Source of the DNA: an uncultured Planctomycetia bacterium | GTDB taxonomy: Bacteria; Omnitrophota; Gorgyraeia; JABMRG01 | DNA length: 64,000 nucleotides | Assembly: GCA_964634945.1 (NCBI GenBank) | Contig: CAZWMG010000002.1 | Coordinates: forward strand, 102,661-166,660 | Direction of reading: 5' to 3' | Shown here: positions 1 through 64,000 of the stretch, one piece after another | How the letters are laid out: each line of letters starts with the position of its first letter | How positions within the stretch are numbered: the first letter of the stretch is position 1 | Notes under the pieces: generated by a model | The model's database searches: none | What the model was told of the DNA's origin: nothing | Seen by the model: only the letters and a program-made list of their open reading frames with translations | Position numbers and translations under genes: made by a program

Positions 1-2
1 TG

Positions 3-86
3 AAGCTGCTTTTAGACAAGGGTATTATTATCGCGAAAGGCCCTGCCGCGACAGGCAGATACTATATATTAAACAAGGAGCTTTAG
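3..86 (+). CDS. 3' end of an upstream gene (partial; C-terminal tail ...KLLLDKGIIIAKGPAATGRYYILNKEL*), possibly a winged-helix-type C-terminus
   Basis: Frame-3 translation is open from the window edge to TAG at 84-86 and reads as a plausible protein C-terminus. No start codon lies within the window. Confidence 0.3.
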   Translation, partial: KLLLDKGIIIAKGPAATGRYYILNKEL

Positions 87-136
87 CGTCTTCGTTGCGC
101 GTTATAGCGTAATCGCGTTTGGAAAGGGTTCAGACG

Positions 137-168
137 CCATAACGCCATAACGCCATAACGCTATAACG
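137..168. repeat. 8-nt tandem repeat (CCATAACG x3 + CTATAACG) immediately upstream of the RND gene start
   Basis: Direct reading: gacg-ccataacg-ccataacg-ccataacg-ctataacg-aaatt. Its reverse complement matches the 32-nt repeat unit at 59080..59143. Confidence 0.8.
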
Positions 169-173
169 AAATT

Positions 174-3100
174 ATGGGATTACCAAACCTTTCAGTCAAG
201 AGGCCGATTACTATATCTATGCTCTTTTTGGGCATAATCATGATCGGTTTTATCGCCTTTAGTCGCCTGCCTATAGAACTTCTTCCTAATTTTAGTTTTG
301 GTGATATATCCATATTTATTAATATACGCGGTGGTATGCCGCCTGAGGAAGTGGAAGAGCAGGTAACCAAGCCGATTGAAGAGGCGGTGGGCACAGTCTC
401 TCATCTACGTAATCTCATATCTGTATCAGAGGAGGGCCGTTCACGAATAGTGTTGCGGTTTGAGCCGGGCATTAATATGAATTACGCGCTTTTAGAGGTC
501 AGAGAAAAATTCTCAAGGATACGGTCAAAGCTCCCCAAGCAGATAGAAAAACCGGTAATAGCGAAGTTTGAACAACAGGATAGGCCGATAGTTATACTTG
601 CCGTAACAGCGCTAGGTTACACGCCTGAGATGCTTCGAAGGATTGTCGACGAGAATATAAAAGATCGCATCCTCAGGGTAAATGGTGTAGCCAATGTTGA
701 TATTGGCGGAGGCAGGGAGCGCAAGATACTCGTTGAGGTTGACCAGAGGAAACTTCAGGCGTATAACCTGCCGATAGGAAGGGTCATAAATGCCCTTAAT
801 ACCAACAATATCGATCTTCTCCTTGGCTCATATGACAATAAGCGGAACAAACATCTTATTCGTGTCTCAGGCGGATTTAAAAGCATAGAAAATATTGAGA
901 ATGTCGGCATAGCTGCTACGCCAAGCAGGTCCATCATCAAGGTAAAGGATGTCGCGGATGTTAAGGATTCTTACCTTGAGGCCCAAAGTTACGCGCGTGT
1001 AAATGTCCTGCCCGTTGTCTCCTTATACATACAAAAAGAGAGCGAAGCGAATACAGTCGCGGTTGCGCAAGGCATAGAGAAGGTAAAAGAGGAGCTCACA
1101 TCAGGCATACTGGATAAACGTATCAGGGTCATAGAGACATATAATCAGGCAGATAGCATCAAACAGGCGATAGACGGCGTTAAGAAGACCCTATTATGGG
1201 GCGCGTTATTCGCTATACTGGTATTGTGGTTTTTCTTAAGAGATATGCGTTCCACATTTATTATCGCCGCGTCAATACCAATATCAGTAATAGCTACCTT
1301 CATGTGCATGTACTTTTTTAAGATAACCCTTAACATCATGACCCTAAGCGGCCTTGCTATCGGCGTAGGCATGCTCGTAGATAGCTCTGTAGTTGTGTTG
1401 GAAAATATACACAGGCTTAAGGAGAACGGCCTTAAGATAAAGAGAGCGGTTATTGAAGGCGCTCAGGAGATGATACTCGCTATAACAGCGGGAACCGTAA
1501 CGACTATAGTTGTATTTTTGCCTATTATATTTATAAGCAAGGATATAAGGATTCTCTATATGGGCCTTGCCCTAACAGTAGCATTCTCATTGATCGCTTC
1601 GCTGTTTGTGGCGCTTTCATTAGTACCGATGCTTTCGGTTTATCTACCGGCAATGGATTGGCGCAAGCTTTTTAGGCATAAAAAGCCTAAGGCAAGATCT
1701 GCTATAGAGGTATCAGCCGCAAAGAGAAGGCCTCTTATAGAAAAATTCAGAAAAAAATACAGATGCCTTCTAATACGTAGTTTACGCAGCCGCTATCTAC
1801 TGCTCATTATTACGATAGCGCTCTTCTGTGGTGCTATATATGTCCTGCAAGTTCATGTAGAAAAGGAGTTTGTCGGTACGGCCCAGCAACAGGATTTTAC
1901 TATTTTTATCGAGCTTCCGACAGGCGCTAAGCTTGATATCTCAGATCAGGCTGTTATAGGTATAGAGGAGGTCTTAGAGACTGTCCCTGAGATAAAGCAG
2001 TTTTCATCGCGCATAGAGAAGTGGTCATCAAAGATATATGTAAAATTAGTCCCTCTAGGCCAGAGAACACGTTCCACCAAAGAGGTCATAGAGGACCTGC
2101 GTACAAGGGTTGAGGATGTAGAGAGAAAGTTCCGGGAGGCGTTTATATACTTTGAAGAGGCGGAAGAATCAGAGACCAATGAGATTATTATTGATATATT
2201 TGGATATAATTATAATAACCTCAATGAGATTGCCATATCCATGCTTACAAGGATGCAGGCTATCCCAGGATTGCTTGATCTTAAGATAAGGTGGAGAAAG
2301 GGCAGGCCGGAATGGAAACTAAAGGTTAATCGCCGAAAGGCGTCTATGTACGGACTTACGGTCGATGATATCGCGAATGTAGTCCATGCTCAGATGAGGG
2401 GCCTAAGAGCCACACTGTATCATGCGGATGCCAAGGAGATAGAGGTTATTGGCAGGTTGCAGGAAAAGGACAGGCGTACCCTGGACCAGCTGAGAAAACT
2501 TACGCTTACAGCGCCGGATGGCACTAGCGTATTCCTTGAACAGGTAGTTGATCTTGAGCCAGGCATCGGCCCTAGTAAGATATGGCGCAAGAATAAGTCT
2601 CGTATGATACAGATAAGCGCTAATCGCGGAAGTCTTGCGTTTGGGACCGCGGCAGATAAGATACAGGATGTGCTAAAGGACCTCAAGCTGCCAAAAGACT
2701 ACTACTACAATTTGGGTGACAATTACTGGAGGATGGTACGTAACCAGAAGGAGTTTTTGTCATTATGGCCCCCTGGTATATTATGGATAGTTATAGTACT
2801 TATATATCTGGTATTAGCGTCTCTATTTGAGTCATATTCGCAGCCTTTTATCATTATGATAACAGTCCCCCTAGCTGTTATAGGTGTCGCGGCGGCATTA
2901 TGGATAACAAAGAAGACCATCAATATAAGCGTACTTATGGGGGGCATTATGTTAGGTGGTATTGTTGTAAACAATGCTATTATATTGATCGATTATACTA
3001 ATCGCCTGATTCAACAGGGTTTTCGCGGCAAAAGGGCAATAGTAACAGCCAGCATAAGGCGTTTGAGGCCGATTATGATGACAACATGTACTACTCTTTT

Positions 3101-3275
3101 AGGGCTTTTGCCCATGGCAGCGGACAAGAGTGAACAGGCGACTCTTTGGTCCCCATTAGCAATAACAGTTATGGGTGGCCTTATAAGCTCGACGGTACTT
3201 ACCCTATTTGTTGTCCCAAGCACCTATGTCATGTTCCAGGATATAAGAAGGCGATTCCTCCCCAATACCCCCTAA
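174..3275 (+). CDS. RND (HAE1/AcrB-family) inner-membrane efflux transporter, 1033 aa
   Basis: Full-length ORF. The N-terminus reads MGLPNLSVKRPITISMLFLGIIMIGFIAFSRLPIELLPN, typical of AcrB-type pumps. Length ~1030 aa fits the family. It has two hydrophobic TM clusters (around aa 340-480 and 880-1020) separated by large periplasmic loops, and the C-terminal 12-TM architecture. Confidence 0.88.
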   Translation: MGLPNLSVKRPITISMLFLGIIMIGFIAFSRLPIELLPNFSFGDISIFINIRGGMPPEEVEEQVTKPIEEAVGTVSHLRNLISVSEEGRSRIVLRFEPGINMNYALLEVREKFSRIRSKLPKQIEKPVIAKFEQQDRPIVILAVTALGYTPEMLRRIVDENIKDRILRVNGVANVDIGGGRERKILVEVDQRKLQAYNLPIGRVINALNTNNIDLLLGSYDNKRNKHLIRVSGGFKSIENIENVGIAATPSRSIIKVKDVADVKDSYLEAQSYARVNVLPVVSLYIQKESEANTVAVAQGIEKVKEELTSGILDKRIRVIETYNQADSIKQAIDGVKKTLLWGALFAILVLWFFLRDMRSTFIIAASIPISVIATFMCMYFFKITLNIMTLSGLAIGVGMLVDSSVVVLENIHRLKENGLKIKRAVIEGAQEMILAITAGTVTTIVVFLPIIFISKDIRILYMGLALTVAFSLIASLFVALSLVPMLSVYLPAMDWRKLFRHKKPKARSAIEVSAAKRRPLIEKFRKKYRCLLIRSLRSRYLLLIITIALFCGAIYVLQVHVEKEFVGTAQQQDFTIFIELPTGAKLDISDQAVIGIEEVLETVPEIKQFSSRIEKWSSKIYVKLVPLGQRTRSTKEVIEDLRTRVEDVERKFREAFIYFEEAEESETNEIIIDIFGYNYNNLNEIAISMLTRMQAIPGLLDLKIRWRKGRPEWKLKVNRRKASMYGLTVDDIANVVHAQMRGLRATLYHADAKEIEVIGRLQEKDRRTLDQLRKLTLTAPDGTSVFLEQVVDLEPGIGPSKIWRKNKSRMIQISANRGSLAFGTAADKIQDVLKDLKLPKDYYYNLGDNYWRMVRNQKEFLSLWPPGILWIVIVLIYLVLASLFESYSQPFIIMITVPLAVIGVAAALWITKKTINISVLMGGIMLGGIVVNNAIILIDYTNRLIQQGFRGKRAIVTASIRRLRPIMMTTCTTLLGLLPMAADKSEQATLWSPLAITVMGGLISSTVLTLFVVPSTYVMFQDIRRRFLPNTP

Positions 3276-3315
3276 CTTTACATTTTGAGTATTGCACTTT
3301 TTTGTAAAGTTAGGG
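3270..3315 (+). terminator. Perfect 13-bp inverted repeat (CCCTAACTTTACA / TGTAAAGTTAGGG) with a 20-nt conserved loop, overlapping the RND stop codon. Candidate terminator or protein-binding palindrome, and a member of the 34-nt element family.
   Basis: Seen directly: 3270-3282 is the reverse complement of 3303-3315. A T-rich tract follows (attttgcgatattt). The loop/core sequence TTTACATTTTGAGTATTGCACT(T/A)TTTTGTAAAG recurs at 52447..52480 and 52508..52541. Confidence 0.5.
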
Positions 3316-3360
3316 ATTTTGCGATATTTCCCTAAAAAGCATATTTTTTTACATTTTCAC

Positions 3361-3389
3361 TTGACTACATTAGGATAAAATGGTATACT
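3361..3389 (+). promoter_or_regulatory. Candidate sigma70-type promoter for the giant gene: TTGACT - 17 nt - TGgTATACT (extended -10)
   Basis: TTGACT at 3361-3366, a 17-nt spacer, then TATACT at 3384-3389 preceded by TG. A Shine-Dalgarno AAGGGGG at 3506-3512 lies 7 nt before the ATG at 3520. Confidence 0.45.
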
Positions 3390-3519
3390 TCTGCTGTACC
3401 TTAAAAAAGATTTTAAAAAATGTGTAATAAAGTATGAAAAACTTAAATAAAACTTCAACATTTTTAGTCTTTTAATGTGTTATATATAATAGAGATTAGA
3501 TTCACAAGGGGGCAATAGG

Positions 3520-6500
3520 ATGTTTTATACCAATAACAGAGGAAGAATAATATTTAAGTGTATTAGTATTATTATAATCCTCTGTTTTTTTATTCAGGAT
3601 ATCGCGTCAGCGACTAATGGCCTGCCATTATGGTCAGTAATTAATGGAAACCGTGTGCTTGATGCCCGCGCAAAAGATTTCACCAACCTCGCCAAGATAG
3701 AGATCCCAAAAGATTACGGCATAATCAAAGAGATCCATAATACCGGAAGCGATAAGATAATAATCAATATCCAGGACGCGCACGCTAATCTAGGTGCCCA
3801 GGAATCGATTAACAAGCTTATAGAAAGCCTTGATAATGATTACCAGCTCAAGCTTGTGGCATTAGAAGGTGCTAAGGGGAATGTAGATACCTCATTGTTT
3901 CAGTCTCATCCTGATAATAATGCCAGAAAAAAGATAGCAAAATACTTTTTAGACAGAGGCAAGATAAACGCTGCTGAATATTACAAGATAAGCTCAGATT
4001 CAGATATAAAACTTTACGGCGCGGAGAATGGCTCGCTATACAGAGAAAACGTTAAATCTTACATAGACTCGCTAACTAATAAGGGCAGCATACACAAGGC
4101 TATTATTACCTTAAAGAGAGTAGTCTCACAGCTTAAATCTAAGGTATATTCTAAGCAGCTCCTAGAGCTTGATAGAAAGAGGCTAGAATACAGGACAGAC
4201 GCAATATCATTTAAGGAGTATTGGAAATATTTAGGCGCGCAATCAAGCAGGTTGAGGATAGACATATCAGACTTTGAGAATATTCGCGCTCTTCTTGATG
4301 CCTCAGAGCTTGAGGATAGAATAGATTTTAGCGGTGCGGAAAAAGAACGCCAGGCATTGATAGAGGTGCTTACAAACAGCCTTACCGGCGATAATATAGA
4401 GCAACTCTTATCGGAAAGCATGTCTTTTAGGTTGGGTAGAATACAGCCGTCAGTATATCATAACCATTTAAGGGATTACGCCCTGTCATGCGGGATAGAT
4501 ATATCATTGTATCCTAATCTTTCTGGTTATACAGATTATGTCAATATCCACGATAAGGTCGCATTGGACTCACTCTTTATTGAGCTCGATGAGCTTATAG
4601 ATAGCGTGCAATCACAATTAGTCCGTAATGATGATCAGCGCCTGCTTGCCTCGATATCAAAGAGAGCGGATATTTTGATAGAACTTTTAGATGCCAAGAT
4701 TGTAAATAGAGATCTGCAGTATTACAAATCGCATAAACAGGATTTTATACCTCAGAACATAACGCACGAATTATCCCCTTTAATGGCAAGGTATGGCATA
4801 GAGGTTAATCTCGTACCTGAGATGAGGGTAATTTTAGAGGCGCTTCCCTCTGTAGAGAAATTCTATGATTTAGCGACAAAGAGAAACAAGGCGCTTGTTG
4901 ATAATACACTAAGCAAGATGCAAAAGGATAATCGTTCTCTGGCAGTGCTTGTAACAGGTGGTTTCCATACAGAGGGTATCGCTAATATATTGAGAGACAG
5001 AAATATATCATATATGGTGGTATTGCCAAAATTTTCGAAAGATGCGCTTGACAGGCCTTATGATGATATTGTCTTGAATAAGCGCTTGCCATTTGAAGAG
5101 GTGCTCTCAAAAGGTGAATACTATCTCCAGGCACCAAGTATATTCTCAATGTTTGAACCTGTGGCAGAACAGAGAATAGGTCTTTTAACCTTTATACTAC
5201 TTCTTTCGTTAGGTGACATGCAGGCAATAGATAGCGATGCCTTTGTGCAGTTGGGTAAGGATATATTTAAGGTAATTAAAAAAGGCCAGGGCATAACAGT
5301 AGAATCGATATCATCAGAAACTGACCCACTTACAGTTGAAGACAATACCGAAGAGACCGCTCGAAATTTAGTTAAGGTGCTTGAAACATGGAATAAAAAG
5401 CGCAGAAAAGAAGAGTCATCTGGTGAGGTGTTAAATAATACGTTGACACCGAATGATCTCGAGATATTAATCAGGAACATGCTTAAGGATACAGAACTTG
5501 GCAGGTCCGAGTTTGAAGAGACCGAATTAACAGCAGCGGTAAAAGATTATAAGAAGATAGTTTTGGAAGAGTCTGCTATCAAAAGCGCGGATTCCGCTGC
5601 TCAGGAGATACTTGAAAGGCAGTTTCAGAGGGCATTTGAGAATCTGCAAAGCTTAAAAGGTAAACCAGGCTATGATTTAGCAAAGCGTAAATTAGAACAG
5701 GTGCCGGCATATAAACACAGACTCGCTACGGCATTAGAGAATGTAAAGACTGAAGAAGACGTTGCTAATAAGGCCCATCTTGATACCTTGACAAAAACAT
5801 CTTCAAGCGGTTTAGGTAAACCTGTTAAGCATTTATACGGTAGACATGAGCCGGAATGGGAATCGATAGTATCGGGTTTAACATCATATATTATTGCGGT
5901 GAATCTTGTGAGCTTTTCGTTTGACCGAATGAATAAGGCCTACGTTACTTTAGGTGATGATATATTCTTTGTTTCTGTAAACGAAGACACCGAAAGCCTC
6001 GGTGATAAATTTTCAATCAGAACCAGCACAAAAGAGGAGATGGATGCGGATAGCGTAGAAATATTGCGCCCCTTAGCGAATGACTGGGTCAAGGGTTGGT
6101 CTGATATATTATATGATAGAAACAGACGCAGTGTCCAATTTGCGCTTAATGATATAGATACCATGATGCGTCATATTATGAGTTATAAGGGAAGTAACGC
6201 CATGATTATGAATGTTTTGGATGATCCTCGCGTAGAAAAAGAGGTACATAAATATATTGAAGTATTGTCGCCCAAAGTTGAAAGCGCGCTGAATAAGCAA
6301 TTAGAGAATAGGTTAAGCAATATTGAGCTTGATAATAGTTTGCCTGCGCATCAACAGGGTATAGATGAATTATATTATCTATATGGCAATAAGGCACAAG
6401 AGGTTCTTAAGGCCCTATCAACTCCGGATATTGCCAAAGCAAAAACATCCTCTTCTAGTGATATTACATCAATGCGTATATCAAAAGATCAGGAGGAGAT

Positions 6501-9500
6501 ATTAAGAAGCCTTAAAAGTGATGAAGATAAGCGAGCATACATAATGGGTGAAGCAAGAAAAGCATTAGAAGAGTTGGAGGATGGTGAACATGGTGCAATA
6601 GATAAGATTATCAAGGAATTTTTAGCCATAACTACTAGGCTCGACATAAGAGAAGAGGAAGTAAGGGGATGGATATCTGAGATATTGGGAGTGGATTATG
6701 TTTCAAAAGATCCTAGCTCAAAATCAGCTTCAAGTGGGCAGATACTGCCAGCCATCTCAAGTGGTTACCAAGAGACGATTGACTATTTGATGACTTCTGA
6801 TGGTGAAATGTACATTCAGAATCATTTGATAAATTATAAAGAACTTATCAGTAAGATAGTAGCGTTAAGGCTGTTTATGGGGTCTGAGATAACAGATGGC
6901 TTTAAAACAGCCCACTTAAATAGTATTTTCTTATCAATCAATGAATTATATGATAAGTTGAAAGAGCTAGCGCCGGCTTCTAAAGACAAGCAAATCTTGG
7001 AGGAATATAAATATAGAATAGACCAGTATTACACCAATATGATACAGGAAATAAATCGCACCATTGCTTTACACGCGCTTGCTCTGAAGAGCAAGACAGA
7101 AGCTATAACAGATAAAGCAAAATTTAAAAGATACATGCAAGTCTTAACAGACACAGTAAGTGTTTTTAGGAATACAGAATCTGGCATAGCTAATATAAGC
7201 GAGGAAATAGATAACTTAATGAATGAAGCTCAGGAAATAAAATTAAGAGAGCTTGCTATAAAGGATTTTTATGAGCTCGGGCATTCTGCCGAAATATTCA
7301 GTGAGGTTAAGGATGTAGCGGGGATAAGAAAGGAACAGATCTCAGAAATATTAACGGAGGCAAAAAAACAATCGTCTAAGTTATCTAGCCTTAAAAAATT
7401 AACAGAATTAGCATTACCAGGTAATGAAAAGCTAGTGCAGGAGATTGAAATTCAGAAAGAAGCTCTTGACCAGTTACTTAGTACGGCAAGAGGAATGGAT
7501 AAATCTATCTTATACGGGGAAATAGTAAACACGTCAGAAGAAGATTGGCAAAATACGTGCAAGGGATTCTGGAAATTCCTCAATCGAGGCAAGAGAACCG
7601 TAATAAGGCGTATGAGCGATAAAATCAGAAATCTGATGAAGCATAGAATACAAGAGGGATTAAAATTAGATGAATCGAAACTAGCATTATATAGAAGCAA
7701 GATAAGCGATATTTTCTCAGAAGAGAATAGGTCAATAAAATTTCAAGAATCGCGATTTGTTATCTTGAATAGCGTTACATCAATCTCTAGAAAATTATCT
7801 AATTTAAAGGGAAATATTACAAGAACAAATAATCGTTTAAAGGCAGCATCCGCAGAGAATATTGCAACATATAGTGAAAAACATAGCCAGGCAGTGAGAA
7901 AGTACAAAGCTTACTTAATAGAATTAGCTAGCGTTAATCCTGATTACTATTATCTTGTGAAGTCGCGCTTTACAAAGGATCATCTTAAGTTTACCCAAGG
8001 GCTTGATTTTACAGCTGGTAGAAGTCTTCTGGAAGAATGTGATACTATTGCGAAACGAAGCTTTAGGAATAATCCTCGCGCGTTAAATAATGAATTATTC
8101 CCATTTGAATTAATAGCAAGGTTGCTTGCTTTAGGATATTCATATAAAGAAGCGAGTCAGTTGACATGGTGTATTATTAGGCCTGAGCAAGAACCGTCTT
8201 TGGTATTGACTGCAGATGCTATACTGGGCTTAGAAGAATTAGGTGTAAAATATAGTGCAAATAGCTCGGTTTTGCCGATAAACAAGAATGCCTTACGTAT
8301 AATAAAAAGTATGGATCGTTATAATCGCAACATAGCAAAAAGCGAAGCAATATTTGCTAAAATTGAACAGAATGCTGTAATGGCATCAAAAAGCTCTTCA
8401 AGCGGAGAAAATAATGCGCAAGATATTATAAGATCTTCAACATGGCTCAATCAGTATTTATCATATGAGAACTCGGAACATGTAGATACGATTAAGAGGC
8501 TTATGGAGAAACATAGTAACTTTTTGGATAAGCTGAGAATTCTGGAAAAATTAGATAAAGAAGGCATAAATATTCCGTTTGCAATGGGCTTATTCCGCCG
8601 CAAACCATCTGTCTTAGAAGAGAGAATACGCAAATTACATGGTATCTTTCAAGATAGGCCTATAACTAACAATATGCTGACTGACTATTCAAAAAATCTT
8701 GAAGATCAAGAAGGGGAAGGGACAATGGAGTCTGTCTTGAGTCAAGTAGGCGCGAGAGATGGGGCAGAGCCATCTGTTGATAAGCAAGCAGAAATCGAAG
8801 GTGAATATGTATCAGGACCAATAGACGATGCCTTGGAAGAGATAGCGGGCATTTTACAAGTAACATCATTCCAACCAAAATCATTAGAAGATGCGATAGC
8901 TGATATAGAGAAAGAGCTAGAAAGACCTTCCGAAGCTCCATCCGGAGAGATGGCAAGGATTTTGGATGCAACACCGCTATCGCAGCCAGAATTATTAGTG
9001 GGGGAGCCCAAGCCAACTATAATAGGTACTGAAGAAAAAGCAGATGCTATTTACATGGGTAAGGTTTTAAAAACTGCTAAGGATTTATCATTTGCCGAAC
9101 AAACATTACAGGGCAGATTGGACGCATTAGATGAGCGCGCCAGATCGCTTAAACAAAAAGATAAACATGACCTTAGGTATATGGTCAGCGCTCTTAAAGG
9201 TGATTTAGGTTCTAAGATTACAGTAAAACTCTTCTCTATTAGCTCACGATTAGAAAGCAAGGCCCCAGGATCTATTTCTATCAGCGAACTGAATAGGTTT
9301 GAAAAAACTCTTGAAGATGTCAAGACTGAGATGGCCGGCTTATCAGAAAATATAGATCACTTAGAACAAACATCAGGCGTTGCAACTAGATCTGAAATAT
9401 CAAAAGAAGAGCAAGGGAAAACACTGCCTAGGAAAGGTAAGGCAGCATCTTCCGAACAGATACAGAATATACAAAAGACCGTGCAGGGCCTATTATCTGA

Positions 9501-12500
9501 TTCGCACGTACTACAAAGTAGATCAGATAACCTTTATGCTCAGGTTGAGAAAGCCAAAAAGCGTAAACTTTCTAGAGAGACCTTGCCTGTCATAGATACC
9601 ATTAATAGCGAAATAGGTTTATTGATATTCAACACATTAACCCCTATTAGCAATATATTGAATGAGAGAGCAAGGCAATTTTATAATACTGAATTAGTTG
9701 ATCTTAACAGACGCCTTAAACAAGCCAGAGTAGAGGCAGACAGAATAAAAACTAATATAGATGGACTGGAAAAGAGAATAAACGCTTCTCTGAAAATTAC
9801 AACAAAAGAAGAGGTTCCAAAAGAGGCCCCAAAAGCAGATGCAAAGATAGGAGCTGAAGCCAGATCCAAAGCAGAAGTAGATTTGCTGAGTGAACATATT
9901 TTAAAGATAGTAACAGGTAAAACAGAAGGCCTGATATTCGCTTGGATTATTGATAGATATGAAAAAGCAGATACAGAGCAGAAAAAAGATGCTATTAAGC
10001 AGGAGCTGGGCAAGGCATATTTCGGGGTTACAGATTTTAGCATTGTAGACAAGAAGCTACGTGCGATAAACTCCCTTTATAAATATTATAAGAGTAAGGG
10101 GCTTGATATAGATATACCTTTGCTTGCAGAGCTTTTTAATCATAAAGATAAAACCCCTGACCAAGTAATAGATTTATTGGTAAGGGCGTTTAATGGAATT
10201 AGGCCGAATGAAGCGCTTAAAATAAATAATAACGCTTTTAACATAACTCGTGACTTATTAGAAAATTATCCCTCTCTAGAAGATTATCTTACTGATATAA
10301 CCATGCTCTTTAGGCCTGCAAAAGATGGCAGTATAAAGGTCGAGACTACTCTTATAAGATTAAAACTAAAAGCAGATAGCAAGGGAGCAGACGCAGCCAG
10401 CATAGCCGTAGGCAAAATATACAACTTAGTATCAGAGAACCTGCCTGAGAAGATTAAGGCCCAAGTACAAGAGGCAGAAGGCGCGGTTTCTTATTTAATG
10501 AAGCCATCAAAAATCCAGCAAGCATTGCTTGAAAAAGCAGGCTACACAGAGTATAGGCCAGGCCAGGCAGAGGCTATGAATATGCTTGTAGATGCAATAT
10601 CCGTTGAATTAAGAGCAGGTGGCGGTAAGACTATTGTATTAGGTGGTTCCGCGCTTTTAAGGCTTGAAGAAGGCAAGATACAGGGTGAAAAGGTATTTAT
10701 ATTGCTTCATGAAGATCAATTAGTACAGCAGGCCTTAGAAGGTGAGGATGGAATTAGGATGGGTGAAATCTTAAGTAAATGTGGCAGGGTGACAGGCTTT
10801 GTGCTGCCTGATGACAATACCCCTAATAAACTGCATTATGTTATGTATAAAGACGGCAAGGAGTTTCGTAATCCTGACAATACAGAGATATCAGCTGAGT
10901 ATTTTTATGCGGAATGTGAGATTGTGTATGCTGCCACAGAGAGGGTTATACACAGATATCAAGCGGAAATGCTTGGGAGTGAAAAAACAGCTTTTATTAA
11001 CAGCCTAAAAAGCAAAGAGGGTAAAGGCGTATTTGCACTATTAGATGAAGGCGATATACAGCTATTGTCTGATAACCCATGTGTAATATCCGGTATGCCG
11101 CTTGAAGACTACGCTGAAAGAATACAGGCAAGAAGATATATACAGTCGATGCTAAATGATGAAGTATTGCCTAAAAACTTTAATTCAGAAAAAGAGAAAC
11201 TCACAGAAGGCACAGATTTTTTAGATTATGTAAGAAAAATCAAGTATTTAGATATAGCGGAAGGTTCCGAAGAAGCCTCGCTTACTTCTAAGGGAAAATC
11301 AAAAATAAACAGGATGAAAAAGGCTATAATTAAACTCGCTAAAAAAGACGGTACTTATAATGAAACATTAAAGCATATCATAGAAGTATATTATGGCGAG
11401 TTTGTGTTGGAGGCTCTAAAGGCAAATATATTCTACAAAGAAGGCGATAACTTTACAGCTATAAAGGATGAAGATGGCAGAATTACCAATGTGCATGTTG
11501 TAACAAAAGATCTTACCAAGACAAAAAAGGGCATGTCTTTTGGAGAAGGCATGCAGCAGGCGATAGAAATAATGGCAGAGGTAAGGGGAATACATGTTCC
11601 CGGAGGGCCTGAAACAGGGGTAACTGCCGAAACTATGACATCGATGGCAGATACGACACAAGGGTTTTTAGAAAACAAAGATATTGTGAATGATTTCGCG
11701 GCTGCCAGCGGAACCATGCAGATAGATAGATTTAAAAGTAAGTATGAGGGCAAGAAAGTTGAAACAGTTAAAGGCCTCCCTGAAAAGCTCGATGAAAGCG
11801 CGGGATATACTGTTTTTGAGCAAGAAAATCAAAAGTTTGGAGAACTTATAGGAAGGTTGGGAAAGAGGCTAGGAAATAATCAGCCTGAGGTATTTTTTGC
11901 TGAGTCTGACGCGAAGGCAGAACGGCTCAAAAAACTAATAAAAGAAAAACTTAAGAATGGGCTTGAGGAAAACGGAATCATTATCCATATAGGTGATGGT
12001 AAGAATCCTGAGGGGTTGAGAAATGCTATTAAATATGCCGGTTACACGAATGTAATTACAATATTTACAAATATAGCTCAACGCGGTATTGATATTGAGA
12101 TAAAAGGAGAGAGCCTGCTTTTTGATGAGAAGACAGGCCGGTATAGAGATGGTGATATTATCTATGAGAATAGGCTTGCCGCTCCGGGGCTTTTTGTTAC
12201 TACTACAACGTCACAAGCCTGCGCGATAATTGAGCAGATGAGAAAACGCGCGGACCGTGGAAAAAATAGAGGTACATGGGAAGGGCTTGTATCATTAGAT
12301 GAGGGAGATTTGCGTTACAGAGAATCTCTTGACCAGCAAAGAGCAGGCCTGCGCAAAATAATAAAAGAATACGCAAAAGAACAAAATATGCTGATAGAGG
12401 TACAGGTAAAACGCATAATACTTGCCATGAGGGATGAGATAAAAGATATTAGTCAACAGCCGCAGGAGCTTGAAGGCAAATTTACAAGGCAAAGAGATAT

Positions 12501-15500
12501 AATAGCTAAGCGCACAGGTTCTCTAACAGCATTTAAGGAATTACTCGCAAATCTCCACTCAGGGATAATATTAAGAGCTATAGAGGAATCTTTCTCTCAG
12601 GGGCAAAGTTTAGATGAAAAACTAGAGGAGATAAGAAGGCTTATAAATAGCAGGCTGAGACAGCAAGAGCTTGTTGAAGAGATGCGGGATATTATAATAA
12701 GCGAAGAAAATGATAATAATAAGAAAAGAACGGAATATGAAAGAGAAGTTAGTAAATATCAGGCAGCGCTTTTAAGGCTAAAAGAGTCTATTGCGGGCTC
12801 ATCCGATAAACTAAATACTTTTCTTGAAACCATTGGGGCTGATAATTTAATACCTCAAGAACCAGATAAGCGCGCGGCATTACTGGAGGTTATAAATCAA
12901 CGTCTTATAAATGAACTGGCAAAATTCCAGACAGAACAACAGCGCTCAAGAAAACAGCTCGACCGCCTAGCGCATGATGCGCAGCAAGGAGTTGCCGGTG
13001 CATTTACACAATTCGATGCTGTTATCGCAAAGTCTACACAGGTAGCGCGTGATTTTAGTTCTAGGATTAACAGCAAGGACGGAATAAAAACATTTTTAAG
13101 CGTTATTCTTGCAGGGCAGGCAAAAGGTAAGGTTTCTGAGGCTAAGAAGCGTAAAGGCTTAACAATGCCCACAAAAGCATTGCCTGTTCTGGCTTCCATT
13201 CTGGCTGTATTAACAGGGCTTGTCTCGGTTTTATATAGCGTTGGAAGCATCAATACATTATTGTTGCCTTCTATTTTGGGGCTCTCTACTGTATTCCCAT
13301 TACTCTTTCCAATTATGGGCATAATCGCGGCGATGTTTTTGATCGTTAATATATACGTTCAACAAGGCTATGGCAAGAAGATAGGGGTTCTAGTCAAAGA
13401 ATCAGCCAAAGACTTTTTCAAGATTACAACAGGCACAAAGAGCATTGATACAGGTAGCCAGCTTGCTGACGCAAAGGCTTTCTGGGCCTCATTTGGAAAA
13501 TTTGCAGGTACAACATTATTGTTTCTGTTAGCAACCCCTGGACTTTGGTCAGGCGCCGGTATGTTAATAGCAGCGATTATAAACCCAGGTATAGTTATAT
13601 TTGGCTTACCTGTTATACCTTTAGCTTTTATAGTACTATGTTTTTCATTATTAGCAAACCTGACATTCCACCGTGTATTTAACAGCCAACTTGAGCGACA
13701 AAGGCATATAACACCTACCAGATTTCAAGCAGGCCTTAACGCCTTTGTGAGGGCTATTGCATTAGGCATAGGTATTTCATTTGCAATTCAAGTTGGCACA
13801 GGTGCTGTTTTGCTTACGCTTTTACCGATAACCGCTATTGTAATAACAGCCATAGTTTCATCTTTGGCTACAAAAAAACAAACAGGACGGTACTATAAAG
13901 AAAAGCTACCGGAATATATAGGTTGGGTTACAGGAGTTATCGGAATAGGGGTTGTGCTTTTACTTGCTAGCTGGATAGGTGCCGCTGCTGTAGCGGGAGT
14001 TGCAATGCCCGCATTACAGGTCGCATTGGCAGTTGTAGGTTTAGGGACAATATCTCTACAGTCTCTCAGTGCGGGCAAGGCCGCTAGTATCGCTGTTGGC
14101 AAAGTTAGTGATTCCTGGAAAAAGAAACAGGTATGGATAACGAGTTTTATCCAGAACCTCCTGCCCAATAACAGAACCATAATAATGTATTCTATGATGA
14201 TAGTAGCAATCCCTCTATTAGTAGGCGGCGCTGTTAATACGATTTTGGTTGTATTGGCAAGCGGAATAGCTATTTGGCTACTTAATAAATTTAATGTTTC
14301 AATAGGAAAGCGGTTAGGTCCTAAGTGGTCAAAGAGATTAGGTGGCGTATTTGGGCAAGCGATGATGTATTCAGCCGCGACAACACCGATTGTGCAATTT
14401 ACACAAATGGCTAATCAAATGGATGAAAGACAATACCGGCAAACACATATTACGCGGGTATCCGAAGCGATAAAACAAGGCCAAAAGAATTTTCAAGACA
14501 CGCTTGGAGAAATAGAAAATTATAGTCCCGATCAGCTCAAAGGGCTAAAGAACCTTACGAAGAATATAGAGGGGTTTGTAGATGGAATAATTACAGGTAA
14601 ACCTGCTCCAACAGCTGTACCTGATTTAACAAAGGAAAAAAAAGAGAAAAGAGAAAAGGTAGAGACAGCTGAAGTAGGAGAATCAAAAGAGGCACAGCCC
14701 CGCGCACCTGCATTTACTCAAACCCCACAAGTAAGAGAAGAAGCAGAAGCTGTAGCCAAAGCAGAAGAGGAAGCCAAAGCAGTAGCAGTGAAGAAAGCTA
14801 AGCTTCATGTCCACACAGTTAAAAAAGGTGACAGCTTATGGAGATTATCAATAAGGTATGCTAAAGGAGAGAGCAAGCTTTATCAATTGAGGTTATTCGC
14901 AGAGATTCTTAAAGTTAATAAGCAGTTTACTGATCCTCGCATTATACATCCCGGAGACAAAGTAACTATTCCGGTGTTAAGAGCTACAAAAATTGTACAA
15001 AAAACAAAACCACAGGTTTATGTAGTTAAAAAAGGTGACAGCTTATGGAGATTATCAATAAGGTATGCTAAAGGAGAGAGCAAGCTTTATCAATTGAGGT
15101 TATTCGCAGAGATTCTTAAAGTTAATAAGCAGTTTACTGATCCTCGCATTATACATCCCGGAGACAAAGTAACTATTCCGGTATTAACAGGTACAGTAGT
15201 TTTAGTTCCACCCCCACCGCAAGAAAAGGTAAAGGTAGAGTTAAAGGAGAAGGCAGTGGTTGCGGTACCTCTGCAGGATAAGAAAGAAGAGCAACCGGTA
15301 AAAGAAAGAGTGCAAGATACAAGCGTACAAGTTAAGGGTGATAAGGCCGCAGTTGCGGTGTTACCACAGAAACATAAAGAGATTAAGCCAAAAGTAGCTC
15401 AGCCCATAGCTAAAAAGAAGGATACTGCAGCGAAAGCAGCTGTTGGCAAGATTAGTGTTGCGCCTATAGTAGCAAAACCTATTTTACAAGAAACTGTAGA

Positions 15501-18500
15501 GAGGCCAAAGGCTGCAGAGCCTACAATATCCGCACCAGAATCTTTGCCTGTCAGACTCACAGCAGATAAGAGATTATTGCCCCCTGCTGAACCTTTGTTT
15601 CAATTAGCTATTCAAGAAAACTTTAAGCCTAATCCCAAAGATGGAACATTGAGTATCCCCGAAGGATTGTCAAATACGATTCCTGCTAAATATCTTGCTG
15701 ATATGATAGGCGCGCACTATTTCGAAATTCCCCCTAATGTTCAGGGATGGAAATATTTTGATACAGTTATAGAAAACGTTAATAAGCGGTATCCTAATTC
15801 TGTAAAGATAGAGACTCATCTTAATACACGTGATTACATAGGCTTGTTTTATGGCAAAAGAGTAAAGATTGTAAAGGGAGAAGAAACTGTAGAAGTCATT
15901 CAACCTGTGTTGCTGGATATTAAAGATGGTGAAGTCGATGTTACGCCATGGAAAGTGGGAGATGAAGTATCAAGGATTTTAGAGCATAAAGATACAGCTT
16001 TATTGGAGTTCGGTTTAGCTAAAAGATTTGGTGAACTTAGCGCGTTAGAATTTAAAGAGCGCTTGAAGAAGGCAGATGTACTAATAGATTATTATGTCAA
16101 TAATGTCCTAAAAACCAAAGGGGAAGTTGCTAAGGTTGTATTCCCGGGACATGGTGGAGAAAATTATGCAACGTCATATTTTGGCCAAAAAGTTGGCGAT
16201 ATCTTAACAGAAGGCCAGCCTGTAATAATGTCAGCACAGCTAGTACAGCAAGCATCTCAAATACAACAAGCACGCGTTGCTGGACAAGAGAAGAAAAAAG
16301 TTGAGGCAAGTATCCCTAAGAAGTTGCCTGATATTGTTATAGCAAAAAAAGCATCAAAAGCCCCGCCTGCGAAAGAAGCCTTCTTGCAAGAGACGAAGCC
16401 CGAACTTGTAGAGACAGAGGCGATCCCCGAAGCAGTAAGCCGACAGGATTTCGCAAGGCAATTAGAAGCATTAGAAGCTCTTATTGCGGCTAAAGAGGCA
16501 TTAACCCGGGCAGAGAGCAATATAGCAAGCATTCAGCTCAAAAGAGACGATCTGGCAAAGAGTTCATTAGGATTAACGCCTAGCATAGGTTTCTATTCCA
16601 ACAGAGTAAATGAAGTGCAAGGCAGCATAGAAGAGTTGGATTTAAAACTTGCTGCAGATAAGGCAGGAGAAGAACAAGGTAAGCTTACGGTTCAGCGTAG
16701 TGCATTATCAAGGCTTGTTGTAACATTAAGAAACACCTTATTAGCAGGTGAGGTCAGGGCAGGAGACATAAAGGAAGAAGCCGGCAAATTAACGATGAGA
16801 ATAGCGCAGGCCAAATCAGCGGTAGGAGAGAAAAGGGCATATGTGCAATCCGTTCTTGCTCAGGCAGAAGATGCTGGATTAAAAATAAGCGCATCGGATA
16901 GTACTGAAAATTTAAGATCCAGGTTAGACTCATTGAAAGAGCAGGTCCCATTTTCCGCCCTGTTAGTTAGGAAGATTCTTGAATGGATTAGTGGTATTCG
17001 CGAGTGGATAATACAGATATTGATAGAATTTAATATCATAGAAGGCCAAAAAATCTATGGACAGAAAATTCTGCGGAAGAAATCTCCTCCTGCATTCTTT
17101 TCGCCGGTGAGAAAAGCCGCGCAAAAGAGTTTAACAGAGGTTCCCATGCTGCCTCAGATCGGAGATAAGAGGCAGATAATAGACTATGATAATATGACGC
17201 GTGAGCTGGCGTCTATTATATTGCAAAAGGAGGAGAGCCTGCAGGGACGAGGACTTATTACCCAGGTTTACTTGAAGAAAATAATAGAAGATTTTGCCGG
17301 AAAGAGGTCTTTATCAGAAAAAGAAGAGGCCAGGCTCGCGGAGAAGACATTAAGCTATCTTTCAGATGTTTTAAATATAAGAATATTAGACTTAAAAACA
17401 AGAGCTCTTGAAGAGACAAATCCTGACACAGCATTAGCACTGCTTAATGGGCCGCTACAATCTACGAAGAGGCAGCTGCAGATAGTAAGAAATACTATGC
17501 GTGAATATAAGGGGCAAGTTATTAGGTCTGAAAACCGCTCTTATGTTTCAAAGGGTATCGAAGATGCGTTAATGGCAGCTGAAAAGAGATTAAATGGGAT
17601 ACTTAAGAAAGATATAACACTGGGACAATCACAGCAATTAGCTGTTTTAAGCCGTGTATTGAAGGGGGCTAAAGAGGACAAGACGCCTATTACATTAGGT
17701 TACCTGAAGTCGAAGGTGGATGAGGTATTAAAGAGTAAAGAGGTAAAAGATGAGAAGGCCTTGTTGATATCTGTATTAGCAGATGTTAAAGGCATGCCTT
17801 CTCTTGCTGAACTTGAGATGATATATGAGCTTCTTGCCATGATCAATAAAGAGAGGGCAGAAGAGCTCTTGCTTGAGCAGGCTATAGATAAGAGAGCTAT
17901 TGAGGTCATATTTAAGGAAGAGACATTCGGACTTTATAATAAGCCTGGAAGCGTTTTTGAGAGCATTTATAAAATGGCACAGGCCTATACAGAAAGCCTG
18001 CAAGAACTTTATATACCAAGGCCGGAAAGAACTGTGAATTTAAAAGCGGCAATGGATAGACTCAATAAAACAAAAGAAGCGCTTGAATTGGCCTTAAATG
18101 GCAATAGCTGGGGTATGCTTCTTGATGCGCGCTTTTATATGGATATGGATTACCAGAGCGACCTGCTTGCCTCAGGAGAGACAGCAGGCGAATATGGGAA
18201 TGTCTTTGGCGTAAATACAGGACTGCTTATAAAGTTTTCAATAGAATCGAAGAGAATAGCTCCGAAACTGGTAGTAGACTATTTGAATGCATTGAATAAC
18301 ATGAAAGCGATAGAGCAGGTATCCAGGTTTGAGGAGATGGCGCCTTCTCTTTATATTAAGGCAATCGCGGATAGTATACAGTCAAGAGCCAAGGCTACAA
18401 GCGTGGAATTATCTGCGTTAAAAGGCACAGGTTCTACGGCACTCAATAAGCTTTTTAAATTAAAGGAAAGCGCACTGAATGCTAAAGCGCAGGGACTCGA

Positions 18501-21500
18501 GGCGCTAAGGGCATCTGATTACGAAAAACTCAATATAGATGAATTATTTAAAATAGGCTCACCAGAGATCTTGTACGAATTCTTATCTGGTGAATTGATA
18601 AGTGCAGCAAAGACGCAGGAAGACGGTGGCTTGTGGACAGCCGGCGCAAGCAAGCCGGAGAAGAGGTTTTTAGAAGGAGCATGGTTTGCCCTGAATCTTG
18701 GTGTTGTGGATATTGCGAAAACTGACGCGGAAATAGACTGGCTCGCTTTTATAAGAACATCCATTCCTATATATGATAGTTCTGAGGAACATTATTTGAA
18801 TCTTAAAGATAATGAGAGAAAGAGGCTTGTTGAGACGGTTAATATGGACATAGCCAAACTTCAGAATTACCTCTCCTTAATTGAGAATAATATAAATTTA
18901 TATGAGAAAGAATTTAATAGAGCTAACAGCAGACTAATTCCGGATGGCGTAGATAAGACGCTGCAATCACTTACTTATCTCAATGAAATGCCTGTTGCCA
19001 TGGCAAGGACCCGCGAGTTGTGGGCAGGTTATAAATATAACGGCAAAGAGTACCAGGGCCTTTTGAAGGCATTAGCCCAAAAAGCCATATTATCGTCAAG
19101 AATAGAAGAATTGAAGAAAACAAGAACCAGGATAGACAGCTTGTATAAAGATCCCACCAAAGAAGATAAGCAGTACGCGGAGGATAAGAAAGATGAGTTT
19201 GGAGATAAAATAGAAGAGCTGGATTCCAGGATTGAAAAAGCTGCAAACATTACTCAATTAAATAGCATAGCAGAGGCTGTTAGGGCACTGCCTAGTCAGT
19301 ACAGAGCATACTTTTATGATGATTTAAATTCCGTTGATGAGCATATTAGCAAATTGCTGGATGCTGTTCAAGGCAGAGCCATATTTCTTGTTGAGAATGA
19401 TATGCCTATAGCGGTTACATTACGCGCCGATGGGAGTAAGTTTTTTAAACTTATGCGTTACAGTGCCATGTCGCCTAAAGAACAGGTTAAACTCTTTAAT
19501 ACCTGGAAAGAGGCCATCGATGAGAGATTGAAAAATATGGCATCACCAGGCAAGGAGAGCCTTAAAGAGTTCCGTGCGTGCCTTTATTCCGCATTACCAA
19601 TAGGAAGTATGCAGATATCATTCGTAGGTGAGTGCGATAGTATAGTAATCAGGGCCAAGTCCTCAAAGACACTTTCACAGCTTACAGATGTCGCCAAAGT
19701 GTTTAATAAGCTTAAGCAGGATATGCTTAAGGTGGTAAAGGGCCATAACACGCGCGAGATATTAGAGAAGATAGATGTTGTCTACCGCATTATACATGAG
19801 CGCGGCATAACTTTATTAAATAATAGGCCATTATCAGAGGATACCTACAAGACTCTGGATAGCTTATTTGCTATTCTGCCTGAGCAGATATTCTCTCCAA
19901 AACAGAGGGCCGAACTTTATGAGAGATGGGTACAGGCATTGGATAGCGCGTCCAGGCTTGCAAGAGAAGAAAGAGCCGCATCTTCTATTATATCAAATAT
20001 AGACGATATTAAAAAGAAGCTGAACCAGCGCCTGAACAAGGTCTTTATAGTTATTCTGAAACAGAAGAAGTTTAATGAAGATATAGCTAAGGACATAAGA
20101 AGCAGGCTCCAGTCAGCTGATACATTAAAGGGATTATCTGAGATATTAAATGAAATAAATAAAGCGGAATCAGAATATAAGCGCTATTTTGTACGCGACA
20201 TAATATATTTCTCAGGCGCTATAAAAGAGTTTCGCCAAAGAATAGAGGCGGCGGCATTAGAGATGACAGCGCGTATACCTTTGGCTGAAGATTCTGTTTC
20301 CGATATATCTACGATAATATCTGCCATGGGCTATGAGAAGATGCCGCGTGAATTGCAGAATGAATCGCTTATCAAATGGCATGAAGTGATACTTAAGGCA
20401 ATAGAGGGCCATGATAATTTAAAAGGAGTAAAGACTGATATTGAAGCGAAATTACCAACAGCAAGAAGTGCTGGTCATTGGTTAGGATTAGTACCAAAGA
20501 ACCAATACTCTGATTGGGAGCTCTTAGAACATATTAGGATATCCGCGAAAGATAAAGATTACACAGAAGAAGTTTTGCTAAGCGCGCTTCTTAATGAGTT
20601 AAACGCAAGATTCATGCTCATTGTCCCATCCGTAATAGCGCAGAATGACAGGCCAATAGACATGCAGCTGCAGATTGCGTTCGAAAGATTCTGTAATTCT
20701 ATCCCGTCAGATGAATTAAATCCCTACAAGGTAAGAGAACTCAGACAGGAGCTGTTTAGAGCTTTGCTCAAAATAGCTAAGCAGGACAGTTCAATAGAAG
20801 AGTTGGCAAGCAGCACTTTTGAGAGCATGTCTGCGCTGGCTTCAAAAAAAGATAATAAGTATGTTTCATCAGAAGATGTTATATTGCGCGTTGCAAGAAA
20901 AGCGCCTCAAGATTCAAAGAGCACAACGCATTTAAAGAGTATGATCAGCAGCATAAACAAGAATCTCGCACTGACAGAGATTCAAGCTTCGCGGGCAGAT
21001 GCCTTAAAAGGCTTAGAAGGCAGTATTGCGGATATTGAGAAGAGATCAAAGAGGCTTGCAGAGTCAATTAATAAAGCCATTGTAGGCACACAAGACAAAA
21101 TAGGGGTTATTACTACGGATTCTGACATAGAAACATTGGTCAAAGGAGAATATGTAAATAGTATATTAAGAGAGATAATAGTTATTAATAAGAATATAAG
21201 AGCGCTCTCTATCGTAAGCGTAAAAGCTGATTCAGATTATTCTTCGTATGTAACAGGCCTTTCAGGAAGGGCCGCACATTTAAAATGGCTCTTAAAGCAG
21301 AATTTAAAGGTAGCAGTAGTAAATAATAAGAATGCCTCAGCGCAGGATAAGATAAGGGGCCTCTCATTCCTTACAAACAATTTATATAACACCAGCCTGG
21401 CTTATAACTCTTCTGATATAAAAAGCATGTATGATAGCCTATCCAAAGCTGGTAAAGAACAGGCGTATCTAAGGCAGGTTTATAATACAGCTATAGACAA

Positions 21501-24500
21501 GAGGGGAAGGTATGTGCGCTCCCTTATAGGCGGCGCAGGTTCCCCCACGGGCCTAATAGATTCATTAAAAAGAGGAGATTTCAGATACAATATAAAAGAA
21601 TCTGAAGATATACTTATAGCGCTCCTTAAAGAGGCTAGGGATAATAGTTACTATACTGCAGGCACTATCAATAATATAGGGCAACAGATAAATCAAGCGC
21701 TTACAATAGCTAAGGATGATACCAAAAAAGCGGTTGGTGATTTTAGCACTGTTTTAGAGAAGCATATATCAAACCAAGGTACACGTATCACCTCAGAACA
21801 TAGTGAGGCAAACATATTGGCAGCGTGGAACATTATAGAGTCCTATATGCTTAATGCGCTTAATATTCTTCCCCCGGGCGCTGAAAGGGATAATATCGTT
21901 AGTAGTACATGGAGCGCGCATGAATATTTAAAGGATACCCTAGAGAGCAGGAGAAGCCGGCAGAAGAGTTTTGATGCATCTTATTTTGAACTATCACGCA
22001 GGCTGGATTATATTGATATAAAAACAAACAGCACTGATGAGATATTTGGTATTATCGGTGAGTTGAAAACCCTTGATATTGAGTTTTCCCCTTATTTTAG
22101 AGGTGATGTAGATAAAGATAATGATTTTGAAGCTAAGGTAAGGCAGATTTATGGTACAGCCCATATGATGTCACTTGATATGATAGCATCAACTGCGAAA
22201 TTATCAGAAGACAGAGAGGATAATAAGAAACTAATAAATGATATAAATAGAGTTATAGGCCTAGTGGGTAACCTTAAAGATAGCAGAGAAAAGGCTATCG
22301 CCCTGGATAGGCGCAATAAGTTAAATCTTACGCTTATAAATATTATGCTAAATACTGGGGATGCGTTGAGTGATAAGGCTGAAGAGGTGATAGAGACTAA
22401 CAAAGGCCTTGATAGCGAGGCTCTTGTTATTAAGATAAAAGAGGCCCTAATCGCAGATAGCAGAAGTCAGGAGCTGCTCTGGCAGGAATGGATACATATT
22501 ATAAATTTACTAACAGATGCAATTGATAAGGGGTTCCCTCTCCCTCCCGCACAGGCACTTGCAGCAGATGCAACCAGACCTAAGGCTGAACGCTTCAAGG
22601 ACGCGTTAGGACTTACATCCAGCAATATATCTGTTTCAAGGAAGGAGATTGCAAGGCTTGGTGTAGAAGAGGCCAGGATACGCGAACGAATGCTTGAAAA
22701 TACCAGATGGCGCTTCAGTTTTGAAGGCAGTATAGGAACAGAACTTATAGACTTTTATCTTAAGACAACCATAAATATATCTACGGATGCGGATGAGAAA
22801 TACGCGGCACTTGCAACCAGGTTTAATGAATTGAAACATAAAATAGCTATAAGGCAATCGAATTATATGGGCGCAAGATTGATTATGGAGTATATATTAG
22901 CAAAACGTGATTTTGTAAACATCCAATCAACTATAGGCTTGTTAAGGGATGAGTTAAAGACAGCGCCGCAGCATAAGAGAGAATCTATAAGTGTTGAATT
23001 AAGAGGGCTGCAAAAAGCCTATAACCACGCGGAAGCGGTTTTATCAGACTTGACAAGGCCCGGTGCGATACCTGCCGAAGCGCTTGATTCCTTAGGTAGT
23101 ATGAATATCGATTATACGTCATTAGACGCGGATAAGCTTAGCAAGCTCAGCGGATTATTAGAGGAAGGCCTTAGCGCGGTTAATAAAGCCAGCGGAGTAA
23201 ATGATATCAGTACATACCAGATGGCATCATTAATAACAGAGCTGGCACAAGTAGGCATAGAGAAGGTAGAGGAACATAAAGATGGTATAACCATATATTT
23301 GGGTAACAACATAATCGGTTCAGCTGCCAGAACGCTCTTTCCGATAATATTTGGAATGTTCAGCGGACCGGATAAGTCCATGCTTGCCGAGGCAAATGTG
23401 CAGTATATACAGAGCTTAAAAGAGATGTTCTCCTCGCAAGAAGAGAGAGCCAGCAGGCAGCAGAGGCTAAAGCAAGTATATGGCCGCAGTATACTCAACC
23501 GCGGAATAGCCCAAGCCCAATATGAATTAAGCCAGGCAAAGACGGTTGAAGAAAGATACATAAGAGAAAAAGCAGTAAACATGGCATTAAAAGAATATCT
23601 GCGCGTGCGTATAGATATGAGTATGATGGATATACAGCCGGATACCCCTGAAAAAGATGATGAAAAGATAGCTAATATAATAGCCTCGTTGAAGGAGAAT
23701 AAGGGTAAGAGGCAGGATATATATAATCAGGCTCGAACAGAAGGAAAGCCTGATAAGAATAAGCTTTTCTTAGCAGAAGAAGGATTTAAGAATGCGATAG
23801 CGCAGATATTGATTCCCGATAACTTACCTACTACAGGCCAATACTATGCTTACGCGGATTGGTTAAGAGGCGATGTTGCCCGCATGGTAAGCAGATTTTA
23901 TCGCTCAGGAGAGGTCCTTACTGTTATATATGACGGCGGCCTGTTTACTGACCAGCAGGTTATTACCACAATAATGGAGATGCGTAATTATAGCACAAGG
24001 TATTCTGTTACAAGCGGCGATAAGCTTGATCAGCATGGCCAGTTGGCACAAGGCCTGCGCAGATTTGATATTACAGATAAGGTTTCATTAGAATATAATA
24101 TACAGCTTGCACTGGCGACATCGAGTTGGGGCACGAGTGTAGATAGTGACTCACTTCGTACAGAGATGGGGATAAATCTTCTGGTTGAAAGAGAGGGTTA
24201 CACATTGACTCTTCCTGTAGACTTGTCTATTGATGAAGATGGCAGGGCAGTCTATACGCTTGGAGCCGGTGTAAGGACAGACGGCGGCTTTGAGGCTATG
24301 GCAGGGATAATAATGGATTCTGATGACAAGATGAGATGGTGGGCAAACCTGAGCAAGATGTATGACAAGGTTATGATAGCCTTTACGTATACAGATTCTA
24401 GGCTGAATATGCGTACATACTATAGCCCTGTTTCATATCTTACAATAAGCCCTGAGATAGGCCATGATTTCGATACAGGAGAGACTTCCGCAAGGATGGG

Positions 24501-27500
24501 GTTTGGTGTGAATTATGAGGGCATGATAAGCTGTACTGTTGAGCCGGTGTATAGCAAAGACAGTGGCACAGCGGTTCCTGTAACAGTATCCGGCCGCACT
24601 GATTTTGGCACAACAGCACAGGCGACATATAGTGATGGCGGGGTCTTTACTATTAACCAGATTTTATCTAACGGTTTTGAGGTAGGCACAGGTTATGAAC
24701 ATGTAGACGGCTCAAAAGGTATTTCCAGAACATTTGCAAGCTGGACACCTGCTTCGCCTATGCCGGGCCTTGGTGTTGCGCCGAGCGTTGAGGTCTTTGC
24801 AGAACCGGGTGATTCCTATACCTATGGAGCGGGTTTAAATGCGGTTATGCCGGGAGGAAGTTCAGGAGAGCTATATGTTGCAAAAGAGCAGGAAGGCGTA
24901 TCCGCGAGATTACGCCTTGAGTGGGACATATTAGATTTGGGAGGATTTCTATCTCAAGGGCAGCAAAGACAAGCAATTAATTTTTCACCATTTTCTGATG
25001 CTACTTTTATAAACCCTAAAACCATAGCAGTGCCTGAAAATAACATAACTTCTAGCGCTTTCGCAATAGATCTTACTTATACGCAGAACCTTACAGCGAA
25101 TATAAAAGCAAGGTGGGAGAAGGAACAGGCACGCGATAAGCTTTTCTGGGAGGATAAAGGAGTAGGCGCAGAGTGGCTTAAGGAATTAGACAGTTTAAAC
25201 AGCCTGCTTGAAGAATACCGCCTTCTTACTGAGAAGATGCAGGCCGCAAGGAAAGAAGGCGCCGCTGCCAGGGCAAAATGGTCAGCCTTAGCAAAGCAGA
25301 CAGAACGCAGTATTGTGCTCTTACAAGAGATAAATGAAAAATTGGATAAGCTCCATGTTATATTCGCGGAAAAAGCTAAGATAGAGGATAAGATAAAGAA
25401 GTATGCTGAGGAATACGCTAAAGATATCGATGCCATCACAGCTCTACGTAAAGATATTGAGATGATGATTACGCAACAGGAGAAAGAGCTTGCTGAATAT
25501 AATGCCGTAGAGAGTGAAGCAGGTACTGTTATCCTATTATTTAATAATCAGGTTAATGATATAGCATCTTCCTGGATATCGGCTGAGGATGCCTCTATTT
25601 CAGGATGGAAAGCCCTTTATGGCAGCATTGAGTCAGATGTCAATACTTATCAGTCAGAGATATCCCGCGCAAGAAGGTTATGGGATAATCTAAGTGAGGG
25701 TGAGAAGAAAGATTTAAAAGAGGTGGTTAATGAGGAGAAGAGCCTTTTAATGGGCAGAGACTATTTTGGCTATACAACAAAACCGGATAATGAGGCAGAG
25801 TACTGGGCACAGATTATTGTGGCAGCTAGAGAGAATAATGAGGATCTCTCTTCATGGGTCAAGAAGAGGTTAGAGGCGTATGATTCCTTATCGAAAAAGA
25901 CCCAGCTTGCAACATATCTTCAGGAGAGCAATATAAAGGGTGGTTATTGGGAAAATAATAACAGCATTATGATATTCTGGGCAGAACTCTGGCTAAATAA
26001 CAGCTATGGCGAAAAATGGGTTACGCAGGAACTTGCTGACAGGATATCCTTTAAGACAATGTTCGAGAATTTCTATGAGGTGAAGTTTGATTCGTATAAT
26101 CCACAGCATGAAGAGGCCCTTATGCTCTTTACGGGAATGGCAAGGTTTGGCAACAAGGAACTTAAGGTGATACAGGAATTAGCCAATCTTGCGGCTGAGA
26201 ATAGAGAGTTTATAGAGGCTGTATGCGGCAAAAAAGATCCTCTAAATTATCCCCAGGATTTACAAGCTCTTCTTGAATGGGGCGCTTATATAAAAGTTGC
26301 TATGGATAATGGTTATGATCCCGCGGCATTTCTACAGCTTATTACATTTCTTAAGCCATATTACGCGGATATGCTGATAGCAAAAGGTATTATCAAAGCG
26401 CGCGATGAAATAGACGCCTTACTAAAGAGTCCTGCTAATGAGCACAGCCTGAAACTTCAAAAGTATTTAGCTCAGATAATGGATTCCGGTATCGTATCTG
26501 GCTCAACCTATACCAAAGAATTTATGCAGGAGTACCTAAATTCTCAGGTTGAACATGACGCTAAGATAAAGAGTCTTATAGGAGATGATATACTTGAAAA
26601 CTCAGAGAGCGTTGGCAAATATTTCGGAGTACTCTCTGCTGTACAGGATAACTGGGTGCAGGCAGGAAAGCCCAATATAAAGGGAAGAATAGGTATCGCG
26701 CTCGATTCGATGATAAAGTTAGCAGGTATTGCCAGGGCAGATACTACAATAAATGACAGGCTATTTGACGGTAAATTAGATATCAGTAACTCGAAACATC
26801 TTAGTAAGTTATTGTATTTTGCTCTTTATGATATAGGTGTAATGACTCATGAGATAACTGTTAGCGGTGAAGAGCTTATGCGTAACACAGCACATCTTTC
26901 AGATCCTGTAAGAAAGTTTCTCGGGCTTGATAAATTGTCAGAGGCGGATGCTGATACATTATTCTATTGGGCGTACGCGGCTATTAAACTCAAATCACAA
27001 GGCAGGGAGAACACTCTGGAACTGGTAAAGACAGCCTTAGATACTATGCACGATGCAAAGGAGCTGGTTGAGAAACTCGCGCCAAGTCAGGGTATATTAA
27101 CAATACAGCAGCTTCGAAATGTTAAGATAAGCCCTGAAGATGGACTTGGATACCAGGCATCACGCATTATGTATGAGGAGGCTGCATCGAAAGAGTCTGT
27201 TATTAAGGAGCTTGAGACAGATGTTAAGATGCATGAATCTCTAACAGAAGTCTTTGATGACGCTGATATTACTAATCCTCAATATCGTATATATCTTACA
27301 GGTTTATCGAAAGCAGAATCAGAAGCAAAATCCAAAGGTAAAATATTCGACGCAGCAGTATTTGCTAAAAAGATGCAATCTATTGCCGGTATGGACGCGT
27401 TTCAGAGCCTGATAGGCAATAGGAAAATAGGCATTGGTGATATTGTTGACGGGGTACCGAGCGCTCAGCTTAGGATTTTGGAGAAAATTACCGAAGTCTC

Positions 27501-30500
27501 GCTCATGTCTCAGGACGAGATAAAAGAGTTATTGGGCGCGGATGCTAAGGATATAGATATTGAGCAGCTTATCAAGGATATGGCAAACCTTAGGAGCGCT
27601 GACTGGAACTGGGTCGGAATCGAGGCCTTCGATATTGATAAACATGGTGATATGCTGTTTGTATTTGCGCTTATGGCTCAGCAACAAATAGATATAGATG
27701 GGGCCCTTATTCCTATAGGAACAACAGGCGTGGAAGAGTTATTTGCCTTTATGGGTAACAAAAAGGCAAAAGACGCTATATCTAATCTTACAAACAACGC
27801 GATAGATTTTAGTGCCCCACAGGATATTTACAGTGATAATTTTAAGGCACTTATTACTAATTCCCAGTCATTATATAAAATATATACAATAGAACAATTA
27901 GAACTCGCGACACAGATAAAGCCTTTATCAGAGAGCCTGTTTAATCTGGAGGAAGGCACATTAAGCATAACAAGCCCAGAACACAGAAGGGTCATATTCG
28001 AGAGGGTAGACGATGCTACGGTAGAAGGCTCTGATGTTATAAGCCATCTTAATTCTGTATTAGAGCTTAAGGAAGACTTTGAGAAGAGCTGGGGAGCTTT
28101 AAGTTTTGAAGAAGATAAAGGAACTTCCGGATCAAGGGGGACGCCTAAGCTGAAGTTTCTTGAAGAGATGGCATATATATATGATAAAGCCAAGAAAGAT
28201 AAAGAGGAAGGGCTTTCAAATTCAAGGTTCGCGGATGAAAAGTTTGTAAAGGCTGTAATAGAGTATTCCGGTCAGCTTGATGACGCAGATTTCTCCTGGT
28301 GCAAATCGGGTAATGAGGCCACAGCCCCTGAAGTTTTAAAAGACTGGAAACGCTATTTCGGCACCCTGGCAGTGATATTGGCTTATGAAGGAGAGGTTTT
28401 TAAGTCCTATCCTGAATACGGAGGCGCTTCAAAAGCAGTAGATAATGTCAAAGAACTGCTGTCACATATGTCAAAATTACACGAAAGTATCACAAAGAAT
28501 AAAGATTATAAAAAAGCCCTTCCTGATGATGCTAATTTTGCTGAATTGAATAATGTAGCATGGAAGTTTCTTATATCCGAGGCAGTGTATGAACTTAACT
28601 GGCTGCCTGACGGAGCTGTTATGGGTATAGAGAACAGGGCGAAAGCGCTTAGTGACTCACTTTCAATATTTGATTATGTAGAGAAGATGTATAAAACATT
28701 ACGAGAAGAGGCCCCAAAGATAACTACTCTTGAAGGCAAAGGTATATTAGATCAATTGATTTCAGGTATTGAGCTTACAGATACTACTATGACAGCTGAA
28801 AAGCTGGAGGCGATGAGAGATGTTATAGCATATTACGTAAGCAAGAGGCCTGAATTAGGCGTAGAGGGCGTATTGAACATTACCCAGACTCCTCTTAGTG
28901 TTGATAGCGTTATATTAAACCTAATTGCGGATACCAAGACGCAAGTAAAATCTGTTAATACGACGACTCTGATAGATTCTATGATATATACAAATATTCA
29001 TTTACGTGATGAGATAAAGGCTGATCTAGGGGAAGAGTCTGAGAATGTTGTGGCATACTGGACAGAGGTAGTCAATCGATCATTAAACAATGCAGCGCGT
29101 TCGGAATCTCTCCGGGAGATCGTAGATAAGCTGAAGAAAGATAGTAACTTTTATTATGTATTTAATCAGCCTGCTTATGTAAAACATCCTACAGGTACTC
29201 CTGTATGGGATATGACCGATGGAGCAGCATGGGATTTTCTTTATGGTACAGCTACAAATTACATAGGCCCTGACAAGCCATGGCAGACATCAGAAGAATA
29301 CCTAGCCTCTGTAAAGGATGTAAGAGATATGCTTGATACATATAAGCCTGAGATCGAGAGCTATCTTTCTGATTCTAAGCTTTGGGGCCTTTCAATACCA
29401 AAGAACCTATTGTATTATAAATGGAATGATTCCTCAGCCGAGGGAGCTAATCAGAAGAAGGTAGCGGATATACTTTGGGGCCTTGCTTTATTAATTAATA
29501 GATATTCCATACCGCATACAAACATTGATACCGGAAGCACAGGTACATTGACTATAAAGGACTTGATTAAATTATCGCCTGATCTTCTTGATAACTTAAG
29601 CAACCAAAAAGGTATAGCCAATACTCAGATATTATCTCTTATCCGTGACCTTCATCCAAGAGTTAATGCGAACGATGTATACAGGACAAATGGGAGAAGC
29701 GGCGCTATAATACGCCAGTTATACGCTGATTTTGCTGAGATGATTCGCACTGGTTACTATTATGTGTATACATATGCACAGGATTCATCAGGCAAGGTCA
29801 AACAGGAGCTTGTGCGTGTTAAGTCTGATGAGCCTATTACAAAAGAGCTTATCGAAAGGAACCTGCGAAGGACTAAAGAATTAATAGACGCTGGAGCGCT
29901 CAATTATATTTATACCATGTCACCTGAAACAAATGGCATAAAATATTATGGTAATTCCGAATACAGCCCTATAATAAGGAATTATTTCAATTACATAGTA
30001 ACGCAAGACAATTATAATCAGCAAGAGTTACTGAAGATGCTCCATGCCAAGAGCATGTATCATCAGTCTATAGTAAAGCAGTCCAGCCAATGGAAGGCAA
30101 AGTTCCATGATTTTTATAATATACCCGCTGGAAGCGAGCTTGACCCATTAACGAATAAGGCATATGACGACGCGTTAAGCATCCTTGCGTCAACACTTGT
30201 TATAGGTAGTGTTAAGTATAATCCCGCAACAGGTACATTTGAGCCTACAGGAGCTGTACCTGAATCAGAATGGAATGAGAAGATAAATGACTTTATAGAA
30301 TTACTTCCTATCATGGATGATATCTACGCTAATAATAAGGCTGCTCTAGATAGTATAGCAGCTGCTTATGGCATAACAGAAGAGAGTGATCCGCAGGCAT
30401 ATTATACAATAGCTGCTGATATAGCATACAATTTTAAGACAGGCTACTTACAGTATGACGCAAAGACAGCCACATTCAAAAGAGCATGGCCCGAAGGAAC

Positions 30501-33500
30501 CAAAGGCAACCTTTCTGCTTTTGTGAACAATGTCTTAAATACTGTCAATAAAGAGTATGTAACCAATCTTCAAACGCTTTTTAATAACCCAAGGGTTATA
30601 AGCCTGGCTAAGAATATTTATGGCGCAGATACAGAAGAAGAGGTATCTGCTGTTATTACAACGATACTCAATGATTTTACAGAAGGCTACTTACAGTATA
30701 ACCCGAAGACAGGCCAATTTGATAAATATATATGGCCTGAAGGAACCAAAGGCAACCTTTCTGCTTTTGTGAACAATGTCTTAGGTACTGTCAATAAGGA
30801 GTACTTAAATAATCTGGGCAGTCTGCTTAATAATCAAAGCGTTATAAATTTAGCGAAGAATGTCTATGGAGCAAGCGCAGAGCAGGAGGTATCCGCAGTT
30901 GCTGCCCAGATACTCAATGATCTTGATAAGGGGTATTTGCAGTACAACCCCGCATCAGGAAGATTCGATAAGAGGATATGGCCTGAAGGAACCAAAGGCA
31001 ACCTTTCTGCTTTTGTGAACAATGTCTTAAATACTGTCAATAAAGAGTATGTAACCAATCTTCAAACGCTTTTTAATAACCCAAGGGTTATAAGCCTGGC
31101 TAAGAATATTTATGGCGCAGATACAGAAGAAGAGGTATCTGCTGTTATTACAACGATACTCAATGATTTTACAGAAGGCTACTTACAGTATAACCCGAAG
31201 ACAGGCCAATTTGATAAATATATATGGCCTGAAGGAACCAAAGGCAACCTTTCTGCTTTTGTGAACAATGTCTTAGGTACTGTAACAACAGGGTATCTGC
31301 GCGATCTGAGGACTATCCTTACTCATTCAAGGTTTAATGCTATAGCTAATGCTTACAAAACAAAGACTGATGAGCAGAAATCCGCGGTTGCTACCCAGAT
31401 ACTGAATGATTATAAGAAAGGTTATTTGGAATATAATATTCAACAGAGAAGATTTATATGGAAAAAGTATGATTTTTCTATAACCTTGTTAAATATAATC
31501 AATGAAAGTGCTGATCTGTTAAGCCGGGGCCTGTTGGACAATATGCGCGAATTATATACAACATATTCAGGAAGCGTAGACAGGATAGCGCAGTCTCAGG
31601 GAGTAGTTGACCGTAATTCAACAGAATACAGCTCAATAGTAGCAGACTTAGCTCGCCGGATGATTCTGGAGAAGATTGATCCAGTAGATTTATGGGACAT
31701 GCCCCGTAACATCGAGGACGCGAAATCCTTAAGAGACGCTTTGGCTGCCGACCCTAATCTACTTAGATTTATAACAGGAAAAAATAATATAAATACTCCT
31801 GAAGTTGAGGCCTGGGTTGTCGCGCAGGCAGCCAAGATAGGCCAGGGCATAGACAAGGGTTTTCCTGATTATAACTCGTATCTCATGGTTATGAAGGCAT
31901 GGATGCATATATGGAATGATGTCTGTGAGCAGATTGGACGCAGGCCTAACATAGATTTAACTTCAGGCTTTGGCTATGAGTTAAGAAACGGCCAACTCTA
32001 TTTAAAATATTATAGCGGGGATTATTCCGGTATAAAGATAGGTGTTGATAATCAGGATCTGGCTGATATTACTGTGACATTGGTAAAGGGCAATGAGGCA
32101 TCTGCTGATGAATACGCTACATGGCAGGTAATGCAGCAGGTAATAAACAAGGAAAGAAGGATTTATAAGATAGCTGATGCCGGGCCCGGTTACGAGAATG
32201 TGCAAAGCGCGTATCGCGGCGATATTAAGGTAATAGAAAAAATCTATGCTTATAAGGAGCAGATACCGGGATACCTCTCTAAGGAGCCGCTTTGGACTGA
32301 AACAAATACCTATGATGTCCGCACAGGAGCTCCAATCAGAGTAGAGGCTCACCACTCTATAATAGAATATTCACGTGAGTATCATGATTGGTATGAAGTA
32401 CCGCGCGATGAACGCAATCCAAGTTTTGGTTTTATAAGATCAACCATGCCTATAGGTGGAGTTATCAGAAGCGCAGACGGGAGTTTAAAAGAGAAGTTTA
32501 CAATAAGCGACATAGATAAAGAGAGAGGCACCTTTGTCCTGCAGGTAGATGTGTATGCGCAGCAAGATGGCAAGGATATTGTTATAGCCACAAGAAGTGA
32601 GATATGTGATATCGGCACAGGTGGTGTTTTGGATCAGAAGAATAGCGATGGAACGTATATCAGTTATACCTATAGAGACATACTTTTAAGGATAGCCTCA
32701 AAAGTAGAAGAGTTTGCTGGAACTGATGAGGCCCCGGTATCTGTGCATGAGCTTTATGATTTAGAGGGCCTGCCTGGCGAAGGTATTGCTGCAACAGATA
32801 TAGACCAATGGAGCAATACAAAGACGCATGATCCGCACGGGGCGCTTGTGGCTCAGACGGATATAACTGTTGCCGGCAATACGACTACCTCTGTATATCG
32901 CAATAAAGATACACAGAAAGAGATAGTAAGAGTTGAGCGGGATGAGCAAGGCCATATAATAAAGATAGGCATGTTTAAGGGGCATGTCCGTGATGAGGAA
33001 ACAGGCGACTACTTGGCAAGAGTTGAGACAGTAGATCCTGTTAGGGCAGGATGGGCCAAGTCAGGCCTTGATATGGAGGCTTTTGTAAGGGATATGGCCG
33101 CCTCTAATTCAGGTAAAGAGTTTATAGATCTTGATCCTAAACTTGATAAGTCGTTGATTGAGACAAGGTTATATAATGGCCCTAAATTAGTTGAACTGAT
33201 ATCAGAATCACAGGCAGGTAAGACCATAACCAAGGTCTATTATGATAAAAGAACAGGTAATGAGGCATTTAGAGTAACAAGAAATGCTAATGGCGAGATA
33301 ATAGATATAGGTATTTATAGAGGCTATCAATATGAGGATAAGATAAGCGGCGCAATATTGACATTGGAAGAGGCAAAACAGATTTATGGCAAAGATTATA
33401 TAAAAGAGACTTATAGGCTAGCGAAGGTTGACAGGCTCGATGTGCAAAAAGCCGGGTGGGATGAGATTATGGATACTACTTTCGGCCGCATGCCCGCTTC

Positions 33501-36500
33501 CGAGGTTTTCTTAGGTCAACTTAAAGAGACATCCGATCCGATAGGCGCGGAATTCAGGATAAATGATAACAAAGGAATGGCTATAAAAGATATTGCAAAA
33601 CAGACCGAACCTTTTGTTATTGAAACAAGATGGTATAGCAATGAAAAGTTGAGAAAGCAGATTGCCACTAATGAAGCAGGAACAGCGGCTACTACTATCT
33701 ATTATAACCAGCAGACAAACCAGGAAATAGGCAGAATAGTAACCAATGAAGACGGGACATTGATAGTAGATATAGGCGTATTTGAGGGATATGATGAAGA
33801 TCATAACGCTATTGTACAGATGATAGATCCTGTAAGAGCCAGCATGAAGGTACATGAAATAGAGGAACTTGCCACAGAGTTAAGGCAGGGTAATAACTTA
33901 ATTATCAAAAGAGACAATGGCAAGATAAAAATAGGCACGTTTGCCTTTGATCCAAAGGTTATTATGGAACGCAGATACAGCGGACAGTATCTTGTTTCGC
34001 AGGAGACAGAATCAGTTGCCGGAAAATCGTGTATACAGGTATACTATGATAAGAACAGAGTGCGTGAATCGGGCAGGGTAGAAAGAAATGTAATGGGCGA
34101 TCTGGTGGGTATAGGCAGATTTATAGGGTATAACGAAAGAGGAGATGCCTATGTAGTAATGCTTGATCTTAGAAAATTGACATCGTTATCAGGATTAGGC
34201 AGAAATTTAGTTCACATGCTTGAGGAGGGCAAAGAGCTTCCGAATAACTTTGGTATACCTGAGGATGCTATGTTTTTGAAAAATTTAATTGAAACCAGGG
34301 TATATAGCGGTGAAAGATTGATGCACTCTACAATATCAGGAATTACAACATCTGTATTTTACAATAAGGATACAGTTCAGGAGATAGCAAGAATTGAAAG
34401 AACACGCGTGCCTGTATACAAGATAAGTGATAAAGGTAAGGTGACAGGAAGTGAGGCCCTTACTCTAACAGAAGAGGGGGATGTAGATTTTAAAGGCAGA
34501 ATAACCAGCATAGGTACGTTTAAGGGGTATGATAGAGAAGGAACAGGTATCTCTACTGTTGAGATGGTAGATACGCGAAGGGCTGGATTGAGCCATAGTA
34601 AAAAAGGACCAAATAGCAGCAAGCCTGTTGATAGTAGAATTCAAAATATAATGGCAAGATTTATCAAGGGAGAGCCTGTATTTTTGCAAGATGACGAATA
34701 TAAAATATTTCCAAGAGCTATAACAAAAAGGCAATATTCAGCAGAAGACCTTTATATCGAAACAGCTTTTTCAGAGGGTGGTTTGGTAGAAACAGAAGTA
34801 AAATATAAAGAAAACTATAAAGGTGAAAAACTCCTTTCAGAAGAAGGTAGGAAGGCATATGGCGTAGATGGTAGCGACGCTACACGAAAGCGCATGCTAA
34901 GACAGACAGGCCTGCTGTTAGGATATCAGGAAGAAACCGGATTTGCCAAAATAAGTATGAAAGATGAGATTACTGGCAGGGGATGGACAGAGATCCATAA
35001 TGTTGCAGGTATTGTAAAAGAGCATATAGAGGTTGACTCAGAAGGTATACTTGACCGTGCTGTTTATAATTACGATGAAGACTGGTTGGCTACTACAAGT
35101 GAAACAGAGGTTATTGATGGAGATGGAACAATAGCAGGTACATCGTATCGTGGGAAATTTAAAGGTTATATTAATGGTTACGCTTTAGTTGAGCTCCAAA
35201 ACGTGAAGAACGAAGATACGTGGCAGGAGCTTCTTAATCAGATAGGTGAATTAAAAGCAAAGGCACAAGGCATTGTAAAGAATGGTAATTTTATAGCGAC
35301 AACAACGGATGTCTTTGATTACGAAGGGCAATTAGGATTATTAGGCACAACCACAAGTATACATGGATATGAATATGACCCAGCTATATCTTTTATCAGA
35401 AACATGCTGCGTAAAGACACGCAAAACGCGGTTACGGAAAAATACGCTATTGATAGATACGGCATAAAAAGACCGGTAGCAGAGCTGACTAGAGCCGATT
35501 TGATAGATGGGAAACCTCTTATACTTTATCACAGCAGGTTAAATGATTATGCCTGCCAGAGCCTTGATAATAAAGAAGGCCAGGTAAGAGCAAAGATAGA
35601 AGGGCTTATTGTAGAAGGTAAATTTGTGCGCCTTTCTATAGAAGTCCCAAGATATATGGGCGTATTTAAACATTTTGGCCATATGTCAAAAAGCCGTGTA
35701 TATCGATACTTCCAGAAGCAAGATCTGGCAAATGACCTTAAGGTTCTAGAAGGCCTATGGGATTTGCACGCAGATGAGACGGATACAGATATTGCCAAAG
35801 CGCTGATGCAGGAAGGCCTATTAAAATATAAACGCATGTTAAGCAAAGATGGTGCAGCTATCCCCATTGAAGAGTTGACGTTGGATGACTTCATAAGTAT
35901 AAGTAATGATATGATAGATATTAAGAATGTTCCTTTATACCAGACCATTACGCCGCTTTTTCAGCATGCGGTTCAAGAGGCAGAGGATGGCAGAGGAAGG
36001 GTCGCGCTCAAATATACAATGGAAAGACAACAGGATGGTACATTCATAAGGAGAAAAGCGGTGTTTTTGAAGTATTATGATGACAGGAAAGACCCCCGTG
36101 TCCCTACTAGCAGCCCTAAATATGGACTAACTGTCATAGCGGATCACAGCAAGACGAATGCGGTTCATAATAACGGCAGCATAAACTATGGCAGGCCCGT
36201 GGATGAGTCTTTTTTTGAAGGCCTTTATAATAAAATGGTACGCATAAGACAGCATGGTTTTGAAAGTAAATTAACCTCGCTGGTAGACAGGAATGGCTGG
36301 GGCAGGGTTGCTGCTAAGCATGAAGGAGTTCTTGCAGAAGGCGAAGAATGGAACAGGTACGCTAAATTTATAGCTACAAGGCACATACTTAAGCATTATG
36401 ATGACTTCACTGAGAATGGCCTGGGCATACTGCGCGTAGCAGACATGGGCCAGACATATGTAATCACAAGCACGACCAAAGATGGCTCATACATATATGA

Positions 36501-39500
36501 TGGAAATTCACCTTTTAAGGTATCGTGGTTTAAGGAGATAGCAGAAGATGCAGAAATAAAGAACTATATCTTAAACCTTAAGATGTTAGAGTCCTGGTAC
36601 GAAAAGATGGATTCTAATGGATTATTAAGAGAGTTTCTTATTACATATGCGGATATGTCAGGCATGTTCAAGCCTTTCAGAGAAGCATTAAGTGACAAGG
36701 CTGCCCACGATATTGCAAACAAGAACTGGGGCGTAATCAGTGAGAATAAATCCAATGCAAGGTTTGATTTTGATCCATCAGTATCTGAAAAACTTATTTA
36801 TCTATATGGTAAAGACAACTATGGGGTATCTAACATACCGGACATGGTGAAAGGTTTTTATATTGGTTTGGCATATAGTAATGGCAGACTAGATAAGAAG
36901 GATGGCGCCAAAACACTTTTTGATCAATCAGTATTGTATTCGGATCCAAAACTTAATATCAAAGAAGTAGATAGCAAGGGTAATGTTGCGTATTTTCGCG
37001 AAAACCTAATATCTGGCTTACCTCGTATCTTTGTTAAGAATAACAGAGGATTTCCTATAGATGTACGATTTGGATTTATAGATCCGGTTACAGGTGAGAT
37101 GATAACGCAGAAAAGAAGCACGTATAAGTATGGCAAAAAAACGGATATCGCTACTGCCGCCAGTACGTTTTCGATTTTTGATACAAGAGATATGTTCGTT
37201 TCAAGTAAGTCTATCATGAAAGCACTTTTGTCAAATGGCACAATTCTTGCTCAGGAATCTTTATATAGTAGAGTTGGGCTTGGCATCAAGCAGTTTGAAA
37301 AACGTACTAATGCTTATAAAACCAGAGGCTCTAGAAGGGTTATTGAGAATGAAGGTTCAAAATCGACAATAGAACTTAATAGGTGGGGGCTTGAAGAATC
37401 TTCTCAAACGTTGGATAAGGGTGACTACATAACACTCGCGGTCTCTGATGACAAAATAGGCGTAGATAGAAGTAGTTTGTCAGTTCCGGTTAAAGAAAAA
37501 ACAGGCATTATTAAGTATAGAGGGGTTATGCTTAATCCGTATTTTCCCGATAGGGCCCCTGAATATTATGAAATAAGGGAAGTGCTCTATTATAATCAAT
37601 CCGGAGATGTTATGTTTAGAGGTGATGAGTGGAGTGATAGATATGGAAATATTGTTGTAAGGGTTGTAAACAAGCATACTAATGACGGCGACGGATTTAT
37701 AGCGACCTATTTCTTTAACAGGGAAGGTTATAAAGAGTATATTGCAGATAGTGTACTTAGCCAGGATAAGACTAAAAACATAAAGCTTACTTTTTCCAAA
37801 AAAATCGACAAAGAAATCGATGCCAGCGAAAGTGAATATTTATATCTACATATTGACGTGGAACCTTCTTTAGCTGGAGATATCGAGTATTCTCTGATTG
37901 TTAGAGATGAGAATACAGAGGCCATTATTAGCCATGACTCGCTATTTAGTCCCTACAGTGGCAATAAAATGCGAGAACCAACAAGAGAAGATCCTGAGCG
38001 CGAAAGCGCGGTTATCACGAATTCAGAGTGGAAAGAAGACCAATCTGTGCTGGTCTTGCCTGTTAAAGAACTGGTTAATCAGGGTATCGATGTATCGCAT
38101 ATCAGAGATATGGAATTAATATGTAAGTCCGGATTTAACGGAAGGATTAGAATTAGCCCTGTTTACAGGCTTGGCGACGCGACAGGCTTGAGCCGCGTAA
38201 AAGTACCTAAATTAGAACAAGAGGCCTTACCTGTCGTTGCTCTGCGAAGCGCCGGAGAGCATGTGATTAAGAACGCGCGAGTCAACATAGAAGGTAAAAC
38301 TTATTATACGCTTACAAGTATTTATAGTGCTGCTAATACACGTTTACGAGATGAGGTAACTATAGAGTACATAAATGAGCTTAATGGTAAGGCTGAAACA
38401 AAGAGTATCATTATCTATTATGACGAATATGGCAAATATCCGGTTCTGAGCGTAGACAAATTGACGGGAGGCAATCCACGCGCGTATGCGGTAAGAGAAA
38501 AAGATGGATGGATATATATATGTTCCACGCACCCTATTACAAATATAAAGTCAGAAGGCGCTTTTAGCAAACAGGCCTTAAGGGATGATATCCCGGCGTG
38601 GGAAAAGCGCGGTGAATTCGTAATGATAGCGAAGATGGAAAAGGGTATATTGGAATATGACTATAACAAGGCTTATAATACACTTATACAGTATATAGTA
38701 AGGTCGGTTAAGGGTGAAGATGTTGAGCATTACTCCAGTTCTCTTGCGCCGCTTATGACGCCTGATTATCTTATCGAGCTCCTTGATTATACAGGAGAAA
38801 CCCTTGCAAAGGAATTTACCAGAAACATAGATGTTGATGTTCCCGAGTATGATCTTTCTAATATCTCCCCTTACCTATCAGGTGGAGAGGTTTTATCTAG
38901 AATGCAGAGCTTTAAAAAGGCATTTCAGCCTATAATTCAACACCAGGCGCGCGCCCCTGATGATAAAAAACCAACGCTCTTTTTAGACGCAAAAGACTCT
39001 GATATAATGAGCCTATATGATAACAGCATATTAATGCCCGCTTTGTGTATGTCAGGCCAACAGCAAAAGGCAAAAGAGATAATATCGTTTGCCTTATCCA
39101 CCCCACAAGATGCTGAGACCGGTTTAATATATGACCAGTTTTACGCTAAAACAAACCATCCTAAGCTTGGAAGCAGTAGAGACGTTACTTTGCATTCAAA
39201 TGTTTATTTTTTAATCAACTCATTAAGCTACTATCTTGAAACAGGAGACGATGATTTTCTAAAAAGTACAATAGATCTGGCAGATAACCTTATCACAGGA
39301 CAGTTATTAGACCGGGAATCAGGTTTATATTTTGAATCGACAGCGATACAAAGTATGGTAGCGCTCCAGTCTGATTATAGGGAGATTAAAACTGACGACC
39401 AGATCCTTATGCTTAATCTTTGCGATGCGCTGCTAAGTGACCCAATAAGGCAAAATATCGGAAACAAGCGCATCGCGGTAATTGAGAAAACAAGAGACGG

Positions 39501-42500
39501 CATACTATTGGCGCTTAAAGATAAGAAATTAGTAGACTCGGAAAATTCTATTATTTACAGGGGTTTGTATAAAATATTTAAGAAAACAGAAGATCACCCA
39601 TATACTTTGTTAGGTTACGGATTTATGCCAGGGCTCTCAAGCAAGTCATTTTTAAATGTTATTTCGTTTAATGCTGACGGGGATAAGCTCAATTTGAGTT
39701 TCAAAGACGTTTTTGATAGATTCGAGTCTCACTTTATAGTATCAATCGGAAAGATTAATAACGATGTTATTGCCGGACCAAACCTCGCAGGCATTGACCA
39801 GGGCGATGTTATATACACAGAAGAGTTGATGAGCCTAATAAACCTACTCCGCTTGGAGATAGAAAATTCCAGGGATATAAAAAACAAGGATTATTACAGG
39901 AGAAGGTTGGAATTCTATTCAAGGTCTCTCAGTCACATAGTTGATATGTCAAAAAACTCCAGCCTGATGGATATTCCGCTGGTTGTATCCATGCAAGATG
40001 GCAAGATAGCGGATACATCCAAAAAGAGTGTGGCTCACAGGCACAGGGCAGCAATTTTAAATAACCTTTATCGTTCATCAATAGTCACTTCAGCGGAAAA
40101 CTTTTACAGCAGTATAGGGTATTCACCTGAGAAGATACAGGGCGGCACATTTTTCCGAAAGCTAAAGATAGCAGCGGATAGACAGGCATCTATGCAAAAA
40201 TCCGAGACACAAGAGATCTCAGATGAGAGTTCGAAAAAATATATTATCGCCTTTATTCTGATGATAGCGGCGTTGGCATCTCTTGGTATAGCAAGTTCTT
40301 TTTACAAGGCAAAGCCGTACAAGTCGACCAAGCCTTCTCCGAAAGGTGATGACAGCGGTGATGGAGAAGGTACCCCTCCTGCTGATGAAGGCACAAAAGA
40401 AGCTGTTGTGGCAGCAACGGTATCAAGCTTACAGAAAATTACTATAAAGGCACTTGCTATAGTTAAAAAGGCGAGCCTGCCGAAAAAACTGATGATCTTA
40501 GCTGTTATGTTAGCAATACCGCTCTTACTATCTAATCCGGCATTGTGTGCTGGATTAGGTCTTCTAACTCAACAATCAGTTGTTGCCCTTACCGGTCTGC
40601 CGCTGATATCTTCCGCTTTGAATTGGATAAGCTCATTAGGTGCGGTTAAATTAATATATATCGCGGTATCGCTTGCCTTTCCGGCGTTAATCCTTGCTTC
40701 AAATTACATAACCTCTTTCGCAAGAAAGATATGGTTTAGCACTAAGATGCGCAGTATCGCAAAAGATGGCAAAGCCAAACTGTACGATAAAGATGACATG
40801 GAAATAGCCCTTACCAGGTGGAACAATATGATTAATATGACCAGCGATGTTTCAGATAAGGAAAATAACGTTGTTGTAAATCACCCCAGAGTAAGGAAGG
40901 CAGACGGACCGATTGAGGTAAATTTCCTTTTTAGTCTTCGGGTTATTTATACATTGGCATTAAAACAACATAAAGAAGAAACAAAATTAAGCGATGACGA
41001 TCTTATAACAAAGACAGATGACCCGCTACTTAATGGCCTTGACACTTTTGTACTTATGGTTGGAATGTATATGCGTAAGGTTATCTATGACTCAAAAAGA
41101 GATGAGAATGGCCAATTAGTAGATAGTAACCACATATGGTCAAGGCTCGAATCTTATTTTTATGAAAAGAGAGAGCTTCTAAGAGATGCGATGTCACAAA
41201 ACAATAAAGCGGAATTTAATGATATACTGATAGATATGGGGATTGCCCCGATAGCGCAAAAGAGCGCAACAAATGAAGCGATATTGGAGATAGTCGAAGG
41301 TTATGGAGATGCAAGCTCTGAGGAATTCAGAGACGAGCTGGCAGAAAGAATAGGTGTTTCAGCTGAAGATCTGGGTGTAAAAAAGTTTGTAGAGGATTTT
41401 GAGAATTTTACTATACAAGAGGATTTGGCAAAACCTATCCATCCATGGGCGCTGCTCGCCGCGCGGCTATTGCCAAGGTTCCTGCTTGCTGCGGTTGGAG
41501 CGCTTATATTTAAGGCAGAGGCATTAGGCGCCACTGGTTTCTTAGGTGCTTTTATCGCAGGCCCATTAGCAGCTTTATGGCCTTATCTTGCTATTGCGGG
41601 AATAGTTATTATTCTGGGCTCATTGCTTAATCTGTATATTGGTAGGCATGCTAAATTAAATAAACTATCCGGTACATTAGGCACTGTTTCGCGTCTTACA
41701 AAAATAGGCGCATTAATCGGGCTTACATGCCTTGTTGCCGCTATTTCGCTTACGCCATTAGCTGCGGCAGGCGCTCCTTTAAGCATAATGTGGTTAGCCA
41801 AGCTTATTATAATCAGCTATCTTACTTTCGAAACATTTAGCCAGATATTCTTCAGGCATTCAATAACATGGCTTTCTCTTAGGTATCATTTCTCACCAGC
41901 TGTATCTACGGGTGGCCCTGGTTCTGTCATATCATATGTTACTTTATACGCGCTTACAATAGCTTTCGGAGCGCTTATGGGATTTAGTACTTATAATTTC
42001 TTTGTACAGTTTCAAGCTTTAGATACAATAGGAAGTTTCTTGCAATTAGTAGGGGGAGTGCTTGTATTTATTAATACCTTATATTTGACTAATTATGGTT
42101 TCTGGCAGATGCTTACCGGTGCAGCTTCAGGGGCCGTAAAGTTCCCACTTCAATTATCAGCCTTGATACTTTCTGCCGGAGTCTTTACCTTTGCCTTGCC
42201 GGCATTCTTACCGATTATACCTATTGCCGTGTTACTGATAAATAAGGTTATTAGTTGGATAGTACCTTTAAATAAAAGAAAGCGCCTAAAAGATGAGGCT
42301 GATGAGCAAGATAAAAAGACAGTTCTTGTATATATGGGCGGTGACGCGCTTGGCATGTTCATTAGATTGGCTGATCCCGTAGGGGAATTTATTAACAGAT
42401 GGAAAGCCTTAAGAGGAGAGAATTCCGAAGTTCTTAGTGCAATCAGAAAAGAACTTGGCTGGAAGGGCCTTACTTCGGAGAAAGAATTAGAGGTAGTAAG

Positions 42501-45500
42501 AAAATGCCTGGAAGCATTAAATGCAGCGGAACAAAAAGATAAAGTTAGCCTATTCCATTTGAAGCAGCTTGAAAAAGAATCTGATATGCCAAATATTTTG
42601 AAGATAAATCCAGGTACAGAAGAAAATAAGAAGCTTATAATAGATGGCTGGAGAATAAGAAGGCATCTGGTGGAGATGCTTGGTAAGGCAGGCTATGCTC
42701 AGGATACAGGGATTAATCTTGCAGAACAGGCAGAAAGAATAGGCCAGGATAAAAGCCTAAGCGGTAAGGTATTATTCTATTTCATGCAGAATAAGTATAA
42801 TATGGGCACCGGAGGTGAACCGTATAATTTGAAAACCATAGGGCTTGCTGATGGAAATGATTTAGGCCAGAGAGAACTTCTGGCATTGTTGGTGGAATAT
42901 TTCTTAGGTAACGCAAACAAGGATACGGAACTTATAGATCCCCCTAAAGCGGCATATGTATTATATGACTGGACGCCGTTTGGTTTTAAATCCGCTGCTA
43001 TGAACGCTATTGATATGGTTCCCGAGCACTCATCAGATATAGGTTCTATGGTTGTTATGGACAGGGATGCCACGGTCCATGATCTGGATAGTTATATATA
43101 TGATTTAAAACGAATACGCCGTGATGAAGAGATCGCGATAATAGTGCCTGGCAGGGGAACTACCAACACGCTTACTACAATAGGCAAGGCTTCACAGCTT
43201 ATAGAGGAAGGCCATAGATCGTATTTAAGCGGTGTAATGGGGCTTTTAGGCGGAACTCAGGGCGAGTTCGTTGGTACAGGATGGGGCAACATGTTAAGAG
43301 TTACCATGGCAGAGTCTCTCGAAGCGCTAGGTGCTCCGGATTACCCAACACCTTCCATTACCAAGGCGTTACGAAAAAAACATAAAGGATTCTTTGATAG
43401 GTTATTTGCCAATAGTTTTGGCCTTAGAGGGTATGTACCGAATGCGGTTGGTATAAGCGAAGATATTTGGGCTGTTGTTCAGGCCGGTGAAACGCAGATC
43501 GGACTTGGTAGAATTCCGAAGATGCTCGTATCCAAAGCCTTTTGGCACAAGATACGAGAGACCTTTACTCACGCGGAATGGTTTACAGCCTTTCCAAGGT
43601 GGTCAGGCGGCCTTATGCAGATGAACAATGATATTATTATGCAAAGAGCAACATTCTTTGGTCCGTTTAGTGTCTTTGCAAAAGAGGTGAGGCAATTAGG
43701 GGGCGATTTCTTCACTAGTTCACCTTTCGCGCTTCTTAATATATTGATAATGACCGTTGCGGTATGGGGAGGATTCAGCCCGTTTTATGGTATCCTGCTT
43801 GGTTTTTGGCTTGTAGGGTTTGTGTTTACTAATATATTAATGGTTCATGGGCTCATAGCTTATCTTGAAGGAAGCGGCTTTAATACCATAACAGCATTAG
43901 CCTCAGGTCTTATAGTTGGGGCTTTAATGCCATGGAACCTGCCTCTTATCGCAATAGGTTTTGTTCTTGGAGGATTCATCGTAGGCGGTAGTAAGTGGTT
44001 ATTAAGCAGGCCAAGGGATATGATATTATTTCCTTTACAGCTTGTTATACACGCCTTTGCGCAGATTAAAAACGCCTCTTTGATATCTGTTAAGGCCGCA
44101 AGAAAGCTGGAATCTATGGCAAGTAGGGTCAATGATAACGCAGGTGCATGGGTAAAAGATGCTTCAGAAAGAATGTCTCTCAAGTTTGGCTTATCAGGAG
44201 CAGCATTACCTGTTTCTAGCATAATAGATATACCTGCGGTTAAGAGTGATACCAAGAAAAACTTTATAAGCATGCGCAACATAGCATTTTTAGGAGCCGG
44301 GTCTGTTTTGATAAGCATGGTTGCAGTATACGCGCTTAATATCCAAAATGTTGTAATGCTTTTGGCGGGATTGATATTTAGTGTAGGTATTCTTGAAGGG
44401 CCAAATTATACAAATTTAAAAGAAGGTGGTTATTGGATACGGAATGAATATATGCGGAGAATAGTTGTTTTTGCGCTTAATATTATGCCAAAGGTAGCAG
44501 GAGCAACAGTTGCCGTAACAACGCTTGTGTGTTTACATTTCGCCAGAATTATGCTCCTAACCAATCCATTGGCCGCAGCTATACTCTTTTCTTCAGCTAT
44601 CGCTATAGCAGGCATTGTATATGGCGTATGGAGAAGTACAGATCATTATAAGGTAATAGCTCTACATAAAGCTATCTTGAAAAAGGCTAAGGATAATAAG
44701 AGTATTTTAGAAAGTATGCATCTAAAATATGGCTCAAATGTAGAGTTTAATGACATGACTAACCTGGTAAAGAATAATTACAGGGATATGCTATATGATA
44801 TTGTAACAAGCAAAGAGTATAAAGGCCCAGAAGCATTTGTGAACCACTTAAAAGACTTAAAAGACTTAAAAGACTCAAAAGACTCAAAAGACTCAAGAGG
44901 CTCAAAAGACTCAAAAGACTCAAAAGACTTAAAAGCCTCAAAAGAGAAAGACTTAAGAAAAATAATTATAAGTAAAAGCTTGAAAAAATTAGATACAAAT
45001 TTACTGATTAAGAGAGAGATAAGAACCAGGCTTGTTTCAGAGTTTATCCGCTCGTATAGGCTTAATCTACTTTTGTTCGTATGGATATTTCTCCCAAGTT
45101 TACCGGCGAATATTAATTACTTTCTGCATTCAGGAGGAGACCGTATAATAGAAACAGCATCAGAGTTTTTCAAGCCATTTGTCTTGCCTCTGCAGGTAAT
45201 GTTTTATTATATATTAGCAGGGCAGATTGTTGGTTCTGTGCAGCTTGCATATTGGAAAAACAGGACAGTTAAGATTACAAGGGGTATCGACAGGTTACCG
45301 TTAACAGGCAATAGACAAAAAGCAGAGGCATTATTGTCTTTACTTAAGATATATCTGGAGCAGAGGAGTTATGGTTATGTAAAGAAGACATACAATGATA
45401 TTAAGCTTGTTTTGGGTGCAACGCTTGATTCGTCTCCGATAGAGAGTACACAGGACGATTCTCCATCGCAATCGCTATCACAAACAGCTACTGGTTTTGA

Positions 45501-46422: not shown

Positions 46423-46466
46423 GGGTAAGTCCACACACAACTAAAAACGATTTCTTTGCCAGGGTT

Positions 46467-46491
46467 AGCAGGAATTTTTCAAATTCTTGCT
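46467..46491 (+). terminator. Hairpin (11-bp stem with one G-U pair, 3-nt loop) 45 nt after the giant-gene stop. Candidate terminator/attenuator.
   Basis: AGCAGGAATTT-TTC-AAATTCTTGCT. It is followed by an A/T-rich stretch but not a clean U-tract. Confidence 0.35.
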
Positions 46492-46583
46492 AATTACAGG
46501 ATATTTTATGTCCAAATTATTTAAGACTTTATAAACCATGATGCCAAGAGCTGCATTTAGCATTTAACAGTGGGGGATAAGAT

Positions 46584-49500
46584 ATGTTTAATAAAGCAAG
46601 AAAAGCTTTTTCTTATTTAGTATTATTTTCTTTCTTTTTGAATAATACAGCTTATGCGGAAATTGCTAACAATTCTACATTGCGATGTATATCTTCTGCC
46701 AATGCACACATTGGGCAGAAGATAGCAAGCAACTTTTTAAATGCCCCACCTGATATAAAATCTTCAAACATTAAAACCTCCTCATCCGGCATTATAACTC
46801 CTGAAGATATATTCACAAGAAAACTCGCGTTAGCGATAATTAAGCCGGATGTCAGTTCTGATATAAATAAAAACATAGCAGCGAATAAGAGCCTCTTTAG
46901 CAGGGATGATATAATACGAGAGCTTGAAGATAAGGGTTTCGAAGTAATAACTACTTTACCTGCAAACGTTTTAACCAGAAGAGATGCGGAAGAGTTCTAC
47001 TCAGAGCATAAAGATAGGCTATTTTTTAGCGATCTTATTGAATATATGACATCAGATGAAAGTGTACCGGTTATATTGCGAGGCCCGGAAAACGCATGGC
47101 AGAAGTTAAGAAATGTTTTAGGGGTAGTGGATGGTAACGAGCAAAATACTTTAAGAGAAAAACTTGGCGCGCATAGGAAACAGCTTCCCGGCAATGTTAA
47201 TATCATATACAACAGAATACATGGATCTGATTCATTTCAGTCAACACTTAGAGAGATTCTTTTCATTGCGGATAAGATGCAAAGTACGCCTTTTCTTGGA
47301 TCCGGCGAAAAACTGCTCATGTCTTTGTCATTGGAATCAGATAGGGCATATTTCTCAGCACTTTACAGGCAGTATAAGCTTCAGTTGCTTGTATTAAATA
47401 GAGCACGTTTCTTAATCAATGCGGATGCTTCGCTGACAAAAGACGACGCTCTTGTAAGAGCCACAGCTTCGATAACAGCTGAACTGAAAAAAACAGGAAG
47501 AGATAAAGACGCCTTAATATTAGCGGATTCCAAGCCGCTTATTATTGGTCAAAGCTTTTTTCCTTCAGCACTACTTTCAGATAAGGATTTTAGAGATAAG
47601 CTAGGAGCGGTTCAATATGATGATATTGCTAATGACCCTAGAAACATAGAGGCCGCGACAGGTGTAACAATGGTACAAAATCCATTAAATGGCGGCATAG
47701 GCCAGGCAATGGACAGGTTGGGTTTCTTAGAGGCTATTTGGCCGGCAACCGGGCGAATAGGAGTGCCTGTGCTTGGCGCAAAGGCTATGGACTGCTATTT
47801 TAATGTTAAGGTAGTAATAAATGGCCAGGAAAAAGAAGCATTTGTAAGCGTTGCTGAAGCTACTATACTCTCTCTTCTTAACGAAGTAGAGAGAGGCTCA
47901 TATAGGCATGGCATCTTAGAGGAGTTTATAAGTAGTGAAACAAGCCAGGCAATGGAAGATCTTAAAAATACAGTATATCTTTACGATAGGCTCGACCCTT
48001 TTAAAGCCGACAAGAGGACATATGGCAATATACTTAAAGAGAAGAATATGTTAGGAATAATGCCGGAGCAGGCGATGTTTCCGCGTTTTGACGTAGAAGA
48101 TAACTACAGGCTTACTGATAAGTATACAGCTCCTGGAAGCCATGGACATTGGGGCGTTTATGCGCTTTCTAACATACCTGATGAAGAACTTCCACAGGAT
48201 GGGAGTATTCAGATAAGGAGCATATTTAATGGCGATGGCATATCTAATTCACCGAACAATGTTATAGCAGGTTGGATGGCGAGAGAAGGCGCGCCTGTTA
48301 TAATGATAACAACCACAAGAGCTCCGATAGATGTAAAGGGTGGTATGTTGGGCGTGGAATATTTAGATGATGAAAAGGTTAGAAAAAATATGCTTGAATT
48401 AGCAGATGCAAAGACAAACGACAAGGAGCAATCTGGTCAGGCTGAACTCTTCAAAAATATGGGTATCTCTGAAACGGGTAAAAATTTTGGCAAAGAAGGC
48501 ATGCAGCTTTTTAATACTAACACAGTGCTCTTGAATGATACAGTTTTGCAGCCATTTTTAAGAGAGTTACGAGAGACACTTGGCATAGAAGAATATAACA
48601 GGGCGATAAGCCCAAAGATGATGATGAAATCTGTTGTACAGAAAGATGGCAAAGAGTATGCCCAGTTAGAAGGCGCTATGGGTTCTTCAATGCTTAATCT
48701 TGCCGGATTTTTATCTACAAATAATGACCCACAGATAATAGACTTATGTAAAAAACATGGCATAGATCCAAATCTATTTTTACGTTTAGTCAATATAGAC
48801 GTAAATAAGAGGACAGATTTCTTCGCTCCTATAAAATTTCCTATAGATTACTGGTTGCAGTTTTTTAGTGACCATTTTACAGTCGATACAACTACATGGA
48901 AGCTTAAGAACCTAAGGCCCGGCCATCTGCCAGCCCTGGATACGCCGGATCAGGATAAGGATGAATACTACTCGAATGTGCTTAATCTGTTTAACCTTTT
49001 TGGAGATAAGGGTGTATTAAATAAAAATAATCCTGTAATGACAAGTACAATTGGCCTTGATCTGCTAAAGCTACGCGGTAAGGTTAAAATAGCCGGTTCA
49101 ATACTACGGGGAAATGTTGTAGTGATAAATGAGGGCGATGGTGTTGCTGATTTAACTACTGGCGAGATACAAACGAAGTTGCTTGCCGATAACATGGTAA
49201 GCCTGGATAATGGCAAGCTGGTCTTAGAGGATGTTGCTATAGTAATAAGGGAGAATGGTAAGGATATAAAAGCAGCTAAGTTGCAAAATAAGGAAAGCAT
49301 AGATATTGTAGTTTCTGCGTTAGTTTCAGATAAGGCCTCCTCAGCAGGCATGAATCAGGAAACAGATATTCCAGCCATCAAGAGTATTGTTCACCAAGCT
49401 AGAGCCGCTCTGACGCAAGAGCGCAAGAAAGGCATAGAATTCGGAACCAGCGGTTTTAGGGGTATAAATAGTTTAAATGAATTAACCGTAGCTATTACAG

Positions 49501-52415
49501 CGCAGGCAAACGTGGATTATATAAAAGAAGCTGGTGACAGAGATAAGGTATTTGTTATCGGCAGGGATACCAGAGAACAGGGGAATGACTTTATTATGAT
49601 TACCGCGGCAGTATTTGCTGATAATGGCATAAAAGCAGTTATCTCGGACGGATATACACCAACTCCTGTAATTGCACATGCCACTGTTGCTAATGCATAT
49701 GGCGGAGCTATAAATTTTACTGCAAGTCATAATCCCCAAGAGTATAAAGGATACAAGTTTACCCCCTCGCATGGCGGGGCTGTGCTACCGGAAGTAACCG
49801 ATGTAATACAGTCGAAAACGAACGATTACCTAAAGCGATTGGAGTCGGATAGCGGAATTATAGCTGCCTTGAATAGCCCATACCTAAAAGCTGCTTTGAG
49901 TTATAAGGAGATGTTTGAGTCTTTTGTTAATTCCGGTGATATTAAATTCATCGATCCAGTAGAGGCTTATGTAGAGTATCTTTTTGGTCTTGAGATGCAA
50001 GGTGTAAAGATATTTGATAAGGTAACAGATTCCCGGCTTGGTGTTATAGCAAGCGGCTTGCATGGAACAGCAGGCCCTTATTTTGAGCGCATCTTTGGCC
50101 CAAAAGGATTAAATAAGCTGGCAGTAGATGTTTTAAATAGAGCGCCAAGAGAAGACTTCGGCCGTTTTAAGAGCCCCGAGGCAAAAGAAGCAAATCTTAA
50201 GGATGTAGTAGATCTTGTCACTAGGCTTGATAATGTGTTAGGTGTTTCAGGTGACGGTGATGCAGATAGAGAAGGAATTATCGATATAAATAGCAAGTTT
50301 ATAGAACCGAATGAATTAGCTGCTATATTTTATTGGTATCTTCATGAGATAAAGGGTCTAAAAGGCGGCGTTGCAAAGACTGTGGCGACTACGAACCTTC
50401 TTAATGTGTTAGCAGGTACGTTTAATGAAGAATGTTATGAAAAACAGGTAGGTTTCAAGAATTTTATGAATGAGATACTTAGCGGAAAGGCTATTGTGGC
50501 TGCGGAATCGAGCGCTCACATAGGAATAAACGCTGTGTCCTGGGATGACGCTTTTTTATGCGCTCTATTAACATATCAGATACTCTCTGATAAGGACAAT
50601 ATTAAGGAGAAGACAGGCGTTGAATTGAAAGCCCTTACCGATATCTTAGATTATATACAGAATAAGGTTGTTAGCAGTTATTTTAGTTTTTATGAGGGCA
50701 AGATACCGGCTGATGAGGCGACAAAGAGCCTGCTTTTAAGCTGGAATCAAAGCCCCGAGATGCTTAGCAGAAAGCTTGGTGAGGAGCAATTGTTATCTAT
50801 CTTGCAATACAATAATTTAGAGGTAGCTCAGATAAGCACTTTGCCAAAAAAGGGGATAAAGGTTGTTCTTAAGGATAGAAGCTGGCTCTGCCTAAGGCCT
50901 TCAGGCACTGAACCGCTGGTAAGATTATATGCGGAAGGGGCAGATAAGGCTGCGCACGAGGCGTCTAAAAAGAAGGAAATTCTTAAAAAGATAGCTCAAG
51001 CTTTATTGAAGGTTGATAAGGAGAAGCAGTCATTAAAGGCCTCCTCATCCGGCACTCAGAGCGCCCAGGATAGTGTAGAGTTAAGCTCTATCAGCAGACT
51101 TTTTTCTCAATTTGTATCCGAAAAGAATCCAGATACTTTAAGAAGTTTGATAAAAACAGCCAGAGAAGCTATGAGGGATACTTATGCAAATCCAGATAAG
51201 AAAGAGATTCTTCACAATGCAATTCTTTTTGCGGAGATGAGATTACTTAGTGAATTTCCGCCAGAATCAACAAAAGATAAGAAGAAACTCCTTTCTAAAT
51301 ACGCGGAATTGGAAAGGCAGTGGCAGAAAATGTTTGAAAAAATGTCACAAGATGCCTATAAAGTTTCAAAACGATATTTTCCAGATGAGTATAATGTGTT
51401 GCAATATAAGCTCAAGATGTATAAGGATTTTTTAGTTGTGCTTAAGCAAGATATGGAAGAGCTAGAAGATAAATTGCTACAGCAGATCTCAGATGCAAAA
51501 TCCTCCTCAAGTGGTGAGAGCAAACTCTCCGCTGAGAGAGCGGATGCTATTGAGGCAGAGCTTGGACATCTCTTTGATATTACAAGAGAGACTATGATAG
51601 AGGGTCTAGCAAAACCACCTATTGTAAAAATTGATCTAGCGAGAGATGATTTCCTGTCTATTGAATTTGCGCTGCTGCTGGAGAGATATAGGCAGATGGC
51701 TGTAAAAGAGTTTGGGGAAAATATAATAATGGATATCTTGCCTAGTAGAAATGGGAACGAAGGCGTGCGTGTGGGCATATCAGTAAAACCAGATAGCGCA
51801 GCAGTTGAATATAAATCTTCCTCATCTGGTATATTGCTTACTGAAAATGATTTAGGCCTTATTGAACTCGCCGCTGATGTAGCGGACCTAAGTGACGCAA
51901 CAGGTACAATAGTATACGATGATACAGCAATGTCAACAGAACAGCAGGGAATATTACGGAACCTTTTAGGCAAGGGTACACAAGGTTTAGCTGACCTAGA
52001 GGCAAAACTGGGATGTGATGTAAGGCTAATGTCACAAGGCGATGTATCGGATAACGCGAATACAATAATAATCTCAGACGGAGAAATTCCGGGTTTTCTT
52101 AATGCCAAATACTTAATCACAGAGCAGACACAGATAGATACTAGTTATATCGCGGTAACTCCTCTCATAGCGATAGCAAAAGGATTATTGGGGCTAGACA
52201 ACATAACAAGCCAGCCGGAACTATATGAAGCCCTTAAGAGTTCAATAAGAAGCATAAGTCAAGGCCTTCTAAATGCAAGCGATATAGAAGCTGCCATAAC
52301 CGCCTATATAAATGGCAGCCCAATGCTTGTAAAATTACCGCCTGCGTCAGTATATGATTATGATAAGCTTGAGCAGTTGTATCGTCAGGCGCTTATGGTA
52401 TTGATCTCCGCGTAA
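46584..52415 (+). CDS. 1,943-aa fusion protein: nucleoside-diphosphate kinase domain + eukaryotic-type UTP-glucose-1-phosphate uridylyltransferase (UDPGP family) domain + phosphoglucomutase/phosphomannomutase domain + Lys/Glu-rich C-terminal region. It has an N-terminal signal-peptide-like segment.
   Basis: NDK (~46815-47250): KLALAIIKPD...GFEV...FYSEHKDRLFFSDLIEYMTSDESVPVILRGPENAWQKLRNVLG...NRIHGSDS. UGPase (~47450-48950): LNGGIGQAMD (LNGGLGTSMG), APGSHGHWGVY (PPGHGDIY), FNGDGISN, TRAPIDVKGGML (TRADVKGGTL), FNTNTVLL (FNTNNLWI). PGM (49430-50990): GIEFGTSGFRG, TASHNP, GDGDADR, RPSGTEPLVRLYAEG. SD GTGGGGGATAAG before ATG. Signal: MFNKARKAFSYLVLFSFFLNNTAYA. Confidence 0.88.
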   Translation: MFNKARKAFSYLVLFSFFLNNTAYAEIANNSTLRCISSANAHIGQKIASNFLNAPPDIKSSNIKTSSSGIITPEDIFTRKLALAIIKPDVSSDINKNIAANKSLFSRDDIIRELEDKGFEVITTLPANVLTRRDAEEFYSEHKDRLFFSDLIEYMTSDESVPVILRGPENAWQKLRNVLGVVDGNEQNTLREKLGAHRKQLPGNVNIIYNRIHGSDSFQSTLREILFIADKMQSTPFLGSGEKLLMSLSLESDRAYFSALYRQYKLQLLVLNRARFLINADASLTKDDALVRATASITAELKKTGRDKDALILADSKPLIIGQSFFPSALLSDKDFRDKLGAVQYDDIANDPRNIEAATGVTMVQNPLNGGIGQAMDRLGFLEAIWPATGRIGVPVLGAKAMDCYFNVKVVINGQEKEAFVSVAEATILSLLNEVERGSYRHGILEEFISSETSQAMEDLKNTVYLYDRLDPFKADKRTYGNILKEKNMLGIMPEQAMFPRFDVEDNYRLTDKYTAPGSHGHWGVYALSNIPDEELPQDGSIQIRSIFNGDGISNSPNNVIAGWMAREGAPVIMITTTRAPIDVKGGMLGVEYLDDEKVRKNMLELADAKTNDKEQSGQAELFKNMGISETGKNFGKEGMQLFNTNTVLLNDTVLQPFLRELRETLGIEEYNRAISPKMMMKSVVQKDGKEYAQLEGAMGSSMLNLAGFLSTNNDPQIIDLCKKHGIDPNLFLRLVNIDVNKRTDFFAPIKFPIDYWLQFFSDHFTVDTTTWKLKNLRPGHLPALDTPDQDKDEYYSNVLNLFNLFGDKGVLNKNNPVMTSTIGLDLLKLRGKVKIAGSILRGNVVVINEGDGVADLTTGEIQTKLLADNMVSLDNGKLVLEDVAIVIRENGKDIKAAKLQNKESIDIVVSALVSDKASSAGMNQETDIPAIKSIVHQARAALTQERKKGIEFGTSGFRGINSLNELTVAITAQANVDYIKEAGDRDKVFVIGRDTREQGNDFIMITAAVFADNGIKAVISDGYTPTPVIAHATVANAYGGAINFTASHNPQEYKGYKFTPSHGGAVLPEVTDVIQSKTNDYLKRLESDSGIIAALNSPYLKAALSYKEMFESFVNSGDIKFIDPVEAYVEYLFGLEMQGVKIFDKVTDSRLGVIASGLHGTAGPYFERIFGPKGLNKLAVDVLNRAPREDFGRFKSPEAKEANLKDVVDLVTRLDNVLGVSGDGDADREGIIDINSKFIEPNELAAIFYWYLHEIKGLKGGVAKTVATTNLLNVLAGTFNEECYEKQVGFKNFMNEILSGKAIVAAESSAHIGINAVSWDDAFLCALLTYQILSDKDNIKEKTGVELKALTDILDYIQNKVVSSYFSFYEGKIPADEATKSLLLSWNQSPEMLSRKLGEEQLLSILQYNNLEVAQISTLPKKGIKVVLKDRSWLCLRPSGTEPLVRLYAEGADKAAHEASKKKEILKKIAQALLKVDKEKQSLKASSSGTQSAQDSVELSSISRLFSQFVSEKNPDTLRSLIKTAREAMRDTYANPDKKEILHNAILFAEMRLLSEFPPESTKDKKKLLSKYAELERQWQKMFEKMSQDAYKVSKRYFPDEYNVLQYKLKMYKDFLVVLKQDMEELEDKLLQQISDAKSSSSGESKLSAERADAIEAELGHLFDITRETMIEGLAKPPIVKIDLARDDFLSIEFALLLERYRQMAVKEFGENIIMDILPSRNGNEGVRVGISVKPDSAAVEYKSSSSGILLTENDLGLIELAADVADLSDATGTIVYDDTAMSTEQQGILRNLLGKGTQGLADLEAKLGCDVRLMSQGDVSDNANTIIISDGEIPGFLNAKYLITEQTQIDTSYIAVTPLIAIAKGLLGLDNITSQPELYEALKSSIRSISQGLLNASDIEAAITAYINGSPMLVKLPPASVYDYDKLEQLYRQALMVLISA

Positions 52416-52543
52416 TAGCTATTTACAAAGCGATAAGTTTACATTTTGAGTATTGCACTATTTTGTAAAGCTTGATCTCCGCGTAATAGCTATTTACAAA
52501 GCGATAAGTTTACATTTTGAGTATTGCACTATTTTGTAAAGCT
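52401..52543. repeat. 81-nt tandem duplication (52401..52481 and 52482..~52543) that recopies the last codons plus the TAA stop of the fusion gene, together with the 34-nt palindromic element
   Basis: ttgatctccgcgtaatagctatttacaaagcgataagtttacattttgagtattgcactattttgtaaagc occurs twice back-to-back. The second copy diverges into the RBS of the next gene. Confidence 0.85.
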
Positions 52544-52552
52544 AAGGATAAT

Positions 52553-54352
52553 ATGAAAAGTATTCTTAAAAAAATAGTTACCTGTTTAGCGACAGCGACC
52601 TTTCTTATTAGTAGTCCTGCCTACCCATCTTCTATGGATACTAACACATTGCGTTCAAAGGCCTCTGTCAATACTCCCGCTAGTCATAATCTGGCCGATA
52701 GGTTCCTAACCAATGATACACAAGATGCGGAAGGTGGGTTTGTTTTTCGTAAGTGGAGCAAGAAGCCTGATACTTTAGCGTTTGGTAAGTATGGAAGTTT
52801 GAGAAGAAAACCCAACAAGCTTACAGACATAGCATTAGCAAGATTTAATTCACAATTAAGAAAGACAAAAAAACGTTTACTGGATGAAGGTTTTTTTAAT
52901 AAAGAAGATTTTAAGGTTGTATTAGAGATCATCTATCCTGCCTATAAGGCCGCAACATATTCCAAGAAGAGGGATACTATTATATTAGATCGTCGTTGCT
53001 TTGGAAATGACGATTTTTTGTATTTTAAGATCAAGCACGAGCTTACTGACCGCAAATTGCCTGAGATAGATATTATAGGAGAGCAGTTTAAAGAGTTACC
53101 TGGGCTAAGAGAACTCTTTACTCTAATTACAGTGGATATCCAAGGCCTTATGCATTTAAGAGATAACTACCGAGGTCGGGCAGAAGATATATTAAAATAC
53201 TGCCGTAGCGTAGGACATCACAACAGAGGACTATTAACATGTTATGAGAAGATAATGAAGAACCCGTCGCTTAATGACCCGTTTGCTTTTACAGAGGACG
53301 TTTTCAGGCTTGTAGAGAGTGAGAGGCGCAAGGCATATTTTCCGAATACGCGTAAAGCAGTTAGAAAAATAGCCAGAAAAAATAGTGATGGCAGCATTAA
53401 TTATGAGATGACCTCCACTATATTAAGGGCTTGGTTGAAGTCAATACACAAGCAGTTTATTGAATTGCGAGATATAAGAGAGGTATCGCAATTCAAGCCC
53501 CTGACAGATTTTAATAAAAATACGCCTATATCGCTAAGGCCATTTATGCCTTACGCTAAGGAGATAGATTACCAGCTTGACAATGATTGTATCTTTCTGC
53601 GGGTAAAGATAGATGATAAAAAAGGCCGGATCAAGTACGCTTACCTTTATATAGGCCTCAATGATGATTGGAATAGTGTATTAGGAAAGCGCGGAAAGAT
53701 CTATAGCTTAACATATCATAAATGGCAGCATACCAGCTCGGGCATATTTCAGTATGTAAATTATGGTACGGAAAAAGAGAGAGGTTTATACTGGGATTAC
53801 CTTATCAGGCTTCCGGTTAGCCAGTTGATAAGCAAGCTCTGCAACAATTCAGGCCAGGACAATCTTAAAAAACTTTTTTCGGACCTATTTAGTGAGTTGG
53901 GGGTAAAAGGCGACATGGGAAGTAAGGCATGGCTTTCTGTAAAAAAGATCGTAGGAAGAAAAAAGGGGCCGAATAATTATTATGTGATAAGGGGCATAAT
54001 TTGGAAACATATTGATCGCAAGCACCCTAAATTGTTCTTAGGTGAGGATAACCTGCGTGACACCTCTGTGGGTGAGGTACCTGCCTGGTTATTGACAGAA
54101 GATTCTGAGATGGGCCCAAAAGCCCTTTCATTTTTAAATCCGCGTAAAAAATGCAGCTGCCCAAATTTTTATGAAGAAGCAGATCGCATATCTATGCGGG
54201 AGATCTTAAGGATGCTAGAAAAAGCCTCTTCTCAACCTATGCAGCAGATGAACCTTTTTGGCGCGGGAAAGCCTGCCCCTGCTGCTATACTTAGTATTTC
54301 CAATATAAGTAAAGCGCAGATTGTAGATTCTGCTATATATATTGCGGCATAG
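52553..54352 (+). CDS. Secreted hypothetical protein (~599 aa from ATG 52553; the ORF track extends to a TTG at 52517)
   Basis: ATG at 52553 is preceded by AAGGA. N-terminus MKSILKKIVTCLATATFLISSPAYPSS is signal-peptide-like. No recognisable catalytic motifs. Confidence 0.6.
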   Translation: MKSILKKIVTCLATATFLISSPAYPSSMDTNTLRSKASVNTPASHNLADRFLTNDTQDAEGGFVFRKWSKKPDTLAFGKYGSLRRKPNKLTDIALARFNSQLRKTKKRLLDEGFFNKEDFKVVLEIIYPAYKAATYSKKRDTIILDRRCFGNDDFLYFKIKHELTDRKLPEIDIIGEQFKELPGLRELFTLITVDIQGLMHLRDNYRGRAEDILKYCRSVGHHNRGLLTCYEKIMKNPSLNDPFAFTEDVFRLVESERRKAYFPNTRKAVRKIARKNSDGSINYEMTSTILRAWLKSIHKQFIELRDIREVSQFKPLTDFNKNTPISLRPFMPYAKEIDYQLDNDCIFLRVKIDDKKGRIKYAYLYIGLNDDWNSVLGKRGKIYSLTYHKWQHTSSGIFQYVNYGTEKERGLYWDYLIRLPVSQLISKLCNNSGQDNLKKLFSDLFSELGVKGDMGSKAWLSVKKIVGRKKGPNNYYVIRGIIWKHIDRKHPKLFLGEDNLRDTSVGEVPAWLLTEDSEMGPKALSFLNPRKKCSCPNFYEEADRISMREILRMLEKASSQPMQQMNLFGAGKPAPAAILSISNISKAQIVDSAIYIAA

Positions 54353-54456
54353 CTTTTATCTGGCAGTTGCGCGGCTAATAAAACAGGAGTTTCAGAAGGT
54401 TTTTTTTGAGGAAAGGAGGGCAAAAAATATAAAAGCGGAAATAACAGGATTTTAGC

Positions 54457-54485
54457 TTGACGTAAAGAATATATTTTGTTAAACT
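54457..54485 (+). promoter_or_regulatory. Candidate sigma70 promoter: TTGACG - 17 nt - TGtTAAACT
   Basis: TTGACG 54457-54462, then TAAACT 54480-54485 with an upstream TG. Strong SD AAGGAGG 8 nt before ATG 54565. Confidence 0.4.
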
Positions 54486-54564
54486 AACTACCATTCATTA
54501 TTTTAAAAGAGTGATTTTTCACATAGATTATAACGATTAAAATATTCAAAAGGAGGATGAGAGC

Positions 54565-55209
54565 ATGAGAAAGATGTTAGCACTTAGCGCGTTGGCACTG
54601 ATTGCCGTATCATTAGTGGCAACAGGATGCGCCAAACAGGAAGAGATCGTAATTGAGGAGTTTGAGTCCCAGAACGCGGCAACGGGAAAAGATTTTAAGG
54701 TATTCAATATATATACCGATAAGTCATCTCCGGGTAACCATTATATACCTTCAGGCTGGATGGGTGATTTTAGCGACATAAAGATAAACGACCGTTATAT
54801 GGAAGGTGCGCATAGCGGCACTACCTGTATACAGGTAGAGTATCTTCCTCGCCGTTCACAGGGGGCCGGTTGGATGGGAATATATTGGCAGAACCCAGCT
54901 AATAATTGGGGATCTAAAAAGTCAGGCTTTGATCTTACCGGAGCTAAGGAGCTTGTTTTTTGGGCTCGTGGAGCTAAAGGCGGAGAAATAATATCAGAGT
55001 TTAAGATGGGCGGCATTACAGGTGAATTTTCAGATTCTGATTCCGCTGGCATAGGCCCTGCTATGCTTACATCAGATTGGAAAGAGTATAGGATAAATTT
55101 GGAAGGTAAGGATCTATCCCATATAATAGGCGGTTTCTGCTTATCCGCTAACGCTGATGATAACCCTGATGGGTTTATTATCTATCTTGATGATTTAAAG
55201 TACGAATAA
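54565..55209 (+). CDS. Lipoprotein with a beta-sandwich carbohydrate-binding-module-like domain (paralog A of 62607..63209)
   Basis: Lipobox LVATGC. Shares with the 62607 protein the blocks Y.PSGWMGD.SDI, G..C.(Q/K)V.Y, G(A/R)(G/R)W.G.YWQNP.NNWG, DLTGAK.L.FWARG.KGGE.I, G.(K/L)..D..YI.GGF, (I/F)YIDD..YE. Confidence 0.7.
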   Translation: MRKMLALSALALIAVSLVATGCAKQEEIVIEEFESQNAATGKDFKVFNIYTDKSSPGNHYIPSGWMGDFSDIKINDRYMEGAHSGTTCIQVEYLPRRSQGAGWMGIYWQNPANNWGSKKSGFDLTGAKELVFWARGAKGGEIISEFKMGGITGEFSDSDSAGIGPAMLTSDWKEYRINLEGKDLSHIIGGFCLSANADDNPDGFIIYLDDLKYE

Positions 55210-55218
55210 ACATAGAAG

Positions 55219-55270
55219 AATAGGAGATAGCGCCTCTTTTTGTCATAAAGAAAAGGCGCTCTTCCTATTT
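55219..55270 (+). terminator. Imperfect GC-cored hairpin (AGCGCC...GGCGCT with extended A/T pairing) followed by a T-rich tract
   Basis: aataggagatAGCGCCtctttttgtcataaagaaaaGGCGCTcttcctattt, located 10 nt after the stop at 55209. Confidence 0.45.
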
Positions 55271-55285
55271 ATCCGAGGTAATATT

Positions 55286-56572
55286 ATGACTGCTATAAAG
55301 ACTAAGACAAAGCCAAAGAAGACAACAAAGAATAGAAAACTCCTTATGGCCCTGCTGCTTCTCCTGCTGATCCTGCTTCTGGGAGTAGGAGCAACATTAC
55401 TTCTTAAATTTTCCAGCAAGCCAGGCACATATATACATAAGAACACGAAAGGTGACTATGTATTACTTGCTAATGGCAGGCCTTTAATAGTTAAGGGTGT
55501 ATGTTATAGCCCGATACCGGTGGGAGAGGGTTCTGTATATAACTGGTGGGGAGACAAGGCAAGGCCCTGGATGATTGATGGAAAGCTTATGAAAGACGCG
55601 GGGATAAATACAGTTAGATTTTATGAGCCCGGTGACAAGCCATCACAGGTGAAGAAGGTAATATCGGATTTTTATGATAATTATGGTATATACTCGATCA
55701 TGGGCCATGGTTTGGGTTTTTGGGATTTTCCACATGCGAATTACGCGGATCCTGCCTTTCAGCAACAGATCAAAAGGCAGGTATACCAAATGGTAAAGGC
55801 ATACAGAGACGAGCCCGGAGTATTGGCATGGGTCTTAGGTAATGAAGCGAACTATTCTTTTGATGGAAGCGTAAATCCATGGTCTACCTCAGAGCTTGAC
55901 TCTATTAATAACCCGCGCGATAGAAAATTGGCTAAGGCCAAGATATATTACACATTCTTAAATGAGCTTGCCCAGATAGTTAAAAAGATAGATCCGTCCC
56001 GGCCAGTAGGCTTTGGAAACGGCGAGCTTGGCAGTATAGAGGTCGCAAAAGAGTATTGCCCTGATTTTGATTTTGTAGGTATCATAATCTACAGAGGCAA
56101 GTCTTTCGGCAATATGTTCCGCCAGCTTAAAGATAGATATGGGAAACCATCCATCATTATTGAGTTTGGCTGTGACTCTTACAACGCGTTAAAGCAAGAA
56201 CCGGATGAAGAGAACCAAGCATTCTTTTTAAAGACGCTATGGAATGAAGTAGAGTATAATTCATATACGGGTAAGGGTGAAGGAAACTGTTTAGGCGGCT
56301 GCATATTCGAGTGGAATGATGAGTGGTGGAAGCATGGACAGGATGATATCGGTGAATGGAACCTACAAAATACCCAGGCAGGATGGACTAATGGGTCATA
56401 TTATTTTGATACTGAGGGCAATCCTAATATGAATGAGGAATGGTTTGGGATTGTAACTTTAAAGGCTGAAAAAGAGAATGGCGTTAACAAGAGGGTTCCT
56501 AAAAAGGCTTATTACGATTTGAAGGAGCTTTGGGAGCAAGAGGATAAGGTTACTGCCTGCGACTGGAGATAG
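55286..56572 (+). CDS. Membrane-anchored clan GH-A (TIM-barrel) glycosidase/transglycosylase. Its motif pattern most resembles GH72 beta-1,3-glucanosyltransferases (GH2/GH5-like not excluded).
   Basis: N-terminal anchor LLMALLLLLLILLLGVGATLLL. NGRPLIVKGVCYSP (GH72 FYIRGVAYQ), NTVRFYEP (NVIRVY), acid/base VLAWVLGNEANY, nucleophile block IIIEFGCDSY (GH72 FFSEYGCN), GGCIFEWNDEWWKHG (GH72 SGGIVYMYFEEENKYG). Confidence 0.6.
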   Translation: MTAIKTKTKPKKTTKNRKLLMALLLLLLILLLGVGATLLLKFSSKPGTYIHKNTKGDYVLLANGRPLIVKGVCYSPIPVGEGSVYNWWGDKARPWMIDGKLMKDAGINTVRFYEPGDKPSQVKKVISDFYDNYGIYSIMGHGLGFWDFPHANYADPAFQQQIKRQVYQMVKAYRDEPGVLAWVLGNEANYSFDGSVNPWSTSELDSINNPRDRKLAKAKIYYTFLNELAQIVKKIDPSRPVGFGNGELGSIEVAKEYCPDFDFVGIIIYRGKSFGNMFRQLKDRYGKPSIIIEFGCDSYNALKQEPDEENQAFFLKTLWNEVEYNSYTGKGEGNCLGGCIFEWNDEWWKHGQDDIGEWNLQNTQAGWTNGSYYFDTEGNPNMNEEWFGIVTLKAEKENGVNKRVPKKAYYDLKELWEQEDKVTACDWR

Positions 56573-56701
56573 GTTCGTATAACGTTGTGCGTGATGCGTA
56601 TTGCGCAATGCTAAAACCGCAATACCTGCCTACCGGCAGGCAGGCGCGATACGAGATACTCAATACGAATATTATATAATAATACTTAATAAGGAGCAAT
56701 A

Positions 56702-58012
56702 ATGCAAAAGTTTCTGTCAATAGCGTTGTTTTTAGTTATGGTAAGCGTTACTGGTTGCGCACCCGGAAATGGTGCTGACAAAGTTGCATCGGATAAGATA
56801 ACCGTCTGGCATTGGATGACGGATAGAGAAGGCACCTTTAACGAGCTCGCGGAAAAATATAAAGCGCTTACAGGAACGGATGTTAAGTTTGAGTTATACG
56901 CGCCAACAGACGCTTACAGCGAGAAGATAAAAGGCGCGGCACAGACACAAACCCTGCCTGATGTTTTTGGCATACTAGCCGATAAGAGAGTTATATCATC
57001 GTTTATAAAGGCAGGCCATGTTCTTAATCTCGATACTTATATGGATGCGGATAATGGAAAATGGAAAAAGGTATTTTACGCAAAGGCACTGAATGTTAAC
57101 AGGTTCATGCTGGGTAACGAATTTGGGGTTGCGCCAGGCATCTACGCGGCGCCTTTGGATGTAATGAATATACAGATGCTATACAACAAGGATCTGTTTA
57201 AGAAGGCAGGCCTTGACCCGGAGAACCCACCCAGGAACTGGGCAGAATTTTTAGATGCCGGAAACAAGCTTCACGCTGCCGGCATACAAGGCATGGTAAG
57301 CGGATGGGGAGAGATCTGGATGATAGATTGTCTCGCGTCTAATTACGCGTATAATATAATGGGTGAAAAGAAGTTTATTGACACTATCAAGGGAGAGGTC
57401 TCATATGCTGATCAGGACTGGATAGATGTCTTTACTGTTTTTAAAGATATGAGAGACAATAACCTGCTTGCCAATGGTATCGTTACTATGGTCAACAAGC
57501 ACGCGGAACAGATGTTTGCGAACCAACGCGCCGCGCTGGCATTTAATGGTTCATGGTGCGTAAATGTATATCATGGCATGAATCCGGATCTGAATTATGG
57601 CGCAATGTTGCCACCTGCGTATTCAAATAAATACCCTATGAAGATATGGGGTGGAGCGGGTGCCAGCCTTATGGTTAATGCTAGGACTAAAGATAGAGAC
57701 AAGGTCGTTGAATTCTTAAAATGGTTTACAGCTAAAGGCCAGCAGGCATATTTAGCGAATGAGACACGCAACCTGCCCGCTAATAAAGATAGCCTTGGTG
57801 AGATATCTCCCGTATTAGCGCAGTTTGTTGATGATATGGATAGCGTTACCCATCCGAACAATCTTAATGTTTCAGAGTTTCCTAAGGTTATAGAAGCGCG
57901 AGATAAGGGCATACAGTCTATTGTAATAGGCGAAAAGACCCCCGAAGAAGTCGCTTTAGAGGTGCAGGCTGTTAAGATAAGAGAGATGGGAAAAGCAGGG
58001 GGACTCTCCTAA
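56702..58012 (+). CDS. ABC transporter extracellular solute-binding lipoprotein, carbohydrate family (SBP_bac_1/MalE-like)
   Basis: Lipobox VSVTGC; KITVWHWMTD, NIQMLYNKDLFKKAGLDPENPPRNWAEF, typical sugar-SBP length and motifs. SD AAGGAG. Confidence 0.85.
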   Translation: MQKFLSIALFLVMVSVTGCAPGNGADKVASDKITVWHWMTDREGTFNELAEKYKALTGTDVKFELYAPTDAYSEKIKGAAQTQTLPDVFGILADKRVISSFIKAGHVLNLDTYMDADNGKWKKVFYAKALNVNRFMLGNEFGVAPGIYAAPLDVMNIQMLYNKDLFKKAGLDPENPPRNWAEFLDAGNKLHAAGIQGMVSGWGEIWMIDCLASNYAYNIMGEKKFIDTIKGEVSYADQDWIDVFTVFKDMRDNNLLANGIVTMVNKHAEQMFANQRAALAFNGSWCVNVYHGMNPDLNYGAMLPPAYSNKYPMKIWGGAGASLMVNARTKDRDKVVEFLKWFTAKGQQAYLANETRNLPANKDSLGEISPVLAQFVDDMDSVTHPNNLNVSEFPKVIEARDKGIQSIVIGEKTPEEVALEVQAVKIREMGKAGGLS

Positions 58013-58143
58013 AGGGGACGCCCCTGAGCATGGAAATAGATAAAATTTTGCAAAAATAATAAATTTGTGCAACATGCAATAATATATATATAGTTAAGCA
58101 AAATATAGTTATCAGAAAACTAAAAAAACGATAAAACTCAATC

Positions 58144-58166
58144 TCAGGGGTGTCCCCTTTGCTTTA
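58144..58166 (+). terminator. Small GGGG-TGT-CCCC hairpin followed by TTTGCTTT. Candidate intra-operon attenuator between the SBP and permease genes.
   Basis: caGGGGtgtCCCCtttgcttt. A near-reverse-complement partner AGGGGACGCCCCT sits at 58010-58022, overlapping the SBP stop. Confidence 0.3.
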
Positions 58167-58184
58167 AAAAGTTTTAGGAATAAG

Positions 58185-59078
58185 ATGGAACATAGAAAAG
58201 CAAAAAAGATATTTACGAATTATCTCTTTGTCCTACCTGCGGTGCTATTGTTCTGCACCTTTCATCTATACCCTTTTGTGAATGTTTTTCGTTATTCACT
58301 GTTTCAATGGGATGGTATAGTACCATTTTCATCCGCGCAATTTGTAGGCCTCGCGCATTTTAAAGATATATTTACTGCTAATCCACAGTGGTGGTATTCC
58401 ATGTGGCATGCTTTTTATATTACCCTTCTTACATTGATATTTCAGAATGGGCTTGCCCTGCTTTTAGCACTTGCATGTGATAGGGCCATAAGAGGCGCTA
58501 AGGCTTACAGGATGATATTCTTCCTGCCGCCTGTGCTTTCCGGTATCGTGGTAGGACTTATCTGGCAATGGATATATGATGGTAATTATGGGCTTTTAAA
58601 TTACTGGTTGACGAGCATAGGCCTGGGCCATTTAGCGCGTGCCTGGCTTGCGGATCCTAATACCGCACTTACATGCGTTGGCATAGTGCATATGTGGAAG
58701 GGTTTTGGATGGGGCTTTATAATACTCTTGGCCGGCCTTCAATCTATACCCCGTGAATTATATGAGGCGGCAAAGGTAGATGGCGCTGGGGCATGGGATA
58801 CATTCAGGCGCGTTACAGTGCCACTTATGGTGCCTGTCTTTGTTCTTGTAACGATCCTTACAATACTTAATACAATGCAGATATATGATCTGATAGTCTC
58901 TCTTACAGGTGGAGGCCCGGGTTATCATACAGAGGTTCCGATAACAAGGATATTGGCGGCGATGAGGGGTGGCTCGCGTCTTGGTTACGCTTGCGCTCTC
59001 GGCATTGTCTTTGGACTTATGTTACTTGTTGTATCATTTATACAGATACAGGCTTCAAAATTGGCAAAACAGGAGTAA
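58185..59078 (+). CDS. ABC sugar transporter permease (MalF/UgpA-like)
   Basis: Six TM stretches. EAA-loop LQSIPRELYEAAKVDGAGAWDTFRRVTVPLM. Confidence 0.85.
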   Translation: MEHRKAKKIFTNYLFVLPAVLLFCTFHLYPFVNVFRYSLFQWDGIVPFSSAQFVGLAHFKDIFTANPQWWYSMWHAFYITLLTLIFQNGLALLLALACDRAIRGAKAYRMIFFLPPVLSGIVVGLIWQWIYDGNYGLLNYWLTSIGLGHLARAWLADPNTALTCVGIVHMWKGFGWGFIILLAGLQSIPRELYEAAKVDGAGAWDTFRRVTVPLMVPVFVLVTILTILNTMQIYDLIVSLTGGGPGYHTEVPITRILAAMRGGSRLGYACALGIVFGLMLLVVSFIQIQASKLAKQE

Positions 59079-59079
59079 A

Positions 59080-59143
59080 CGTTATAGCGTTATGGGGTTA
59101 TGGTGCTATTGCGTTATAGCGTTATGGGGTTATGGTGTTATTG
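59080..59143. repeat. Two tandem copies of a 32-nt unit (CGTTATAGCGTTATGGGGTTATGGTG(C/T)TATTG) in the permease-permease intergenic space. It belongs to the same family as 137..168 but is in inverted orientation.
   Basis: Direct reading. The reverse complement of 135..170 is cgttatagcgttatggcgttatggcgttatggcg, which matches the first ~26 nt of each unit. Confidence 0.8.
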
Positions 59144-59168
59144 CGTTTAGAGCTATAAAAGGAAAGAG

Positions 59169-60053
59169 ATGCAGAAACCTATATATTACAAAGTAAAACA
59201 ATTCATACTAACGTATTCTACCCATATACTGCTTATTATCGTATCTCTTAGCTGCATACTCCCTCTCTTATGGATGTTCTCATCAAGCTTAAAGACCCAG
59301 GCAACGGTCTTTTCTGATATGAGCCTTTTTCCACAGAATCCGCATTGGGGGAACTTTTATATCGCCTGGACAAAAGGCGGGTTTGGCAGATATTTTTTCA
59401 ATAGCCTGCTTTATACTATCGTAGTTGTGCTAGGTATCGTATTTGTTACATCTCTAGCCGCGTATGGTATTTCACGGCTTAAGATACCCGGTAAGAATAT
59501 TATATTTTATGTTTTTTTAGCTGCCATGATGATACCGATACCCGGCGCGTTTGTGGCATTGTATGTGCTTTTAAATAAGCTGGGATTCTTGAACCCCCAA
59601 ACAGGTTTTCCATTACTGGATAACGCTATAATGAGGCTTGGCTATATCCTACCTTTGATAAACAGCGGGCTCTCTCTCGGTATATATATGCTTAAGACGT
59701 TTTTTGATAAGATGCCCGGTGACCTGGAAGATTCCGCGAGGATAGACGGCTGCTCGGTATTTGGCATATATTGGCACATAGCCTTACCTATGGCAAAGCC
59801 CGCGATAGCGGTTATTGTAATCTTTAATACATTGAATGTGTGGAACGAATACTTGCTCGCCATGCTTGTGTTGACAGGCAAGAACCTTATGCCTTTAACC
59901 AGGGCACTTATGGTCTTTCGCGGTACACATATTACTGAATACCCGCTTCTTATGTCAGGCATGACAATTACGGTAATACCGATAATAATTGTGTATATAT
60001 TATTACAAAAACATATCATAGCGGGCATAACAGCAGGAGCGGTAAAGGGATGA
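59169..60053 (+). CDS. ABC sugar transporter permease (MalG/UgpE-like)
   Basis: EAA-loop LEDSARIDGCSVFGIYWHIALPMAKPA. Six hydrophobic stretches. Overlaps the next gene by 4 nt (ATGA). Confidence 0.85.
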   Translation: MQKPIYYKVKQFILTYSTHILLIIVSLSCILPLLWMFSSSLKTQATVFSDMSLFPQNPHWGNFYIAWTKGGFGRYFFNSLLYTIVVVLGIVFVTSLAAYGISRLKIPGKNIIFYVFLAAMMIPIPGAFVALYVLLNKLGFLNPQTGFPLLDNAIMRLGYILPLINSGLSLGIYMLKTFFDKMPGDLEDSARIDGCSVFGIYWHIALPMAKPAIAVIVIFNTLNVWNEYLLAMLVLTGKNLMPLTRALMVFRGTHITEYPLLMSGMTITVIPIIIVYILLQKHIIAGITAGAVKG

Positions 60054-60673
60054 AAGTTCGGTTATCGGTTGTAGGTTTTGGGTTATCGTTAATACTTTTT
60101 GCAACAATACTAGTTGCGGTTTATGCTTTTGCGCTTGAATTGCCGGAAGGAGTAAAGGATTATTATAAAGACGGCGTGGCTAGCGCTCCCGGGAGATCAG
60201 AAGGAGTGCCTCCTACAGTCAAGAAGGCTGATGTAAAAGAAGGCGTTGATATGGGCAGGAGGGAGACCAAGGAGTATGATTTTAGCGATGAATCCGCGGG
60301 AGCCCTTATGGCAAAGGCATGGGAAGCGCTTAATAAAAAAGATGAGCAGGCCCTAACCGCTTATACGTCAAGGTGCATAGAACTTTACGAAGAAGATGCG
60401 AAAGATCAAGAGGCAAAACTTGATGCCTTCGCGCCATCAGGCTCTGAAGCGGATTACGACGCCTTAAATAATGTCGCTGTCTCTTATTTTATTCGAGGTG
60501 AATTTTACAAGTACAAGAAGGATTGGAAAGAATCCAGTAAGAATTATAAGAAGGTTGTAGATAATTTTTATTTTGCGCAATACTGGGATCCACGCGGATG
60601 GTGGTGGAAGCCGGCGGAGATATCAGAAGGCGAGATAAAAAAGATTGATGAAGGTTATTATGAGAAAGATTAA
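60050..60673 (+). CDS. Membrane-anchored hypothetical protein (207 aa), translationally coupled within the transporter operon
   Basis: N-terminal TM (VVGFGLSLILFATILVAVYAFAL). Start overlaps the upstream stop. The next gene starts 2 nt after its stop. Confidence 0.6.
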   Translation: MKVRLSVVGFGLSLILFATILVAVYAFALELPEGVKDYYKDGVASAPGRSEGVPPTVKKADVKEGVDMGRRETKEYDFSDESAGALMAKAWEALNKKDEQALTAYTSRCIELYEEDAKDQEAKLDAFAPSGSEADYDALNNVAVSYFIRGEFYKYKKDWKESSKNYKKVVDNFYFAQYWDPRGWWWKPAEISEGEIKKIDEGYYEKD

Positions 60674-60675
60674 GT

Positions 60676-62571
60676 ATGCGTTCTAAGCTCTACATCCTGT
60701 GTTCTATATTAGTATTTTCTTTCATAGTCTTGTTGGCTGGTTGCGGGTCATCTAATAGCTTTGAGGAGGCACCTAGTTTTAAACTCGCGGAAAGAGGAAG
60801 CGAAGGCATAATAGATTACAAAAAATATGGCGTCTTTGAGGGCGTTGGTACACAAGATTACCGTTATATTATAGATGACCAGGCAGGCCTGTCAAAGGCT
60901 GTTGGTGAGGGCATATATCCAAATTCATCAAGCGTACTTAAGGACCCGGGGTATGAGGAATTTAAGAGTTCAGGCAGGCTCAAGGGCAAGCATTGGGATT
61001 TTATAAATAAACCTGAATATCAGGCAAATTTTTATAAGTGGGCAACGGCGCCTGAGGATAGAGGAGTGAAATTATTTTATACTGCTTTTGCCCTTGAAAA
61101 ATCAGGCCATATAAAGCAGGCTATCAAGGCGTATTACGCGCTTTGCGTAAATTTTCCAAAGACTATAGGGTGGACATATTGGCATACACCCTGGTATGTT
61201 GGCCAGGTGTCGATTGACAAGATAAGATTTTTATGTAAAAAATATCCTCAGCTAGGGTGGAGACTTGAGGGTGGATATATACTTGTAAAGAATGGCTATG
61301 ATGACAATGTAAGAAACGATGTATTCATAGTTGATCCGGGGCGGATTGTAAAGGCGAAACCGGAACAGCTTCAAGAGAAGAGAAGAGATATAGCCAACCA
61401 AGAGATTATTAAATCAACAGGGGATGATCATATCAAGCTTGTACAGTATGAGGATAGGTCATGGCAGCTTTATGTTGACGGCAAGCCTTACATCATTAAA
61501 GGGATTGCTTATGAGCCCAGCAAGATAGGCCAGAGTCCTGATCAGGGAAATCTTGAGGATTGGATGCAGCAGGATAATAACCATAACTCTAAGATAGATG
61601 CGCCATATGACACATGGGTCGATAAGAATAAGAATGATATTAAGGATGCTGATGAGCAGGTGGTAGGTGATTTTAATCTTTTATGGAATATGGGTTGTAA
61701 TACCATAAGGGTGTATCATCATGCTTCAAATATGCCGTTGTTAAGAGACCTTTATGAAAATTATGGGATTATGTCACTGATGGGTGATTTTATAGGGGCA
61801 TATGCTATAGGCTCAGGCGCTACATGGTATAAAGGTACGGATTATTCGGACCCGGTTCAGCAGCAGAATATGTTGGATAGCATAAAAGAGATGGTAGATA
61901 CGTATAAGGATGAACCGTATGTACTTATGTGGGTCCTAGGAAATGAGAACAACTACGGTGTGGCTAATAACGCTAAGAAGGACCCTGTATCATACTATAA
62001 GTTTGTAAATAAGGCAGCAGAGTTTATAAAATCGATAGATCCCCATAACAGGCCGGTCGCTATATGCAACGGAGAGATAATATTCCTTGATATATTTGCC
62101 AAAGAATGCCCCGCTGTAGATGTATTTGGTTTGAATTCGTATCGTGGAGATTATGGTTTTGGCCATTTATGGCTTACTGTAAAGGAAGAGGCGGATATCC
62201 CGGTTATTATAACAGAATATGGTTGCCCGGCACATAATATGTATACAGATGAGGCAACAGCCGAATTGCAGCAGGCAGAATATTTAAAAAATTGCTGGAT
62301 TGATATTATATCTAATTCAGATGGCTATGGGCAGGGGAATAGTTTGGGCGGAGTATTATTTGAATGGGTAGATGAGTGGTGGAAGGCGTATGAGCCTGGG
62401 CTGCATGATACAAAGCCTTTATGGGCAGGATCATTTCCCGATGGATGGATGCATGAGGAATGGCTCGGAGTAGCATCACAAGGCAGCGGTAAGAATAGTC
62501 CGTATCAACGGGTCTTAAGAAAAGCATATTACGAATACAGGGATATGTGGAAAACTAGGGAAAGCGACTAG
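60676..62571 (+). CDS. Lipoprotein clan GH-A glycosidase/transglycosylase, GH72-like (paralog of 55286..56572), with an extra ~230-aa N-terminal region
   Basis: Lipobox VLLAGCGSS. DGKPYIIKGIAYEP (GH72 NGSQFYIRGVAYQ), NTIRVYHH, VLMWVLGNENNYG, VIITEYGCPAHN, GGVLFEWVDEWWKAY. Confidence 0.6.
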   Translation: MRSKLYILCSILVFSFIVLLAGCGSSNSFEEAPSFKLAERGSEGIIDYKKYGVFEGVGTQDYRYIIDDQAGLSKAVGEGIYPNSSSVLKDPGYEEFKSSGRLKGKHWDFINKPEYQANFYKWATAPEDRGVKLFYTAFALEKSGHIKQAIKAYYALCVNFPKTIGWTYWHTPWYVGQVSIDKIRFLCKKYPQLGWRLEGGYILVKNGYDDNVRNDVFIVDPGRIVKAKPEQLQEKRRDIANQEIIKSTGDDHIKLVQYEDRSWQLYVDGKPYIIKGIAYEPSKIGQSPDQGNLEDWMQQDNNHNSKIDAPYDTWVDKNKNDIKDADEQVVGDFNLLWNMGCNTIRVYHHASNMPLLRDLYENYGIMSLMGDFIGAYAIGSGATWYKGTDYSDPVQQQNMLDSIKEMVDTYKDEPYVLMWVLGNENNYGVANNAKKDPVSYYKFVNKAAEFIKSIDPHNRPVAICNGEIIFLDIFAKECPAVDVFGLNSYRGDYGFGHLWLTVKEEADIPVIITEYGCPAHNMYTDEATAELQQAEYLKNCWIDIISNSDGYGQGNSLGGVLFEWVDEWWKAYEPGLHDTKPLWAGSFPDGWMHEEWLGVASQGSGKNSPYQRVLRKAYYEYRDMWKTRESD

Positions 62572-62606
62572 TCTTCATAAACACAATACAAACAAAGGAG
62601 GAGCAC

Positions 62607-63209
62607 ATGGGCAAAAAAAGATTTTTAGGTTTGATAGTATTTGCGGCTCTGGTTTTTAGCACGATGGCGCTTCAGGCGCAGAGTGTGGAGTTCTTTGAGC
62701 CATTCAATGTCTATACAGACAAAAACGCGCGCGGCAATCACTATTCTCCGTCGGGATGGATGGGTGATTACAGTGACATCGCTTTTACGGACGCGTGGAA
62801 AGAAAACCCGCATTCAGGTATGAGTTGTATTAAGGTTAATTATAAGCCTAAGGCTTCACAGGGCGCAAGGTGGACAGGCATGTATTGGCAGAACCCACCT
62901 AATAACTGGGGAGAGAAGAAGGGCGGATATGATCTAACAGGCGCTAAAAAACTCACATTCTGGGCACGTGGAGAAAAAGGCGGTGAACGCATAGAAGAGG
63001 TCAAGATAGGCGGCTTATCAGGCACATACCCTGATTCAGATATCGCGGCAGCAGGCCCTATTATCTTGACAAAAGATTGGCAGGAGTATAGTATAAATCT
63101 AGATGGTAAAGACCTAAGCTATATAAGCGGTGGCTTTGTATGGGCTACTAATCTTGATGTTAATCCAAGTGGGTGTACTTTTTATATTGATGATATAAGA
63201 TACGAATAA
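62607..63209 (+). CDS. Secreted CBM-like beta-sandwich protein (paralog B of 54565..55209)
   Basis: Signal peptide MGKKRFLGLIVFAALVFSTMALQAQS. Shares the blocks listed for paralog A. SD GGAGGAG. Confidence 0.7.
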   Translation: MGKKRFLGLIVFAALVFSTMALQAQSVEFFEPFNVYTDKNARGNHYSPSGWMGDYSDIAFTDAWKENPHSGMSCIKVNYKPKASQGARWTGMYWQNPPNNWGEKKGGYDLTGAKKLTFWARGEKGGERIEEVKIGGLSGTYPDSDIAAAGPIILTKDWQEYSINLDGKDLSYISGGFVWATNLDVNPSGCTFYIDDIRYE

Positions 63210-63339
63210 AACACACCTGCGTGAATAATGAAGAAAAAGGGGCAGTTTGCTTTTATACAGTCTTTTTATAGAAGTAGCCTGCTCCTTTTTTAACTAGAAA
63301 TAGCGGTTTAAGGTACGGTTTTTGTAATACAATAAATCT

Positions 63340-64000
63340 ATGAAACAAGATTATCCAGATCGCAGAAAATATATAAGGTTGAATTCATGTTTCCCAATTG
63401 AATTCAGCTTCTTTTTTTCCGCGAAAACAACACTCACAAAAGAATACCAGGGTTTTACGCGTGACATCTCTGAAGGTGGCTTATGCCTTGACGCGAAGAA
63501 CCTAAGCGATGAAGATTCCGTGCTTGTGTTGAAAAAATGGCCGAGTCTGAATCTTACTATTGATATACCTGTCTTGGGCCATCTGGTTAAGACAAGAGCA
63601 AAGGTTGTATGGGTTAAAAAAGATGATAGTGACACGGAAAAGAATAACTATTTTATAGGGGTCTCTTACCTGGATATAAATGCTAAGGATAAGAGGAAGA
63701 TTATAAATTACGCACGGCGCTTGAAATATTTACCACGTTTGGCTGTAGCGTTACTTGTTCTTATGTTTCTAGGAATAGCGGCCCTTTCTTTTTATCATAT
63801 ACAGTCAAAAAAAGAGAATAAGGTGCTGGTAAATCAGCTTGTTTCTGTATCAGAGGTTAAGTCTGATCTTGAAAAGCGCTTAAATGAGCTCAAGACCCGC
63901 AAGGATATGCTGGAGGCCAAGCTTGTTAAAAGCGCTGAAGGAGCTGTAGGTCTTAAGCAAAGAATAGCTGATATAGAAAAGAGATTGACTGATGAGAAGA
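63340..64000 (+). CDS. PilZ-domain (c-di-GMP-binding) protein, 5' part; continues past the window end. It has a C-terminal TM segment and a coiled coil.
   Basis: The ORF is open from ATG 63340 to the window edge. The PilZ signature RRKYIRL (RxxxR) ... DISEGGLCL (D.S.GG) has correct spacing. This is preferred over the overlapping minus-strand 94-aa ORF 63351..63635. Confidence 0.55.
   Translation, partial: MKQDYPDRRKYIRLNSCFPIEFSFFFSAKTTLTKEYQGFTRDISEGGLCLDAKNLSDEDSVLVLKKWPSLNLTIDIPVLGHLVKTRAKVVWVKKDDSDTEKNNYFIGVSYLDINAKDKRKIINYARRLKYLPRLAVALLVLMFLGIAALSFYHIQSKKENKVLVNQLVSVSEVKSDLEKRLNELKTRKDMLEAKLVKSAEGAVGLKQRIADIEKRLTDEK

Follow-up and report, generated by a model that had tools for sequence, protein, structure and literature searches.

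A candidate outer-membrane-barrel-like module inside a giant SecA-domain protein

Here we analyse a beta-rich segment that lies midway along a protein of 14,300 residues, encoded in a 64,000-nucleotide stretch of DNA (the window; positions are counted from its first letter). The segment differs sharply in composition from the rest of the protein, has an excess of alternating strands, is conserved among its few relatives and is modelled, with medium confidence, as a beta-meander with transmembrane barrels as structural neighbours. Our leading reading, which we hold at slightly under an even chance, is that residues ~6813-7160 form a lineage-specific transmembrane-beta-barrel-like module of ~20-22 strands, with very short turns and a VDAC/Tom40-like look. 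[quoted passage not shown]

Composition, strand pattern and parts of the segment

Positions 23920-25130 correspond to residues 6801-7204 of the giant open reading frame (ORF). An earlier note on this DNA had described a switch from Lys/Glu-rich to Gly/Ser/Thr/Tyr-rich sequence at this place, and it is indeed the strongest such stretch of the whole protein: the summed fraction of Gly, Ser, Thr and Tyr has its global maximum in the 400 residues from 6770 (0.348 versus a mean of 0.227, SD 0.032), with Lys plus Glu at 0.072 versus the protein mean of 0.155. In 30-residue windows the boundaries fall at about residues 6761 and 7190, and directly downstream of the latter Lys plus Glu is back to 0.3-0.4. 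The amphipathic beta-strand pattern claimed in the same note was confirmed as well, as residues 6801-7203 contain 11 strictly alternating strands, compared with 4.1±1.9 (maximum 11) in 1000 composition-preserving shuffles. This is the densest cluster of such strands in the protein; other windows hold at most 7, and these are helical transmembrane (TM) clusters. In 63% of the segment windows, versus 41-42% in the flanks, the hydrophobic moment at period 2 is larger than the helical one. The segment holds no DNA tandem repeats, no ORF of any substance competes with it on either strand, and profile comparison detected no internal repeat in the module. Its parts are as follows (all on the + strand).

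23836..23898, +, amphipathic helix directly before the module, residues 6773-6793, Y..W[LV]...V.RMV.R.Y (AlphaFold2 and alignment)
23956..24927, +, beta module, ~22 predicted antiparallel amphipathic strands, residues 6813-7136 (AlphaFold2 DSSP, alternation in homologues, Foldseek)
24031..24513, +, best-supported core of the module, residues 6838-6998, pLDDT 60-82 (AlphaFold2 and alignment)
25006..25017, +, conserved F-x-N-P after the last predicted strands, residues 7163-7166 (alignment anchored on NP)
25072..25296, +, conserved Lys/Glu-rich helical flank downstream, residues 7185-7259, W..EL..L..LL..W..L..KMQ..R.KG (AlphaFold2 and alignment)
25090..25116, +, LTANIKARW, predicted helical, not conserved, residues 7191-7199 (AlphaFold2 and alignment)

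The helix preceding the module (model residues 3-23, low pLDDT) is conserved in 5 of 6 sequences. The core, which carries the motif Y.L.FPVD...G.G.R.-.G....AGV..D., is predicted to consist of 11 strands, each 8-14 residues long, with turns of 2-5 residues and one 11-residue connection between them; one Y-D-x-x-T-G motif lies within the module. F-x-N-P, present in all five full-length sequences and preceded by irregular alternation, may, judging from the alignment, mark where the beta module ends. LTANIKARW, proposed earlier as the closing aromatic strand, turned out otherwise: AlphaFold2 models it as helical (residues 415-440 of the model, low pLDDT), this helix and a second one at model residues 445-489 making up the downstream flank. 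The Trp of LTANIKARW is not conserved, and the stretch aligns with heptad-like helical sequence of the homologues (YLEGLKENLARGERE, MYDDLEKKIDAIEKE and others).

Family-wide pattern and predicted structure

Only five relatives turned up in a search of 1.84 billion representative proteins, each of them a partial giant protein from a metagenome-assembled genome labelled Ca. Omnitrophota or Omnitrophica. They are collinear with the 14,300-residue protein and carry the module in the same place. When strands were delimited by the medium-confidence AlphaFold2 model, the family columns of one strand face were 80-100% (about 90%) hydrophobic, against 0-25% for the opposite face. Within the hydrophobic face, internal positions hold Leu, Val, Ala, Ile and Phe, with 3% charged residues, and Tyr plus Trp make up 20% of the terminal versus 7% of the internal positions (Fisher p 0.002, for sequences that are related to each other). 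On the second face, charged residues make up 31%, Gly 13% and aromatic residues 3%. The hydrophobic face runs on from strand to strand across three clear 2-residue turns (121/124, 178/181 and 188/191). An aliphatic face, aromatic girdles at strand ends and a polar, lumen-type face are the pattern of outer-membrane beta-barrels, although the alternation itself is shared by TamB.

The AlphaFold2 model, built from a six-sequence alignment, has ~22 long antiparallel strands in total (mean pLDDT 46.7, pTM 0.38), and pLDDT is below 40 in the C-terminal half of the module (residues ~7000-7136). In the confident part the modelled connections are 2, 5, 4, 11, 2, 5, 3, 4, 2, 2, 2, 5 and 3 residues long; long extracellular loops are absent there and the turn/loop alternation typical of outer-membrane proteins (OMPs) is weak, so that the module as modelled resembles, in its poverty of loops, VDAC or designed barrels. 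The 35 best Foldseek matches in the PDB are all TM beta-barrels, with probabilities mostly of 0.9-1.0, including VDAC1 (E 8e-4), Tom40, BtuB, LptD, PfeA, a Rhodobacter porin and a designed TM barrel; TonB-dependent receptors and porins in general are among the high-probability barrel matches. With low TM-scores (0.2-0.48) and a high rmsd (7-21 A), this similarity is one of local sheet geometry and not of a superposable closed barrel. Against viral proteins the best match was the porin OmpC (probability 0.99), followed by another porin at 0.96, and the many tail fibres and spikes scored 0.2 or less. The soluble beta-sandwich or beta-helix which the earlier note had named as the outcome speaking against a barrel was thus not what structure prediction returned. 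The barrel-like build it had suggested stands as regards the alternation of faces, the Tyr/Trp strand ends, the ~22-strand model and the barrel neighbours; that the sheet closes and inserts into a membrane is our interpretation of them.

Family searches gave no such backing. Nothing significant was obtained for curated OMP families in Pfam, NCBIfam and PDB sequence searches; the closest was PorP_SprF (E 0.05, 13.6 bits versus a cut-off of 22.3 bits), in one homologue only. Comparison with E. coli OMPs by hhalign gave no match, and no clear C-terminal beta-signal was recognised in the module.

Host protein and proposed topology

The SecA-like module and LysM were the only Pfam matches on the giant ORF, which is uninterrupted across the segment.

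3520..46422, +, giant ORF of 14,300 residues hosting the beta module (ORF listing)
3520..3612, +, N-terminal signal-peptide-like or anchor segment, residues 1-31, hydrophobic core 10-28, ...IASA/TN (Kyte-Doolittle scan and sequence; cleavage site read by eye, without a predictor)
11809..12456, +, SecA-like P-loop ATPase module, residues 2764-2979 (Pfam PF21090, E 3.9e-7)
13177..14289, +, helical TM cluster 1, ~9-11 segments, residues 3220-3590 (Kyte-Doolittle scan and sequence inspection)
14812..14973, +, LysM peptidoglycan-binding domain, residues 3765-3818 (Pfam PF01476, E 3.9e-14, two matched stretches)
40243..44628, +, helical TM clusters 2-4, residues 12242-12390, 12645-12907 and 13397-13703 (Kyte-Doolittle scan)

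A SecA preprotein-binding domain (PF01043) matched weakly at residues 2566-2683, with E 0.0035 and under its Pfam cut-off. The Kyte-Doolittle scan gave 37 hydrophobic peaks, some overlapping, which group into the N-terminal segment, one isolated marginal segment and the four clusters. LysM argues for a periplasmic position of the chain after TM cluster 1, and this assignment leans on LysM, since sequence inspection shows positive charges after the last helix of the cluster and an ambiguous helix parity. The loop from cluster 1 to cluster 2 (residues 3586-12241, ~8,650 residues) would then be extracytoplasmic. AcrB is encoded upstream of the giant ORF. It fits a diderm envelope, as do the RcpA secretin homologues of the outer membrane that were described for Omnitrophota (PMC10066038).

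In this setting the segment may be a barrel within the chain that sits in the outer membrane and has its two flanks in the periplasm, a reading that we consider plausible though somewhat short of even odds. The loop between clusters 1 and 2 would be exported to the periplasm, and the module would insert into the outer membrane of the producing cell, turning its aliphatic face and its Tyr/Trp girdles toward the lipid. Both Lys/Glu-rich helical flanks would stay periplasmic because, as we propose, the strand number is even. A single chain would in this way be fixed three times: alpha-helices would hold it in the inner membrane, LysM would bind it to peptidoglycan and the barrel would anchor it in the outer membrane. 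We know of no precedent for a barrel assembled between two inner-membrane anchors that lie ~3,200 residues before it and ~5,000 residues behind it. DeepTMHMM applied to Omnitrophota giants in a 2026 survey of complete genomes gave no credible beta-barrel, and its two 'BETA' calls were deemed artefacts (10.64898/2026.06.07.730766), an outcome which counts against the barrel reading.

The topology drawn in the earlier note, in which an intimin- or autotransporter-like barrel leaves everything C-terminal of it surface-exposed, does not agree with the sequence downstream. More than 20 hydrophobic segments lie at residues 12242-13703, and clusters 2-4 return the chain to the inner membrane; moreover, the module is internal and not terminal, and no autotransporter or intimin family was matched in Pfam. 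YD-like modules expected further downstream were not seen either (zero Pfam families at E<=0.1 for residues 8001-12500). The supposed conflict with a cytoplasmic GT48 module, which was to be solved by processing of the chain, loses its ground, as GT48 was not detected in residues 12001-14300 by Pfam, NCBIfam and PDB sequence searches, and because an even-stranded barrel would bring the chain back to the periplasm no processing is needed.

Alternative readings and known systems

The main rival to the barrel is a TamB-like lipid groove: a periplasmic open beta-sheet, not inserted, whose hydrophobic face lines a groove ('beta-taco' or beta-jellyroll, as in AsmA/TamB/YhdP or LptA/C/D) and which would bind or shuttle lipid or other hydrophobic cargo between the membranes. 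We regard it as unlikely, but it is the alternative that we take most seriously. The sequence statistics are compatible with it because strand density does not separate outer-membrane barrels from TamB; the best window of E. coli TamB is even denser (5.2 alternating strands per 100 residues versus 2.1-3.9 for the module), and the charge of the polar face is similar in both. Like TamB, the host is anchored in the inner membrane and has a huge, probably periplasmic loop, and closure of the modelled sheet is something we infer. Against a groove, no AsmA, DUF490 or LptA-type family was matched even at E<=10, hhalign versus TamB was negative, and no Lpt/TamB groove is found among the best 50 PDB neighbours, of which all with probability of at least 0.7 are single-layer closed barrels. 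A slight lean toward OMPs comes from the Tyr/Trp enrichment at strand ends, from Tyr plus Trp on the hydrophobic face (0.07-0.16 versus 0.08 in TamB) and from Gly on the polar face (0.10-0.25 versus 0.11), and ~330 residues are too short to span the periplasm alone. An extracytoplasmic soluble beta-rich domain devoid of any membrane role (a large sandwich, a barrel with a hydrophobic core, or a carbohydrate-binding or structural module) seems to us improbable. CBM35-type beta-barrel-like repeats were predicted in Omnitrophota giants by West-Roberts et al. (10.1101/2023.11.21.568195), the AlphaFold2 model is weak over half its length, and small soluble beta proteins reach ~2-3 alternating strands per 100 residues (GFP 2.1, FimG 3.0); sandwich controls, however, give 0.4-0.9 (FimC, ElfD), and in the module one continuous hydrophobic face runs over 11 or more consecutive strands (8-14 residues each), with no partner layer to bury it. 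Foldseek probabilities for lectins, tail fibres and beta-helices are low, no sandwich or CBM occurs among the top PDB matches, and no soluble beta family was matched in Pfam or by PDB sequence search.

Two further readings draw on proposals made for giant proteins. Omnitrophota giants were proposed to act on target-cell surfaces, and pores were proposed for giant ORFs of other ultra-small symbionts (PMC10066038; 10.1101/2023.11.21.568195), and the same amphipathic features could belong to a pore or anchor delivered into the membrane of prey or host during predation. In our view this is very unlikely. Further along, the chain goes back into more than 20 helical membrane segments, so that the module is tethered on both sides. 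Beta pore-formers known to us also contribute one or two hairpins per subunit and not a monomeric sheet of ~22 strands, which counts against such a module. Least probable of all, and hardly to be expected, is a short piece of an Rhs/YD-like shell or of the hollow antiparallel beta-helix tubules of ~1,500 residues described in both giant-protein subtypes by West-Roberts et al. (10.1101/2023.11.21.568195). The single Y-D-x-x-T-G motif would agree with it, but tandem YD/Rhs repeats are not seen, RHS_repeat and other Pfam families were not matched, no Rhs or Tc-toxin shell is among the best 50 PDB neighbours, and the module, with its ~330 residues, lacks both the regularly interspersed exterior helices of the tubule and the internal or DNA tandem repeats searched for above.

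With the outer-membrane barrel as the preferred reading, several known systems may be compared. VDAC/Tom40, the best Foldseek neighbours, are very compact barrels with short turns on both sides and a preceding N-terminal helix. Their barrel has 19 strands in about 280 residues; they are eukaryotic and odd-stranded. Foldseek gives 6-10% identity with TM-scores between 0.37 and 0.42 (rmsd 12-16 A), a resemblance in sheet geometry only, with no sign of homology. The ushers FimD/PapC share a large central barrel with periplasmic domains N- and C-terminal to it and a comparable alternating-strand density (3.0-3.3 versus 2.1-3.9 per 100 residues in the module), but they are free outer-membrane proteins of 24 strands, with a plug, longer loops and no inner-membrane helices, and hhalign found no sequence similarity. 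In intimin/invasin and autotransporters the barrel also shares its chain with large non-barrel regions, and intimin has a periplasmic LysM; these type V systems differ in having a terminal, family-matched 12-strand barrel and a passenger exported through or beside it, whereas the barrel-like module here (residues 6813-7136, ~22 strands) is internal, far larger and without Pfam family, the downstream chain going back to the inner membrane. TamB/AsmA are likewise inner-membrane anchored with a long periplasmic region of alternating amphipathic strands, in contrast to which the module has only ~330 residues, no family match and closed barrels, not grooves, as neighbours.

The host itself fits the SecA-domain giant proteins of Omnitrophota, which exceed 10,000 residues, have a divergent SecA module and many TM helices, are mostly unannotated and are accompanied by a PGM/PMM sugar-metabolism gene, such as the one neighbouring the giant ORF; all homologues are from Omnitrophota. 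The studies of these giants (10.1101/2023.11.21.568195; 10.64898/2026.06.07.730766) differ from ours in that no outer-membrane-type barrel was reported. A precedent favouring one chain with both an inner-membrane helix and an outer-membrane barrel is Dma1 of Bacteroides, for which experiments support an alpha-helical anchor in the inner membrane and a beta-barrel in the outer membrane within one chain (PMC10927553). Dma1 is a protein of about 55 kDa with a single TM helix and a C-terminal 8-stranded barrel of the Pfam family OMP_b-brl_2, unlike the present module, which is internal, of ~22 predicted strands and without family match, and lies among thousands of helical residues, with TM clusters to either side of it; a periplasm-crossing linker that joins anchor and barrel in one polypeptide, as in Dma1, is what we propose for the giant protein.

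The giant protein and its surroundings

The segment at 23920-25130 corresponds to aa 6801-7204 of a giant protein. The giant proteins of Omnitrophota rank with the largest known and are almost wholly without annotation; the one encoded here has very few Pfam matches (SecA-like, LysM and sub-threshold HEAT).

Features of the giant gene and of its surroundings (window coordinates, strand; aa numbers are those of the giant protein)
Upstream of the giant gene: AcrB-type RND pump
3520..46422, +: giant ORF, uninterrupted, 14,300 aa
aa 10-28: N-terminal signal-like segment, followed by IASA/TN (hydropathy scan)
11215-12456, +: divergent SecA-like module overall, aa 2566-2979
aa 2764-2979: SecA-like P-loop module, E 3.9e-7 (Pfam)
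Giant protein: SecA preprotein cross-linking (preprotein-binding) domain, E 0.0035, weak and under the cut-off (Pfam)
aa 3220-3585, 12242-12390, 12645-12907 and 13397-13703: helical membrane clusters 1 to 4 (hydropathy scan)
14812-14973, +: LysM, aa 3765-3818, E 3.9e-14, the best of two matched stretches directly after membrane cluster 1
Near the C-terminus: HEAT match, sub-threshold (Pfam)
46584-52415, +: fusion protein, 1,943 aa, immediately 3' of the giant gene
55286-56572 and 60676-62571, +: two GH2-like TIM-barrel glycosidases
56702-60053, +: ABC sugar importer (solute-binding protein and two permeases), between the GH2-like genes

The host protein belongs with the SecA-domain, multi-TM giant proteins described for Omnitrophota (10.1101/2023.11.21.568195; 10.64898/2026.06.07.730766). 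Its SecA-like module lies just 5' of the first helical membrane cluster, and a SecA-like module placed before TM helices has been proposed to drive self-export of such giants (10.1101/2023.11.21.568195). The C-terminal ~2,100 residues (aa 12201-14300, window 40120-46419, +) carry three of the helical clusters; Pfam, NCBIfam and PDB sequence searches matched nothing there.

The adjoining 1,943-aa fusion consists of a nucleoside-diphosphate kinase (NDK, aa 106-228), a weak UDP-glucose (UDP-sugar) pyrophosphorylase-like region (aa 492-707) and 4/4 phosphoglucomutase/phosphomannomutase domains (aa 951-1460). PGM/PMM-type domains have been noted inside some giant proteins (West-Roberts et al., 10.1101/2023.11.21.568195), that is, within the chain, whereas here they are in a separate adjoining gene. 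With the GH2-like genes and the ABC sugar importer, this nucleotide-sugar fusion places the giant gene in a neighbourhood devoted to carbohydrate use. No exact match to the AcrB of the window was found, and none of the three ORFs of 200-214 aa at 54565-55209, 60050-60673 and 62607-63209 (+) matched Pfam.

Composition, boundaries and relatives of the beta module

The earlier note described an abrupt switch from Lys/Glu-rich helical sequence to a Gly/Ser/Thr/Tyr-rich amphipathic beta-strand pattern, and this was borne out. In the 400-aa window starting at aa 6770 the G+S+T+Y fraction reaches 0.348, the top of the whole protein (mean 0.227, SD 0.032), while K+E falls to 0.072, among the lowest values (mean 0.155). 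Windows of 30 residues place the switch at ~aa 6761 and the return of K/E-rich sequence at ~aa 7190. Using a strict detector, 11 alternating amphipathic nonamers were found in aa 6801-7203, compared with 4.1±1.9 in 1000 same-residue shuffles; this is the densest alternating-strand cluster of the giant protein. The period-2 hydrophobic moment is dominant in the module and not in its flanks. Neither a DNA tandem repeat nor a meaningful alternative ORF was found in the module region, and hhalign among thirds and parts of the module detected no internal hairpin repeat.

The terminal aromatic strand proposed previously, LTANIKARW (aa 7191-7199), did not stand: it is predicted helical, aligns to heptad-like helical stretches of the relatives and lacks conservation. 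A convincing beta-signal was not seen; an F-x-N-P motif just past the last strands is common to all five full-length sequences. Directly 5' of the module, at aa 6773-6793 (window 23836-23898, +), there is an amphipathic helix, Y..W[LV]...V.RMV.R.Y, kept in five of the six aligned sequences. In VDAC and Tom40 an N-terminal helix is seated within the barrel; the likeness is a lead only, as the helix was modeled at a low pLDDT of 32-38. A conserved hydrophobic/Pro motif, G.N...S..RT.FP..F..FSGP.K, precedes the module by about 150 residues (window 23350-23400, +; near aa 6611-6627) and is present in all relatives which span the region (SAARTLFPIIFGMFSGPDK in the window, SSGIRTIFPLLFRFFSGPNK in the public contig L002, 3-992).

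Searches of Pfam, NCBIfam and PDB sequences gave nothing significant for the window module or for all its homologues. A word-indexed protein search with the module, the six-sequence alignment or a 2,000-aa surrounding piece returned no homologue. Exhaustive phmmer over 1.84 billion representatives yielded five relatives (E 2e-25 to 1e-4), all partial hypothetical proteins, four from Ca. Omnitrophota MAGs and one from a JGI metagenome. Scans of metagenome contigs and the initial scan of genome contigs recovered no relative, and the alignment-based genome scan recovered solely the contig of P0002, one of the five, which in GTDB is a contig of an Omnitrophota groundwater MAG. Across aa 4650-8820 the window protein and the five relatives are collinear, with the beta module at the equivalent place, bounded by equivalent conserved helical flanks; the module is therefore rare but conserved in one giant-protein subfamily and no local accident. 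The homologous giant genes on two public contigs are broken: L001 has a reading-frame switch, leaving open stretches of 2,729 aa and 1,932 aa, and in L002 the gene is cut into five called genes by runs of N at scaffold gaps and by breaks of the reading frame. Public annotations thus under-report such proteins, which may be the cause of the low number of relatives.

Predicted strands, structural neighbours and controls

Single-sequence AlphaFold2 of the module was uninformative (pLDDT 34). Supplied with the six-sequence alignment, it gave pLDDT 60-82 over model residues 68-228 (aa 6838-6998), where eleven antiparallel strands are predicted in a row, each 8-14 residues long. Turns of 2-5 residues link them, apart from a single connection of 11 residues; the long extracellular loops usual in bacterial OMPs are missing from this confident part. 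In total about 22 strands are predicted over aa 6813-7136, followed by two long helices, with pLDDT <40 in the second half and pTM 0.38. In a Foldseek search of the PDB the first 35 places were all transmembrane beta-barrels, including VDAC1 (E 8e-4), Tom40, BtuB, LptD, PfeA, Cir, a Rhodobacter porin and a designed 10-strand TM barrel, with probabilities mostly 0.9-1.0 but TM-scores of just 0.2-0.48 and rmsd of 7-21 A. In a viral-protein library with many tail fibres, spikes and lectin-like folds, the best matches were an OmpC porin (probability 0.99) and a second porin (0.96), followed by a few unnamed phage proteins at 0.8-0.9, with fibres and spikes at 0.2 or less.

Placing the predicted strands on the family alignment allowed their faces to be scored. 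Every confident strand has one face that is 80-100% hydrophobic and another that is 0-25% hydrophobic. At the two-residue turns 121/124, 178/181 and 188/191, the three clear cases, paired residues share a face, so the hydrophobic face runs unbroken across the sheet. Its internal positions are filled with L, V, A, I and F and are 3% charged; Tyr+Trp make up 20% of its terminal versus 7% of its internal positions (Fisher p 0.002, indicative only as the sequences are related). On the polar face, charged residues make up 31%, Gly 13% and aromatic residues 3%. Strands usually end in ...GY[DN], ...GWD or ...KYD, resembling an aromatic girdle. Such segregation of the predicted faces and terminal aromatics, as read from the alignment, are hallmarks of lipid-embedded barrels.

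As controls, real E. coli proteins were scored with the identical alternating-strand detector.

Alternating-strand density, best window (strands per 100 aa)
Module and homologues: 2.1-3.9
Ushers FimD, ElfC: 3.0-3.3
OmpA: 2.1
OmpF, LptD, TamA: 0.9-1.5
Chaperone sandwiches FimC, ElfD: 0.4-0.9
GFP: 2.1
TamB: 5.2

Density was rejected as a barrel discriminator: TamB outscores the real barrels, and alternation therefore cannot tell an outer-membrane barrel from a TamB-type groove. By hhalign, the module profile found no match in E. coli OmpA, OmpF, LptD, TamA, TamB, two ushers or soluble controls, all probabilities being <1%.

Topology, alternative readings and known systems

LysM is a peptidoglycan-binding domain. 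Because it follows membrane cluster 1 and the hydropathy scan found no hydrophobic helix in aa 3586-12241, these ~8,650 residues, with the module near their middle, would be periplasmic. The assignment is not secure: LysM is the sole handle on the side of the inner membrane on which the following ~8,600 residues lie, cluster 1 holds an ambiguous number of helices (9-11), and its last helix is directly followed by a Lys/Arg-rich sequence (LLNKFNVSIGKRLGPKWSKRLGG) that indicates the opposite side under the positive-inside rule. Past the module the chain goes back into helical segments, more than 20 of them; the suggestion that everything C-terminal is surface-exposed therefore cannot hold, and an autotransporter/intimin topology was rejected on the same clusters. 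Two downstream elements named before were not detected either, a GT48/glucan-synthase module (aa 12001-14300; Pfam, NCBIfam and PDB sequence search) and YD modules (no Rhs/YD family in Pfam). The topological conflict for which processing of the chain had been invoked would vanish without it if the barrel is even-stranded, since such a barrel brings the chain back into the periplasm.

The feature itself is real; it is conserved, lacks annotation and is for now best described as transmembrane-beta-barrel-like. Foldseek neighbours and strand faces speak for the outer-membrane barrel already suspected in the earlier note; low TM-scores, no OMP family match and no clear beta-signal speak against it, and the medium-to-low confidence of a model built on an alignment six sequences deep holds this reading back. 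A TamB/Lpt-like open hydrophobic groove, consistent with TamB's density of 5.2 against 2.1-3.9 for the module, is unlikely; hydrophobic-face Y+W, polar-face Gly, strand-end aromatics and the structural neighbours favour a barrel over it, and only these softer features lean that way. A soluble beta domain appears quite improbable, a module inserting into prey membranes still more so, and we would be surprised by a fragment of an Rhs-like shell or of the published beta-helix tubule. The leading reading, at slightly less than even odds, is that the module is an internal outer-membrane barrel, which would pin an inner-membrane-anchored, peptidoglycan-binding giant to the outer membrane while its two helical flanks stay in the periplasm.

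Only tentatively, and with more doubt, do we extend the barrel reading to a single 14,300-residue chain residing in both diderm membranes. Here alpha-helix clusters would anchor the chain in the inner membrane at either side of the ~8,650-residue periplasmic loop, and in the middle of this loop a compact VDAC-like barrel with about 22 strands would be embedded in the outer membrane. If true, it would be the first case of an internal outer-membrane barrel with inner-membrane anchors on both sides, and would imply an unknown route by which a barrel in mid-chain is passed to the assembly machinery, perhaps one tied to the SecA-like module of the protein itself. For one giant-protein subfamily, such a conserved mid-chain barrel would also give the first concrete outer-membrane anchor point, and it would settle the topology of about 8,600 residues. 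Should the module instead be a lipid groove or a soluble domain, the gain would be modest, the annotation of one rare, lineage-specific domain. As the module is small enough for excision and expression, the barrel proposal is directly testable.

Two published surveys model the giants as inner-membrane-anchored with extracellular/periplasmic domains and report no outer-membrane barrel (10.1101/2023.11.21.568195; 10.64898/2026.06.07.730766); the 2026 survey (10.64898/2026.06.07.730766) took its two DeepTMHMM beta calls for artefacts. Compared with curated OMP, autotransporter, AsmA/TamB and Rhs families, the module is a member of none. In shape, VDAC/Tom40 are the nearest systems, and ushers, in which a barrel has periplasmic domains on both sides, are a precedent for the flanks proposed here. 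The closest functional precedent for the proposed dual-membrane chain is the Dma1 family of Bacteroides, in which one chain combines an N-terminal inner-membrane helix with a C-terminal 8-stranded outer-membrane barrel, with biochemical support (PMC10927553). If the barrel is true, the dual-membrane-spanning single-polypeptide principle, recently introduced with Dma1, would reach a far more extreme architecture.

What the first reader, a model, noticed from the sequence alone, without database searches (positions are those of the whole stretch)
40240..44650. Eukaryote-type (GT48, FKS1/callose-synthase-like) beta-1,3-glucan synthase module at the C-terminus of the giant protein
The catalytic-core blocks FDRLF...RG.....ISEDI(F/W)A...Q.G.GR are diagnostic of GT48 callose/FKS glucan synthases. 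They occur here with correct order and spacing, sandwiched between multi-TM bundles as in FKS1. GT48 is overwhelmingly eukaryotic (fungal wall glucan, plant callose). Bacterial curdlan synthases are GT2. A GT48-like synthase fused into a giant envelope protein would be a new arrangement.
Basis: partly seen in the sequence, partly recalled or inferred. Interest (0 to 1): 0.9.

Follow-up and report, generated by a model that had tools for sequence, protein, structure and literature searches.

The report
Orphan cellulose-synthase-like module in giant protein
The C-terminal membrane module of this 14,300-residue Omnitrophota protein looks like a membrane-embedded polysaccharide synthase of the cellulose/hyaluronan/chitin-synthase type, from a family no sequence database recognises; it is not a demonstrable eukaryote-type GT48 (FKS1/callose) glucan synthase.

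Summary
They lie in a ~480-aa soluble domain between two transmembrane bundles.

The GT48 assignment fails every test I could run:
- No Pfam or NCBIfam hit, even at E<=10, for the window or 17 homologues.
- No profile-profile similarity to fungal FKS.
- Two of the four "diagnostic" blocks (FDRLF, Q.G.GR) are not conserved in 69 homologues.

Family-invariant residues fall where the catalytic signature belongs: N-K-Y, K-A-G, D-x-D/N, S-E-D at a finger helix, and RWxxGxxQ.

The family has 264 cluster representatives in Omnitrophota and Verrucomicrobiota. It usually sits near the C-terminal end of 3,000-7,500-aa proteins; three relatives tested had no Pfam domain. Sugar-nucleotide genes lie next to it here and in some relatives.

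Verdict: a new, sequence-orphan branch of the cellulose-synthase-fold glycan synthases. The functional class is supported and GT48 membership is not. The substrate, the product and whether it is processive are inferred.

The parts
3520..46422 (+). Giant ORF (14,300 aa) that carries the module near its C-terminus
   Evidence: ORF list; translation
40243..40698 (+). First hydrophobic cluster (aa 12242-12393, about 3-4 TM helices). It marks the start of the finding. It lies outside the stretch conserved in relatives.
   Evidence: hydropathy; tblastn conservation begins at about aa 12415
40762..41442 (+). Conserved soluble domain of ~230 aa (aa 12415-12641) N-terminal to the TM bundle. Fold not determined.
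   Evidence: tblastn matches in 36 related loci start here; no Pfam hit
41443..42261 (+). N-terminal TM bundle (aa 12642-12914, ~7-8 helices). It ends in the K/R-rich stop-transfer sequence NKRKRLK, which places the following domain in the cytoplasm.
42262..43701 (+). Predicted cytoplasmic GT-A glycosyltransferase domain (aa 12915-13394), including a poorly conserved helical N-terminal sub-domain (aa ~12930-13080)
42787..42801 (+). Q-N-K-Y-N motif at the end of the first core strand (N13091 in 68/69). It occupies the position of the GT2 'YNE' / Fks1 Y849-x-E851 nucleotide-binding motif.
   Evidence: conservation; strand 445-452 of the model; equivalence inferred
42988..42996 (+). K13157-S/A-A/G (K invariant, 69/69), 24 residues before DxD. 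It is the counterpart of the K in BcsA HAKAGN (20 residues before DCD) and of Fks1 K1082 (20 residues before DAN).
   Evidence: equivalence by position, inferred
43060..43068 (+). D13181-R-D13183 at the end of a beta-strand, the DxD position. D is 69/69. The third residue is N in 60/69 relatives (DxN).
43177..43245 (+). Long helix aa 13220-13242 with invariant E13229. Candidate interface helix IF1.
   Evidence: H581-603; assignment inferred from BcsA/Fks1 architecture
43393..43407 (+). It is specific to this window and not conserved in the family.
43456..43503 (+). S13313-E13314-D13315 (68/69, 69/69, 69/69) at the N-terminus of a helix (aa 13314-13328). Counterpart of the TED/NED 'finger helix' catalytic motif.
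   Evidence: H675-689
43549..43560 (+). K13344-x-R13346-E13347 (67/69, 69/69, 68/69), 29-32 residues after the ED aspartate
   Evidence: possible counterpart of Fks1 K1246-G-R1248-D or BcsA A-T-E-S (inferred)
43597..43617 (+). R13360-W13361-S-G-G13364-x-x-Q (R, W and G each 69/69) at the start of a helix. Counterpart of the GT2 QxxRWxxGxxQ acceptor-binding motif. The Q position holds A or S.
   Evidence: H722-731; hmmsearch aligns it to BcsA RIRWARGMVQ, not significant
43705..44634 (+). C-terminal TM bundle (aa 13396-13705), conserved in relatives
46584..52415 (+). Adjacent gene: fusion of NDK, a divergent UDP-sugar-pyrophosphorylase-like region and phosphoglucomutase/phosphomannomutase. Candidate supplier of the sugar-nucleotide donor.

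Best explanation
Residues ~12,415-13,705 of the giant protein (window ~40762-44634) form a membrane-integrated glycosyltransferase of the cellulose-synthase-like fold.

Architecture: a cytoplasmic GT-A domain is inserted between two TM bundles. It carries, in canonical order, a nucleotide-binding N-K-Y motif, an invariant K-A/S-G, D-x-D/N, an S-E-D catalytic motif on a finger helix, and an RWxxGxxQ acceptor-binding helix.

Proposed mechanism (inferred):
1. It binds an NDP-hexose on the cytoplasmic face. The donor is most likely UDP-glucose, made by the neighbouring NDK / pyrophosphorylase-like / PGM fusion protein.
2. D13315 acts as the catalytic base of an inverting (beta-forming) transfer.
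3. The growing chain, stacked on W13361, is pushed through a channel formed by the flanking TM helices, as in BcsA, hyaluronan synthase and chitin synthase.

The module belongs to a sequence-orphan family confined, as far as sampled, to Omnitrophota and Verrucomicrobiota. There it usually lies near the C-terminal end of very large proteins that appear to be largely unannotated.

Shown: the fold class, the motif order, the invariance of the motif residues, and the family's distribution. Inferred: activity, donor sugar, linkage type, processivity and export.
For: 1. Structure.
- The AF2 model of aa 12640-13720 has mean pLDDT 72.6 and pTM 0.78, with the catalytic core at 70-93.
- Foldseek against PDB gave 27 hits at E<=1e-3. 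Ranks 1-47 are all membrane-integrated GT2 synthases (HAS, CesA, BcsA, Chs, CslF6), nearly all with probability 0.98-1.00. Cyclic-glucan synthase is rank 48.
- Alignments of 400-470 residues exceed a ~250-aa GT-A core, so they include TM and interface helices.
- Even the weak first model (pLDDT 57.5) returned only this class at the top.

2. Catalytic signature. In 69 homologues the invariant or near-invariant residues are N13091, K13157, D13181, R13212, E13229, G13254, W13255, S13313, E13314, D13315, K13344, R13346, E13347, R13360, W13361 and G13364.
- They sit at the canonical secondary-structure positions: DxD at a strand end, SED at a helix N-terminus, RW at a helix start.
- Spacings are comparable with known enzymes. 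K to DxD: 24 here, 20 in BcsA, 20 in Fks1. ED to RW: 45 here, 39 in BcsA and PgaC.

3. Topology. The K/R-rich NKRKRLK follows the last TM helix before the domain.

4. Genomic context.
- The next gene fuses NDK, a UDPGP-like region and PGM/PMM I-IV. The LNGGxG and KGG motifs of the UDPGP-like region line up with a true UDPGP.
- Three verrucomicrobial loci have a bona fide UDPGP (E 2e-117) about 5 kb downstream. One locus is followed by an ORF with an NDP-sugar epimerase/dehydratase domain.
- Eight loci have a GH42-like glycosidase neighbour, and the window has two GH2-type proteins.

5. Family. 264 representatives at E<=1e-3, many inside proteins of 3,300-7,500 aa.
Against: - No sequence method links the family to any GT family. 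Pfam and NCBIfam are negative. PDB phmmer and hmmsearch are negative. hhalign against BcsA, PgaC and OpgH is negative.
- The fold assignment rests on one AF2 model built from a 28-sequence alignment.
- Foldseek TM-scores are low (0.16-0.24 normalised to the query, 0.24-0.43 to the target) and Foldseek rmsd values are large.
- I had no model coordinates, so I could not verify that the motif residues cluster in space.
- The Q of QxxRW is replaced by A or S, and the first 'D' by N.
- The high-scoring neighbours PcManGT, TarP and SpsA are not processive exporters, so processivity is not established.
- The sugar-nucleotide neighbour gene is not conserved across the 39 related loci. UDPGP is present in only 3 of them.
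Confidence: 0.62

Rival explanations
1. One reading: the module is a true, if remote, member or sister of GT48 (Fks1/callose synthase) and makes beta-1,3-glucan.
For: - Fks1 has the same cellulose-synthase-like architecture (PMC10499315). It appeared at rank 24 (E 0.12, highest TMq 0.28) for the first, low-confidence model.
- 60 of 69 family members have D-R-N at the DxD site, like the metal-independent D-A-N of Fks1.
- The DxD to ED spacer is 133 aa, nearer to Fks1 (119) than to BcsA (96) or PgaC (92).
- An invariant K-x-R-E lies 29 residues after ED and resembles Fks1 K1246-G-R1248-D, which lies 24 residues after ED.
- hhalign with these shallow profiles cannot link Fks to BcsA either, so the negative result is weak evidence.
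Against: - No PF02364 or FKS1_dom1 hit at E<=1 for the window, and no GT hit at E<=10 for 18 members.
- hhalign probability is below 1% against a fungal FKS profile, in both local and global modes. hmmsearch of the family HMM against 120 FKS sequences scores <=2.6 bits.
- The family has the GT2-type invariant RWxxGxxQ. Fks1 has QMLSREYY at that position.
- The N-terminal half of the domain is compact: 66 aa between the first motif and the invariant K, against 58 in BcsA and 233 in Fks1.
- The FDRLF and Q.G.GR blocks are not conserved.
Confidence: 0.08
2. It is an active membrane GT-A transferase but not a processive polymer exporter. It would add single or few sugars to a lipid carrier, to a periplasmic glucan primer, or to the giant protein itself (as do PcManGT, DPMS, GtrB and ArnC).
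For: - The Q of QxxRW is missing.
- No BcsB-like, BcsC-like or outer-membrane export partner was seen next to the gene.
Against: - The longest structural alignments (404-479 residues) are to true polymerases/exporters: HAS, BcsA, CesA, CslF6 and Cgs.
- The finger-helix SED and RW are invariant, and there are large TM bundles (>=12 helices) on both sides.
- Foldseek ranks 1-47 are all polymer synthases.
Confidence: 0.2
3. It is a degenerate, catalytically dead GT-like membrane anchor or scaffold for the giant protein.
For: - The sequence has diverged beyond recognition by every profile library.
- Signature residues are non-canonical: N in place of the first D, A/S in place of Q, and DxN in most members.
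Against: - Residues at the catalytic positions (D13181, E13314, D13315, R13360, W13361, K13157) are 69/69 invariant across two phyla at ~25-50% overall identity. This is the pattern of purifying selection on an active site.
- DxN is compatible with activity in Fks1.
- Sugar-nucleotide genes lie nearby.
Confidence: 0.06

Closest known systems
Membrane-integrated processive GT2 synthases (bacterial BcsA, plant CesA/CslF6, hyaluronan synthase class I, chitin synthase)
   Same: - GT-A domain on the cytoplasmic face, set between TM helices.
- Motif order is nucleotide-binding motif, then K-A-G, DxD, (T/S)ED on a finger helix, and RWxxGxxQ on an interface helix.
   Different: - No detectable sequence similarity to any GT2 Pfam model.
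- Q of QxxRW is replaced by A or S. The first D is replaced by N. Most members have DxN.
- There are ~35 extra residues between DxD and ED.
- There are more TM helices (about 7-8 before and 6 or more after the domain).
- No PilZ domain and no BcsB-type partner.
- It is embedded in a 14,300-aa polypeptide.
Fks1 / callose synthase (GT48)
   Same: - Same overall cellulose-synthase-like architecture.
- ED motif.
- DxN (metal-independent type) in most family members.
- Long DxD to ED spacer.
- Large multi-TM protein.
   Different: - No PF02364 or FKS1_dom1 match.
- No profile-profile signal.
- Not among the top structural neighbours.
- RW motif is present here but absent in Fks1.
- Lacks the ~170-aa insertion of Fks1 between the first nucleotide-binding motif and K1082.
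- Bacterial (PVC) rather than eukaryotic.
Cyclic beta-1,2-glucan synthase Cgs (GT84)
   Different: - In Cgs the GT module is N-terminal and is followed by a GH94-type phosphorylase domain. Here the module is C-terminal and the remainder is unannotated.
- No sequence similarity was detected.
Omnitrophota giant proteins ('Archaeovorin' type; West-Roberts et al. 2023, bioRxiv 10.1101/2023.11.21.568195)
   Same: - Giant ORF with divergent SecA domains, many TM helices, and sugar-metabolism domains or neighbours.
- The best homologue is from a Candidatus Omnitrophica MAG.
   Different: That paper reports GT5 and GT1 domains and emphasises cell-wall degradation. It does not mention a cellulose-synthase-like or glucan-synthase membrane module. 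A 2026 preprint on Omnitrophota long proteins does not mention one either.

Membership tests
GT48 (Glucan_synthase PF02364; Fks1/CalS) | Significant match to the Glucan_synthase (PF02364) profile | tested here: not met
   Pfam scan of aa 12001-14300 at E<=1 returned only weak HEAT hits. None of the 18 family members hits PF02364 at E<=10. All fungal controls carry PF02364.
GT48 (Glucan_synthase PF02364; Fks1/CalS) | FKS1_dom1 / accessory domain N-terminal of the TM region | tested here: not met
   No Pfam hit in aa 12001-12640. The structure of this stretch was not modelled.
GT48 (Glucan_synthase PF02364; Fks1/CalS) | Profile-profile or HMM similarity to the Fks catalytic region (Fks1 818-1316) | tested here: not met
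   hhalign probability 0.05-0.4%. hmmsearch scores <=2.6 bits against 120 FKS sequences. Caveat: only fungal FKS sequences were available, and the same method fails to link Fks to BcsA.
GT48 (Glucan_synthase PF02364; Fks1/CalS) | Fks1 as the nearest solved structure | tested here: not met
GT48 (Glucan_synthase PF02364; Fks1/CalS) | D-A-N (DxN) in place of DxD, with metal independence | tested here: inconclusive
   The window has D-R-D, while 60 of 69 relatives have D-R-N. Metal dependence cannot be tested here.
GT48 (Glucan_synthase PF02364; Fks1/CalS) | Conserved blocks RGG-SKA...(N/S)EDI(Y/F)AG...Q-x-GKGRD with fixed spacing | tested here: not met
   Only S-E-D-x-W is conserved. FDRLF, RG and Q.G.GR are not. 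Q.G.GR lies 11 residues after the ED aspartate, against 21 in Fks1.
GT48 (Glucan_synthase PF02364; Fks1/CalS) | Product is beta-1,3-glucan made from UDP-glucose | not testable with these tools
   Requires an enzyme assay and linkage analysis.
Cellulose-synthase-like fold, membrane-integrated processive GT-A synthases (GT2 type) | GT-A fold catalytic domain | tested here: met
Cellulose-synthase-like fold, membrane-integrated processive GT-A synthases (GT2 type) | GT domain inserted between TM helices, with the structural alignment extending into the TM and interface helices | tested here: met
   404-479 residues align to HAS, BcsA, CesA, CslF6 and Cgs. There are TM bundles on both sides.
Cellulose-synthase-like fold, membrane-integrated processive GT-A synthases (GT2 type) | D, DxD, (T/S)ED, QxxRW signature in order | tested here: inconclusive
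   DxD/DxN, SED and RW are present, invariant and in order, with plausible spacing. However, the first D position holds N13091 and the Q position holds A or S. Residue equivalence is by position and secondary structure, not by superposition.
Cellulose-synthase-like fold, membrane-integrated processive GT-A synthases (GT2 type) | Sequence membership in CAZy GT2 (Pfam Glycos_transf_2, Glyco_tranf_2_3, Cellulose_synt, Chitin_synth_2) | tested here: not met
   No such Pfam or NCBIfam hit at E<=10 in 18 members. dbCAN HMMs were not available.
Cellulose-synthase-like fold, membrane-integrated processive GT-A synthases (GT2 type) | Processive polymerisation coupled to translocation | not testable with these tools
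   Needs biochemistry or cryo-EM.

The most novel reading that the evidence does not exclude
The family is a previously unrecognised bacterial lineage of cellulose-synthase-fold enzymes that sits between GT2 and GT48. It combines the GT2 RWxxGxxQ helix with GT48-like traits: a metal-independent DxN site, a long DxD to ED spacer and a K-x-R-D/E motif. It could therefore be the closest prokaryotic relative of the eukaryotic Fks/callose-synthase family. In PVC bacteria it would be used to spin out a glycan from the membrane anchor of giant surface proteins.
Probability: 0.1. Interest if true: 0.85.

Novelty: new variant of a known kind. Interest (0 to 1): 0.55.

Why it matters
1. Giant Omnitrophota proteins have been read mainly as tools for attachment and for degrading prey cell walls. 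A conserved polysaccharide-synthase/exporter-like module at their membrane-anchored end would mean these proteins, and the ~4,300-aa proteins of Verrucomicrobiota (the three tested have no Pfam domain), also build a glycan. That changes how they should be studied.

2. The family is invisible to Pfam and NCBIfam, and CAZy-type sequence annotation would probably miss it too. Its ~260 cluster representatives would add a new branch to the cellulose-synthase-fold enzymes. This may be a new CAZy GT family, and it is currently uncounted in carbohydrate-cycling surveys of soils, groundwater and lakes.

3. Its mix of GT2-like and GT48-like active-site features makes it a useful outgroup for asking where eukaryotic GT48 came from.

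Tried and rejected
- Pfam and NCBIfam on the module, and Pfam on the rest of the giant protein, found nothing relevant. The only Pfam hits in the giant protein were SecA, LysM and weak HEAT.
- phmmer and profile hmmsearch against PDB sequences returned only chance hits, or none.
- hhalign of the family (18- and 69-sequence profiles) against a 19-sequence fungal FKS profile was negative in local and global modes. hhalign against E. coli BcsA, PgaC and OpgH was also negative. The Fks-versus-BcsA control was negative too, so these negatives carry little weight.
- hmmsearch of the family HMM against 120 FKS sequences plus BcsA, PgaC and OpgH gave noise. The one point of interest is that the RW motif aligns to BcsA RIRWARGMVQ.
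- The first AF2 run, on the 557-aa domain with 18 sequences, was too weak to use (pLDDT 57.5).
- The search for related loci with A1 failed because no block was conserved enough. It was repeated successfully with a trimmed alignment.
- Conserved synteny with the NDK-UGP-PGM gene: not found in 39 related loci.
- Literature searches for the GT48 motif strings, and for a prior description of this module, found nothing.
The FDRLF block is not conserved in the family in any case.
- I considered mapping K13344-x-R-E to Fks1 K1246-G-R1248-D as GT48-specific evidence. I rejected it as decisive because BcsA has A-T-E485-S at the equivalent distance after the ED aspartate.

Full report
**Observation**

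The window holds one uninterrupted ORF, 3520-46422 (+), encoding 14,300 aa. Translating its C-terminal 2,300 codons and scanning hydropathy gives this layout:
- a TM cluster at aa 12242-12393 (window 40243-40698);
- a soluble stretch;
- a TM bundle at aa 12642-12914;
- a ~480-aa soluble domain at aa 12915-13394 (window 42262-43701);
- a second TM bundle at aa 13396-13705;
- a ~590-aa tail.

The description and coordinates are therefore correct.

**GT48 tests**

- Pfam-A at E<=1 on aa 12001-14300 returns only weak HEAT hits. NCBIfam returns nothing.
- None of 18 family members hits any glycosyltransferase family, even at E<=10.
- phmmer and a family profile against all PDB sequences find nothing relevant.

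I then compared the family with Fks directly.
- I confirmed that my Fks1 818-1316 sequence is identical to PDB 7XE4.
- I collected fungal FKS proteins, all carrying PF02364, and aligned 19 of them.
- I ran hhalign against the family with 18 sequences and with a 69-sequence alignment of Neff 4.7. Probabilities were 0.05-0.4%.
- hmmsearch of the family HMM against 120 FKS sequences scores <=2.6 bits.

One caveat applies. With these shallow profiles hhalign does not connect Fks to BcsA either, although the two are known structural homologues (PMC10499315). Sequence negatives alone therefore cannot exclude very remote kinship.

In 69 homologues:
- FDRLF is not conserved (5-9 of 69 per position).
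- The R of 'RG' is present in 3/69.
- In 'Q.G.GR' the Q is present in 7/69 and the last R in 18/69.
- The Q.G.GR block lies 11 residues after the ED aspartate, not 21 as in Fks1.
- Only S-E-D-x-W is conserved (68, 69, 69 and 58 of 69).

Three of the four 'diagnostic' blocks are therefore coincidences of this one sequence.

**What the family conserves**

The invariant or near-invariant residues are N13091, P13101, K13157, D13181, R13182, D13195, R13212, E13229, G13254, W13255, S13313, E13314, D13315, K13344, R13346, E13347, R13360, W13361 and G13364.

In order, these read:
- (I/L)-Q-N-K-Y-(D/N);
- K-(A/S)-(G/A);
- D-R-(N/D);
- P-G-R;
- E-E-G;
- G-T-G-W-G-N;
- I-S-E-D-x-W;
- H-K-x-R-E;
- (A/S)-F-P-R-W-S-G-G-x-x-Q.

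This is the order of the processive beta-glycosyltransferase signature: nucleotide-binding motif, K-A-G-N, DxD, TED, QxxRWxxGxxQ.

Spacings, compared with E. coli BcsA and PgaC (fetched, measured) and with Fks1:

| Interval | This window | BcsA | PgaC | Fks1 |
|---|---|---|---|---|
| K to DxD | 24 | 20 | not measured | 20 |
| DxD to ED | 133 | 96 | 92 | 119 |
| ED to R(W) | 45 | 39 | 39 | ~51 |
| First motif to K | 66 | 58 | not measured | 233 |

**Structure**

- The first AF2 model (557 aa, 18 sequences) was poor, with pLDDT 57.5. Even so, it returned only GT-A membrane synthases at the top of the Foldseek list, with Fks1 at rank 24 (E 0.12).
- A second model of aa 12640-13720 (1,081 aa, 28 sequences including representatives) reached mean pLDDT 72.6 and pTM 0.78, with the catalytic core at 70-93.
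- In that model D13181 ends a beta-strand, S-E-D caps the N-terminus of a helix (the 'finger helix' position), R-W opens the next amphipathic helix (the IF2 position), and K13157 opens a helix after a strand.
- Foldseek against PDB gives 27 hits at E<=1e-3. Ranks 1-47 are exclusively hyaluronan synthases, plant and bacterial cellulose synthases, chitin synthases and CslF6, nearly all with probability 0.98-1.00. Cyclic glucan synthase is rank 48, and Fks1 is not in the top 50.
- Alignments of 400-480 residues go well beyond a GT-A core, so they include membrane helices.

Caveats: Foldseek TM-scores are low (0.16-0.24 by query, up to 0.43 by target). I also had no access to coordinates, so I could not check that the motif residues cluster in space.

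**Family and context**

- A profile search of 1.84 billion representatives finds 264 proteins at E<=1e-3. Many are 3,300-7,500 aa long with the module usually near the C-terminal end.
- Three of these proteins (4,357, 3,784 and 1,173 aa) have no Pfam domain at all.
- Thirty-nine genomic loci come from Verrucomicrobiota (Limisphaerales, Pedosphaera) and Omnitrophota MAGs, at 41-54% identity. The closest protein is from a Candidatus Omnitrophica MAG.
- Conservation starts at about aa 12415, so a ~230-aa soluble domain upstream of the TM bundle belongs to the module.
- In the window the next gene (46584-52415) fuses NDK, a divergent UDP-sugar-pyrophosphorylase-like region and PGM/PMM domains I-IV. 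The pyrophosphorylase-like region scores below the Pfam cutoff. However, its LNGGIGQAM and D-x-KGG motifs line up with a true UDPGP.
- Downstream of that lie two GH2-type TIM-barrel proteins and a sugar ABC importer.
- The fusion gene is not conserved beside the module elsewhere. Even so, 3 verrucomicrobial loci carry a genuine UDPGP (E 2e-117) about 5 kb downstream. One locus continues into an ORF with an NDP-sugar epimerase/dehydratase domain. Eight loci have a ~1,400-aa GH42-like neighbour; this includes 7 of the 22 loci with at least 3 kb of downstream sequence.
- The K/R-rich NKRKRLK after the last TM helix before the domain argues that the GT domain is cytoplasmic.

**Interpretation**

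The best-supported reading is a membrane-integrated GT-A glycosyltransferase with the cellulose-synthase-like architecture.
- Donor: an NDP-hexose. UDP-glucose is the leading candidate from the genomic context.
- Chemistry: D13315 as catalytic base and W13361 as acceptor platform.
- Export: probably extrusion of a beta-linked chain through the flanking helices.

The fold class, motif order, residue invariance and family distribution are shown. Activity, donor, linkage, processivity and export are inferred.

Three rivals remain:
- True GT48 kinship. Points in favour: DxN in 60/69 members, the long DxD to ED spacer, and K-x-R-E. Points against: the RW motif, the compact N-terminal half, and no profile or structural preference for Fks1.
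- A non-processive transferase like PcManGT.
- A dead scaffold, which the invariance of the active-site residues makes unlikely.

**Novelty**

The two papers on Omnitrophota giant proteins that I checked report GT5, GT1, starch-synthase and PGM domains. Neither mentions a cellulose-synthase-like or glucan-synthase membrane module. No Pfam or NCBIfam model covers the family.

I therefore rate it a new variant of a known kind: a sequence-orphan branch of the cellulose-synthase-fold synthases, fused to giant proteins. It is not a bacterial GT48. Interest is moderate to high for glycobiology and PVC biology, and well below the 0.9 that a genuine prokaryotic GT48 would have deserved.

Noticed in passing
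window 46584-52415 (+): A 1,943-aa fusion protein. It contains nucleoside-diphosphate kinase (aa 106-228), a divergent UDP-sugar-pyrophosphorylase-like region (LNGGIGQAM and D-x-KGG motifs; Pfam UDPGP E 4e-4, below cutoff) and PGM/PMM domains I-IV (aa 951-1460). About 480 C-terminal residues are unassigned. It looks like a one-polypeptide route from hexose-6-P to NDP-hexose, with NTP regeneration.
   Followed up: partly
window 11215-14973 (giant aa 2566-3818): SecA preprotein-binding and SecA P-loop domains (aa 2566-2979) are followed by a second cluster of ~8-10 TM helices (aa 3220-3593) and then LysM (aa ~3765-3818). This matches the 'divergent SecA' feature reported for Omnitrophota giant proteins. 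About 8,600 residues between the two TM clusters have no Pfam hit.
   Followed up: partly
window 40762-41442 (giant aa 12415-12641): A soluble ~230-aa domain just upstream of the N-terminal TM bundle is conserved together with the synthase-like module in 36 related loci. It has no Pfam hit and its fold was not modelled.
   Followed up: no
window 44845-44952 (giant aa 13776-13811): Low-complexity K/D/S run (HLKDLKDLKDSKDSKDSRGSKDSKDSKDLKASKEKD) in the C-terminal tail. Weak HEAT-repeat hits lie further on, at window 45751-45879.
   Followed up: no
window 52517-63209: Downstream same-strand genes: a 611-aa ORF with a faint fucose-pyrophosphorylase hit; two GH2-type TIM-barrel proteins (55286-56572 and 60676-62571) flanking a sugar ABC importer (SBP 56702-58012, permeases 58185-60053); and three small ORFs with no hits. 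Upstream, 174-3275 is an AcrB-family RND pump.
   Followed up: partly
L006, L007, L013, L020, L026, L028, L030, L037 (about 12.1-17 kb in each locus): In 8 related (mostly verrucomicrobial) loci the gene that ends with this module is followed directly, on either strand, by a ~1,400-1,500-aa protein with a GH42-like (beta-galactosidase family) domain. One of these also has TSP3 repeats. In L026, L028 and L037 a genuine UDPGP and a cNMP-binding protein come next.
   Followed up: partly
L001 12142-20448: In L001 (its record is labelled uncultured Clostridia) the module-bearing ORF is followed by, and overlaps, another huge ORF (over 2,700 aa). That ORF has DUF218, radical-SAM and NDP-sugar epimerase/dehydratase domains.
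   Followed up: no
window 43860-44318 (-) and 23112-23582 (-): Antisense ORFs of 152 and 156 aa lie inside the giant gene. They are probably spurious shadows of the long coding frame.
   Followed up: no

Follow-up and report, generated by a model that had tools for sequence, protein, structure and literature searches.

A kinase, a pyrophosphorylase and a phosphoglucomutase fused behind a predicted signal peptide beside an Omnitrophota giant gene

Results

A giant gene and a multi-enzyme fusion at one locus

The window, meaning the whole stretch of 64,000 nucleotides that was analysed, carries a giant open-reading frame of 14,300 residues and, starting 161 nt after its stop codon on the same strand, the fusion gene studied here. 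The fusion frame runs from ATG to stop with no internal stops or frame breaks. An identical protein was recovered from an independent assembly of a public run (Logan SRR29008691, L005) and is also present in NCBI on a 172-kb contig, indicating that the frame is not an assembly artefact. The closest named homolog belongs to Ca. Gorgyraea atricola. In a scan for promoters and terminators, counts did not depart from those of shuffled sequence, and both intergenic gaps lacked a terminator.

The window has the features of an Omnitrophota giant-gene locus, namely a giant with signal and transmembrane (TM) segments and a SecA-like domain, and a solute-binding protein, permeases and glycosyl hydrolases downstream, as described for such loci (West-Roberts et al. 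2023, 10.1101/2023.11.21.568195). The features surrounding the fusion are:

3520..46422, + strand: giant ORF, 14,300 aa, with a signal-like N-terminus and three TM clusters (ORF call, hydrophobicity, Pfam)
5794-5811, 8389-8406 and 45598-45615, + strand: junction motifs of the giant (motif scan)
11215-12456, + strand: SecA-like P-loop of the giant (domain scan)
14806-15195, + strand: two LysM domains of the giant (domain scan)
42277..44079, + strand: giant aa 12920-13520, a TM-flanked, GT-A-fold synthase-like region (motifs, weak model)
45598..46419, + strand: tail module of the giant, type B, the last 274 aa, beginning KTSSAG and ending ...VVATQA (homolog comparison)
52517..54352, + strand: 611-aa ORF with the same leader type as the fusion and a T-L-R-S motif, probably a further family member (ORF call, leader alignment)
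55286..62571, + strand: two GH2-type TIM-barrel glycosidases and an ABC sugar importer made up of a solute-binding protein and two permeases (domain scan)

The fusion joins three enzymes in one polypeptide

Judged from domain scores, active-site motifs and a structural model, the fusion is one long protein that very probably joins three enzymes leading from glucose-6-phosphate to UDP-sugar. Its parts are:

46584..52415, + strand: whole fusion ORF, 1,943 aa, a leader and five motif-delimited modules (ORF call, Pfam, homologs)
46584..46658, + strand: predicted Sec/SPase-I-type signal peptide, aa 1-25, with an n-region of charge +3, an h-region of ~11 aa and A-Y-A before the predicted cut (classical rules, conservation)
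46659..46772, + strand: conserved pro-region, aa 26-63, with an (S/T)-L-R-x-x-S motif common to family members (homolog alignment)
46773..46790, + strand: junction motif 1, KTSSSG, aa 64-69 (motif scan)
46815..47279, + strand: nucleoside diphosphate kinase (NDK) domain, aa 78-232, with AIIKPD, FYSEHK and the catalytic His in NRIHGSDS (Pfam, PDB alignment)
47310..49331, + strand: UDP-sugar pyrophosphorylase of eukaryote-type UDP-glucose pyrophosphorylase (UGPase) fold, aa 243-916 (Pfam, motifs, AF2 model with Foldseek)
49332..49349, + strand: junction motif 2, KASSAG, aa 917-922, in the pLDDT<50 tail of the AF2 model (motif scan, model)
49416..51023, + strand: phosphoglucomutase (PGM; alpha-D-phosphohexomutase, four domains), aa 945-1480, with TASHNP, DGDADR, AESS and RPSGTEP (Pfam, PDB alignment)
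51036..51053, + strand: junction motif 3, KASSSG, aa 1485-1490 (motif scan)
51054..51497, + strand: module 3, aa 1491-1638, no family, its sole match a weak ATG17-like/coiled-coil-type one (profile scan)
51498..51515, + strand: junction motif 4, KSSSSG, aa 1639-1644 (motif scan)
51516..51812, + strand: module 4, aa 1645-1743, common to homolog P0002 (homolog comparison)
51813..51830, + strand: junction motif 5, KSSSSG, aa 1744-1749 (motif scan)
51831..52412, + strand: tail module, type A, aa 1750-1943, ending ...ALMVLISA (homolog comparison)

In the Pfam scan, the NDK domain (PF00334) scored 67.3 bits over aa 106-228 against a gathering threshold (GA) of 27, and it matched NDKs in the PDB at E 1e-13, with NRIHGSDS aligned to the NAAHGSDS of solved NDKs and the catalytic His kept. 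The nucleotide-site Lys (AIIKPD) and Tyr (FYSEHK) are both present; the phosphate-binding Thr of the G-A-T-N-P loop is not conserved. The four PGM_PMM domains I-IV (PF02878/02879/02880/00408), spanning aa 951-1460, scored 105.9, 49.7, 53.1 and 37.3 bits, all above GA, and in alignments to solved phosphohexomutases (1tuo/2z0f) their four catalytic loops are matched by FTASHNP, DGDADR, AESS and RPSGTEP. The residues on which the earlier note had staked both assignments, the NDK His and the Ser of TASHNP, are thus in place on alignment to solved structures. The module shares its four domains and four loops with the alpha-D-phosphohexomutases of Thermus (2z0f/1tuo) and Salmonella (2fuv/3na5) and with human PGM1, and differs from them in being one motif-bounded module inside a protein with a secretory leader. 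PGM scores fall far below the NCBIfam equivalog cut-offs, so that a preference for glucose, mannose or glucosamine is not fixed.

The pyrophosphorylase is divergent, UDPGP (PF01704) reaching 19.6 bits in the full-length scan (GA 22) and 24.3 bits when aa 243-925 were scanned alone; relatives P0010 and P0011 have precomputed PF01704 matches. A profile of the core searched against the PDB gave just E 0.18 to yeast Ugp1, a result superseded by a fold search with an AF2 model of the module (pLDDT 75.5, pTM 0.70), which settled the identity. The best 31 PDB matches of this model are eukaryote-type UDP-glucose pyrophosphorylases (Foldseek E 3e-14 to 7e-11, probability 1.00), with UDP-GlcNAc pyrophosphorylases ranking after them at ~1e-8. 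The module carries LNGGIG, GSHGH, NGDG, DVKGG, FNTN and QLEG, and the signature loops LNGGxG, GHG, the DVKGG Lys and FNTN are all present and nearly invariant among 12 family members. The core is ~70% identical across mosaics, with long invariant stretches. To yeast Ugp1 (2i5k) and Leishmania major UGP (5nzj/2oef) it is alike in fold, including a C-terminal beta-helix (E 3e-14), and in the colinear motifs LNGGxG, GHG, NxD, DVKGG, FNTN and E-G-x-x-G. It is unlike these enzymes in having ~200 aa more, with insertions and a helical extension at the N-terminus, in its TM-score of ~0.5 and borderline Pfam score, in its fusion to an NDK, and in an identity of 15-17% to eukaryotic UGPases. The assignment to the eukaryotic UDPGP type rather than to GalU holds on fold matches and signature loops. 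The further proposal, that this domain echoes a eukaryote-like synthase module in the giant, is not supported: the sequences closest to the core come from prokaryotes (CPR Roizmanbacteria and others), at 29-37% identity against the 15-17% of eukaryotic UGPases. The neighbours of a stand-alone Roizmanbacteria homolog include an aldose epimerase, a galactokinase and an epimerase of the GalE type; this Leloir-type setting supports a role as UDP-hexose pyrophosphorylase. This context suggests use of galactose or a general, broader use of UDP-hexoses; the sugar need not be glucose.

With the three identities and intact active-site residues, the biochemical logic of the proposed route from glucose-6-phosphate through glucose-1-phosphate to UDP-hexose, with NDK making UTP, was upheld. 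The NDK, fused directly to the pyrophosphorylase, can in principle make UTP from UDP and ATP for it: a junction motif never falls between NDK and pyrophosphorylase core in the window protein, P0002 or P0005, and in a related 1,990-aa fusion UDPGP is paired with a cytidylate kinase.

A conserved leader with the properties of a signal peptide

The N-terminus quoted in the earlier note, MFNKARKAFSYLVLFSFFLNNTAYA, matches the sequence. Assignment was rule-based (n-region charge, an h-region of ~7-15 aa, small neutral residues at -3/-1), and by these classical rules the segment, which the whole family conserves, is predicted to be a cleavable signal peptide of the canonical Sec type. At the protein level the leader is conserved with P0002 (44% over aa 6-80, E 1e-18), and homologs P0002-4, P0008 and P0009 show the same pattern of a positive n-region, an h-region of 11-13 aa and small residues at -3/-1 (A/V-x-A/G). 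No 19-residue window of the leader reaches KD 1.6, a value attained only by the 11-residue core of aa 9-19, and the hydrophobicity scan found no TM-like segment elsewhere in the fusion. The short h-region, the lack of a 19-residue TM window and the small -3/-1 residues in every homolog speak against the membrane anchor for which this segment had been taken. The positive n-region and charge bias predict that the bulk of the fusion lies outside (N-in, C-out) and not on the cytoplasmic face. We consider the chances of export to be evenly balanced.

A junction hexapeptide separates the modules

The hexapeptide K-x-S-S-(S/A)-G occurs five times in the fusion, against 0.0036 occurrences expected, and marks every module boundary. 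Across 25 instances K, S, S and G are each invariant (25/25) with variable flanks. In orthologous giants, where the surrounding sequence is only ~40% identical, the motif keeps its place 270-275 aa before the C-terminus. Among 143 other large proteins in which the giant's synthase-like region recurs (296,037 aa), the strict motif was found 0 times, which makes it a lineage-specific feature and not one general to Omnitrophota giants. Its two central Ser codons are TCY-TCA in 8/8 instances in the window and varied TCN, never AGY, in homologs. A nucleotide-level signal was rejected because the codons vary among TCN in homologs; the pattern fits long-standing selection on Ser and not a fixed RNA or DNA element. 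Lying in disordered linkers, the hexapeptide is a tentative candidate for a processing (or modification) site; it could instead be a linker or modification site. No peptidase family was detected in the ORFs of the window, the first modules of the giant, the giant tail or the 611-aa ORF.

Residues 1485-1943 of the fusion (~460 aa) have no Pfam match and form three further modules. The claim of a tri-enzyme fusion stood for the NDK, UGPase-type and PGM domains, and it missed this C-terminal part as well as the family context. Tail type A recurs at the ends of P0002 and P0003 (53-67% identity); no Pfam family is related to it, and its profile against the PDB returned nothing. Homologs of the giant's type B tail end P0004 and P0007, and also the long genes that precede the fusions in L004, L007 and L009/10. 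Equating the two tail types was rejected, as hhalign gave a probability of 4% with only the junction motif aligned; the apparent similarity in a MAFFT alignment was forced.

A mosaic family linked to giant genes

On the evidence of its homologs, the fusion is a member of a narrow, clade-restricted mosaic family (Omnitrophota, Gorgyraea-like), built of a Sec-type leader, a short pro-region, modules bounded by K-x-S-S-(S/A)-G and a ~200-aa tail. Within the family NDK+UGPase is found as a pair in new combinations with further enzymes (6PGL, GDPGP1-like, HEAT/HD), and sister fusions carry radical-SAM, kinase and HD modules. A genome and metagenome contig search with the core alignment returned no related loci; it used only two exact peptide patterns, and the distribution was therefore taken from protein searches and look-ups of the encoding contigs.

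A synteny check in relatives upheld the proposed linkage to the giant gene. Five related loci have a UDPGP-core fusion following a long gene that shares the giant's tail. In L001/2, L004, L007 and L008-10 the fusion is the next gene downstream, and the last ~280 aa of the long gene product are homologous to the giant's tail at 40-44% identity (E 1e-53 to 1e-58). On this conserved gene order the fusion is probably a companion of the giant gene. A PilZ gene follows the giant in L001/2, L007 and L008-10 and is absent from the window, where the 161-nt gap contains no ORF. The picture of a dedicated, single-purpose supply line was not sustained, as NDK+UGPase is one cassette whose partners vary, and as related giants lack the synthase-like region beside their tail.

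The synthase-like region of the giant

The TM-flanked region of the giant contains the motifs DRDA, RGTTNT, EEGH, GTGWGN, ISED, KIRE and PRWSGG. It seems to resemble processive GT-A synthases (GT48 FKS1/callose synthase; GT2 BcsA/HAS/chitin synthase) in placing a putative soluble GT-A-like domain between two TM clusters and in its series of D..., ED, K-x-R and RW-type motifs, and is unlike them in having no sequence or profile similarity to any. PF02364 had no match in the giant, 7 relatives or 12 family members (E<=10), and neither phmmer nor the family profile gave a match to FKS1; the only PF02364 match, a precomputed one, lies on a different giant, in L002. A weak model of the region, whose confidence is low where the catalytic motifs lie, gave a GT-A fold of generic kind, and GT2 processive synthases, not FKS1, were among its top matches. 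The GT48 label given to the giant is unproven. The family of this region has 143 representatives, almost all inside proteins of 1-8 kaa. A homolog search with giant aa 12600-13750 gave no matches, TM-rich words having probably swamped the candidate list.

Discussion

At a probability of about 0.45, we favour the reading that the fusion is a modular multi-enzyme companion of the Omnitrophota giant-gene locus, exported and possibly cut at the junction motif. The PGM would convert hexose-6-phosphate to hexose-1-phosphate, the UGPase-fold pyrophosphorylase would turn hexose-1-phosphate and UTP into UDP-hexose and PPi, and the NDK would supply UTP from UDP and ATP. If the leader is a cleavable signal peptide, the fusion would follow the leader-dependent route of the giant and be active outside the inner membrane of the producer. 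It could then act at the envelope or surface, or target an attached host or prey cell, inside it or against it, where sugar phosphates and NTPs are available. The hexapeptide would allow the chain to be cut into single enzymes, and the most plausible consumer of the UDP-hexose would be an activity of this locus that builds glycan, for instance the giant's GT-A synthase-like module. Against export, neither the periplasm nor an open medium supplies the NTPs, sugar phosphates and cofactors on which the three enzymes, like the sister radical-SAM, kinase and HD modules, depend, and processive GT-A synthases take UDP-sugar on the cytoplasmic face, which would put an exported supply line on the wrong side. 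Against processing at the motif, no protease was found in the window and no cleavage was observed. The type A tail of the fusion is not detectably homologous to the type B tail of the giant.

A rival model builds on the earlier note: a fusion on the cytoplasmic side, tethered by its N-terminal segment or docked by its tail, channels UDP-glucose into the giant's synthase module, which faces the cytoplasm. Every substrate is found in the cytoplasm, the biochemistry of UDP-hexose supply is complete and the sister modules make sense only in the cytoplasm. The linkage to giant genes is conserved, one related giant has the precomputed PF02364 match, and the giant has a TM-flanked GT-A synthase-like region, the GT-A domain being cytoplasmic in the known processive synthases FKS1 and BcsA (PMC10499315). 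We nevertheless find this model doubtful, given the short h-region without a TM window and with a conserved A/V-x-A/G cleavage motif, the positive-inside rule, which places the C-terminal bulk outside, the varying fusion partners, the synthase-like region not being conserved beside the tail of related giants, its unproven GT48 identity and the unrelated tails. An exported trio running in the catabolic or salvage direction on lysed or attached prey material is improbable. UDP-hexose and PPi would yield hexose-1-phosphate and UTP, hexose-1-phosphate would become hexose-6-phosphate, and the NDK would pass the phosphate of UTP to ADP, so that sugars and nucleotides would be pre-processed before the adjacent ABC importer takes them up. 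Each of the three reactions can run freely in both directions, and the rule-based signal peptide, the downstream glycosidases and the ABC sugar importer would fit. Extracellular sugar pre-processing by the glycolytic and PGM domains of giant proteins has been proposed (West-Roberts et al., 10.1101/2023.11.21.568195), and a host-dependent or predatory way of life has been reported for the phylum (PMC10066038). Phosphorylated sugars, however, are not substrates of sugar importers of the solute-binding-protein type found at the locus, PPi and ADP would be required outside the cell, and the tight NDK-pyrophosphorylase fusion is more naturally a UTP supply. Decayed or moonlighting domains (structural, adhesive or scaffold), or an annotation or assembly artefact joining separate genes, can be given next to no weight: the sub-threshold UDPGP score of the full-length scan and the unconserved NDK Thr (GATNP loop) are in its favour, but every catalytic loop checked is intact, the core is conserved across mosaics, and the uninterrupted ORF is identical in two independent assemblies.

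A further and rather unlikely reading takes K-x-S-S-(S/A)-G as the site at which a secreted polyprotein system is processed. The giant and its companion fusions would leave the cell by way of the leader they share and be cut at the hexapeptide into single enzymes, released outside the producer, and a membrane body of >12,000 aa. MARTX toxins are mosaic arrays of catalytic modules that undergo processing. By analogy, the fusion family combines unrelated catalytic modules, reshuffled among relatives, with short conserved inter-module sites; it differs from MARTX toxins in having no cysteine protease or repeat regions and in modules that are central-metabolism enzymes, and its cleavage is hypothetical.

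All three catalytic domains are ordinary, and the fusion alone would be a modest addition. Omnitrophota giant proteins are known to carry PGM/PMM and glycolytic domains predicted to be extracellular, and their cleavage has been proposed with the cleavage points unknown (10.1101/2023.11.21.568195); long proteins with a signal peptide only, or with signal peptide and TM segments, and with sugar-metabolism modules have been catalogued ('Module 2 sugar metabolism', 10.64898/2026.06.07.730766). The window proteins share with these the lineage, signal peptides, PGM/PMM and sugar domains and, in the giant, a SecA-like domain; unlike the published giants, the fusion is a 1.9-kaa, signal-peptide-only companion. 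Multi-enzyme, signal-peptide-bearing long Omnitrophota proteins are thus already catalogued and the junction motif is not. In a term search, NDK, UDP-glucose, pyrophosphorylase, glucan synthase and GT48 gave no match in either paper, and the K-x-S-S-(S/A)-G boundary motif, the conserved leader and pro-region and the shared tail modules were not found in either.

The fusion is the cleanest form of a localisation paradox, since it pairs a predicted signal peptide with three NTP- or sugar-phosphate-dependent enzymes and has no other TM segment, making the excuse of an overlooked TM helix, offered for giant proteins, inapplicable. The leader, the hexapeptide-bounded modules and the shared tails together form a testable grammar that links companions to the giant and shows where to cut for expression, structure prediction and proteomics. 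If the polyprotein reading were true, Omnitrophota giant proteins would have their first defined cleavage grammar, and the released nucleotide-sugar enzymes would act, for example, in or on a host or prey. A UDP-hexose supply line beside a GT-A synthase-like module suggests that these loci may build, and not only degrade, glycan.

Sequence and predicted structure of the fusion

In the window, which has a G+C content of 40%, an uninterrupted open-reading frame encoding the fusion lies directly downstream of a giant gene:

3520..46422 (+), giant ORF, 14,300 aa
46584..52415 (+), fusion ORF, 1,943 aa, separated from the giant by a 161-nt gap

The identical fusion protein is present on an NCBI 172-kb contig and in an independent assembly of run SRR29008691, and the ORF described in the earlier note, with exactly these coordinates, is therefore real and not an assembly chimera. 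A Pfam scan placed an NDK domain at aa 106-228 (67 bits) and all four phosphoglucomutase (PGM) domains at aa 951-1460, all far over their cut-offs, confirming both domain calls, while UDPGP (PF01704) scored 19.6 bits in the whole fusion (cut-off 22) and 24.3 bits when aa 243-925 were scanned alone. In alignment to solved NDKs, NRIHGSDS of the fusion corresponds to NAAHGSDS, the phospho-histidine site, AIIKPD and FYSEHK are conserved, and the one missing residue is the GATNP-loop Thr. Aligned with 1tuo and 2z0f, the phosphoserine, Mg2+, sugar and phosphate loops of PGM read FTASHNP, DGDADR, AESS and RPSGTEP, respectively, so that the catalytic His of NDK and Ser of PGM (TASHNP) named in the earlier note are both present.

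Because profile matches of the UGPase-like middle module, here called the core, were weak (E 0.18 against yeast Ugp1, in three colinear pieces), its relatives were gathered and aligned and its structure was predicted with AF2 (pLDDT 75.5, pTM 0.70). The best 31 PDB matches of the model in Foldseek were eukaryote-type UDP-glucose pyrophosphorylases (E 3e-14 to 7e-11, probability 1.0), followed by UDP-GlcNAc pyrophosphorylases at ~1e-8, and the signatures LNGGIG, GSHGH, NGDG, DVKGG, FNTN and QLEG are near-invariant among core relatives. Given this ranking and these signatures, the predicted fold makes "eukaryote-type, not GalU" correct as a family statement. The eukaryotic link drawn from it is not supported: the closest relatives are prokaryotic (CPR Roizmanbacteria and others, 29-37% identity), identity to the eukaryotic enzymes is 15-17%, and this comparison gave no sign of a eukaryotic origin of the core. 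As read from the sequence, the enzymology of the fusion is solid, a route from hexose-6-P through hexose-1-P to UDP-hexose in which NDK gives UTP.

A stand-alone 586-aa core homolog without a recorded Pfam match occurs in Roizmanbacteria (CP065004.1, 1-10790; locus L006), where an aldose epimerase and a galactokinase lie upstream of it and a GalE-type epimerase directly follows; trehalase/GH63-like genes lie in between. This locus looks like a Leloir-type route with a pyrophosphorylase replacing GalT. Its gene content supports a putative role of the core as a UDP-hexose pyrophosphorylase, and the sugar used may extend beyond glucose alone.

A mosaic family built around the core

Homologs share parts of the fusion, not its full length. 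The conserved unit is the core, ~70% identical, with or without NDK, and its partners differ:

P0002 (3,327 aa), NDK, core, 6-phosphogluconolactonase/GlcN6P-isomerase-like, GDPGP1/DUF4922-like, weak PGM-like region
P0004, core, HEAT repeats, HD domain
P0005 (Ca. Gorgyraea atricola, Omnitrophota), HEAT repeats, NDK, core

The C-terminal ~330 aa of the fusion (aa 1617-1943) match the last ~330 aa of P0002. Judged by these architectures, the fusion is a modular member of a mosaic family that the earlier note overlooked. Two unrelated tail modules of ~200/270 aa (types A and B) occur, type A in the fusion, P0002 and P0003 and type B in the giant, P0004 and P0007, with no detectable homology between the tails of fusion and giant (hhalign probability 4%). 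A short non-polar stretch with Ala as its last residue closes the leader-bearing long proteins checked (…VLISA at window 52398-52412, …VATQA at 46405-46419, …YAAA and …NIAA in ORFs of related locus L001, …LIAA/…LISA in P0002, P0003, P0004 and P0007), an 823-aa ORF of locus L007 (…SVTKII) being the exception; such ends recall C-terminal recognition tags or PDZ ligands.

A shared leader and a junction hexapeptide

All full-length family members, a set including the fusion, the 611-aa ORF of the window and the three mega-fusions of L001, begin with a positive n-region, a hydrophobic core of 11-13 residues and A/V-x-A/G; next come a conserved stretch, (S/T)-(A)-L-R-x-x-S, and then the first hexapeptide. 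The N-terminus of the giant is of the same type, but its hydrophobic part is longer (IIFKCISIIIILCFFI) and its predicted cleavage point reads S-A. No 19-residue window of the fusion reaches TM-like hydrophobicity and no further hydrophobic segment is present. Classical rules would class the leader as a cleavable Sec signal peptide and not as an anchor; if left uncleaved, its charge bias would still place the bulk of the protein outside. The proposal that a membrane anchor docks the fusion to the synthase thus finds no support in the sequence. The 611-aa ORF (52517-54352) carries a leader of this type and a T-L-R-S motif, is weakly similar to the fusion N-terminus (E 0.048) and has a sub-threshold fucose-pyrophosphorylase match (E 0.008) as its sole other match; it could represent a further companion protein of the nucleotide-sugar type.

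The hexapeptide K-[T/S/A/V]-S-S-[S/A]-G is found at each inter-module boundary of the family proteins, with seven copies in P0002, five in the fusion (expected from shuffles, 0.0036) and three strict copies in the giant:

46773-46790, fusion aa 64
49332-49349, fusion aa 917
51036-51053, fusion aa 1485
51498-51515, fusion aa 1639
51813-51830, fusion aa 1744
5794-5811, giant aa 759
8389-8406, giant aa 1624
45598-45615, giant aa 14027, 274 aa before the C-terminus
6721-6738, giant, variant KSASSG

In the giant, the strict copies enclose a body of >12,000 aa; no other ORF of the window contains the hexapeptide. All 25 of 25 instances keep K, S, S and G while the flanks vary, and the orthologous giants of L007 and L009/10 retain the hexapeptide 270-275 aa before their ends, where they are only ~40% identical. 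It never interrupts the boundary between NDK and core, which therefore form a fixed didomain, and it sits in the disordered tail of the AF2 core model. TCN codons, never AGY, encode both central Ser residues throughout, which we read as probable old, strong selection on Ser and not as a nucleotide signal. The strict hexapeptide has no occurrence in 296,037 aa of 143 other large proteins with the synthase-like region of the giant and is therefore restricted to this clade. We regard the hexapeptide as a candidate site of processing or modification.

Gene neighbourhood and the identity of the giant

A UDPGP-core fusion follows a long gene in every related locus with upstream sequence (L001/2, L004, L007 and L008-10). 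In L004, L007 and L009/10 (L001 and L002 contain too little of the upstream gene for this comparison), the last ~280 aa of the long gene are homologous to the tail of the giant (40-44% identity, E 1e-53 to 1e-58), with the terminal V(A/S)TQA kept in two of the three tails. A ~113-aa PilZ ORF separates long gene and fusion in all related loci with enough sequence (L001/2, L007 and L008-10); the gap in the window (46423-46583) holds no PilZ gene. The 850 aa ahead of the tail in L009/10 do not match the synthase-like region of the window giant, so what is conserved is linkage to the giant itself and not to a synthase module in particular. The functional unit proposed earlier finds support as a giant-gene companion.

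Neighbours in related loci are leader-bearing mega-fusions with radical SAM, epimerase, ROK, DHQ synthase, GDPGP1-like and PHP domains. Among them is a 1,990-aa protein (L009 3861-9833, also in L008 and L010) joining B12-binding radical SAM, UDPGP (39 bits), HD and cytidylate kinase domains; its predicted domains make it another, independent case of a nucleotide kinase paired with a UDPGP-type nucleotidyltransferase. Also in L009, P0008 (417 aa; 10001-11254) and P0007 (1,185 aa; 11227-14784) overlap by 28 nt and jointly make up one UDPGP-like core, probably one gene that a frameshift or sequencing error has broken in two. The giant of the window is flanked by:

174-3275, AcrB-family RND pump, upstream
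55286-62571, two GH2-type TIM-barrel hydrolases, a lipoprotein solute-binding protein and two ABC permeases, downstream

Pfam matches in the giant were confined to two LysM domains and a SecA-like P-loop. The SecA-like P-loop/preprotein-binding region (11215-12456) lies upstream of the first TM cluster, and the LysM domains (14806-15195) lie inside a duplicated ~70-aa segment just past it. Four tandem ~82-aa repeats (WPEGTKGNLSAFVNNVL...), some near-identical, start at aa 8990, 9072, 9154 and 9236 (window ~30487-31300). The GT48 candidate, the loop between the two C-terminal TM clusters (aa 12920-13520), matched neither a Pfam family, with E<=10 allowed, nor a PDB sequence, and its AF2 model was poor (pLDDT 59), with no match in Foldseek. 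An exhaustive HMMER search returned only 143 representatives of this synthase-like family, nearly all within 1-8-kaa proteins; PF02364 and GT2 were matched in none of seven relatives and in none of the 12 aligned members, and the family profile does not reach FKS1. A precomputed PF02364 match is present on a giant of the related locus L002. DRDA, ISED, K-x-R and PRW are invariant in the family and resemble DAN, E1221-D1222 and K1246/R1248 of FKS1 and the D,D,D/QxxRW set of BcsA (PMC10499315). We hold with moderate confidence that the giant carries a TM-flanked GT-A synthase-like module; its membership in GT48 is unproven, and the label given to the giant in the earlier note was not borne out by PF02364 or FKS1 matches.

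Relation to reported giant genes and localisation

Giant genes of Omnitrophota are reported to carry SecA-like domains and to be followed by PilZ, solute-binding proteins, permeases and glycosyl hydrolases (West-Roberts et al., 10.1101/2023.11.21.568195), a conserved context matched by the downstream genes of the window. The same authors describe PGM/PMM and glycolytic domains "predicted to be in an extracellular region" and suspect cleavage, "information about cleavage points" being missing and no site given. In a 2026 preprint (10.64898/2026.06.07.730766), PGM is listed within a catalogued set of sugar-metabolism modules, and 39% of long proteins are classed as SP+TM and 9% as SP only; the word "cleavage" is absent from it by term search. 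Term searches found "nucleoside diphosphate kinase", "pyrophosphorylase", "UDP-glucose", "glucan synthase" and "GT48" in neither text, and within the library searched no paper paired Omnitrophota with "glucan synthase". The fusion is a new variant inside an already reported class of proteins.

Its localisation is not settled, as the sequence points to export and the substrates to the cytoplasm. A fusion that stays cytoplasmic as a supply line to the synthase is a serious rival, consistent with the substrates of all three enzymes; against it stand the leader and the synteny, which follows the giant and not its synthase-like region. The SecA-like ATPase of the giant, predicted outside the membrane, presents the same paradox. 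With moderate confidence, we favour the fusion as a leader-dependent companion of the giant that would act beyond the inner membrane of the producer, most sensibly where it touches a host or prey cell, and that may undergo cleavage at its hexapeptide junctions. The hexapeptide, the most interesting by-product of this analysis, makes whether and where these proteins are processed directly testable.

Follow-up and report, generated by a model that had tools for sequence, protein, structure and literature searches.

A conserved K-[T/S/A]-S-S-[A/S]-G hexapeptide at module borders of secreted multi-enzyme and giant proteins of Omnitrophota, a candidate signal for polyprotein processing

The window analysed here, a 64,000-nucleotide stretch of Omnitrophota DNA, encodes a giant protein of 14,300 aa (3520..46422), a fusion protein of 1,943 aa (46584..52415) and a third family member, ORF D, with a probable ATG at 52553 (52553..54352), all on the + strand, as are all features located below. 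The giant was delimited from the ORF list, Pfam and a reading of its membrane segments, the fusion from the ORF list, its translation and Pfam, and ORF D from its translation and BLASTP. Of the proteins encoded further downstream, a PilZ protein and an unannotated one of 1,074 aa lack the hexapeptide described in this study. The giant, the NDK/UDPGP/PGM fusion and the motif-free ORF D belong to one family of Sec-targeted modular Omnitrophota proteins, with relatives bearing the names Ca. Gorgyraea, Ca. Orphnella and Ca. Omnitrophota. Their Omnitrophota origin, tiled enzyme domains, membrane segments and SecA-like giant match the long "multi-enzyme metabolic" proteins of this phylum (2026 preprint) and the Archaeovorin-type giants (West-Roberts 2023).

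The fusion protein starts with a leader and a first motif copy, followed by an NDK plus UDPGP-like module, a second copy and a PGM module; two more modules and a C-terminal domain, here called type A, each follow a further copy. Pfam places NDK at aa 106-228, the UDPGP-like domain at 492-707 and PGM domains I-IV at 951-1460, with no other match at E <= 0.01, and the catalytic motifs are intact in NDK (HGSD) and PGM (TASHNP, DGDADR). Direct reading and an alignment of 22 family leaders define the leader (aa 1-63; 46584..46772) as a Sec-type signal peptide ending in AYA, then a conserved [ST]-L-R, up to the first motif. This copy, KTSSSG (aa 64-69; 46773..46790), stands 9 residues ahead of NDK strand 1 and is kept in the relatives P0002 and P0005, while KASSAG (aa 917-922; 49332..49349) marks the UDPGP-like/PGM border, a junction at which P0002, P0003, P0004 and P0006 also have a motif. 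Motif search and Pfam put KASSSG (aa 1485-1490; 51036..51053) just past PGM domain IV. Two copies of KSSSSG follow, one between unannotated C-terminal segments (aa 1639-1644; 51498..51515; kept in P0002 at aa 3023) and one directly ahead of the C-terminal domain (aa 1744-1749; 51813..51830; kept in P0002 at aa 3128 and in P0003). The type A domain itself (aa 1750-1943; 51831..52412), delimited by alignment with P0002 and P0003, ends in ALMVLISA-COOH. The first-pass annotation had proposed that the fusion's motifs sit at domain borders, which agrees with the Pfam placement of the sites around NDK, the UDPGP-like domain, PGM and the C-terminal segments.

In the giant, an N-terminal signal-like segment is followed by an N-domain, SecA-like and LysM regions, three membrane-spanning clusters and a C-terminal domain of a second type, B; LysM and parts of SecA, including a divergent preprotein-binding region, were the only Pfam matches at E <= 0.01. 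Four sites lie near the N-terminus: KTSSSG (aa 759-764; 5794..5811), equivalent to KASSSG at aa 755 of P0026; a decayed copy, KTSSSS (aa 975-980; 6442..6459), in which the last G has become S, the sole such variant among 108 family sites; the variant KSASSG (aa 1068-1073; 6721..6738); and KSSSSG (aa 1624-1629; 8389..8406). The fifth, KTSSAG (aa 14027-14032; 45598..45615), marks the start of the C-terminal domain, and in an AF2 model, the only one to include a site, it falls where a linker (pLDDT <50) meets the first helix. KSASSG, KSSSSG and KTSSAG were located by motif search. A sequence check confirmed every site listed earlier for the two proteins; the coordinates given for the fusion were correct, whereas those for the giant were a few bases off, and KASSAG at 49332 had been overlooked. 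The giant's sites are thus confined to aa 759-1629 and aa 14027, and the intervening 12,403 residues, which hold all of its membrane-spanning clusters, contain no motif. This weakens the suggestion that the motif accounts for the maturation of the whole 14,300-aa precursor.

Both ends of the giant carry conserved domains. The N-domain (aa 50-550; 3667..5169), defined from 53 homologues, their invariant columns and an AF2 model (pLDDT 86.6), has an alpha/beta core with a helical insert of ~300 aa and invariant columns D-x-H, E-G, R and G-G-x-H. Two GxxH-type strand-loop His motifs, a conserved Glu and Arg and a common alpha/beta core are hallmarks of Tiki/TraB/ChaN/EreA proteins. Comparison by hhalign with PrgY paired KR[DN]...GGFH with ERD...GQAH (P 0.0037, probability only 9%), PF04187 was found in 3 of 22 N-domain members with weak scores (E 0.016), and Foldseek gave weak, non-significant matches to HopBA1, EreC and BcR135 (E > 0.1). 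The N-domain may be a hydrolase of Tiki/TraB/ChaN/EreA type, to which its resemblance is weak; it is also present in lineages that do not have the K-x-S-S-x-G motif. The type B tail domain (aa 14033-14300; 45616..46419; profile search, AF2) ends in VVATQA-COOH. Its model (pLDDT 78.8) shows a Rossmann-like core of four strands and a helix at the end, and had weak HAD-like Foldseek matches. A word-based homologue search returned one match, and an exhaustive profile search 56 representatives, with the domain C-terminal in all of them. BLAST gave no alignment between the tail domains of the giant and the fusion; in a MAFFT alignment, types A and B have an IVY[SD]D strand and the terminal tail in common. 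We also considered the tail domain as a conserved enzyme, but the polar residues S156, N183 and K184 are lost in type A, which makes a catalytic role unlikely.

ORF D combines the family leader type (signal peptide plus NTLRS) with a single module and an IYIAA-COOH tail, and its translation is free of junction motifs. P0006 carries this module in fused form, with a degenerate KPAASG ahead of it (ORF D aa 59-568 versus P0006 aa 1394-1913, 50% identity by BLASTP), so at least one module lives independently as a separate gene. Other motif-free family members are a 3,104-aa protein of locus L002 and P0120 (6,442 aa). Sugar-nucleotide enzymes (NDK, UDPGP, PGM, GDPGP1 and epimerases) are abundant at family loci; a scan with the UDPGP-like module found 0 loci in genome contigs and one short locus in metagenome contigs.

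The hexapeptide K-[T/S/A]-S-S-[A/S]-G (motif-spanning sequence, NIKTSSSGIITP) stands at almost every border between leader, enzyme modules and tail in these secreted multi-enzyme and giant proteins of Omnitrophota. Strict K[TSA]SS[AS]G copies number 5 in the fusion (1,943 aa) and 3 in the giant (14,300 aa), the latter accompanied by the one KSASSG and the one decayed KTSSSS described above, and in the two proteins together K-x precedes all nine occurrences of SS[SA]G or ASSG. The first-pass annotation had named conservation in orthologs as a check, and 68 related Omnitrophota proteins (101,148 residues) contain 106 strict copies against 0.06 expected, a roughly 1,700-fold enrichment. Neither the other ten ORFs of the window (4,351 aa) nor 104,754 residues of compositionally similar distant homologues have a single strict copy, and the three loose matches in non-coding frames of the window are at chance level. 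A literature search for the hexapeptides yielded unrelated epitope matches only.

Within the family, the first copy falls at aa 57-65, just past the signal-peptide leader, and the last 174-200 or 271-290 aa from the C-terminus, where the C-terminal domain starts; spacing from motif to motif (54-2,666 aa) is domain-sized. Enzyme and signalling domains are bracketed in the same way elsewhere, as in P0097, where a class-I aldolase (535-904) sits between motifs at 513 and 902, and in P0106, where motifs flank receiver domains identified by Pfam. Of the ends of BLAST alignments between family members, 47% lie no more than 15 aa from a motif, versus 7% at random, and across P0001-P0006 the junction motif is kept while the module that follows differs (PGM, NagB-like, HEAT or the C-terminal domain). 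Although the proteins are at most 50% identical, the motif is near-invariant: K stands at position 1 in 106 copies (R in 9), S, T or A at position 2 in 106 (others in 6), S at position 3 in 106 (others in 9) and at position 4 in 106 (others in 4), and G at position 6 in 106 (others in 2), while position 5 is A in 68 and S in 38 and never G. Flanking positions carry <0.45 bit each. The flanks are of ordinary composition, not enriched in Pro or Gly and often hydrophobic, indicating that the exposed stretch may be short. Six near-invariant positions between unconserved flanks form the pattern of an enzyme recognition site and not that of a fold element. More distant lineages have other junction motifs, namely GARL[AS] (6 copies in P0033), RTPGTGAAR and [AS]SLG.

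Several known systems share parts of this architecture. The gingipain/HagA polyproteins of Porphyromonas gingivalis (RgpA, Kgp) are secreted precursors cut at defined basic residues between modules, and their layout resembles that of the proteins described here: a signal and pro-segment at the N-terminus, then multiple modules, then a conserved domain at the C-terminus. However, gingipains cut themselves at single Arg or Lys sites instead of a rigid hexapeptide, their C-terminal sorting domain is a T9SS beta-sandwich and not a Rossmann-like domain, and their modules are adhesins, in contrast to the cytoplasmic-type metabolic enzymes found here, where Pfam gave no cysteine protease domain. MARTX toxins, which have RTX repeats and use type I secretion, are likewise very large bacterial proteins with several effector or enzyme modules that an internal protease, a C80 cysteine protease cutting after Leu, frees at linkers; neither the giant nor the fusion gave a Pfam match to C80 or RTX, Leu is absent from the motif, and motif, leader and tail domain are unrelated to those of MARTX. 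In multi-cassette precursors such as cyanobactin PatE and Kex2-processed repeat proteins, one short recognition sequence beside each cassette lets one enzyme generate many products, but those cassettes are peptides of 6-30 residues and not whole folded enzymes of 100-2,600 residues.

Further parallels come from birnavirus VP4 sites ([S/T]-x-A|[S/A]-G) and from A|G sites of the LexA/signal-peptidase type, systems in which the Ser-Lys protease is known. Viral polyprotein sites are short, lineage-specific junction motifs of small residues (Ser, Ala, Gly) with unconserved flanks, and their specificity co-evolves with the protease; the hexapeptide differs in its invariant Lys five residues upstream of Gly and in its occurrence in exported proteins of a cellular host. 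Behind sortase signals (LPXTG and relatives) come a hydrophobic stretch and then a basic tail at the C-terminus, whereas the motifs here are internal and multiple and the last one precedes a folded domain of 175-290 aa, not a membrane anchor. Serine-rich repeat glycoproteins and low-complexity Ser linkers are long, degenerate repeats, unlike a single rigid hexapeptide per junction with flanks of ordinary composition and SSS runs at the expected number. Double-glycine leaders cut by C39 peptidases have been proposed for Omnitrophota giants, and C39-type domains have been reported in other giant proteins of the phylum (West-Roberts et al. 2023). Substrates of this kind have Gly-Gly, Gly-Ala or Gly-Ser at the cut. 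As in double-glycine leaders, the leader here ends in small residues, but the residue ahead of the final Gly is Ala (68) or Ser (38) and never Gly, the motif is internal and repeated, and Pfam found no C39 domain in the window's proteins. With protease-processed polyproteins in general, the family has in common a short border motif with unconserved flanks and units that could work as separate polypeptides, as shown by a module that also occurs as a stand-alone gene, ORF D, and by the intact catalytic motifs of NDK and PGM in the fusion.

Of proteolysis, glycosylation and covalent attachment, the events suggested to act at these borders, proteolytic processing ranks first on indirect, comparative grounds, and we assign a probability of about 0.45 to the reading that a dedicated endopeptidase recognises and cuts the motif, i.e., that these are processed polyproteins. 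In favour of this reading are the enrichment and near-invariance of the motif, its placement and domain-sized spacing, the bracketed domains, the junctions that keep it ahead of differing modules, the free-standing ORF D, the varying synonymous codons and the linker-edge position in the C-terminal-domain model. Such an enzyme would take off the ~35-residue pro-segment that remains past signal-peptide cleavage, part the enzyme modules from one another and release the C-terminal domain, with its specificity set by the invariant Lys or by the small S-[A/S]-G run. Co-evolution of protease and substrate would give just such a pattern of lineage-specific junction motifs. Pfam recognised no peptidase in the giant or the fusion, and candidates of the C39, C80, S8 or other peptidase types had no match among the window's proteins; the Tiki/TraB/ChaN-like hydrolase domain at the giant's N-terminus could be one candidate processing enzyme. 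Against processing stand this lack of a Pfam peptidase, the weakness of the hydrolase match and the occurrence of the N-domain in lineages that have no such motif, as well as the motif-free family members, the composition of the flanks and the coverage of a site by a single structural model. Cleavage of the giant proteins of Omnitrophota has been proposed before, without cleavage points, and no paper joining Omnitrophota with the term polyprotein was found.

Other readings compete with processing. The motif could be an uncleaved docking or recognition signal, bound by export machinery (e.g., the giant's SecA-like domain), a chaperone or a scaffold that paces translocation or assembles the modules. 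We consider this doubtful, even though an invariant motif with unconserved flanks would fit any peptide-binding partner, the leader is conserved and sets the first copy at a constant distance from the signal peptide, the giant has a SecA preprotein-binding region, albeit a divergent one, and the conserved C-terminal tail hints at further recognition steps in the same system. Having a single copy at each module border, that of the C-terminal domain included, suits separation points better than the pacing of export; copies are absent from some exported members of the family, and no binding partner was found. It is less probable still that the motif is a modification sequon, with Ser O-glycosylated or phosphorylated or Lys modified in a way that protects or tunes inter-module linkers. 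Two invariant serines, a third Ser/Ala position, the invariant Lys, the Sec signals and the sugar-nucleotide enzymes at these loci speak for it, but the sequons known for bacterial O-glycosylation and the Ser-rich regions of glycoproteins are looser or repetitive, whereas each junction here has a single rigid hexapeptide whose final Gly is invariant. Moreover, no glycosyltransferase linked to the examined loci was found, and modification leaves the position past the leader and ahead of the tail domain unexplained.

A passive structural linker, such as a helix N-cap or turn whose copies resemble one another because it travelled with modules that spread as cassettes by duplication and recombination, appears improbable. 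Modules are clearly shuffled, a helix begins within the motif in the C-terminal-domain model, and at 26 sites the serines of motif positions 3 and 4 are encoded by TCN without exception and never by AGY, as would be seen in copies from one ancestor. However, unbroken purifying selection would explain the TCN-only codons equally well, drift would be expected at <=50% identity with randomised flanks but all six positions are held, among them a Lys and a second position restricted to T, S or A, and the sequences past the motif are too varied for one capping geometry. Codon data also largely refute a nucleic-acid-level signal, a recombination microhomology or RNA-processing site with the peptide incidental, which we regard as very improbable. 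The first-pass annotation had noted conservation at nucleotide level, and one exact 14-mer, CCTCCTCATCCGGC, does occur twice in the fusion gene (at 46777 and 51040), with TCA as the middle Ser codon at 9/9 window sites against a 25% background. Elsewhere, in the window and in relatives, codons differ: the middle Ser codon of L002 is TCT, TCC or TCA, so that the TCA bias is lost, and over 26 sites at five loci every position uses several codons (AAA or AAG for K; TCN, AGY or GCN at position 5; all four for G). We therefore rejected a special codon or nucleotide element. The constraint tracks amino-acid identity and not bases, and variation among synonymous codons indicates selection on the protein. 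Finally, an artefact of Ser- and Lys-rich composition is refuted. Ser and Lys make up 7-8% each of both proteins, but composition predicts 0.002 strict copies in the fusion and 0.012 in the giant against the 5 and 3 observed, the giant has about as many SSS runs as expected (6 vs 5.6) and yet each SSSG follows K-x, and compositionally similar distant homologues have no match at all. Enrichment, near-invariance and location at module borders all bear out the original proposal of a common boundary signal. The motif is real, invariant, positioned at borders and selected at the protein level.

We can only tentatively suggest a lineage-specific "punctuation code" (K-x-S-S-x-G here; GARL[AS], RTPGTGAAR and [AS]SLG elsewhere) in a cellular polyprotein system of secreted giants and multi-enzyme fusions, in which a dedicated protease, perhaps the Tiki/TraB-like N-domain of the giants, would free metabolic enzymes for action outside the producer's cytoplasm, possibly inside prey. 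The enzymes freed under such a code would be NDK, UDP-sugar pyrophosphorylase, PGM, aldolase and glycolytic enzymes. Sec signals on intact ATP- and UTP-dependent enzymes of a presumed predatory or parasitic bacterium are a puzzle in any case.

A common leader, junction motif and tail domain define this family and tie the giants to the smaller fusions encoded alongside them. Because of its position at borders, the hexapeptide is a candidate place of cutting or other handling, the first concrete one for the huge proteins of Omnitrophota. It offers exact residues that can be tested in a defined clade, and could be used in semi-specific peptide searches of metaproteomes, in the rational splitting of these proteins for structure prediction and in mutagenesis. 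It thereby bears on whether Omnitrophota giants, of 10,000 to >100,000 aa, function as one chain each or as pieces.

The hexapeptide K[TSA]SS[AS]G recurs in two consecutive proteins encoded on the same (forward) strand of the window, the giant protein (14,300 aa, 3520–46422) and then the fusion protein (1,943 aa, 46584–52415). In the fusion protein, KTSSSG (nt 46773, aa 64) lies nine residues before NDK strand 1, KASSAG (nt 49332, aa 917) between the pyrophosphorylase-like part and PGM, KASSSG (nt 51036, aa 1485) after PGM, and two KSSSSG copies (nt 51498, aa 1639; nt 51813, aa 1744) between unannotated C-terminal segments. The giant protein has KTSSSG (nt 5794), KSSSSG (nt 8389) and KTSSAG (nt 45598, aa 14027), together with KSASSG (nt 6721) and a decayed KTSSSS (nt 6442); its motifs are confined to aa 759–1629 and aa 14027, and the intervening 12,403 residues have none. 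The first-pass annotation had reported a K-x-S-S-S-G-type motif common to both proteins, and all its sites are present, although its list missed KASSAG at 49332. From amino acid composition, 0.002 strict copies were expected in the fusion protein and 0.012 in the giant protein, vs. 5 and 3 observed, and K-x precedes all nine SS[SA]G or ASSG occurrences in the two proteins. Given that SSS runs in the giant protein are at expectation (6 vs. 5.6), the motif is not a serine-run effect. The control for a composition artifact, which the annotation had itself raised, covered the neighboring ORFs of the window and distant homologues, and found no strict motif in the ten other window ORFs (4,351 aa) or in 104,754 residues of more distant homologues.

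The annotated domains of the fusion protein are NDK (106–228), a weak UDP-glucose pyrophosphorylase-like region (492–707) and phosphoglucomutase domains I–IV (951–1460), all by Pfam. Their borders were said to carry the motif exactly, and the Pfam domains are indeed bracketed by copies, but none separates NDK from the pyrophosphorylase-like part. In about half of the full-length family members the first copy falls at aa 57–65, directly behind a conserved leader comprising a signal peptide, [ST]-L-R about 10 residues past the predicted signal-peptidase site, and then about 12–20 residues. Besides the junction motif, the leaders conserve the element [ST]-[TA]-L-R-x-x-[SA], about 5–10 residues past that site (window 46659–46772 and 52553–52730), and it occurs in the motif-less ORF D as well. 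The last copy marks the start of the C-terminal tail domain, 174–200 or 271–290 residues from the C-terminus, and spacings between copies range from 54 to 2,666 residues. Elsewhere in the family, motifs at 513 and 902 flank a class-I aldolase (535–904, Pfam) in P0097, and receiver domains are bracketed in P0106.

Conservation in relatives, proposed earlier as a check, was borne out: the pooled family (68 proteins, 101,148 residues) contains 106 strict copies, with 0.06 expected. Fusion homologues P0002–P0006 are 69–77% identical over the common pyrophosphorylase-like module, differ in their module sets, and most of their module junctions have the motif; in P0002 (3,327 aa), seven copies divide NDK/UDPGP, NagB-like, GDPGP1-like, PGM-like, PGI-like and small modules from one another. 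Named relatives, a minority of the family, are Candidatus Gorgyraea atricola, Ca. Orphnella occulta, and Ca. Omnitrophota. When one position at a time was allowed to vary, position 1 was K in 106 and R in 9; position 2 S in 38, T in 36, A in 32 and another residue in 6; position 3 S in 106 (other, 9); position 4 S in 106 (other, 4); position 5 A in 68 and S in 38; and position 6 G in 106 (other, 2). The flanks are of ordinary composition, with less than 0.45 bit per position.

The ordinal position of homologous modules differs among family proteins, and 47% of internal BLAST alignment ends between members lie within 15 residues of a motif, vs. 7% under random placement. The junction following the pyrophosphorylase-like module keeps a motif whether PGM, NagB-like, HEAT repeats or the tail domain comes next. 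ORF D (window 52517–54352; mechanical start TTG 52517, likely start ATG 52553, MKSILKK...) has the family leader type, a single module, an IYIAA tail and no motif. Its module is 50% identical to the last unit of P0006, where it is fused ten residues behind a degenerate KPAASG. At least one module therefore occurs as a fused unit and also as a separate gene, and the break falls at the motif.

The first ~550 residues of the giant protein make up a domain shared with 53 other proteins (1,100–2,900 aa; Omnitrophota, Elusimicrobia and Endomicrobia), in which its fusion partners include PGM, GPI/transaldolase, GAPDH-PGK-TPI, FBP aldolase/phosphatase, glycogen phosphorylase, kinases and an M48 peptidase. 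Among these N-domain proteins, K/R-x-S-S-x-G occurs only in the closest relatives of the giant protein (P0023, P0024, P0026); P0025, also close, has only a KASGAG variant. More distant members have other short motifs that appear to recur at junctions: GARL[AS] (P0033, P0039, P0056, P0062; six GARL[AST] copies in the 1,563-aa P0033, four in P0056) or [AS]SLG (P0053, P0059, P0069), while P0027 and P0030 each have two copies of RTPGTGAAR, one behind the N-domain and the other ahead of the tail domain. Pfam gave no match to the N-domain in the window's copy (3667–5169, aa 50–550). D-x-H, E-G, R and G-G-x-H are invariant, and the AlphaFold model (pLDDT 86.6) has an alpha/beta core with a helical insert of ~300 aa. 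Foldseek returned no significant match, with HopBA1, EreC and BcR135 as the highest-probability ones; PF04187 was touched by 3 of 22 members at E 0.016, and hhalign paired KR[DN]...GGFH with ERD...GQAH of PrgY (P 0.0037). A Tiki/TraB/ChaN/EreA-type fold is thus possible, as a suggestion only. The helical insert (aa ~190–315, window ~4090–4465) shows marginal profile similarity to the EF-hand proteins centrin and calmodulin (best E 0.0012 vs. PDB sequences).

An exhaustive profile search with the C-terminal domain of the giant protein yielded 56 representatives, mutually ≤50% identical, and the domain was at the very C-terminus in all 56. Its model (pLDDT 78.8), which covers the one junction modeled, has a four-strand Rossmann-like core with weak HAD-like matches, and the motif sits at the transition from a low-confidence linker (pLDDT below 50) to the first helix. 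Polar residues differ between the type A (fusion) and type B (giant) tail domains, and the domain was therefore not taken for an enzyme. Almost every family protein terminates in a conserved tail of hydrophobic or small residues, such as ALMVLISA, ALIAA, VLSQA, ALISL or IYIAA (window 46399–46419, 52392–52412 and 54329–54349; C-termini of P0002–P0131), and most full-length N-domain proteins end similarly (...A-L-x-S-[LA] or ...AA). This suggests that the free C-terminus may be recognized by something, such as a PDZ-type, secretion or degradation factor.

On comparative evidence we favor, with a probability of about 0.45, the reading that the motif is a protease recognition site in polyproteins: a rigid hexapeptide occurs once per junction, following a pro-segment, preceding the tail domain and dividing autonomous enzyme modules, and other lineages have alternatives of their own. 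Cleavage could directly follow the invariant Lys, or it could fall between S-[A/S] and G, which would fit the preference of Ser-Lys peptidases for small residues (signal peptidase I, LexA between A and G, birnavirus VP4). Pfam found no peptidase domain in the giant or fusion protein, and the N-domain is only a candidate for the processing enzyme. Against protease recognition stand family members without the motif, such as ORF D and a 3,104-aa protein of locus L002. Without cleavage, the motif might serve as a docking or export signal, which we consider unlikely; that it is a modification sequon seems less likely than that, and an inherited structural linker ranks lower still.

A nucleic-acid element is very improbable, given the several synonymous codons across 26 sites in five loci (window, L001, L002, L008, L009): Lys is AAA or AAG, all four Gly codons occur, and TCN, AGY and GCN are all found at position 5. 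Nucleotide-level conservation, as claimed earlier, holds for an exact 14-mer (CCTCCTCATCCGGC) found only twice, but codons otherwise vary. All 9 window sites have TCA for the middle Ser, a codon that varied in L002, and Ser at positions 3 and 4 is TCN in 26 of 26 sites, never AGY, which makes up 38% of window Ser codons. This would fit a single ancestor for all the copies and continuous purifying selection since, and the codons indicate that selection is on the protein, not the DNA. Chance can practically be dismissed, with 106 strict copies in 68 family proteins vs. 0.06 expected.

The only Pfam matches in the giant protein are a SecA-like region (about aa 2566–2979, window ~11215–12456) and LysM (about aa 3765), and hydropathy indicates an N-terminal hydrophobic segment and three membrane-spanning clusters (3220–3593, 12242–12915, 13397–13696). 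As read from the translation, the fusion protein begins with a Sec signal peptide (MFNKARKAFSYLVLFSFFLNNTAYA, followed by E), and its NDK (HGSD) and PGM (TASHNP, DGDADR) catalytic signatures are intact. The predicted topology is puzzling: Sec-type signal peptides precede the SecA-like ATPase region and the NDK, PGM and UDP-sugar enzymes, which are therefore predicted to be exported away from cytoplasmic ATP/UTP, unless delivered elsewhere, e.g., into prey. AcrB-type RND pump genes directly precede the giant gene in the window (174–3275) and in two other genomes (L008 1010–9448, a membrane-fusion adaptor and two pumps; L009 1–6595, two pumps), and this gene order is conserved. Downstream of the polyprotein genes (window 54565–63209 and 63340–64000; L007 6040–11487) are two GH2-like glycosidases, an ABC sugar-uptake system (binding protein and two permeases), three unannotated small proteins, a 707-aa PilZ-domain protein and an unannotated 1,074-aa protein. 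Polyprotein genes also form tandem arrays: locus L002 (565–25613) holds four consecutive ones (3,104, 1,870, 2,823 and >1,358 aa) with radical SAM, epimerase, ROK kinase, DHQ synthase, HEAT/HD, GDPGP1 and PHP domains and a PilZ gene between polyprotein genes; its 3,104-aa member has the tail ending and lacks the junction motif.

West-Roberts et al. (bioRxiv 10.1101/2023.11.21.568195) suggested that C39 or S8 domains cleave Omnitrophota giants, and stated that the cleavage points were unknown. “Multi-enzyme metabolic” long proteins are described in a 2026 preprint (10.64898/2026.06.07.730766), which mentions neither motifs, cleavage nor linkers; cleavage is also unmentioned by Seymour et al. 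(2023), and a literature search for the hexapeptides gave no relevant match. The defining features of MARTX toxins, C39 substrates, sortase signals and Ser-rich glycoproteins were not found in the window proteins. The closest analogues are gingipain/HagA polyproteins, MARTX toxins, viral polyproteins and multi-cassette peptide precursors. As a class, the hexapeptides of this family would be junction signals in processed multi-module precursors.

Follow-up and report, generated by a model that had tools for sequence, protein, structure and literature searches.

The best-described relatives of the hydrolases reported here are the GH158 endo-β-1,3-glucanases, namely BuGH158 from the β(1,3)-glucan utilisation locus of Bacteroides uniformis (PDB 6PAL) and GH158(Pro) (PDB 9ORO and 9P25). 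In GH158(Pro), the acid/base (NE motif) and nucleophile glutamates are Glu143 and Glu229; an aromatic platform formed by Trp77, Phe278, Tyr291 and Trp236 imposes β-1,3 geometry, and a C-terminal eight-stranded immunoglobulin-like domain packs on the barrel (PMC13195107). The clan GH-A (β/α)8 barrel and the NE/E catalytic motifs are shared by GH2 (PF02836) and by the fungal β-1,3-glucanosyltransferases of GH72 (PF03198). CBM30 and CBM11 are type B β-glucan-binding modules with a β-jelly-roll fold, known from Clostridium thermocellum cellulases and lichenases. CUT1 sugar importers may be served by shared stand-alone ATPases, such as MsiK of Streptomyces and MsmX of Bacillus. In the Omnitrophota, one preprint (West-Roberts et al. 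2023, Fig. 7C; 10.1101/2023.11.21.568195) places PilZ genes, carbohydrate transporters dependent on a substrate-binding protein (SBP) and glycosyl hydrolases downstream of giant genes, and a 2026 complete-genome preprint gives “GH2” hydrolases as the most recurrent catalytic flank of such genes.

The cassette analyzed here belongs to an uncultured Omnitrophota bacterium and lies in a stretch of 64,000 nucleotides (the window). The ORF listing confirmed the gene order and coordinates of the initial annotation: eight co-directional ORFs on the plus strand fill positions 54565–63209 in the order CBM-A, GH-A, SBP, permease 1, permease 2, a 207-aa protein, GH-B and CBM-B. The cassette is closed by a terminator-like hairpin with a U-rich 3′ side (63233..63291, plus strand), for which the RNA fold energy was −28.8 kcal/mol (z-score −4.5; 0 of 200 shuffles folded equally well).

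Two hydrolases of clan GH-A

GH-A (55286..56572, plus strand; 428 aa) and GH-B (60676..62571, plus strand; 631 aa) shared 32% identity over 402 columns (E = 2e-56), far above chance, and are paralogs. The only Pfam model that either protein passed was the TIM-barrel model GH2_C (PF02836; 43.2 bits for GH-A and 50 bits for GH-B, cut-off 21), which was also passed by 32 of 32 relatives. Neither hydrolase matched the Pfam models of the GH2 accessory domains, PF02837 (N-terminal sugar-binding jelly roll) and PF00703 (immunoglobulin-like), and scores against NCBIfam GH2 equivalog models were 15–37 bits, compared with cut-offs of 544–2000. Such hydrolases are named “GH2 TIM barrel-domain containing protein” or “beta-glucuronidase” in the databases.

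The initial annotation had called both proteins GH72-like. Against the Pfam GH72 model (PF03198), GH-A scored 18 bits, under the cut-off of 25.9, and GH-B gave no match; no GH72 chain was among the best PDB matches listed, either by sequence profile or by fold. Among the relatives of GH-B, 16 of 32 matched the GH72 model at E ≤ 0.01 (best, 2.2e-9). With single sequences, the best PDB match was a GH158 enzyme for GH-A (9oro, 4.5e-9) and likewise for GH-B. The GH-A family profile (A4) detected GH158 at 7e-14, with GH2 next at 2e-5, and the GH-B family profile (A2) detected GH158 at 6.5e-16 and 1.5e-14, followed by GH2 at 5e-11, so that GH158 preceded every GH2 structure by nine and five orders of magnitude, respectively. 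These matches are remote, with E values from 1e-9 to 1e-16 and sequence alignments of 125–180 residues that span part of the barrel. When the AF2 model of GH-B (pLDDT 80.8) was submitted to Foldseek, GH158 was again the top match (E = 5e-13), with 21–22% identity over approximately 335 structural columns and a target-normalised TM of 0.49–0.55. Glu143 and Glu229 of GH158(Pro) aligned with E424 and E514 of GH-B, both conserved without exception in 32 sequences, and the equivalent residues of GH-A, E187 and E293, are invariant in 26. Sequence, profile and fold thus indicate that GH-A and GH-B are clan GH-A barrels whose nearest solved relatives are the GH158 endo-β-1,3-glucanases, and they support a position in the glucan-associated corner of the clan. 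The GH72 assignment therefore held at the level of the clan and failed at that of the family, and HMM classification in Pfam alone returned a GH2 barrel lacking the GH2 accessory domains.

Several features set the two proteins apart from GH158, in addition to an identity of only about 21% and a sequence alignment confined to part of the barrel. The C-terminal immunoglobulin-like domain is absent from the AF2 model of GH-B, in which only brief stretches of low confidence and a final helix come after strand 8; GH-A ends approximately 75 residues past the equivalent strand. Trp236, which lies at the +1 subsite and is the only residue of the aromatic platform inside the aligned stretch, aligned with a variable position of the GH-B family profile and does not appear to be conserved. 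GH-B also carries a novel N-domain of approximately 250 aa, for which no sequence relative was found in the PDB, and relatives of GH-B have a TPR module in addition. In GH-A, only about 20 residues separate the predicted membrane helix from the barrel. An endo mode of action is putative for both hydrolases.

A family of small CBM-like proteins and the predicted export signals

CBM-A (54565..55209, plus strand; 214 aa) consists of a putative lipoprotein signal, a linker and a domain of approximately 170 aa, and CBM-B (62607..63209, plus strand) is a 200-aa protein. The two shared 61% identity over 171 residues (E = 4e-83), again far above chance, so that the pairwise alignments bore out both of the paralog pairs proposed in the initial annotation. 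CBM-A matched a family profile (A1) at E = 6e-101, and neither protein matched a Pfam family at E ≤ 0.1. The AF2 model of CBM-B (pLDDT 79) is a predicted β-sandwich, for which Foldseek gave CBM30 (E = 3e-6) and CBM11 (2e-5) as the best matches, at 12–16% identity and a TM of 0.5–0.6, followed by CBM8, CBM29, CBM4, CBM16 and CBM22; the fold of CBM-A was assigned from the model of its paralog. Among divergent multi-copy relatives, 4 of 40 matched Pfam CBM30 and 1 of 40 matched CBM_11. The earlier description of the small proteins as CBM-like is supported by these results, and they represent an unclassified family that resembles CBM30/CBM11 in its predicted fold.

At 90% clustering this family comprises 2062 members, and at 50% clustering it has 2607 representatives; its named members are almost all from Omnitrophota. 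In other proteins, up to eight copies of the domain stand in tandem, and in multidomain relatives two or three copies sit behind a catalytic domain, which was GH17 in 14 of the 50 relatives scanned and a GH2_C-like barrel in 3. The tandem modules appended to GH17 glucanase domains resemble CBM30 and CBM11 in their arrangement, whereas the proteins of the cassette are free-standing, secreted or lipid-anchored, have no Pfam match and belong to an unusually strongly conserved family. Approximately 50 positions were invariant in an alignment of 29 sequences, and identity across the sampled relatives was 60–70% for the CBM-like proteins and 55–60% for GH-B. Such conservation is very high for genes of a nutrient niche and hints at a more central role.

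Export signals were called by sequence-pattern inspection only, and the anchoring signals of the four exported proteins differed from one another, as had been proposed. GH-A begins with a basic stretch and a single hydrophobic helix without a lipobox, a predicted signal anchor conserved in 44 of 46 relatives. Lipobox-like patterns were observed in GH-B (LLAGC), CBM-A (VATGC) and SBP (SVTGC), and the signal of CBM-B looks cleavable by a signal peptidase I type mechanism, ending in ALQA/QS. From these patterns, GH-A would be tethered to the membrane, GH-B, CBM-A and SBP would be lipoproteins, and CBM-B would be secreted in soluble form. Like the GH158 enzymes, GH-A and GH-B are thus predicted to be extracytoplasmic and are encoded in a glycan-uptake locus together with putative dedicated glycan-binding proteins.

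The importer, the TPR protein and the origin of the gene order

Unlike the GH158 loci, where uptake relies on SusC/D, the present locus encodes an ABC system. SBP (56702..58012, plus strand; 436 aa) is a predicted substrate-binding lipoprotein that matched SBP_bac_1 at 1.8e-34 and SBP_bac_8 at 8e-29 in Pfam. Its specificity could not be assigned because its PDB relatives were assorted oligosaccharide binders with E values no better than 3.5e-17; the top NCBIfam match was the chitobiose binder NgcE, far under the cut-off of that model. Permease 1 (58185..59078, plus strand; 297 aa) matched BPD_transp_1 (8.7e-14) and resembled UgpA (1.7e-31) and MalF (2.3e-23), both under the model cut-offs. Permease 2 (59169..60053, plus strand; 294 aa) matched BPD_transp_1 (3.4e-12), MalG (6e-29) and UgpE (4.3e-27). 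With EAA loops in both permeases (YEAAKVDGAG and EDSARIDGCS), the CUT1 set of an SBP_bac_1 binding protein and two MalF/MalG-type permeases is present, in an operon that lacks an ATPase, as in the importers served by MsiK or MsmX.

The lack of an ABC ATPase gene in the window, which the initial annotation had pointed out, was confirmed: no window ORF combined a Walker A motif with LSGGQ. None was found within approximately 10 kb downstream on contigs carrying an identical or near-identical cassette, and a MalK/MsiK-type ATPase was absent from all 87 fetched loci, with none adjoining the permeases. The only ORFs in these loci that contained both motifs were ABC-F-like, MlaF-like and PstB-like by appearance. 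The ATPase must therefore act in trans and be encoded elsewhere, as had been supposed, and would probably be of the MalK/MsiK type. An unlinked ATPase is the usual state for CUT1 importers rather than a peculiarity of this locus, and it has already been reported for Omnitrophota, since the sugar-transporter ATPases of other Omnitrophota MAGs lie on separate contigs (Table S5, PMC8542988). In contrast to the MsiK and MsmX cases, it is this table, for those other MAGs, that speaks for a partner ATPase here.

The 207-aa protein (60050..60673, plus strand), previously taken for a small membrane protein, has an N-terminal hydrophobic helix and one TPR-like module. There is a 4-nt overlap between its ORF and the permease 2 stop, and the ORF ends 2 nt ahead of GH-B. 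The protein aligned with residues 48–165 of a 782-aa GH-B-type protein (locus L053) at 38% identity (E = 1e-24), and with two tandem modules of a 281-aa protein (locus L007), which matches TPR models, at 47% and 41% identity. To judge from these alignments, the canonical long GH-B carries this TPR module at its N-terminus, and in the window the module has split off and become a gene of its own.

The opposite order of the two hydrolase and CBM-like genes around the importer had been described as a mirror-duplicated cassette. Among 82 related loci, SBP–permeases–GH-B–CBM–GH-A was found in 22 and GH-B–CBM–GH-A in 28, and the commonest order was SBP–permease–permease–GH-B–CBM(–CBM)–GH-A. The order of the window was found in three loci only, all of its own lineage. 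Because only this lineage has CBM-A and GH-A upstream, the “mirror” is a local rearrangement of an ancient paralog set, in which the CBM-A/GH-A pair would have moved from downstream of GH-B and CBM to upstream of the SBP gene. Origin by duplication of a cassette was rejected, since in most relatives GH-B, one or two CBM genes and GH-A form a single block that follows the permeases. Both GH types and the CBM genes thus make up an ancient set, and the cassette is a conserved module found throughout the Omnitrophota, more ordinary than a mirror duplication.

Genomic neighbors and proposed function

Downstream of the hairpin begins a gene for a PilZ, transmembrane, coiled-coil protein (63340..64000, plus strand; 707 aa in full), which runs off the window; the full gene is present on L001, L002 and L005 (PilZ domain, 4.6e-9). 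In 15 related loci the gene directly ahead of this PilZ gene is GH-A, and in 8 it is a CBM gene. A 14,300-aa ORF lies approximately 8 kb upstream of the cassette. Just upstream of the cassette is also a gene for a 1943-aa protein in which NDK is fused to a UDP-glucose-pyrophosphorylase-like domain and phosphoglucomutase. A giant gene, a PilZ gene, an SBP-dependent transporter and glycosyl hydrolases, there called GH2, also make up the regions described in the two preprints, and synteny downstream of giant genes is already published. The two hydrolase paralog types, the GH158 affinity, the CBM-like family, the TPR fission and the rearranged order go beyond what the consulted parts of those preprints report. 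Other neighbors of the module in relatives are GH116, LacI and ROK regulator genes, and a GH94 gene whose product is closest to cellobiose phosphorylase (E = 3.5e-145), followed by chitobiose phosphorylase (2.5e-127 for 8bou_A; 3e-125 for 1v7v_A), and far more weakly related to laminaribiose phosphorylase (2e-41).

We consider that the cassette is probably this lineage's form of a module, spread across the phylum Omnitrophota, that captures, cuts and imports a β-glucan. The two free-standing CBM30/CBM11-like proteins, CBM-A lipid-anchored and CBM-B soluble, would bind the polymer or its fragments, much as surface glycan-binding proteins do in Bacteroides loci. GH-A, held at the cytoplasmic membrane by its uncleaved helix, and GH-B, a lipoprotein with an accessory N-domain and the 207-aa protein as its detached TPR partner, would act at two different extracytoplasmic positions as retaining endo-glycosidases akin to GH158 laminarinases. 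SBP would pass oligosaccharides to the MalFG-type permeases, powered by a MalK/MsiK-type ATPase from elsewhere in the genome; the GH94 phosphorylase and GH116 β-glucosidase may then split them in the cytoplasm, and ROK or LacI repressors may control the module. The predicted fold match to the β-glucan binders CBM30 and CBM11 and the fusions to GH17, a β-1,3-glucan family, support a β-glucan, which we infer to be the substrate. The β-1,3 linkage is the leading candidate, tentatively so; the affinity of the neighboring GH94 points to β-1,4 or GlcNAc disaccharides rather than β-1,3. The absence of an outer-membrane uptake component from the locus counts against capture and import of a β-glucan, as do the remoteness of the GH158 similarity, the weak and mixed matches of SBP and the very high conservation of GH-B and the CBM-like proteins.

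A less likely reading is that the module and the adjacent giant protein strip and import glycans, possibly containing GlcNAc, from the surface or wall of a prey or host cell to which the ultra-small Omnitrophota cell is attached, so that the target would be an envelope polymer of the host instead of β-glucan free in the environment. The proximity of the 14,300-aa ORF, the “GH2” flanks given in the 2026 preprint, the closeness of GH94 to chitobiose phosphorylase and the sub-threshold NgcE match would fit this, and the very high conservation suits a core lifestyle function. However, no lysozyme, amidase or transglycosylase domain was found in the cassette with Pfam, and the closest enzymes and binding modules are specific for β-glucan. 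In many related loci the module has no giant gene within 10 kb of it, and neither the CBM-like domain nor the GH domains recur in the giant ORF.

More doubtful still is a role in the turnover of self-made glucan, in which both hydrolases would be transglycosylases like those of GH72 or of bacterial GH17, building or remodeling β-glucan of the cell's own periplasm or surface under c-di-GMP control through PilZ, with the importer recycling released fragments. The GH72 matches of half of the GH-B family members, the frequent fusion of the CBM-like domain to GH17, the conserved PilZ neighbor and the 1943-aa fusion protein encoded upstream agree with it, as does a locus (L051) in which a CBM-like gene adjoins a gene for a 2838-aa protein of cyclic β-1,2-glucan synthase architecture; strong conservation would also fit a housekeeping function. 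Against this, MalFG-type systems that depend on an SBP work as importers, the loci hold catabolic GH94 and GH116 together with sugar-responsive repressors, the conserved module includes no glycosyltransferase, and GH-A and GH-B themselves fall below the GH72 cut-off. Slightly less probable again are the ordinary GH2-type exo-glycosidases (β-galactosidase, β-glucuronidase or β-mannosidase) acting on non-glucan glycosides that the automatic annotation implies, since the GH2_C matches and database names in their favor are outweighed by the missing accessory domains, the low equivalog scores and the precedence of GH158 over every GH2 structure.

Gene order of the cassette and its relatives

ORF listing placed all large ORFs of the window, which has a G+C content of ~40% and a positive GC skew throughout, on the + strand. 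Eight consecutive ORFs span positions 54565–63209, with boundaries identical to those of the initial annotation, and encode CBM-A (214 aa), GH-A (428 aa), a substrate-binding lipoprotein (SBP, 436 aa), two MalF/MalG-type permeases (297 and 294 aa), a 207-aa protein, GH-B (631 aa) and CBM-B (200 aa), in that order. Intergenic gaps are short: the 207-aa gene shares 4 nt with the end of the permease gene, and 2 nt separate it from GH-B. A strong hairpin (−28.8 kcal/mol, z −4.5 in RNA folding) lies 3′ of CBM-B, and from these sequence features the eight genes look like a single transcription unit. Promoter and terminator consensus scans gave nothing informative except this hairpin. Pairwise alignment confirmed both paralog pairs: GH-A and GH-B are 32% identical across 402 columns (E 2e-56), and CBM-A and CBM-B are 61% identical across 171 residues (E 4e-83).

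These pairs had been described as a mirror-duplicated cassette around the transporter, which was not borne out by comparison with 79 loci from species-representative genomes and 8 from metagenomes, annotated by BLAST against the window proteins. Gene orders were counted over 82 distinct loci. GH-B, CBM and GH-A were contiguous in 28 of them, and the longer run of SBP, permeases, GH-B, CBM and GH-A in 22; CBM was followed by GH-A in 47, whereas the order found here (CBM, GH-A, SBP) occurred only in three, namely the window and the related loci L005 and L010. A fresh inverted duplication was rejected, as the GH pair is only 32% identical and the relatives all keep the two GH types as distinct conserved groups and usually have another gene order. 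Synteny identifies both GH types, together with the CBM genes, as an old conserved set, and gene order indicates that the apparent mirror arose when the CBM-A/GH-A pair was transposed in this lineage. A second variant of the module lacks GH-A and carries an MFS gene, a TPR protein, GH116, LacI and GH94.

At least two CBM genes were present in 16 loci and a fused tandem CBM gene in 17. In a neighbor-joining tree, the copies of two-CBM-gene loci were usually each other's closest relatives, and CBM-A of the window formed a long branch by itself. For the CBM pairs between GH-B and GH-A, repeated duplication or gene conversion is suggested. Adjacent pairs at this position were seen in L019, L021 and L022, where the copies were mutually closest in the tree.

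Hundreds of species-level genomes carry the module. Metagenomic contigs contain identical and near-identical copies of CBM-B, and named family members are almost all Candidatus Omnitrophota. The G+C content and constant skew at first hinted at a Gram-positive origin, which was rejected because the window encodes AcrB and the relatives bear Omnitrophota names. Loci 74–99% identical, including L009, L010, L012 and L019, occur in MAGs titled "uncultured Planctomycetia" (one "Dehalococcoidales", one "Eisenbacteria"), and some of the "Planctomycetia" MAGs have loci as close as 95–99%; the non-Omnitrophota titles on MAGs with this cassette look like taxonomic mislabels in public records. On the closed 1.14-Mb chromosome CP070655.1, the GH-B-type gene (L013:8970-9965) encodes just the barrel (331 aa) and comes after genes that look like housekeeping genes. 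The usual CBM, PilZ and GH94 genes are found downstream, SBP and permease genes are absent from the vicinity, and the module appears to be reduced in this small genome.

Hydrolases and binding proteins

GH158 enzymes were the top match of both GH-A and GH-B in a PDB sequence search. The GH-B family profile matched GH158 structures at E-values of 6.5e-16 and 1.5e-14, followed by GH2 beta-glucuronidases at ~5e-11, and the GH-A-type profile matched GH158 at 7e-14, followed by GH2 at 2e-5. When the AF2 model of GH-B (pLDDT 80.8, pTM 0.83) was used in a fold search, two solved GH158 enzymes came first (E 5e-13 and 3e-12; 17–22% identity, target TM 0.49–0.55), and GH2 glucuronidases and GH5 mannanases came next. 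The catalytic residues of GH158(Pro), a solved endo-beta-1,3-glucanase, given as Glu143 and Glu229 in PMC13195107, align with E424 and E514 of GH-B, both of which are invariant in the family alignment, as are E187 and E293 of GH-A. Counting against membership of GH158 itself are the remoteness of the similarity, the lack of the GH158 Ig-like C-domain in the GH-B model, and a +1 tryptophan that is not conserved in the GH-B alignment. We file GH-A and GH-B as GH158-related clan GH-A enzymes whose family is unsettled, and as members of neither GH2 nor GH72. The earlier label "GH72-like" is fair as a clan-level impression, because half of the GH-B relatives (16/32) also match the GH72 Pfam model, but is not the best assignment; GH-A itself scored 18 bits against a cut-off of 25.9, and GH-B gave no match. 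The GH2 TIM-barrel was the only Pfam model passed by the two proteins (43 and 50 bits), but GH2 membership was rejected, as both fell far under the cut-offs of the NCBIfam GH2 equivalogs and GH158 ranked ahead in the PDB profile searches.

Most relatives carry a long GH-B (~760–820 aa) that includes a TPR module. Residues 82–199 of the 207-aa protein share 38% identity (E 1e-24) with residues 48–165 of a 782-aa GH-B-type protein of a relative, and 41–47% identity with a tandem pair of modules in a 281-aa protein matching TPR models. In the window lineage, the TPR module is encoded on its own, with a hydrophobic N-terminus, and GH-B has gained a lipoprotein signal; the split state is also kept in L001, L005 and L010. 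We read the separate 207-aa gene as a probable product of gene fission from a long GH-B. Its interpretation as a paralog of the GH-B N-domain was rejected, as the BLAST match was marginal (27%, E 0.001) and the protein matches the additional N-terminal TPR module of the longer GH-B. The GH-B N-domain found no match among PDB sequences.

CBM-A and CBM-B had no match in Pfam or among PDB sequences. They belong to a large family (2062 clusters at 90% identity; 2607 representatives at 50%) that is strongly conserved, with ~50 invariant positions in a 29-sequence alignment. The AF2 model (pLDDT 79) is a beta-sandwich, and its closest PDB folds are CBM30 (E 3e-6) and CBM11 bound to mixed-linkage glucan (2e-5), with further matches to CBM8, CBM29, CBM4, CBM16 and CBM22. 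An exhaustive search found up to eight tandem copies of the domain within one protein. Among 50 multidomain relatives scanned, 14 have a GH17 catalytic domain followed by two or three copies of the module, and three carry a GH2_C-like barrel; CBM30 was matched in Pfam by four and CBM_11 by one, and the CBM30 match of P0242 falls within one copy of the domain. The designation "CBM-like" is well supported because of these fold matches, tandem copies, GH17 fusions and Pfam matches, and CBM-A and CBM-B represent an unclassified family, CBM30/CBM11-like by predicted fold, of putative free-standing binding proteins. Tandem-array or GH17-linked examples include P0241 (1745 aa), P0242 (941 aa), P0248, P0254, P0259 and P0283, and co-occurring domains are FG-GAP, BACON, Ig-like, cohesin, dockerin and a type IX secretion tail.

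The export signals proposed in the initial annotation were visible by sequence pattern, with an uncleaved-looking helix in GH-A, lipoboxes in GH-B, CBM-A and SBP, and a signal-peptidase-I type signal in CBM-B. A single N-terminal helix without a lipobox is found in 44 of 46 GH-A-type proteins. GH-B-type proteins usually have ordinary signal peptides, with a lipobox in 12 of 49, the window lineage included, and CBM genes in relatives encode both lipoprotein and plain-signal forms. It is reasonable to suppose that the paralogs act at different extracytoplasmic positions.

Transport and putative substrate

A motif scan found no ORF in the window with Walker A and LSGGQ together, in agreement with the earlier observation that the importer has no ABC ATPase there, and a MalK-type gene beside the permeases was found in no fetched locus. 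Three motif-positive ORFs in the fetched DNA resembled ABC-F, MlaF-like and PstB-like proteins in size and sequence, and were rejected as the ATPase of the importer. In the CUT1 family, an ATPase encoded apart from the operon is routine, as with MsiK in Streptomyces and MsmX in Bacillus. The supplement of PMC8542988 places Omnitrophota sugar-transporter ATPases on other contigs. The mirror layout and the missing ATPase have little significance in themselves. The finding is real and largely ordinary: a CUT1 glycan-utilization operon with its ATPase in trans and a synteny already published for Omnitrophota, West-Roberts et al. (10.1101/2023.11.21.568195) having reported PilZ genes, SBP-dependent carbohydrate transporters and glycosyl hydrolases downstream of giant genes.

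For a beta-1,3 linkage speak the GH158 affinity of GH-A and GH-B, the recurrence of GH17, a beta-1,3-glucan family, as a partner of the CBM-like domain, and the sub-threshold GH72 similarity. For a beta-1,4 or mixed linkage speak the structural neighbors of the CBM-like proteins (CBM30, CBM11) and the neighboring GH94, which most resembles the cellobiose (3.5e-145) and chitobiose (2.5e-127) phosphorylases; it is distant from laminaribiose phosphorylase (2e-41). GH116 neighbors are of the beta-glucosidase type, and ROK and LacI regulators near the module fit catabolism. PDB and NCBIfam searches for SBP specificity gave weak and mixed matches (chitin, maltose, xylo-, arabino- and sophoro-oligosaccharide binders). 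We conclude that the putative substrate is a beta-glucan, with beta-1,3 as the single likeliest linkage for the extracytoplasmic step, although the chance that it is correct is somewhat below even. In an Omnitrophota MAG, a stand-alone CBM-like gene (L051:9947-10552) lies two genes downstream of a gene (L051:987-9503) for a 2838-aa protein that has the architecture of a cyclic beta-1,2-glucan synthase (weak GT2-type match, glucoamylase-like, and GH94 supersandwich and catalytic domains).

Neighboring genes and significance

Upstream of the cassette, the window encodes AcrB, a 14,300-aa ORF, a 1943-aa fusion and a 611-aa protein. The 14,300-aa ORF (3520–46422, +) is an Omnitrophota "giant gene"; three Pfam scans found only a pair of LysM repeats near residue 3765 and a SecA-like P-loop (residues 2764–2979), and a search for a CBM-like or GH domain copy within it found none. 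The fusion (46584–52415, +) comprises NDK, a weak UDP-glucose pyrophosphorylase-like region and phosphoglucomutase/phosphomannomutase (all four domains), and may process glucose-1-phosphate from the GH94 phosphorylase or make nucleotide sugars. The 611-aa protein (52517–54352, +; TTG start) has only a faint fucose-pyrophosphorylase match.

Downstream, a PilZ gene (63340–64000, +) runs off the window; its full-length counterpart (L005:10607-12730) encodes 707 aa, in which an N-terminal PilZ domain is accompanied by a single transmembrane helix and a coiled coil, and the C-terminal half has no annotation. This gene lies directly 3′ of GH-A in 15 related loci and of a CBM gene in 8, and is followed in relatives by a 1074-aa protein and then GH94. 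These features suggest that the module may receive input from c-di-GMP.

Omnitrophota are ultra-small bacteria without cultured members that may depend on hosts, and their carbon sources are inferred from genomes only. PMC8542988 concluded that they have no enzymes to begin the breakdown of polysaccharides. A 2026 preprint names "GH2" hydrolases as the catalytic genes that recur most often beside giant genes. Automatic annotation labels parts of the module only as "GH2 TIM barrel", "beta-glucuronidase" or "hypothetical". Beyond the published accounts, as far as the portions consulted extend, are the GH158-related identity of two conserved hydrolase types, the unclassified CBM30/CBM11-like family of putative free-standing binding proteins, the probable TPR fission and the recognition of the mirror layout as a local rearrangement. 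Enzymologists would find in the module two candidates for new CAZy families, with clearly delimited expression targets. If the hydrolases are endo-glucanases and the small proteins glycan binders, the conclusion of PMC8542988 needs revising, and the substrate would indicate the diet of Omnitrophota, either free beta-glucan or a host surface polymer. A far bolder reading, which we consider unlikely, is that the module is a core feeding apparatus that defines the phylum. In this reading, the hydrolases would be two forms, anchored in different ways, of an unclassified GH family that is a sister of GH158, the small proteins would be free glycan binders of a new CBM family, and the PilZ membrane protein would sense c-di-GMP. 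Coupled genetically to giant surface proteins, the apparatus would strip a specific beta-glucan off host or prey cells; if true, this would overturn the published inference that Omnitrophota have no polysaccharide-depolymerizing enzymes.

Several further features were observed around the related loci. The 611-aa gene directly upstream of CBM-A is conserved in L001, L005 and L010, and the L005 equivalent of the fusion (2217 aa) contains DUF4922 and GDPGP1 domains. The protein downstream of PilZ (L005:12743-15967, with homologs in L002, L009, L010, L012 and L049) is conserved at ~1070 aa and has no Pfam match. A Y1-type (IS200-like) transposase gene (L005:15954-16586, −) lies between it and GH94, and is absent there in L009 and L010. 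In canonical loci, large unannotated secreted proteins (~800–950 aa) follow GH-A or GH116 (e.g., L053:11803-14583 and L019:16541-18952). Just upstream of the SBP gene, ORFs of 114 aa (L053:3797-4141) and 148 aa (L019:4134-4580) show, by eye, a PilZ-like basic N-terminal motif, and many canonical loci have unannotated ORFs of ~110–135 aa at this position; these small ORFs are in line with the small pilZ genes described downstream of giant genes.
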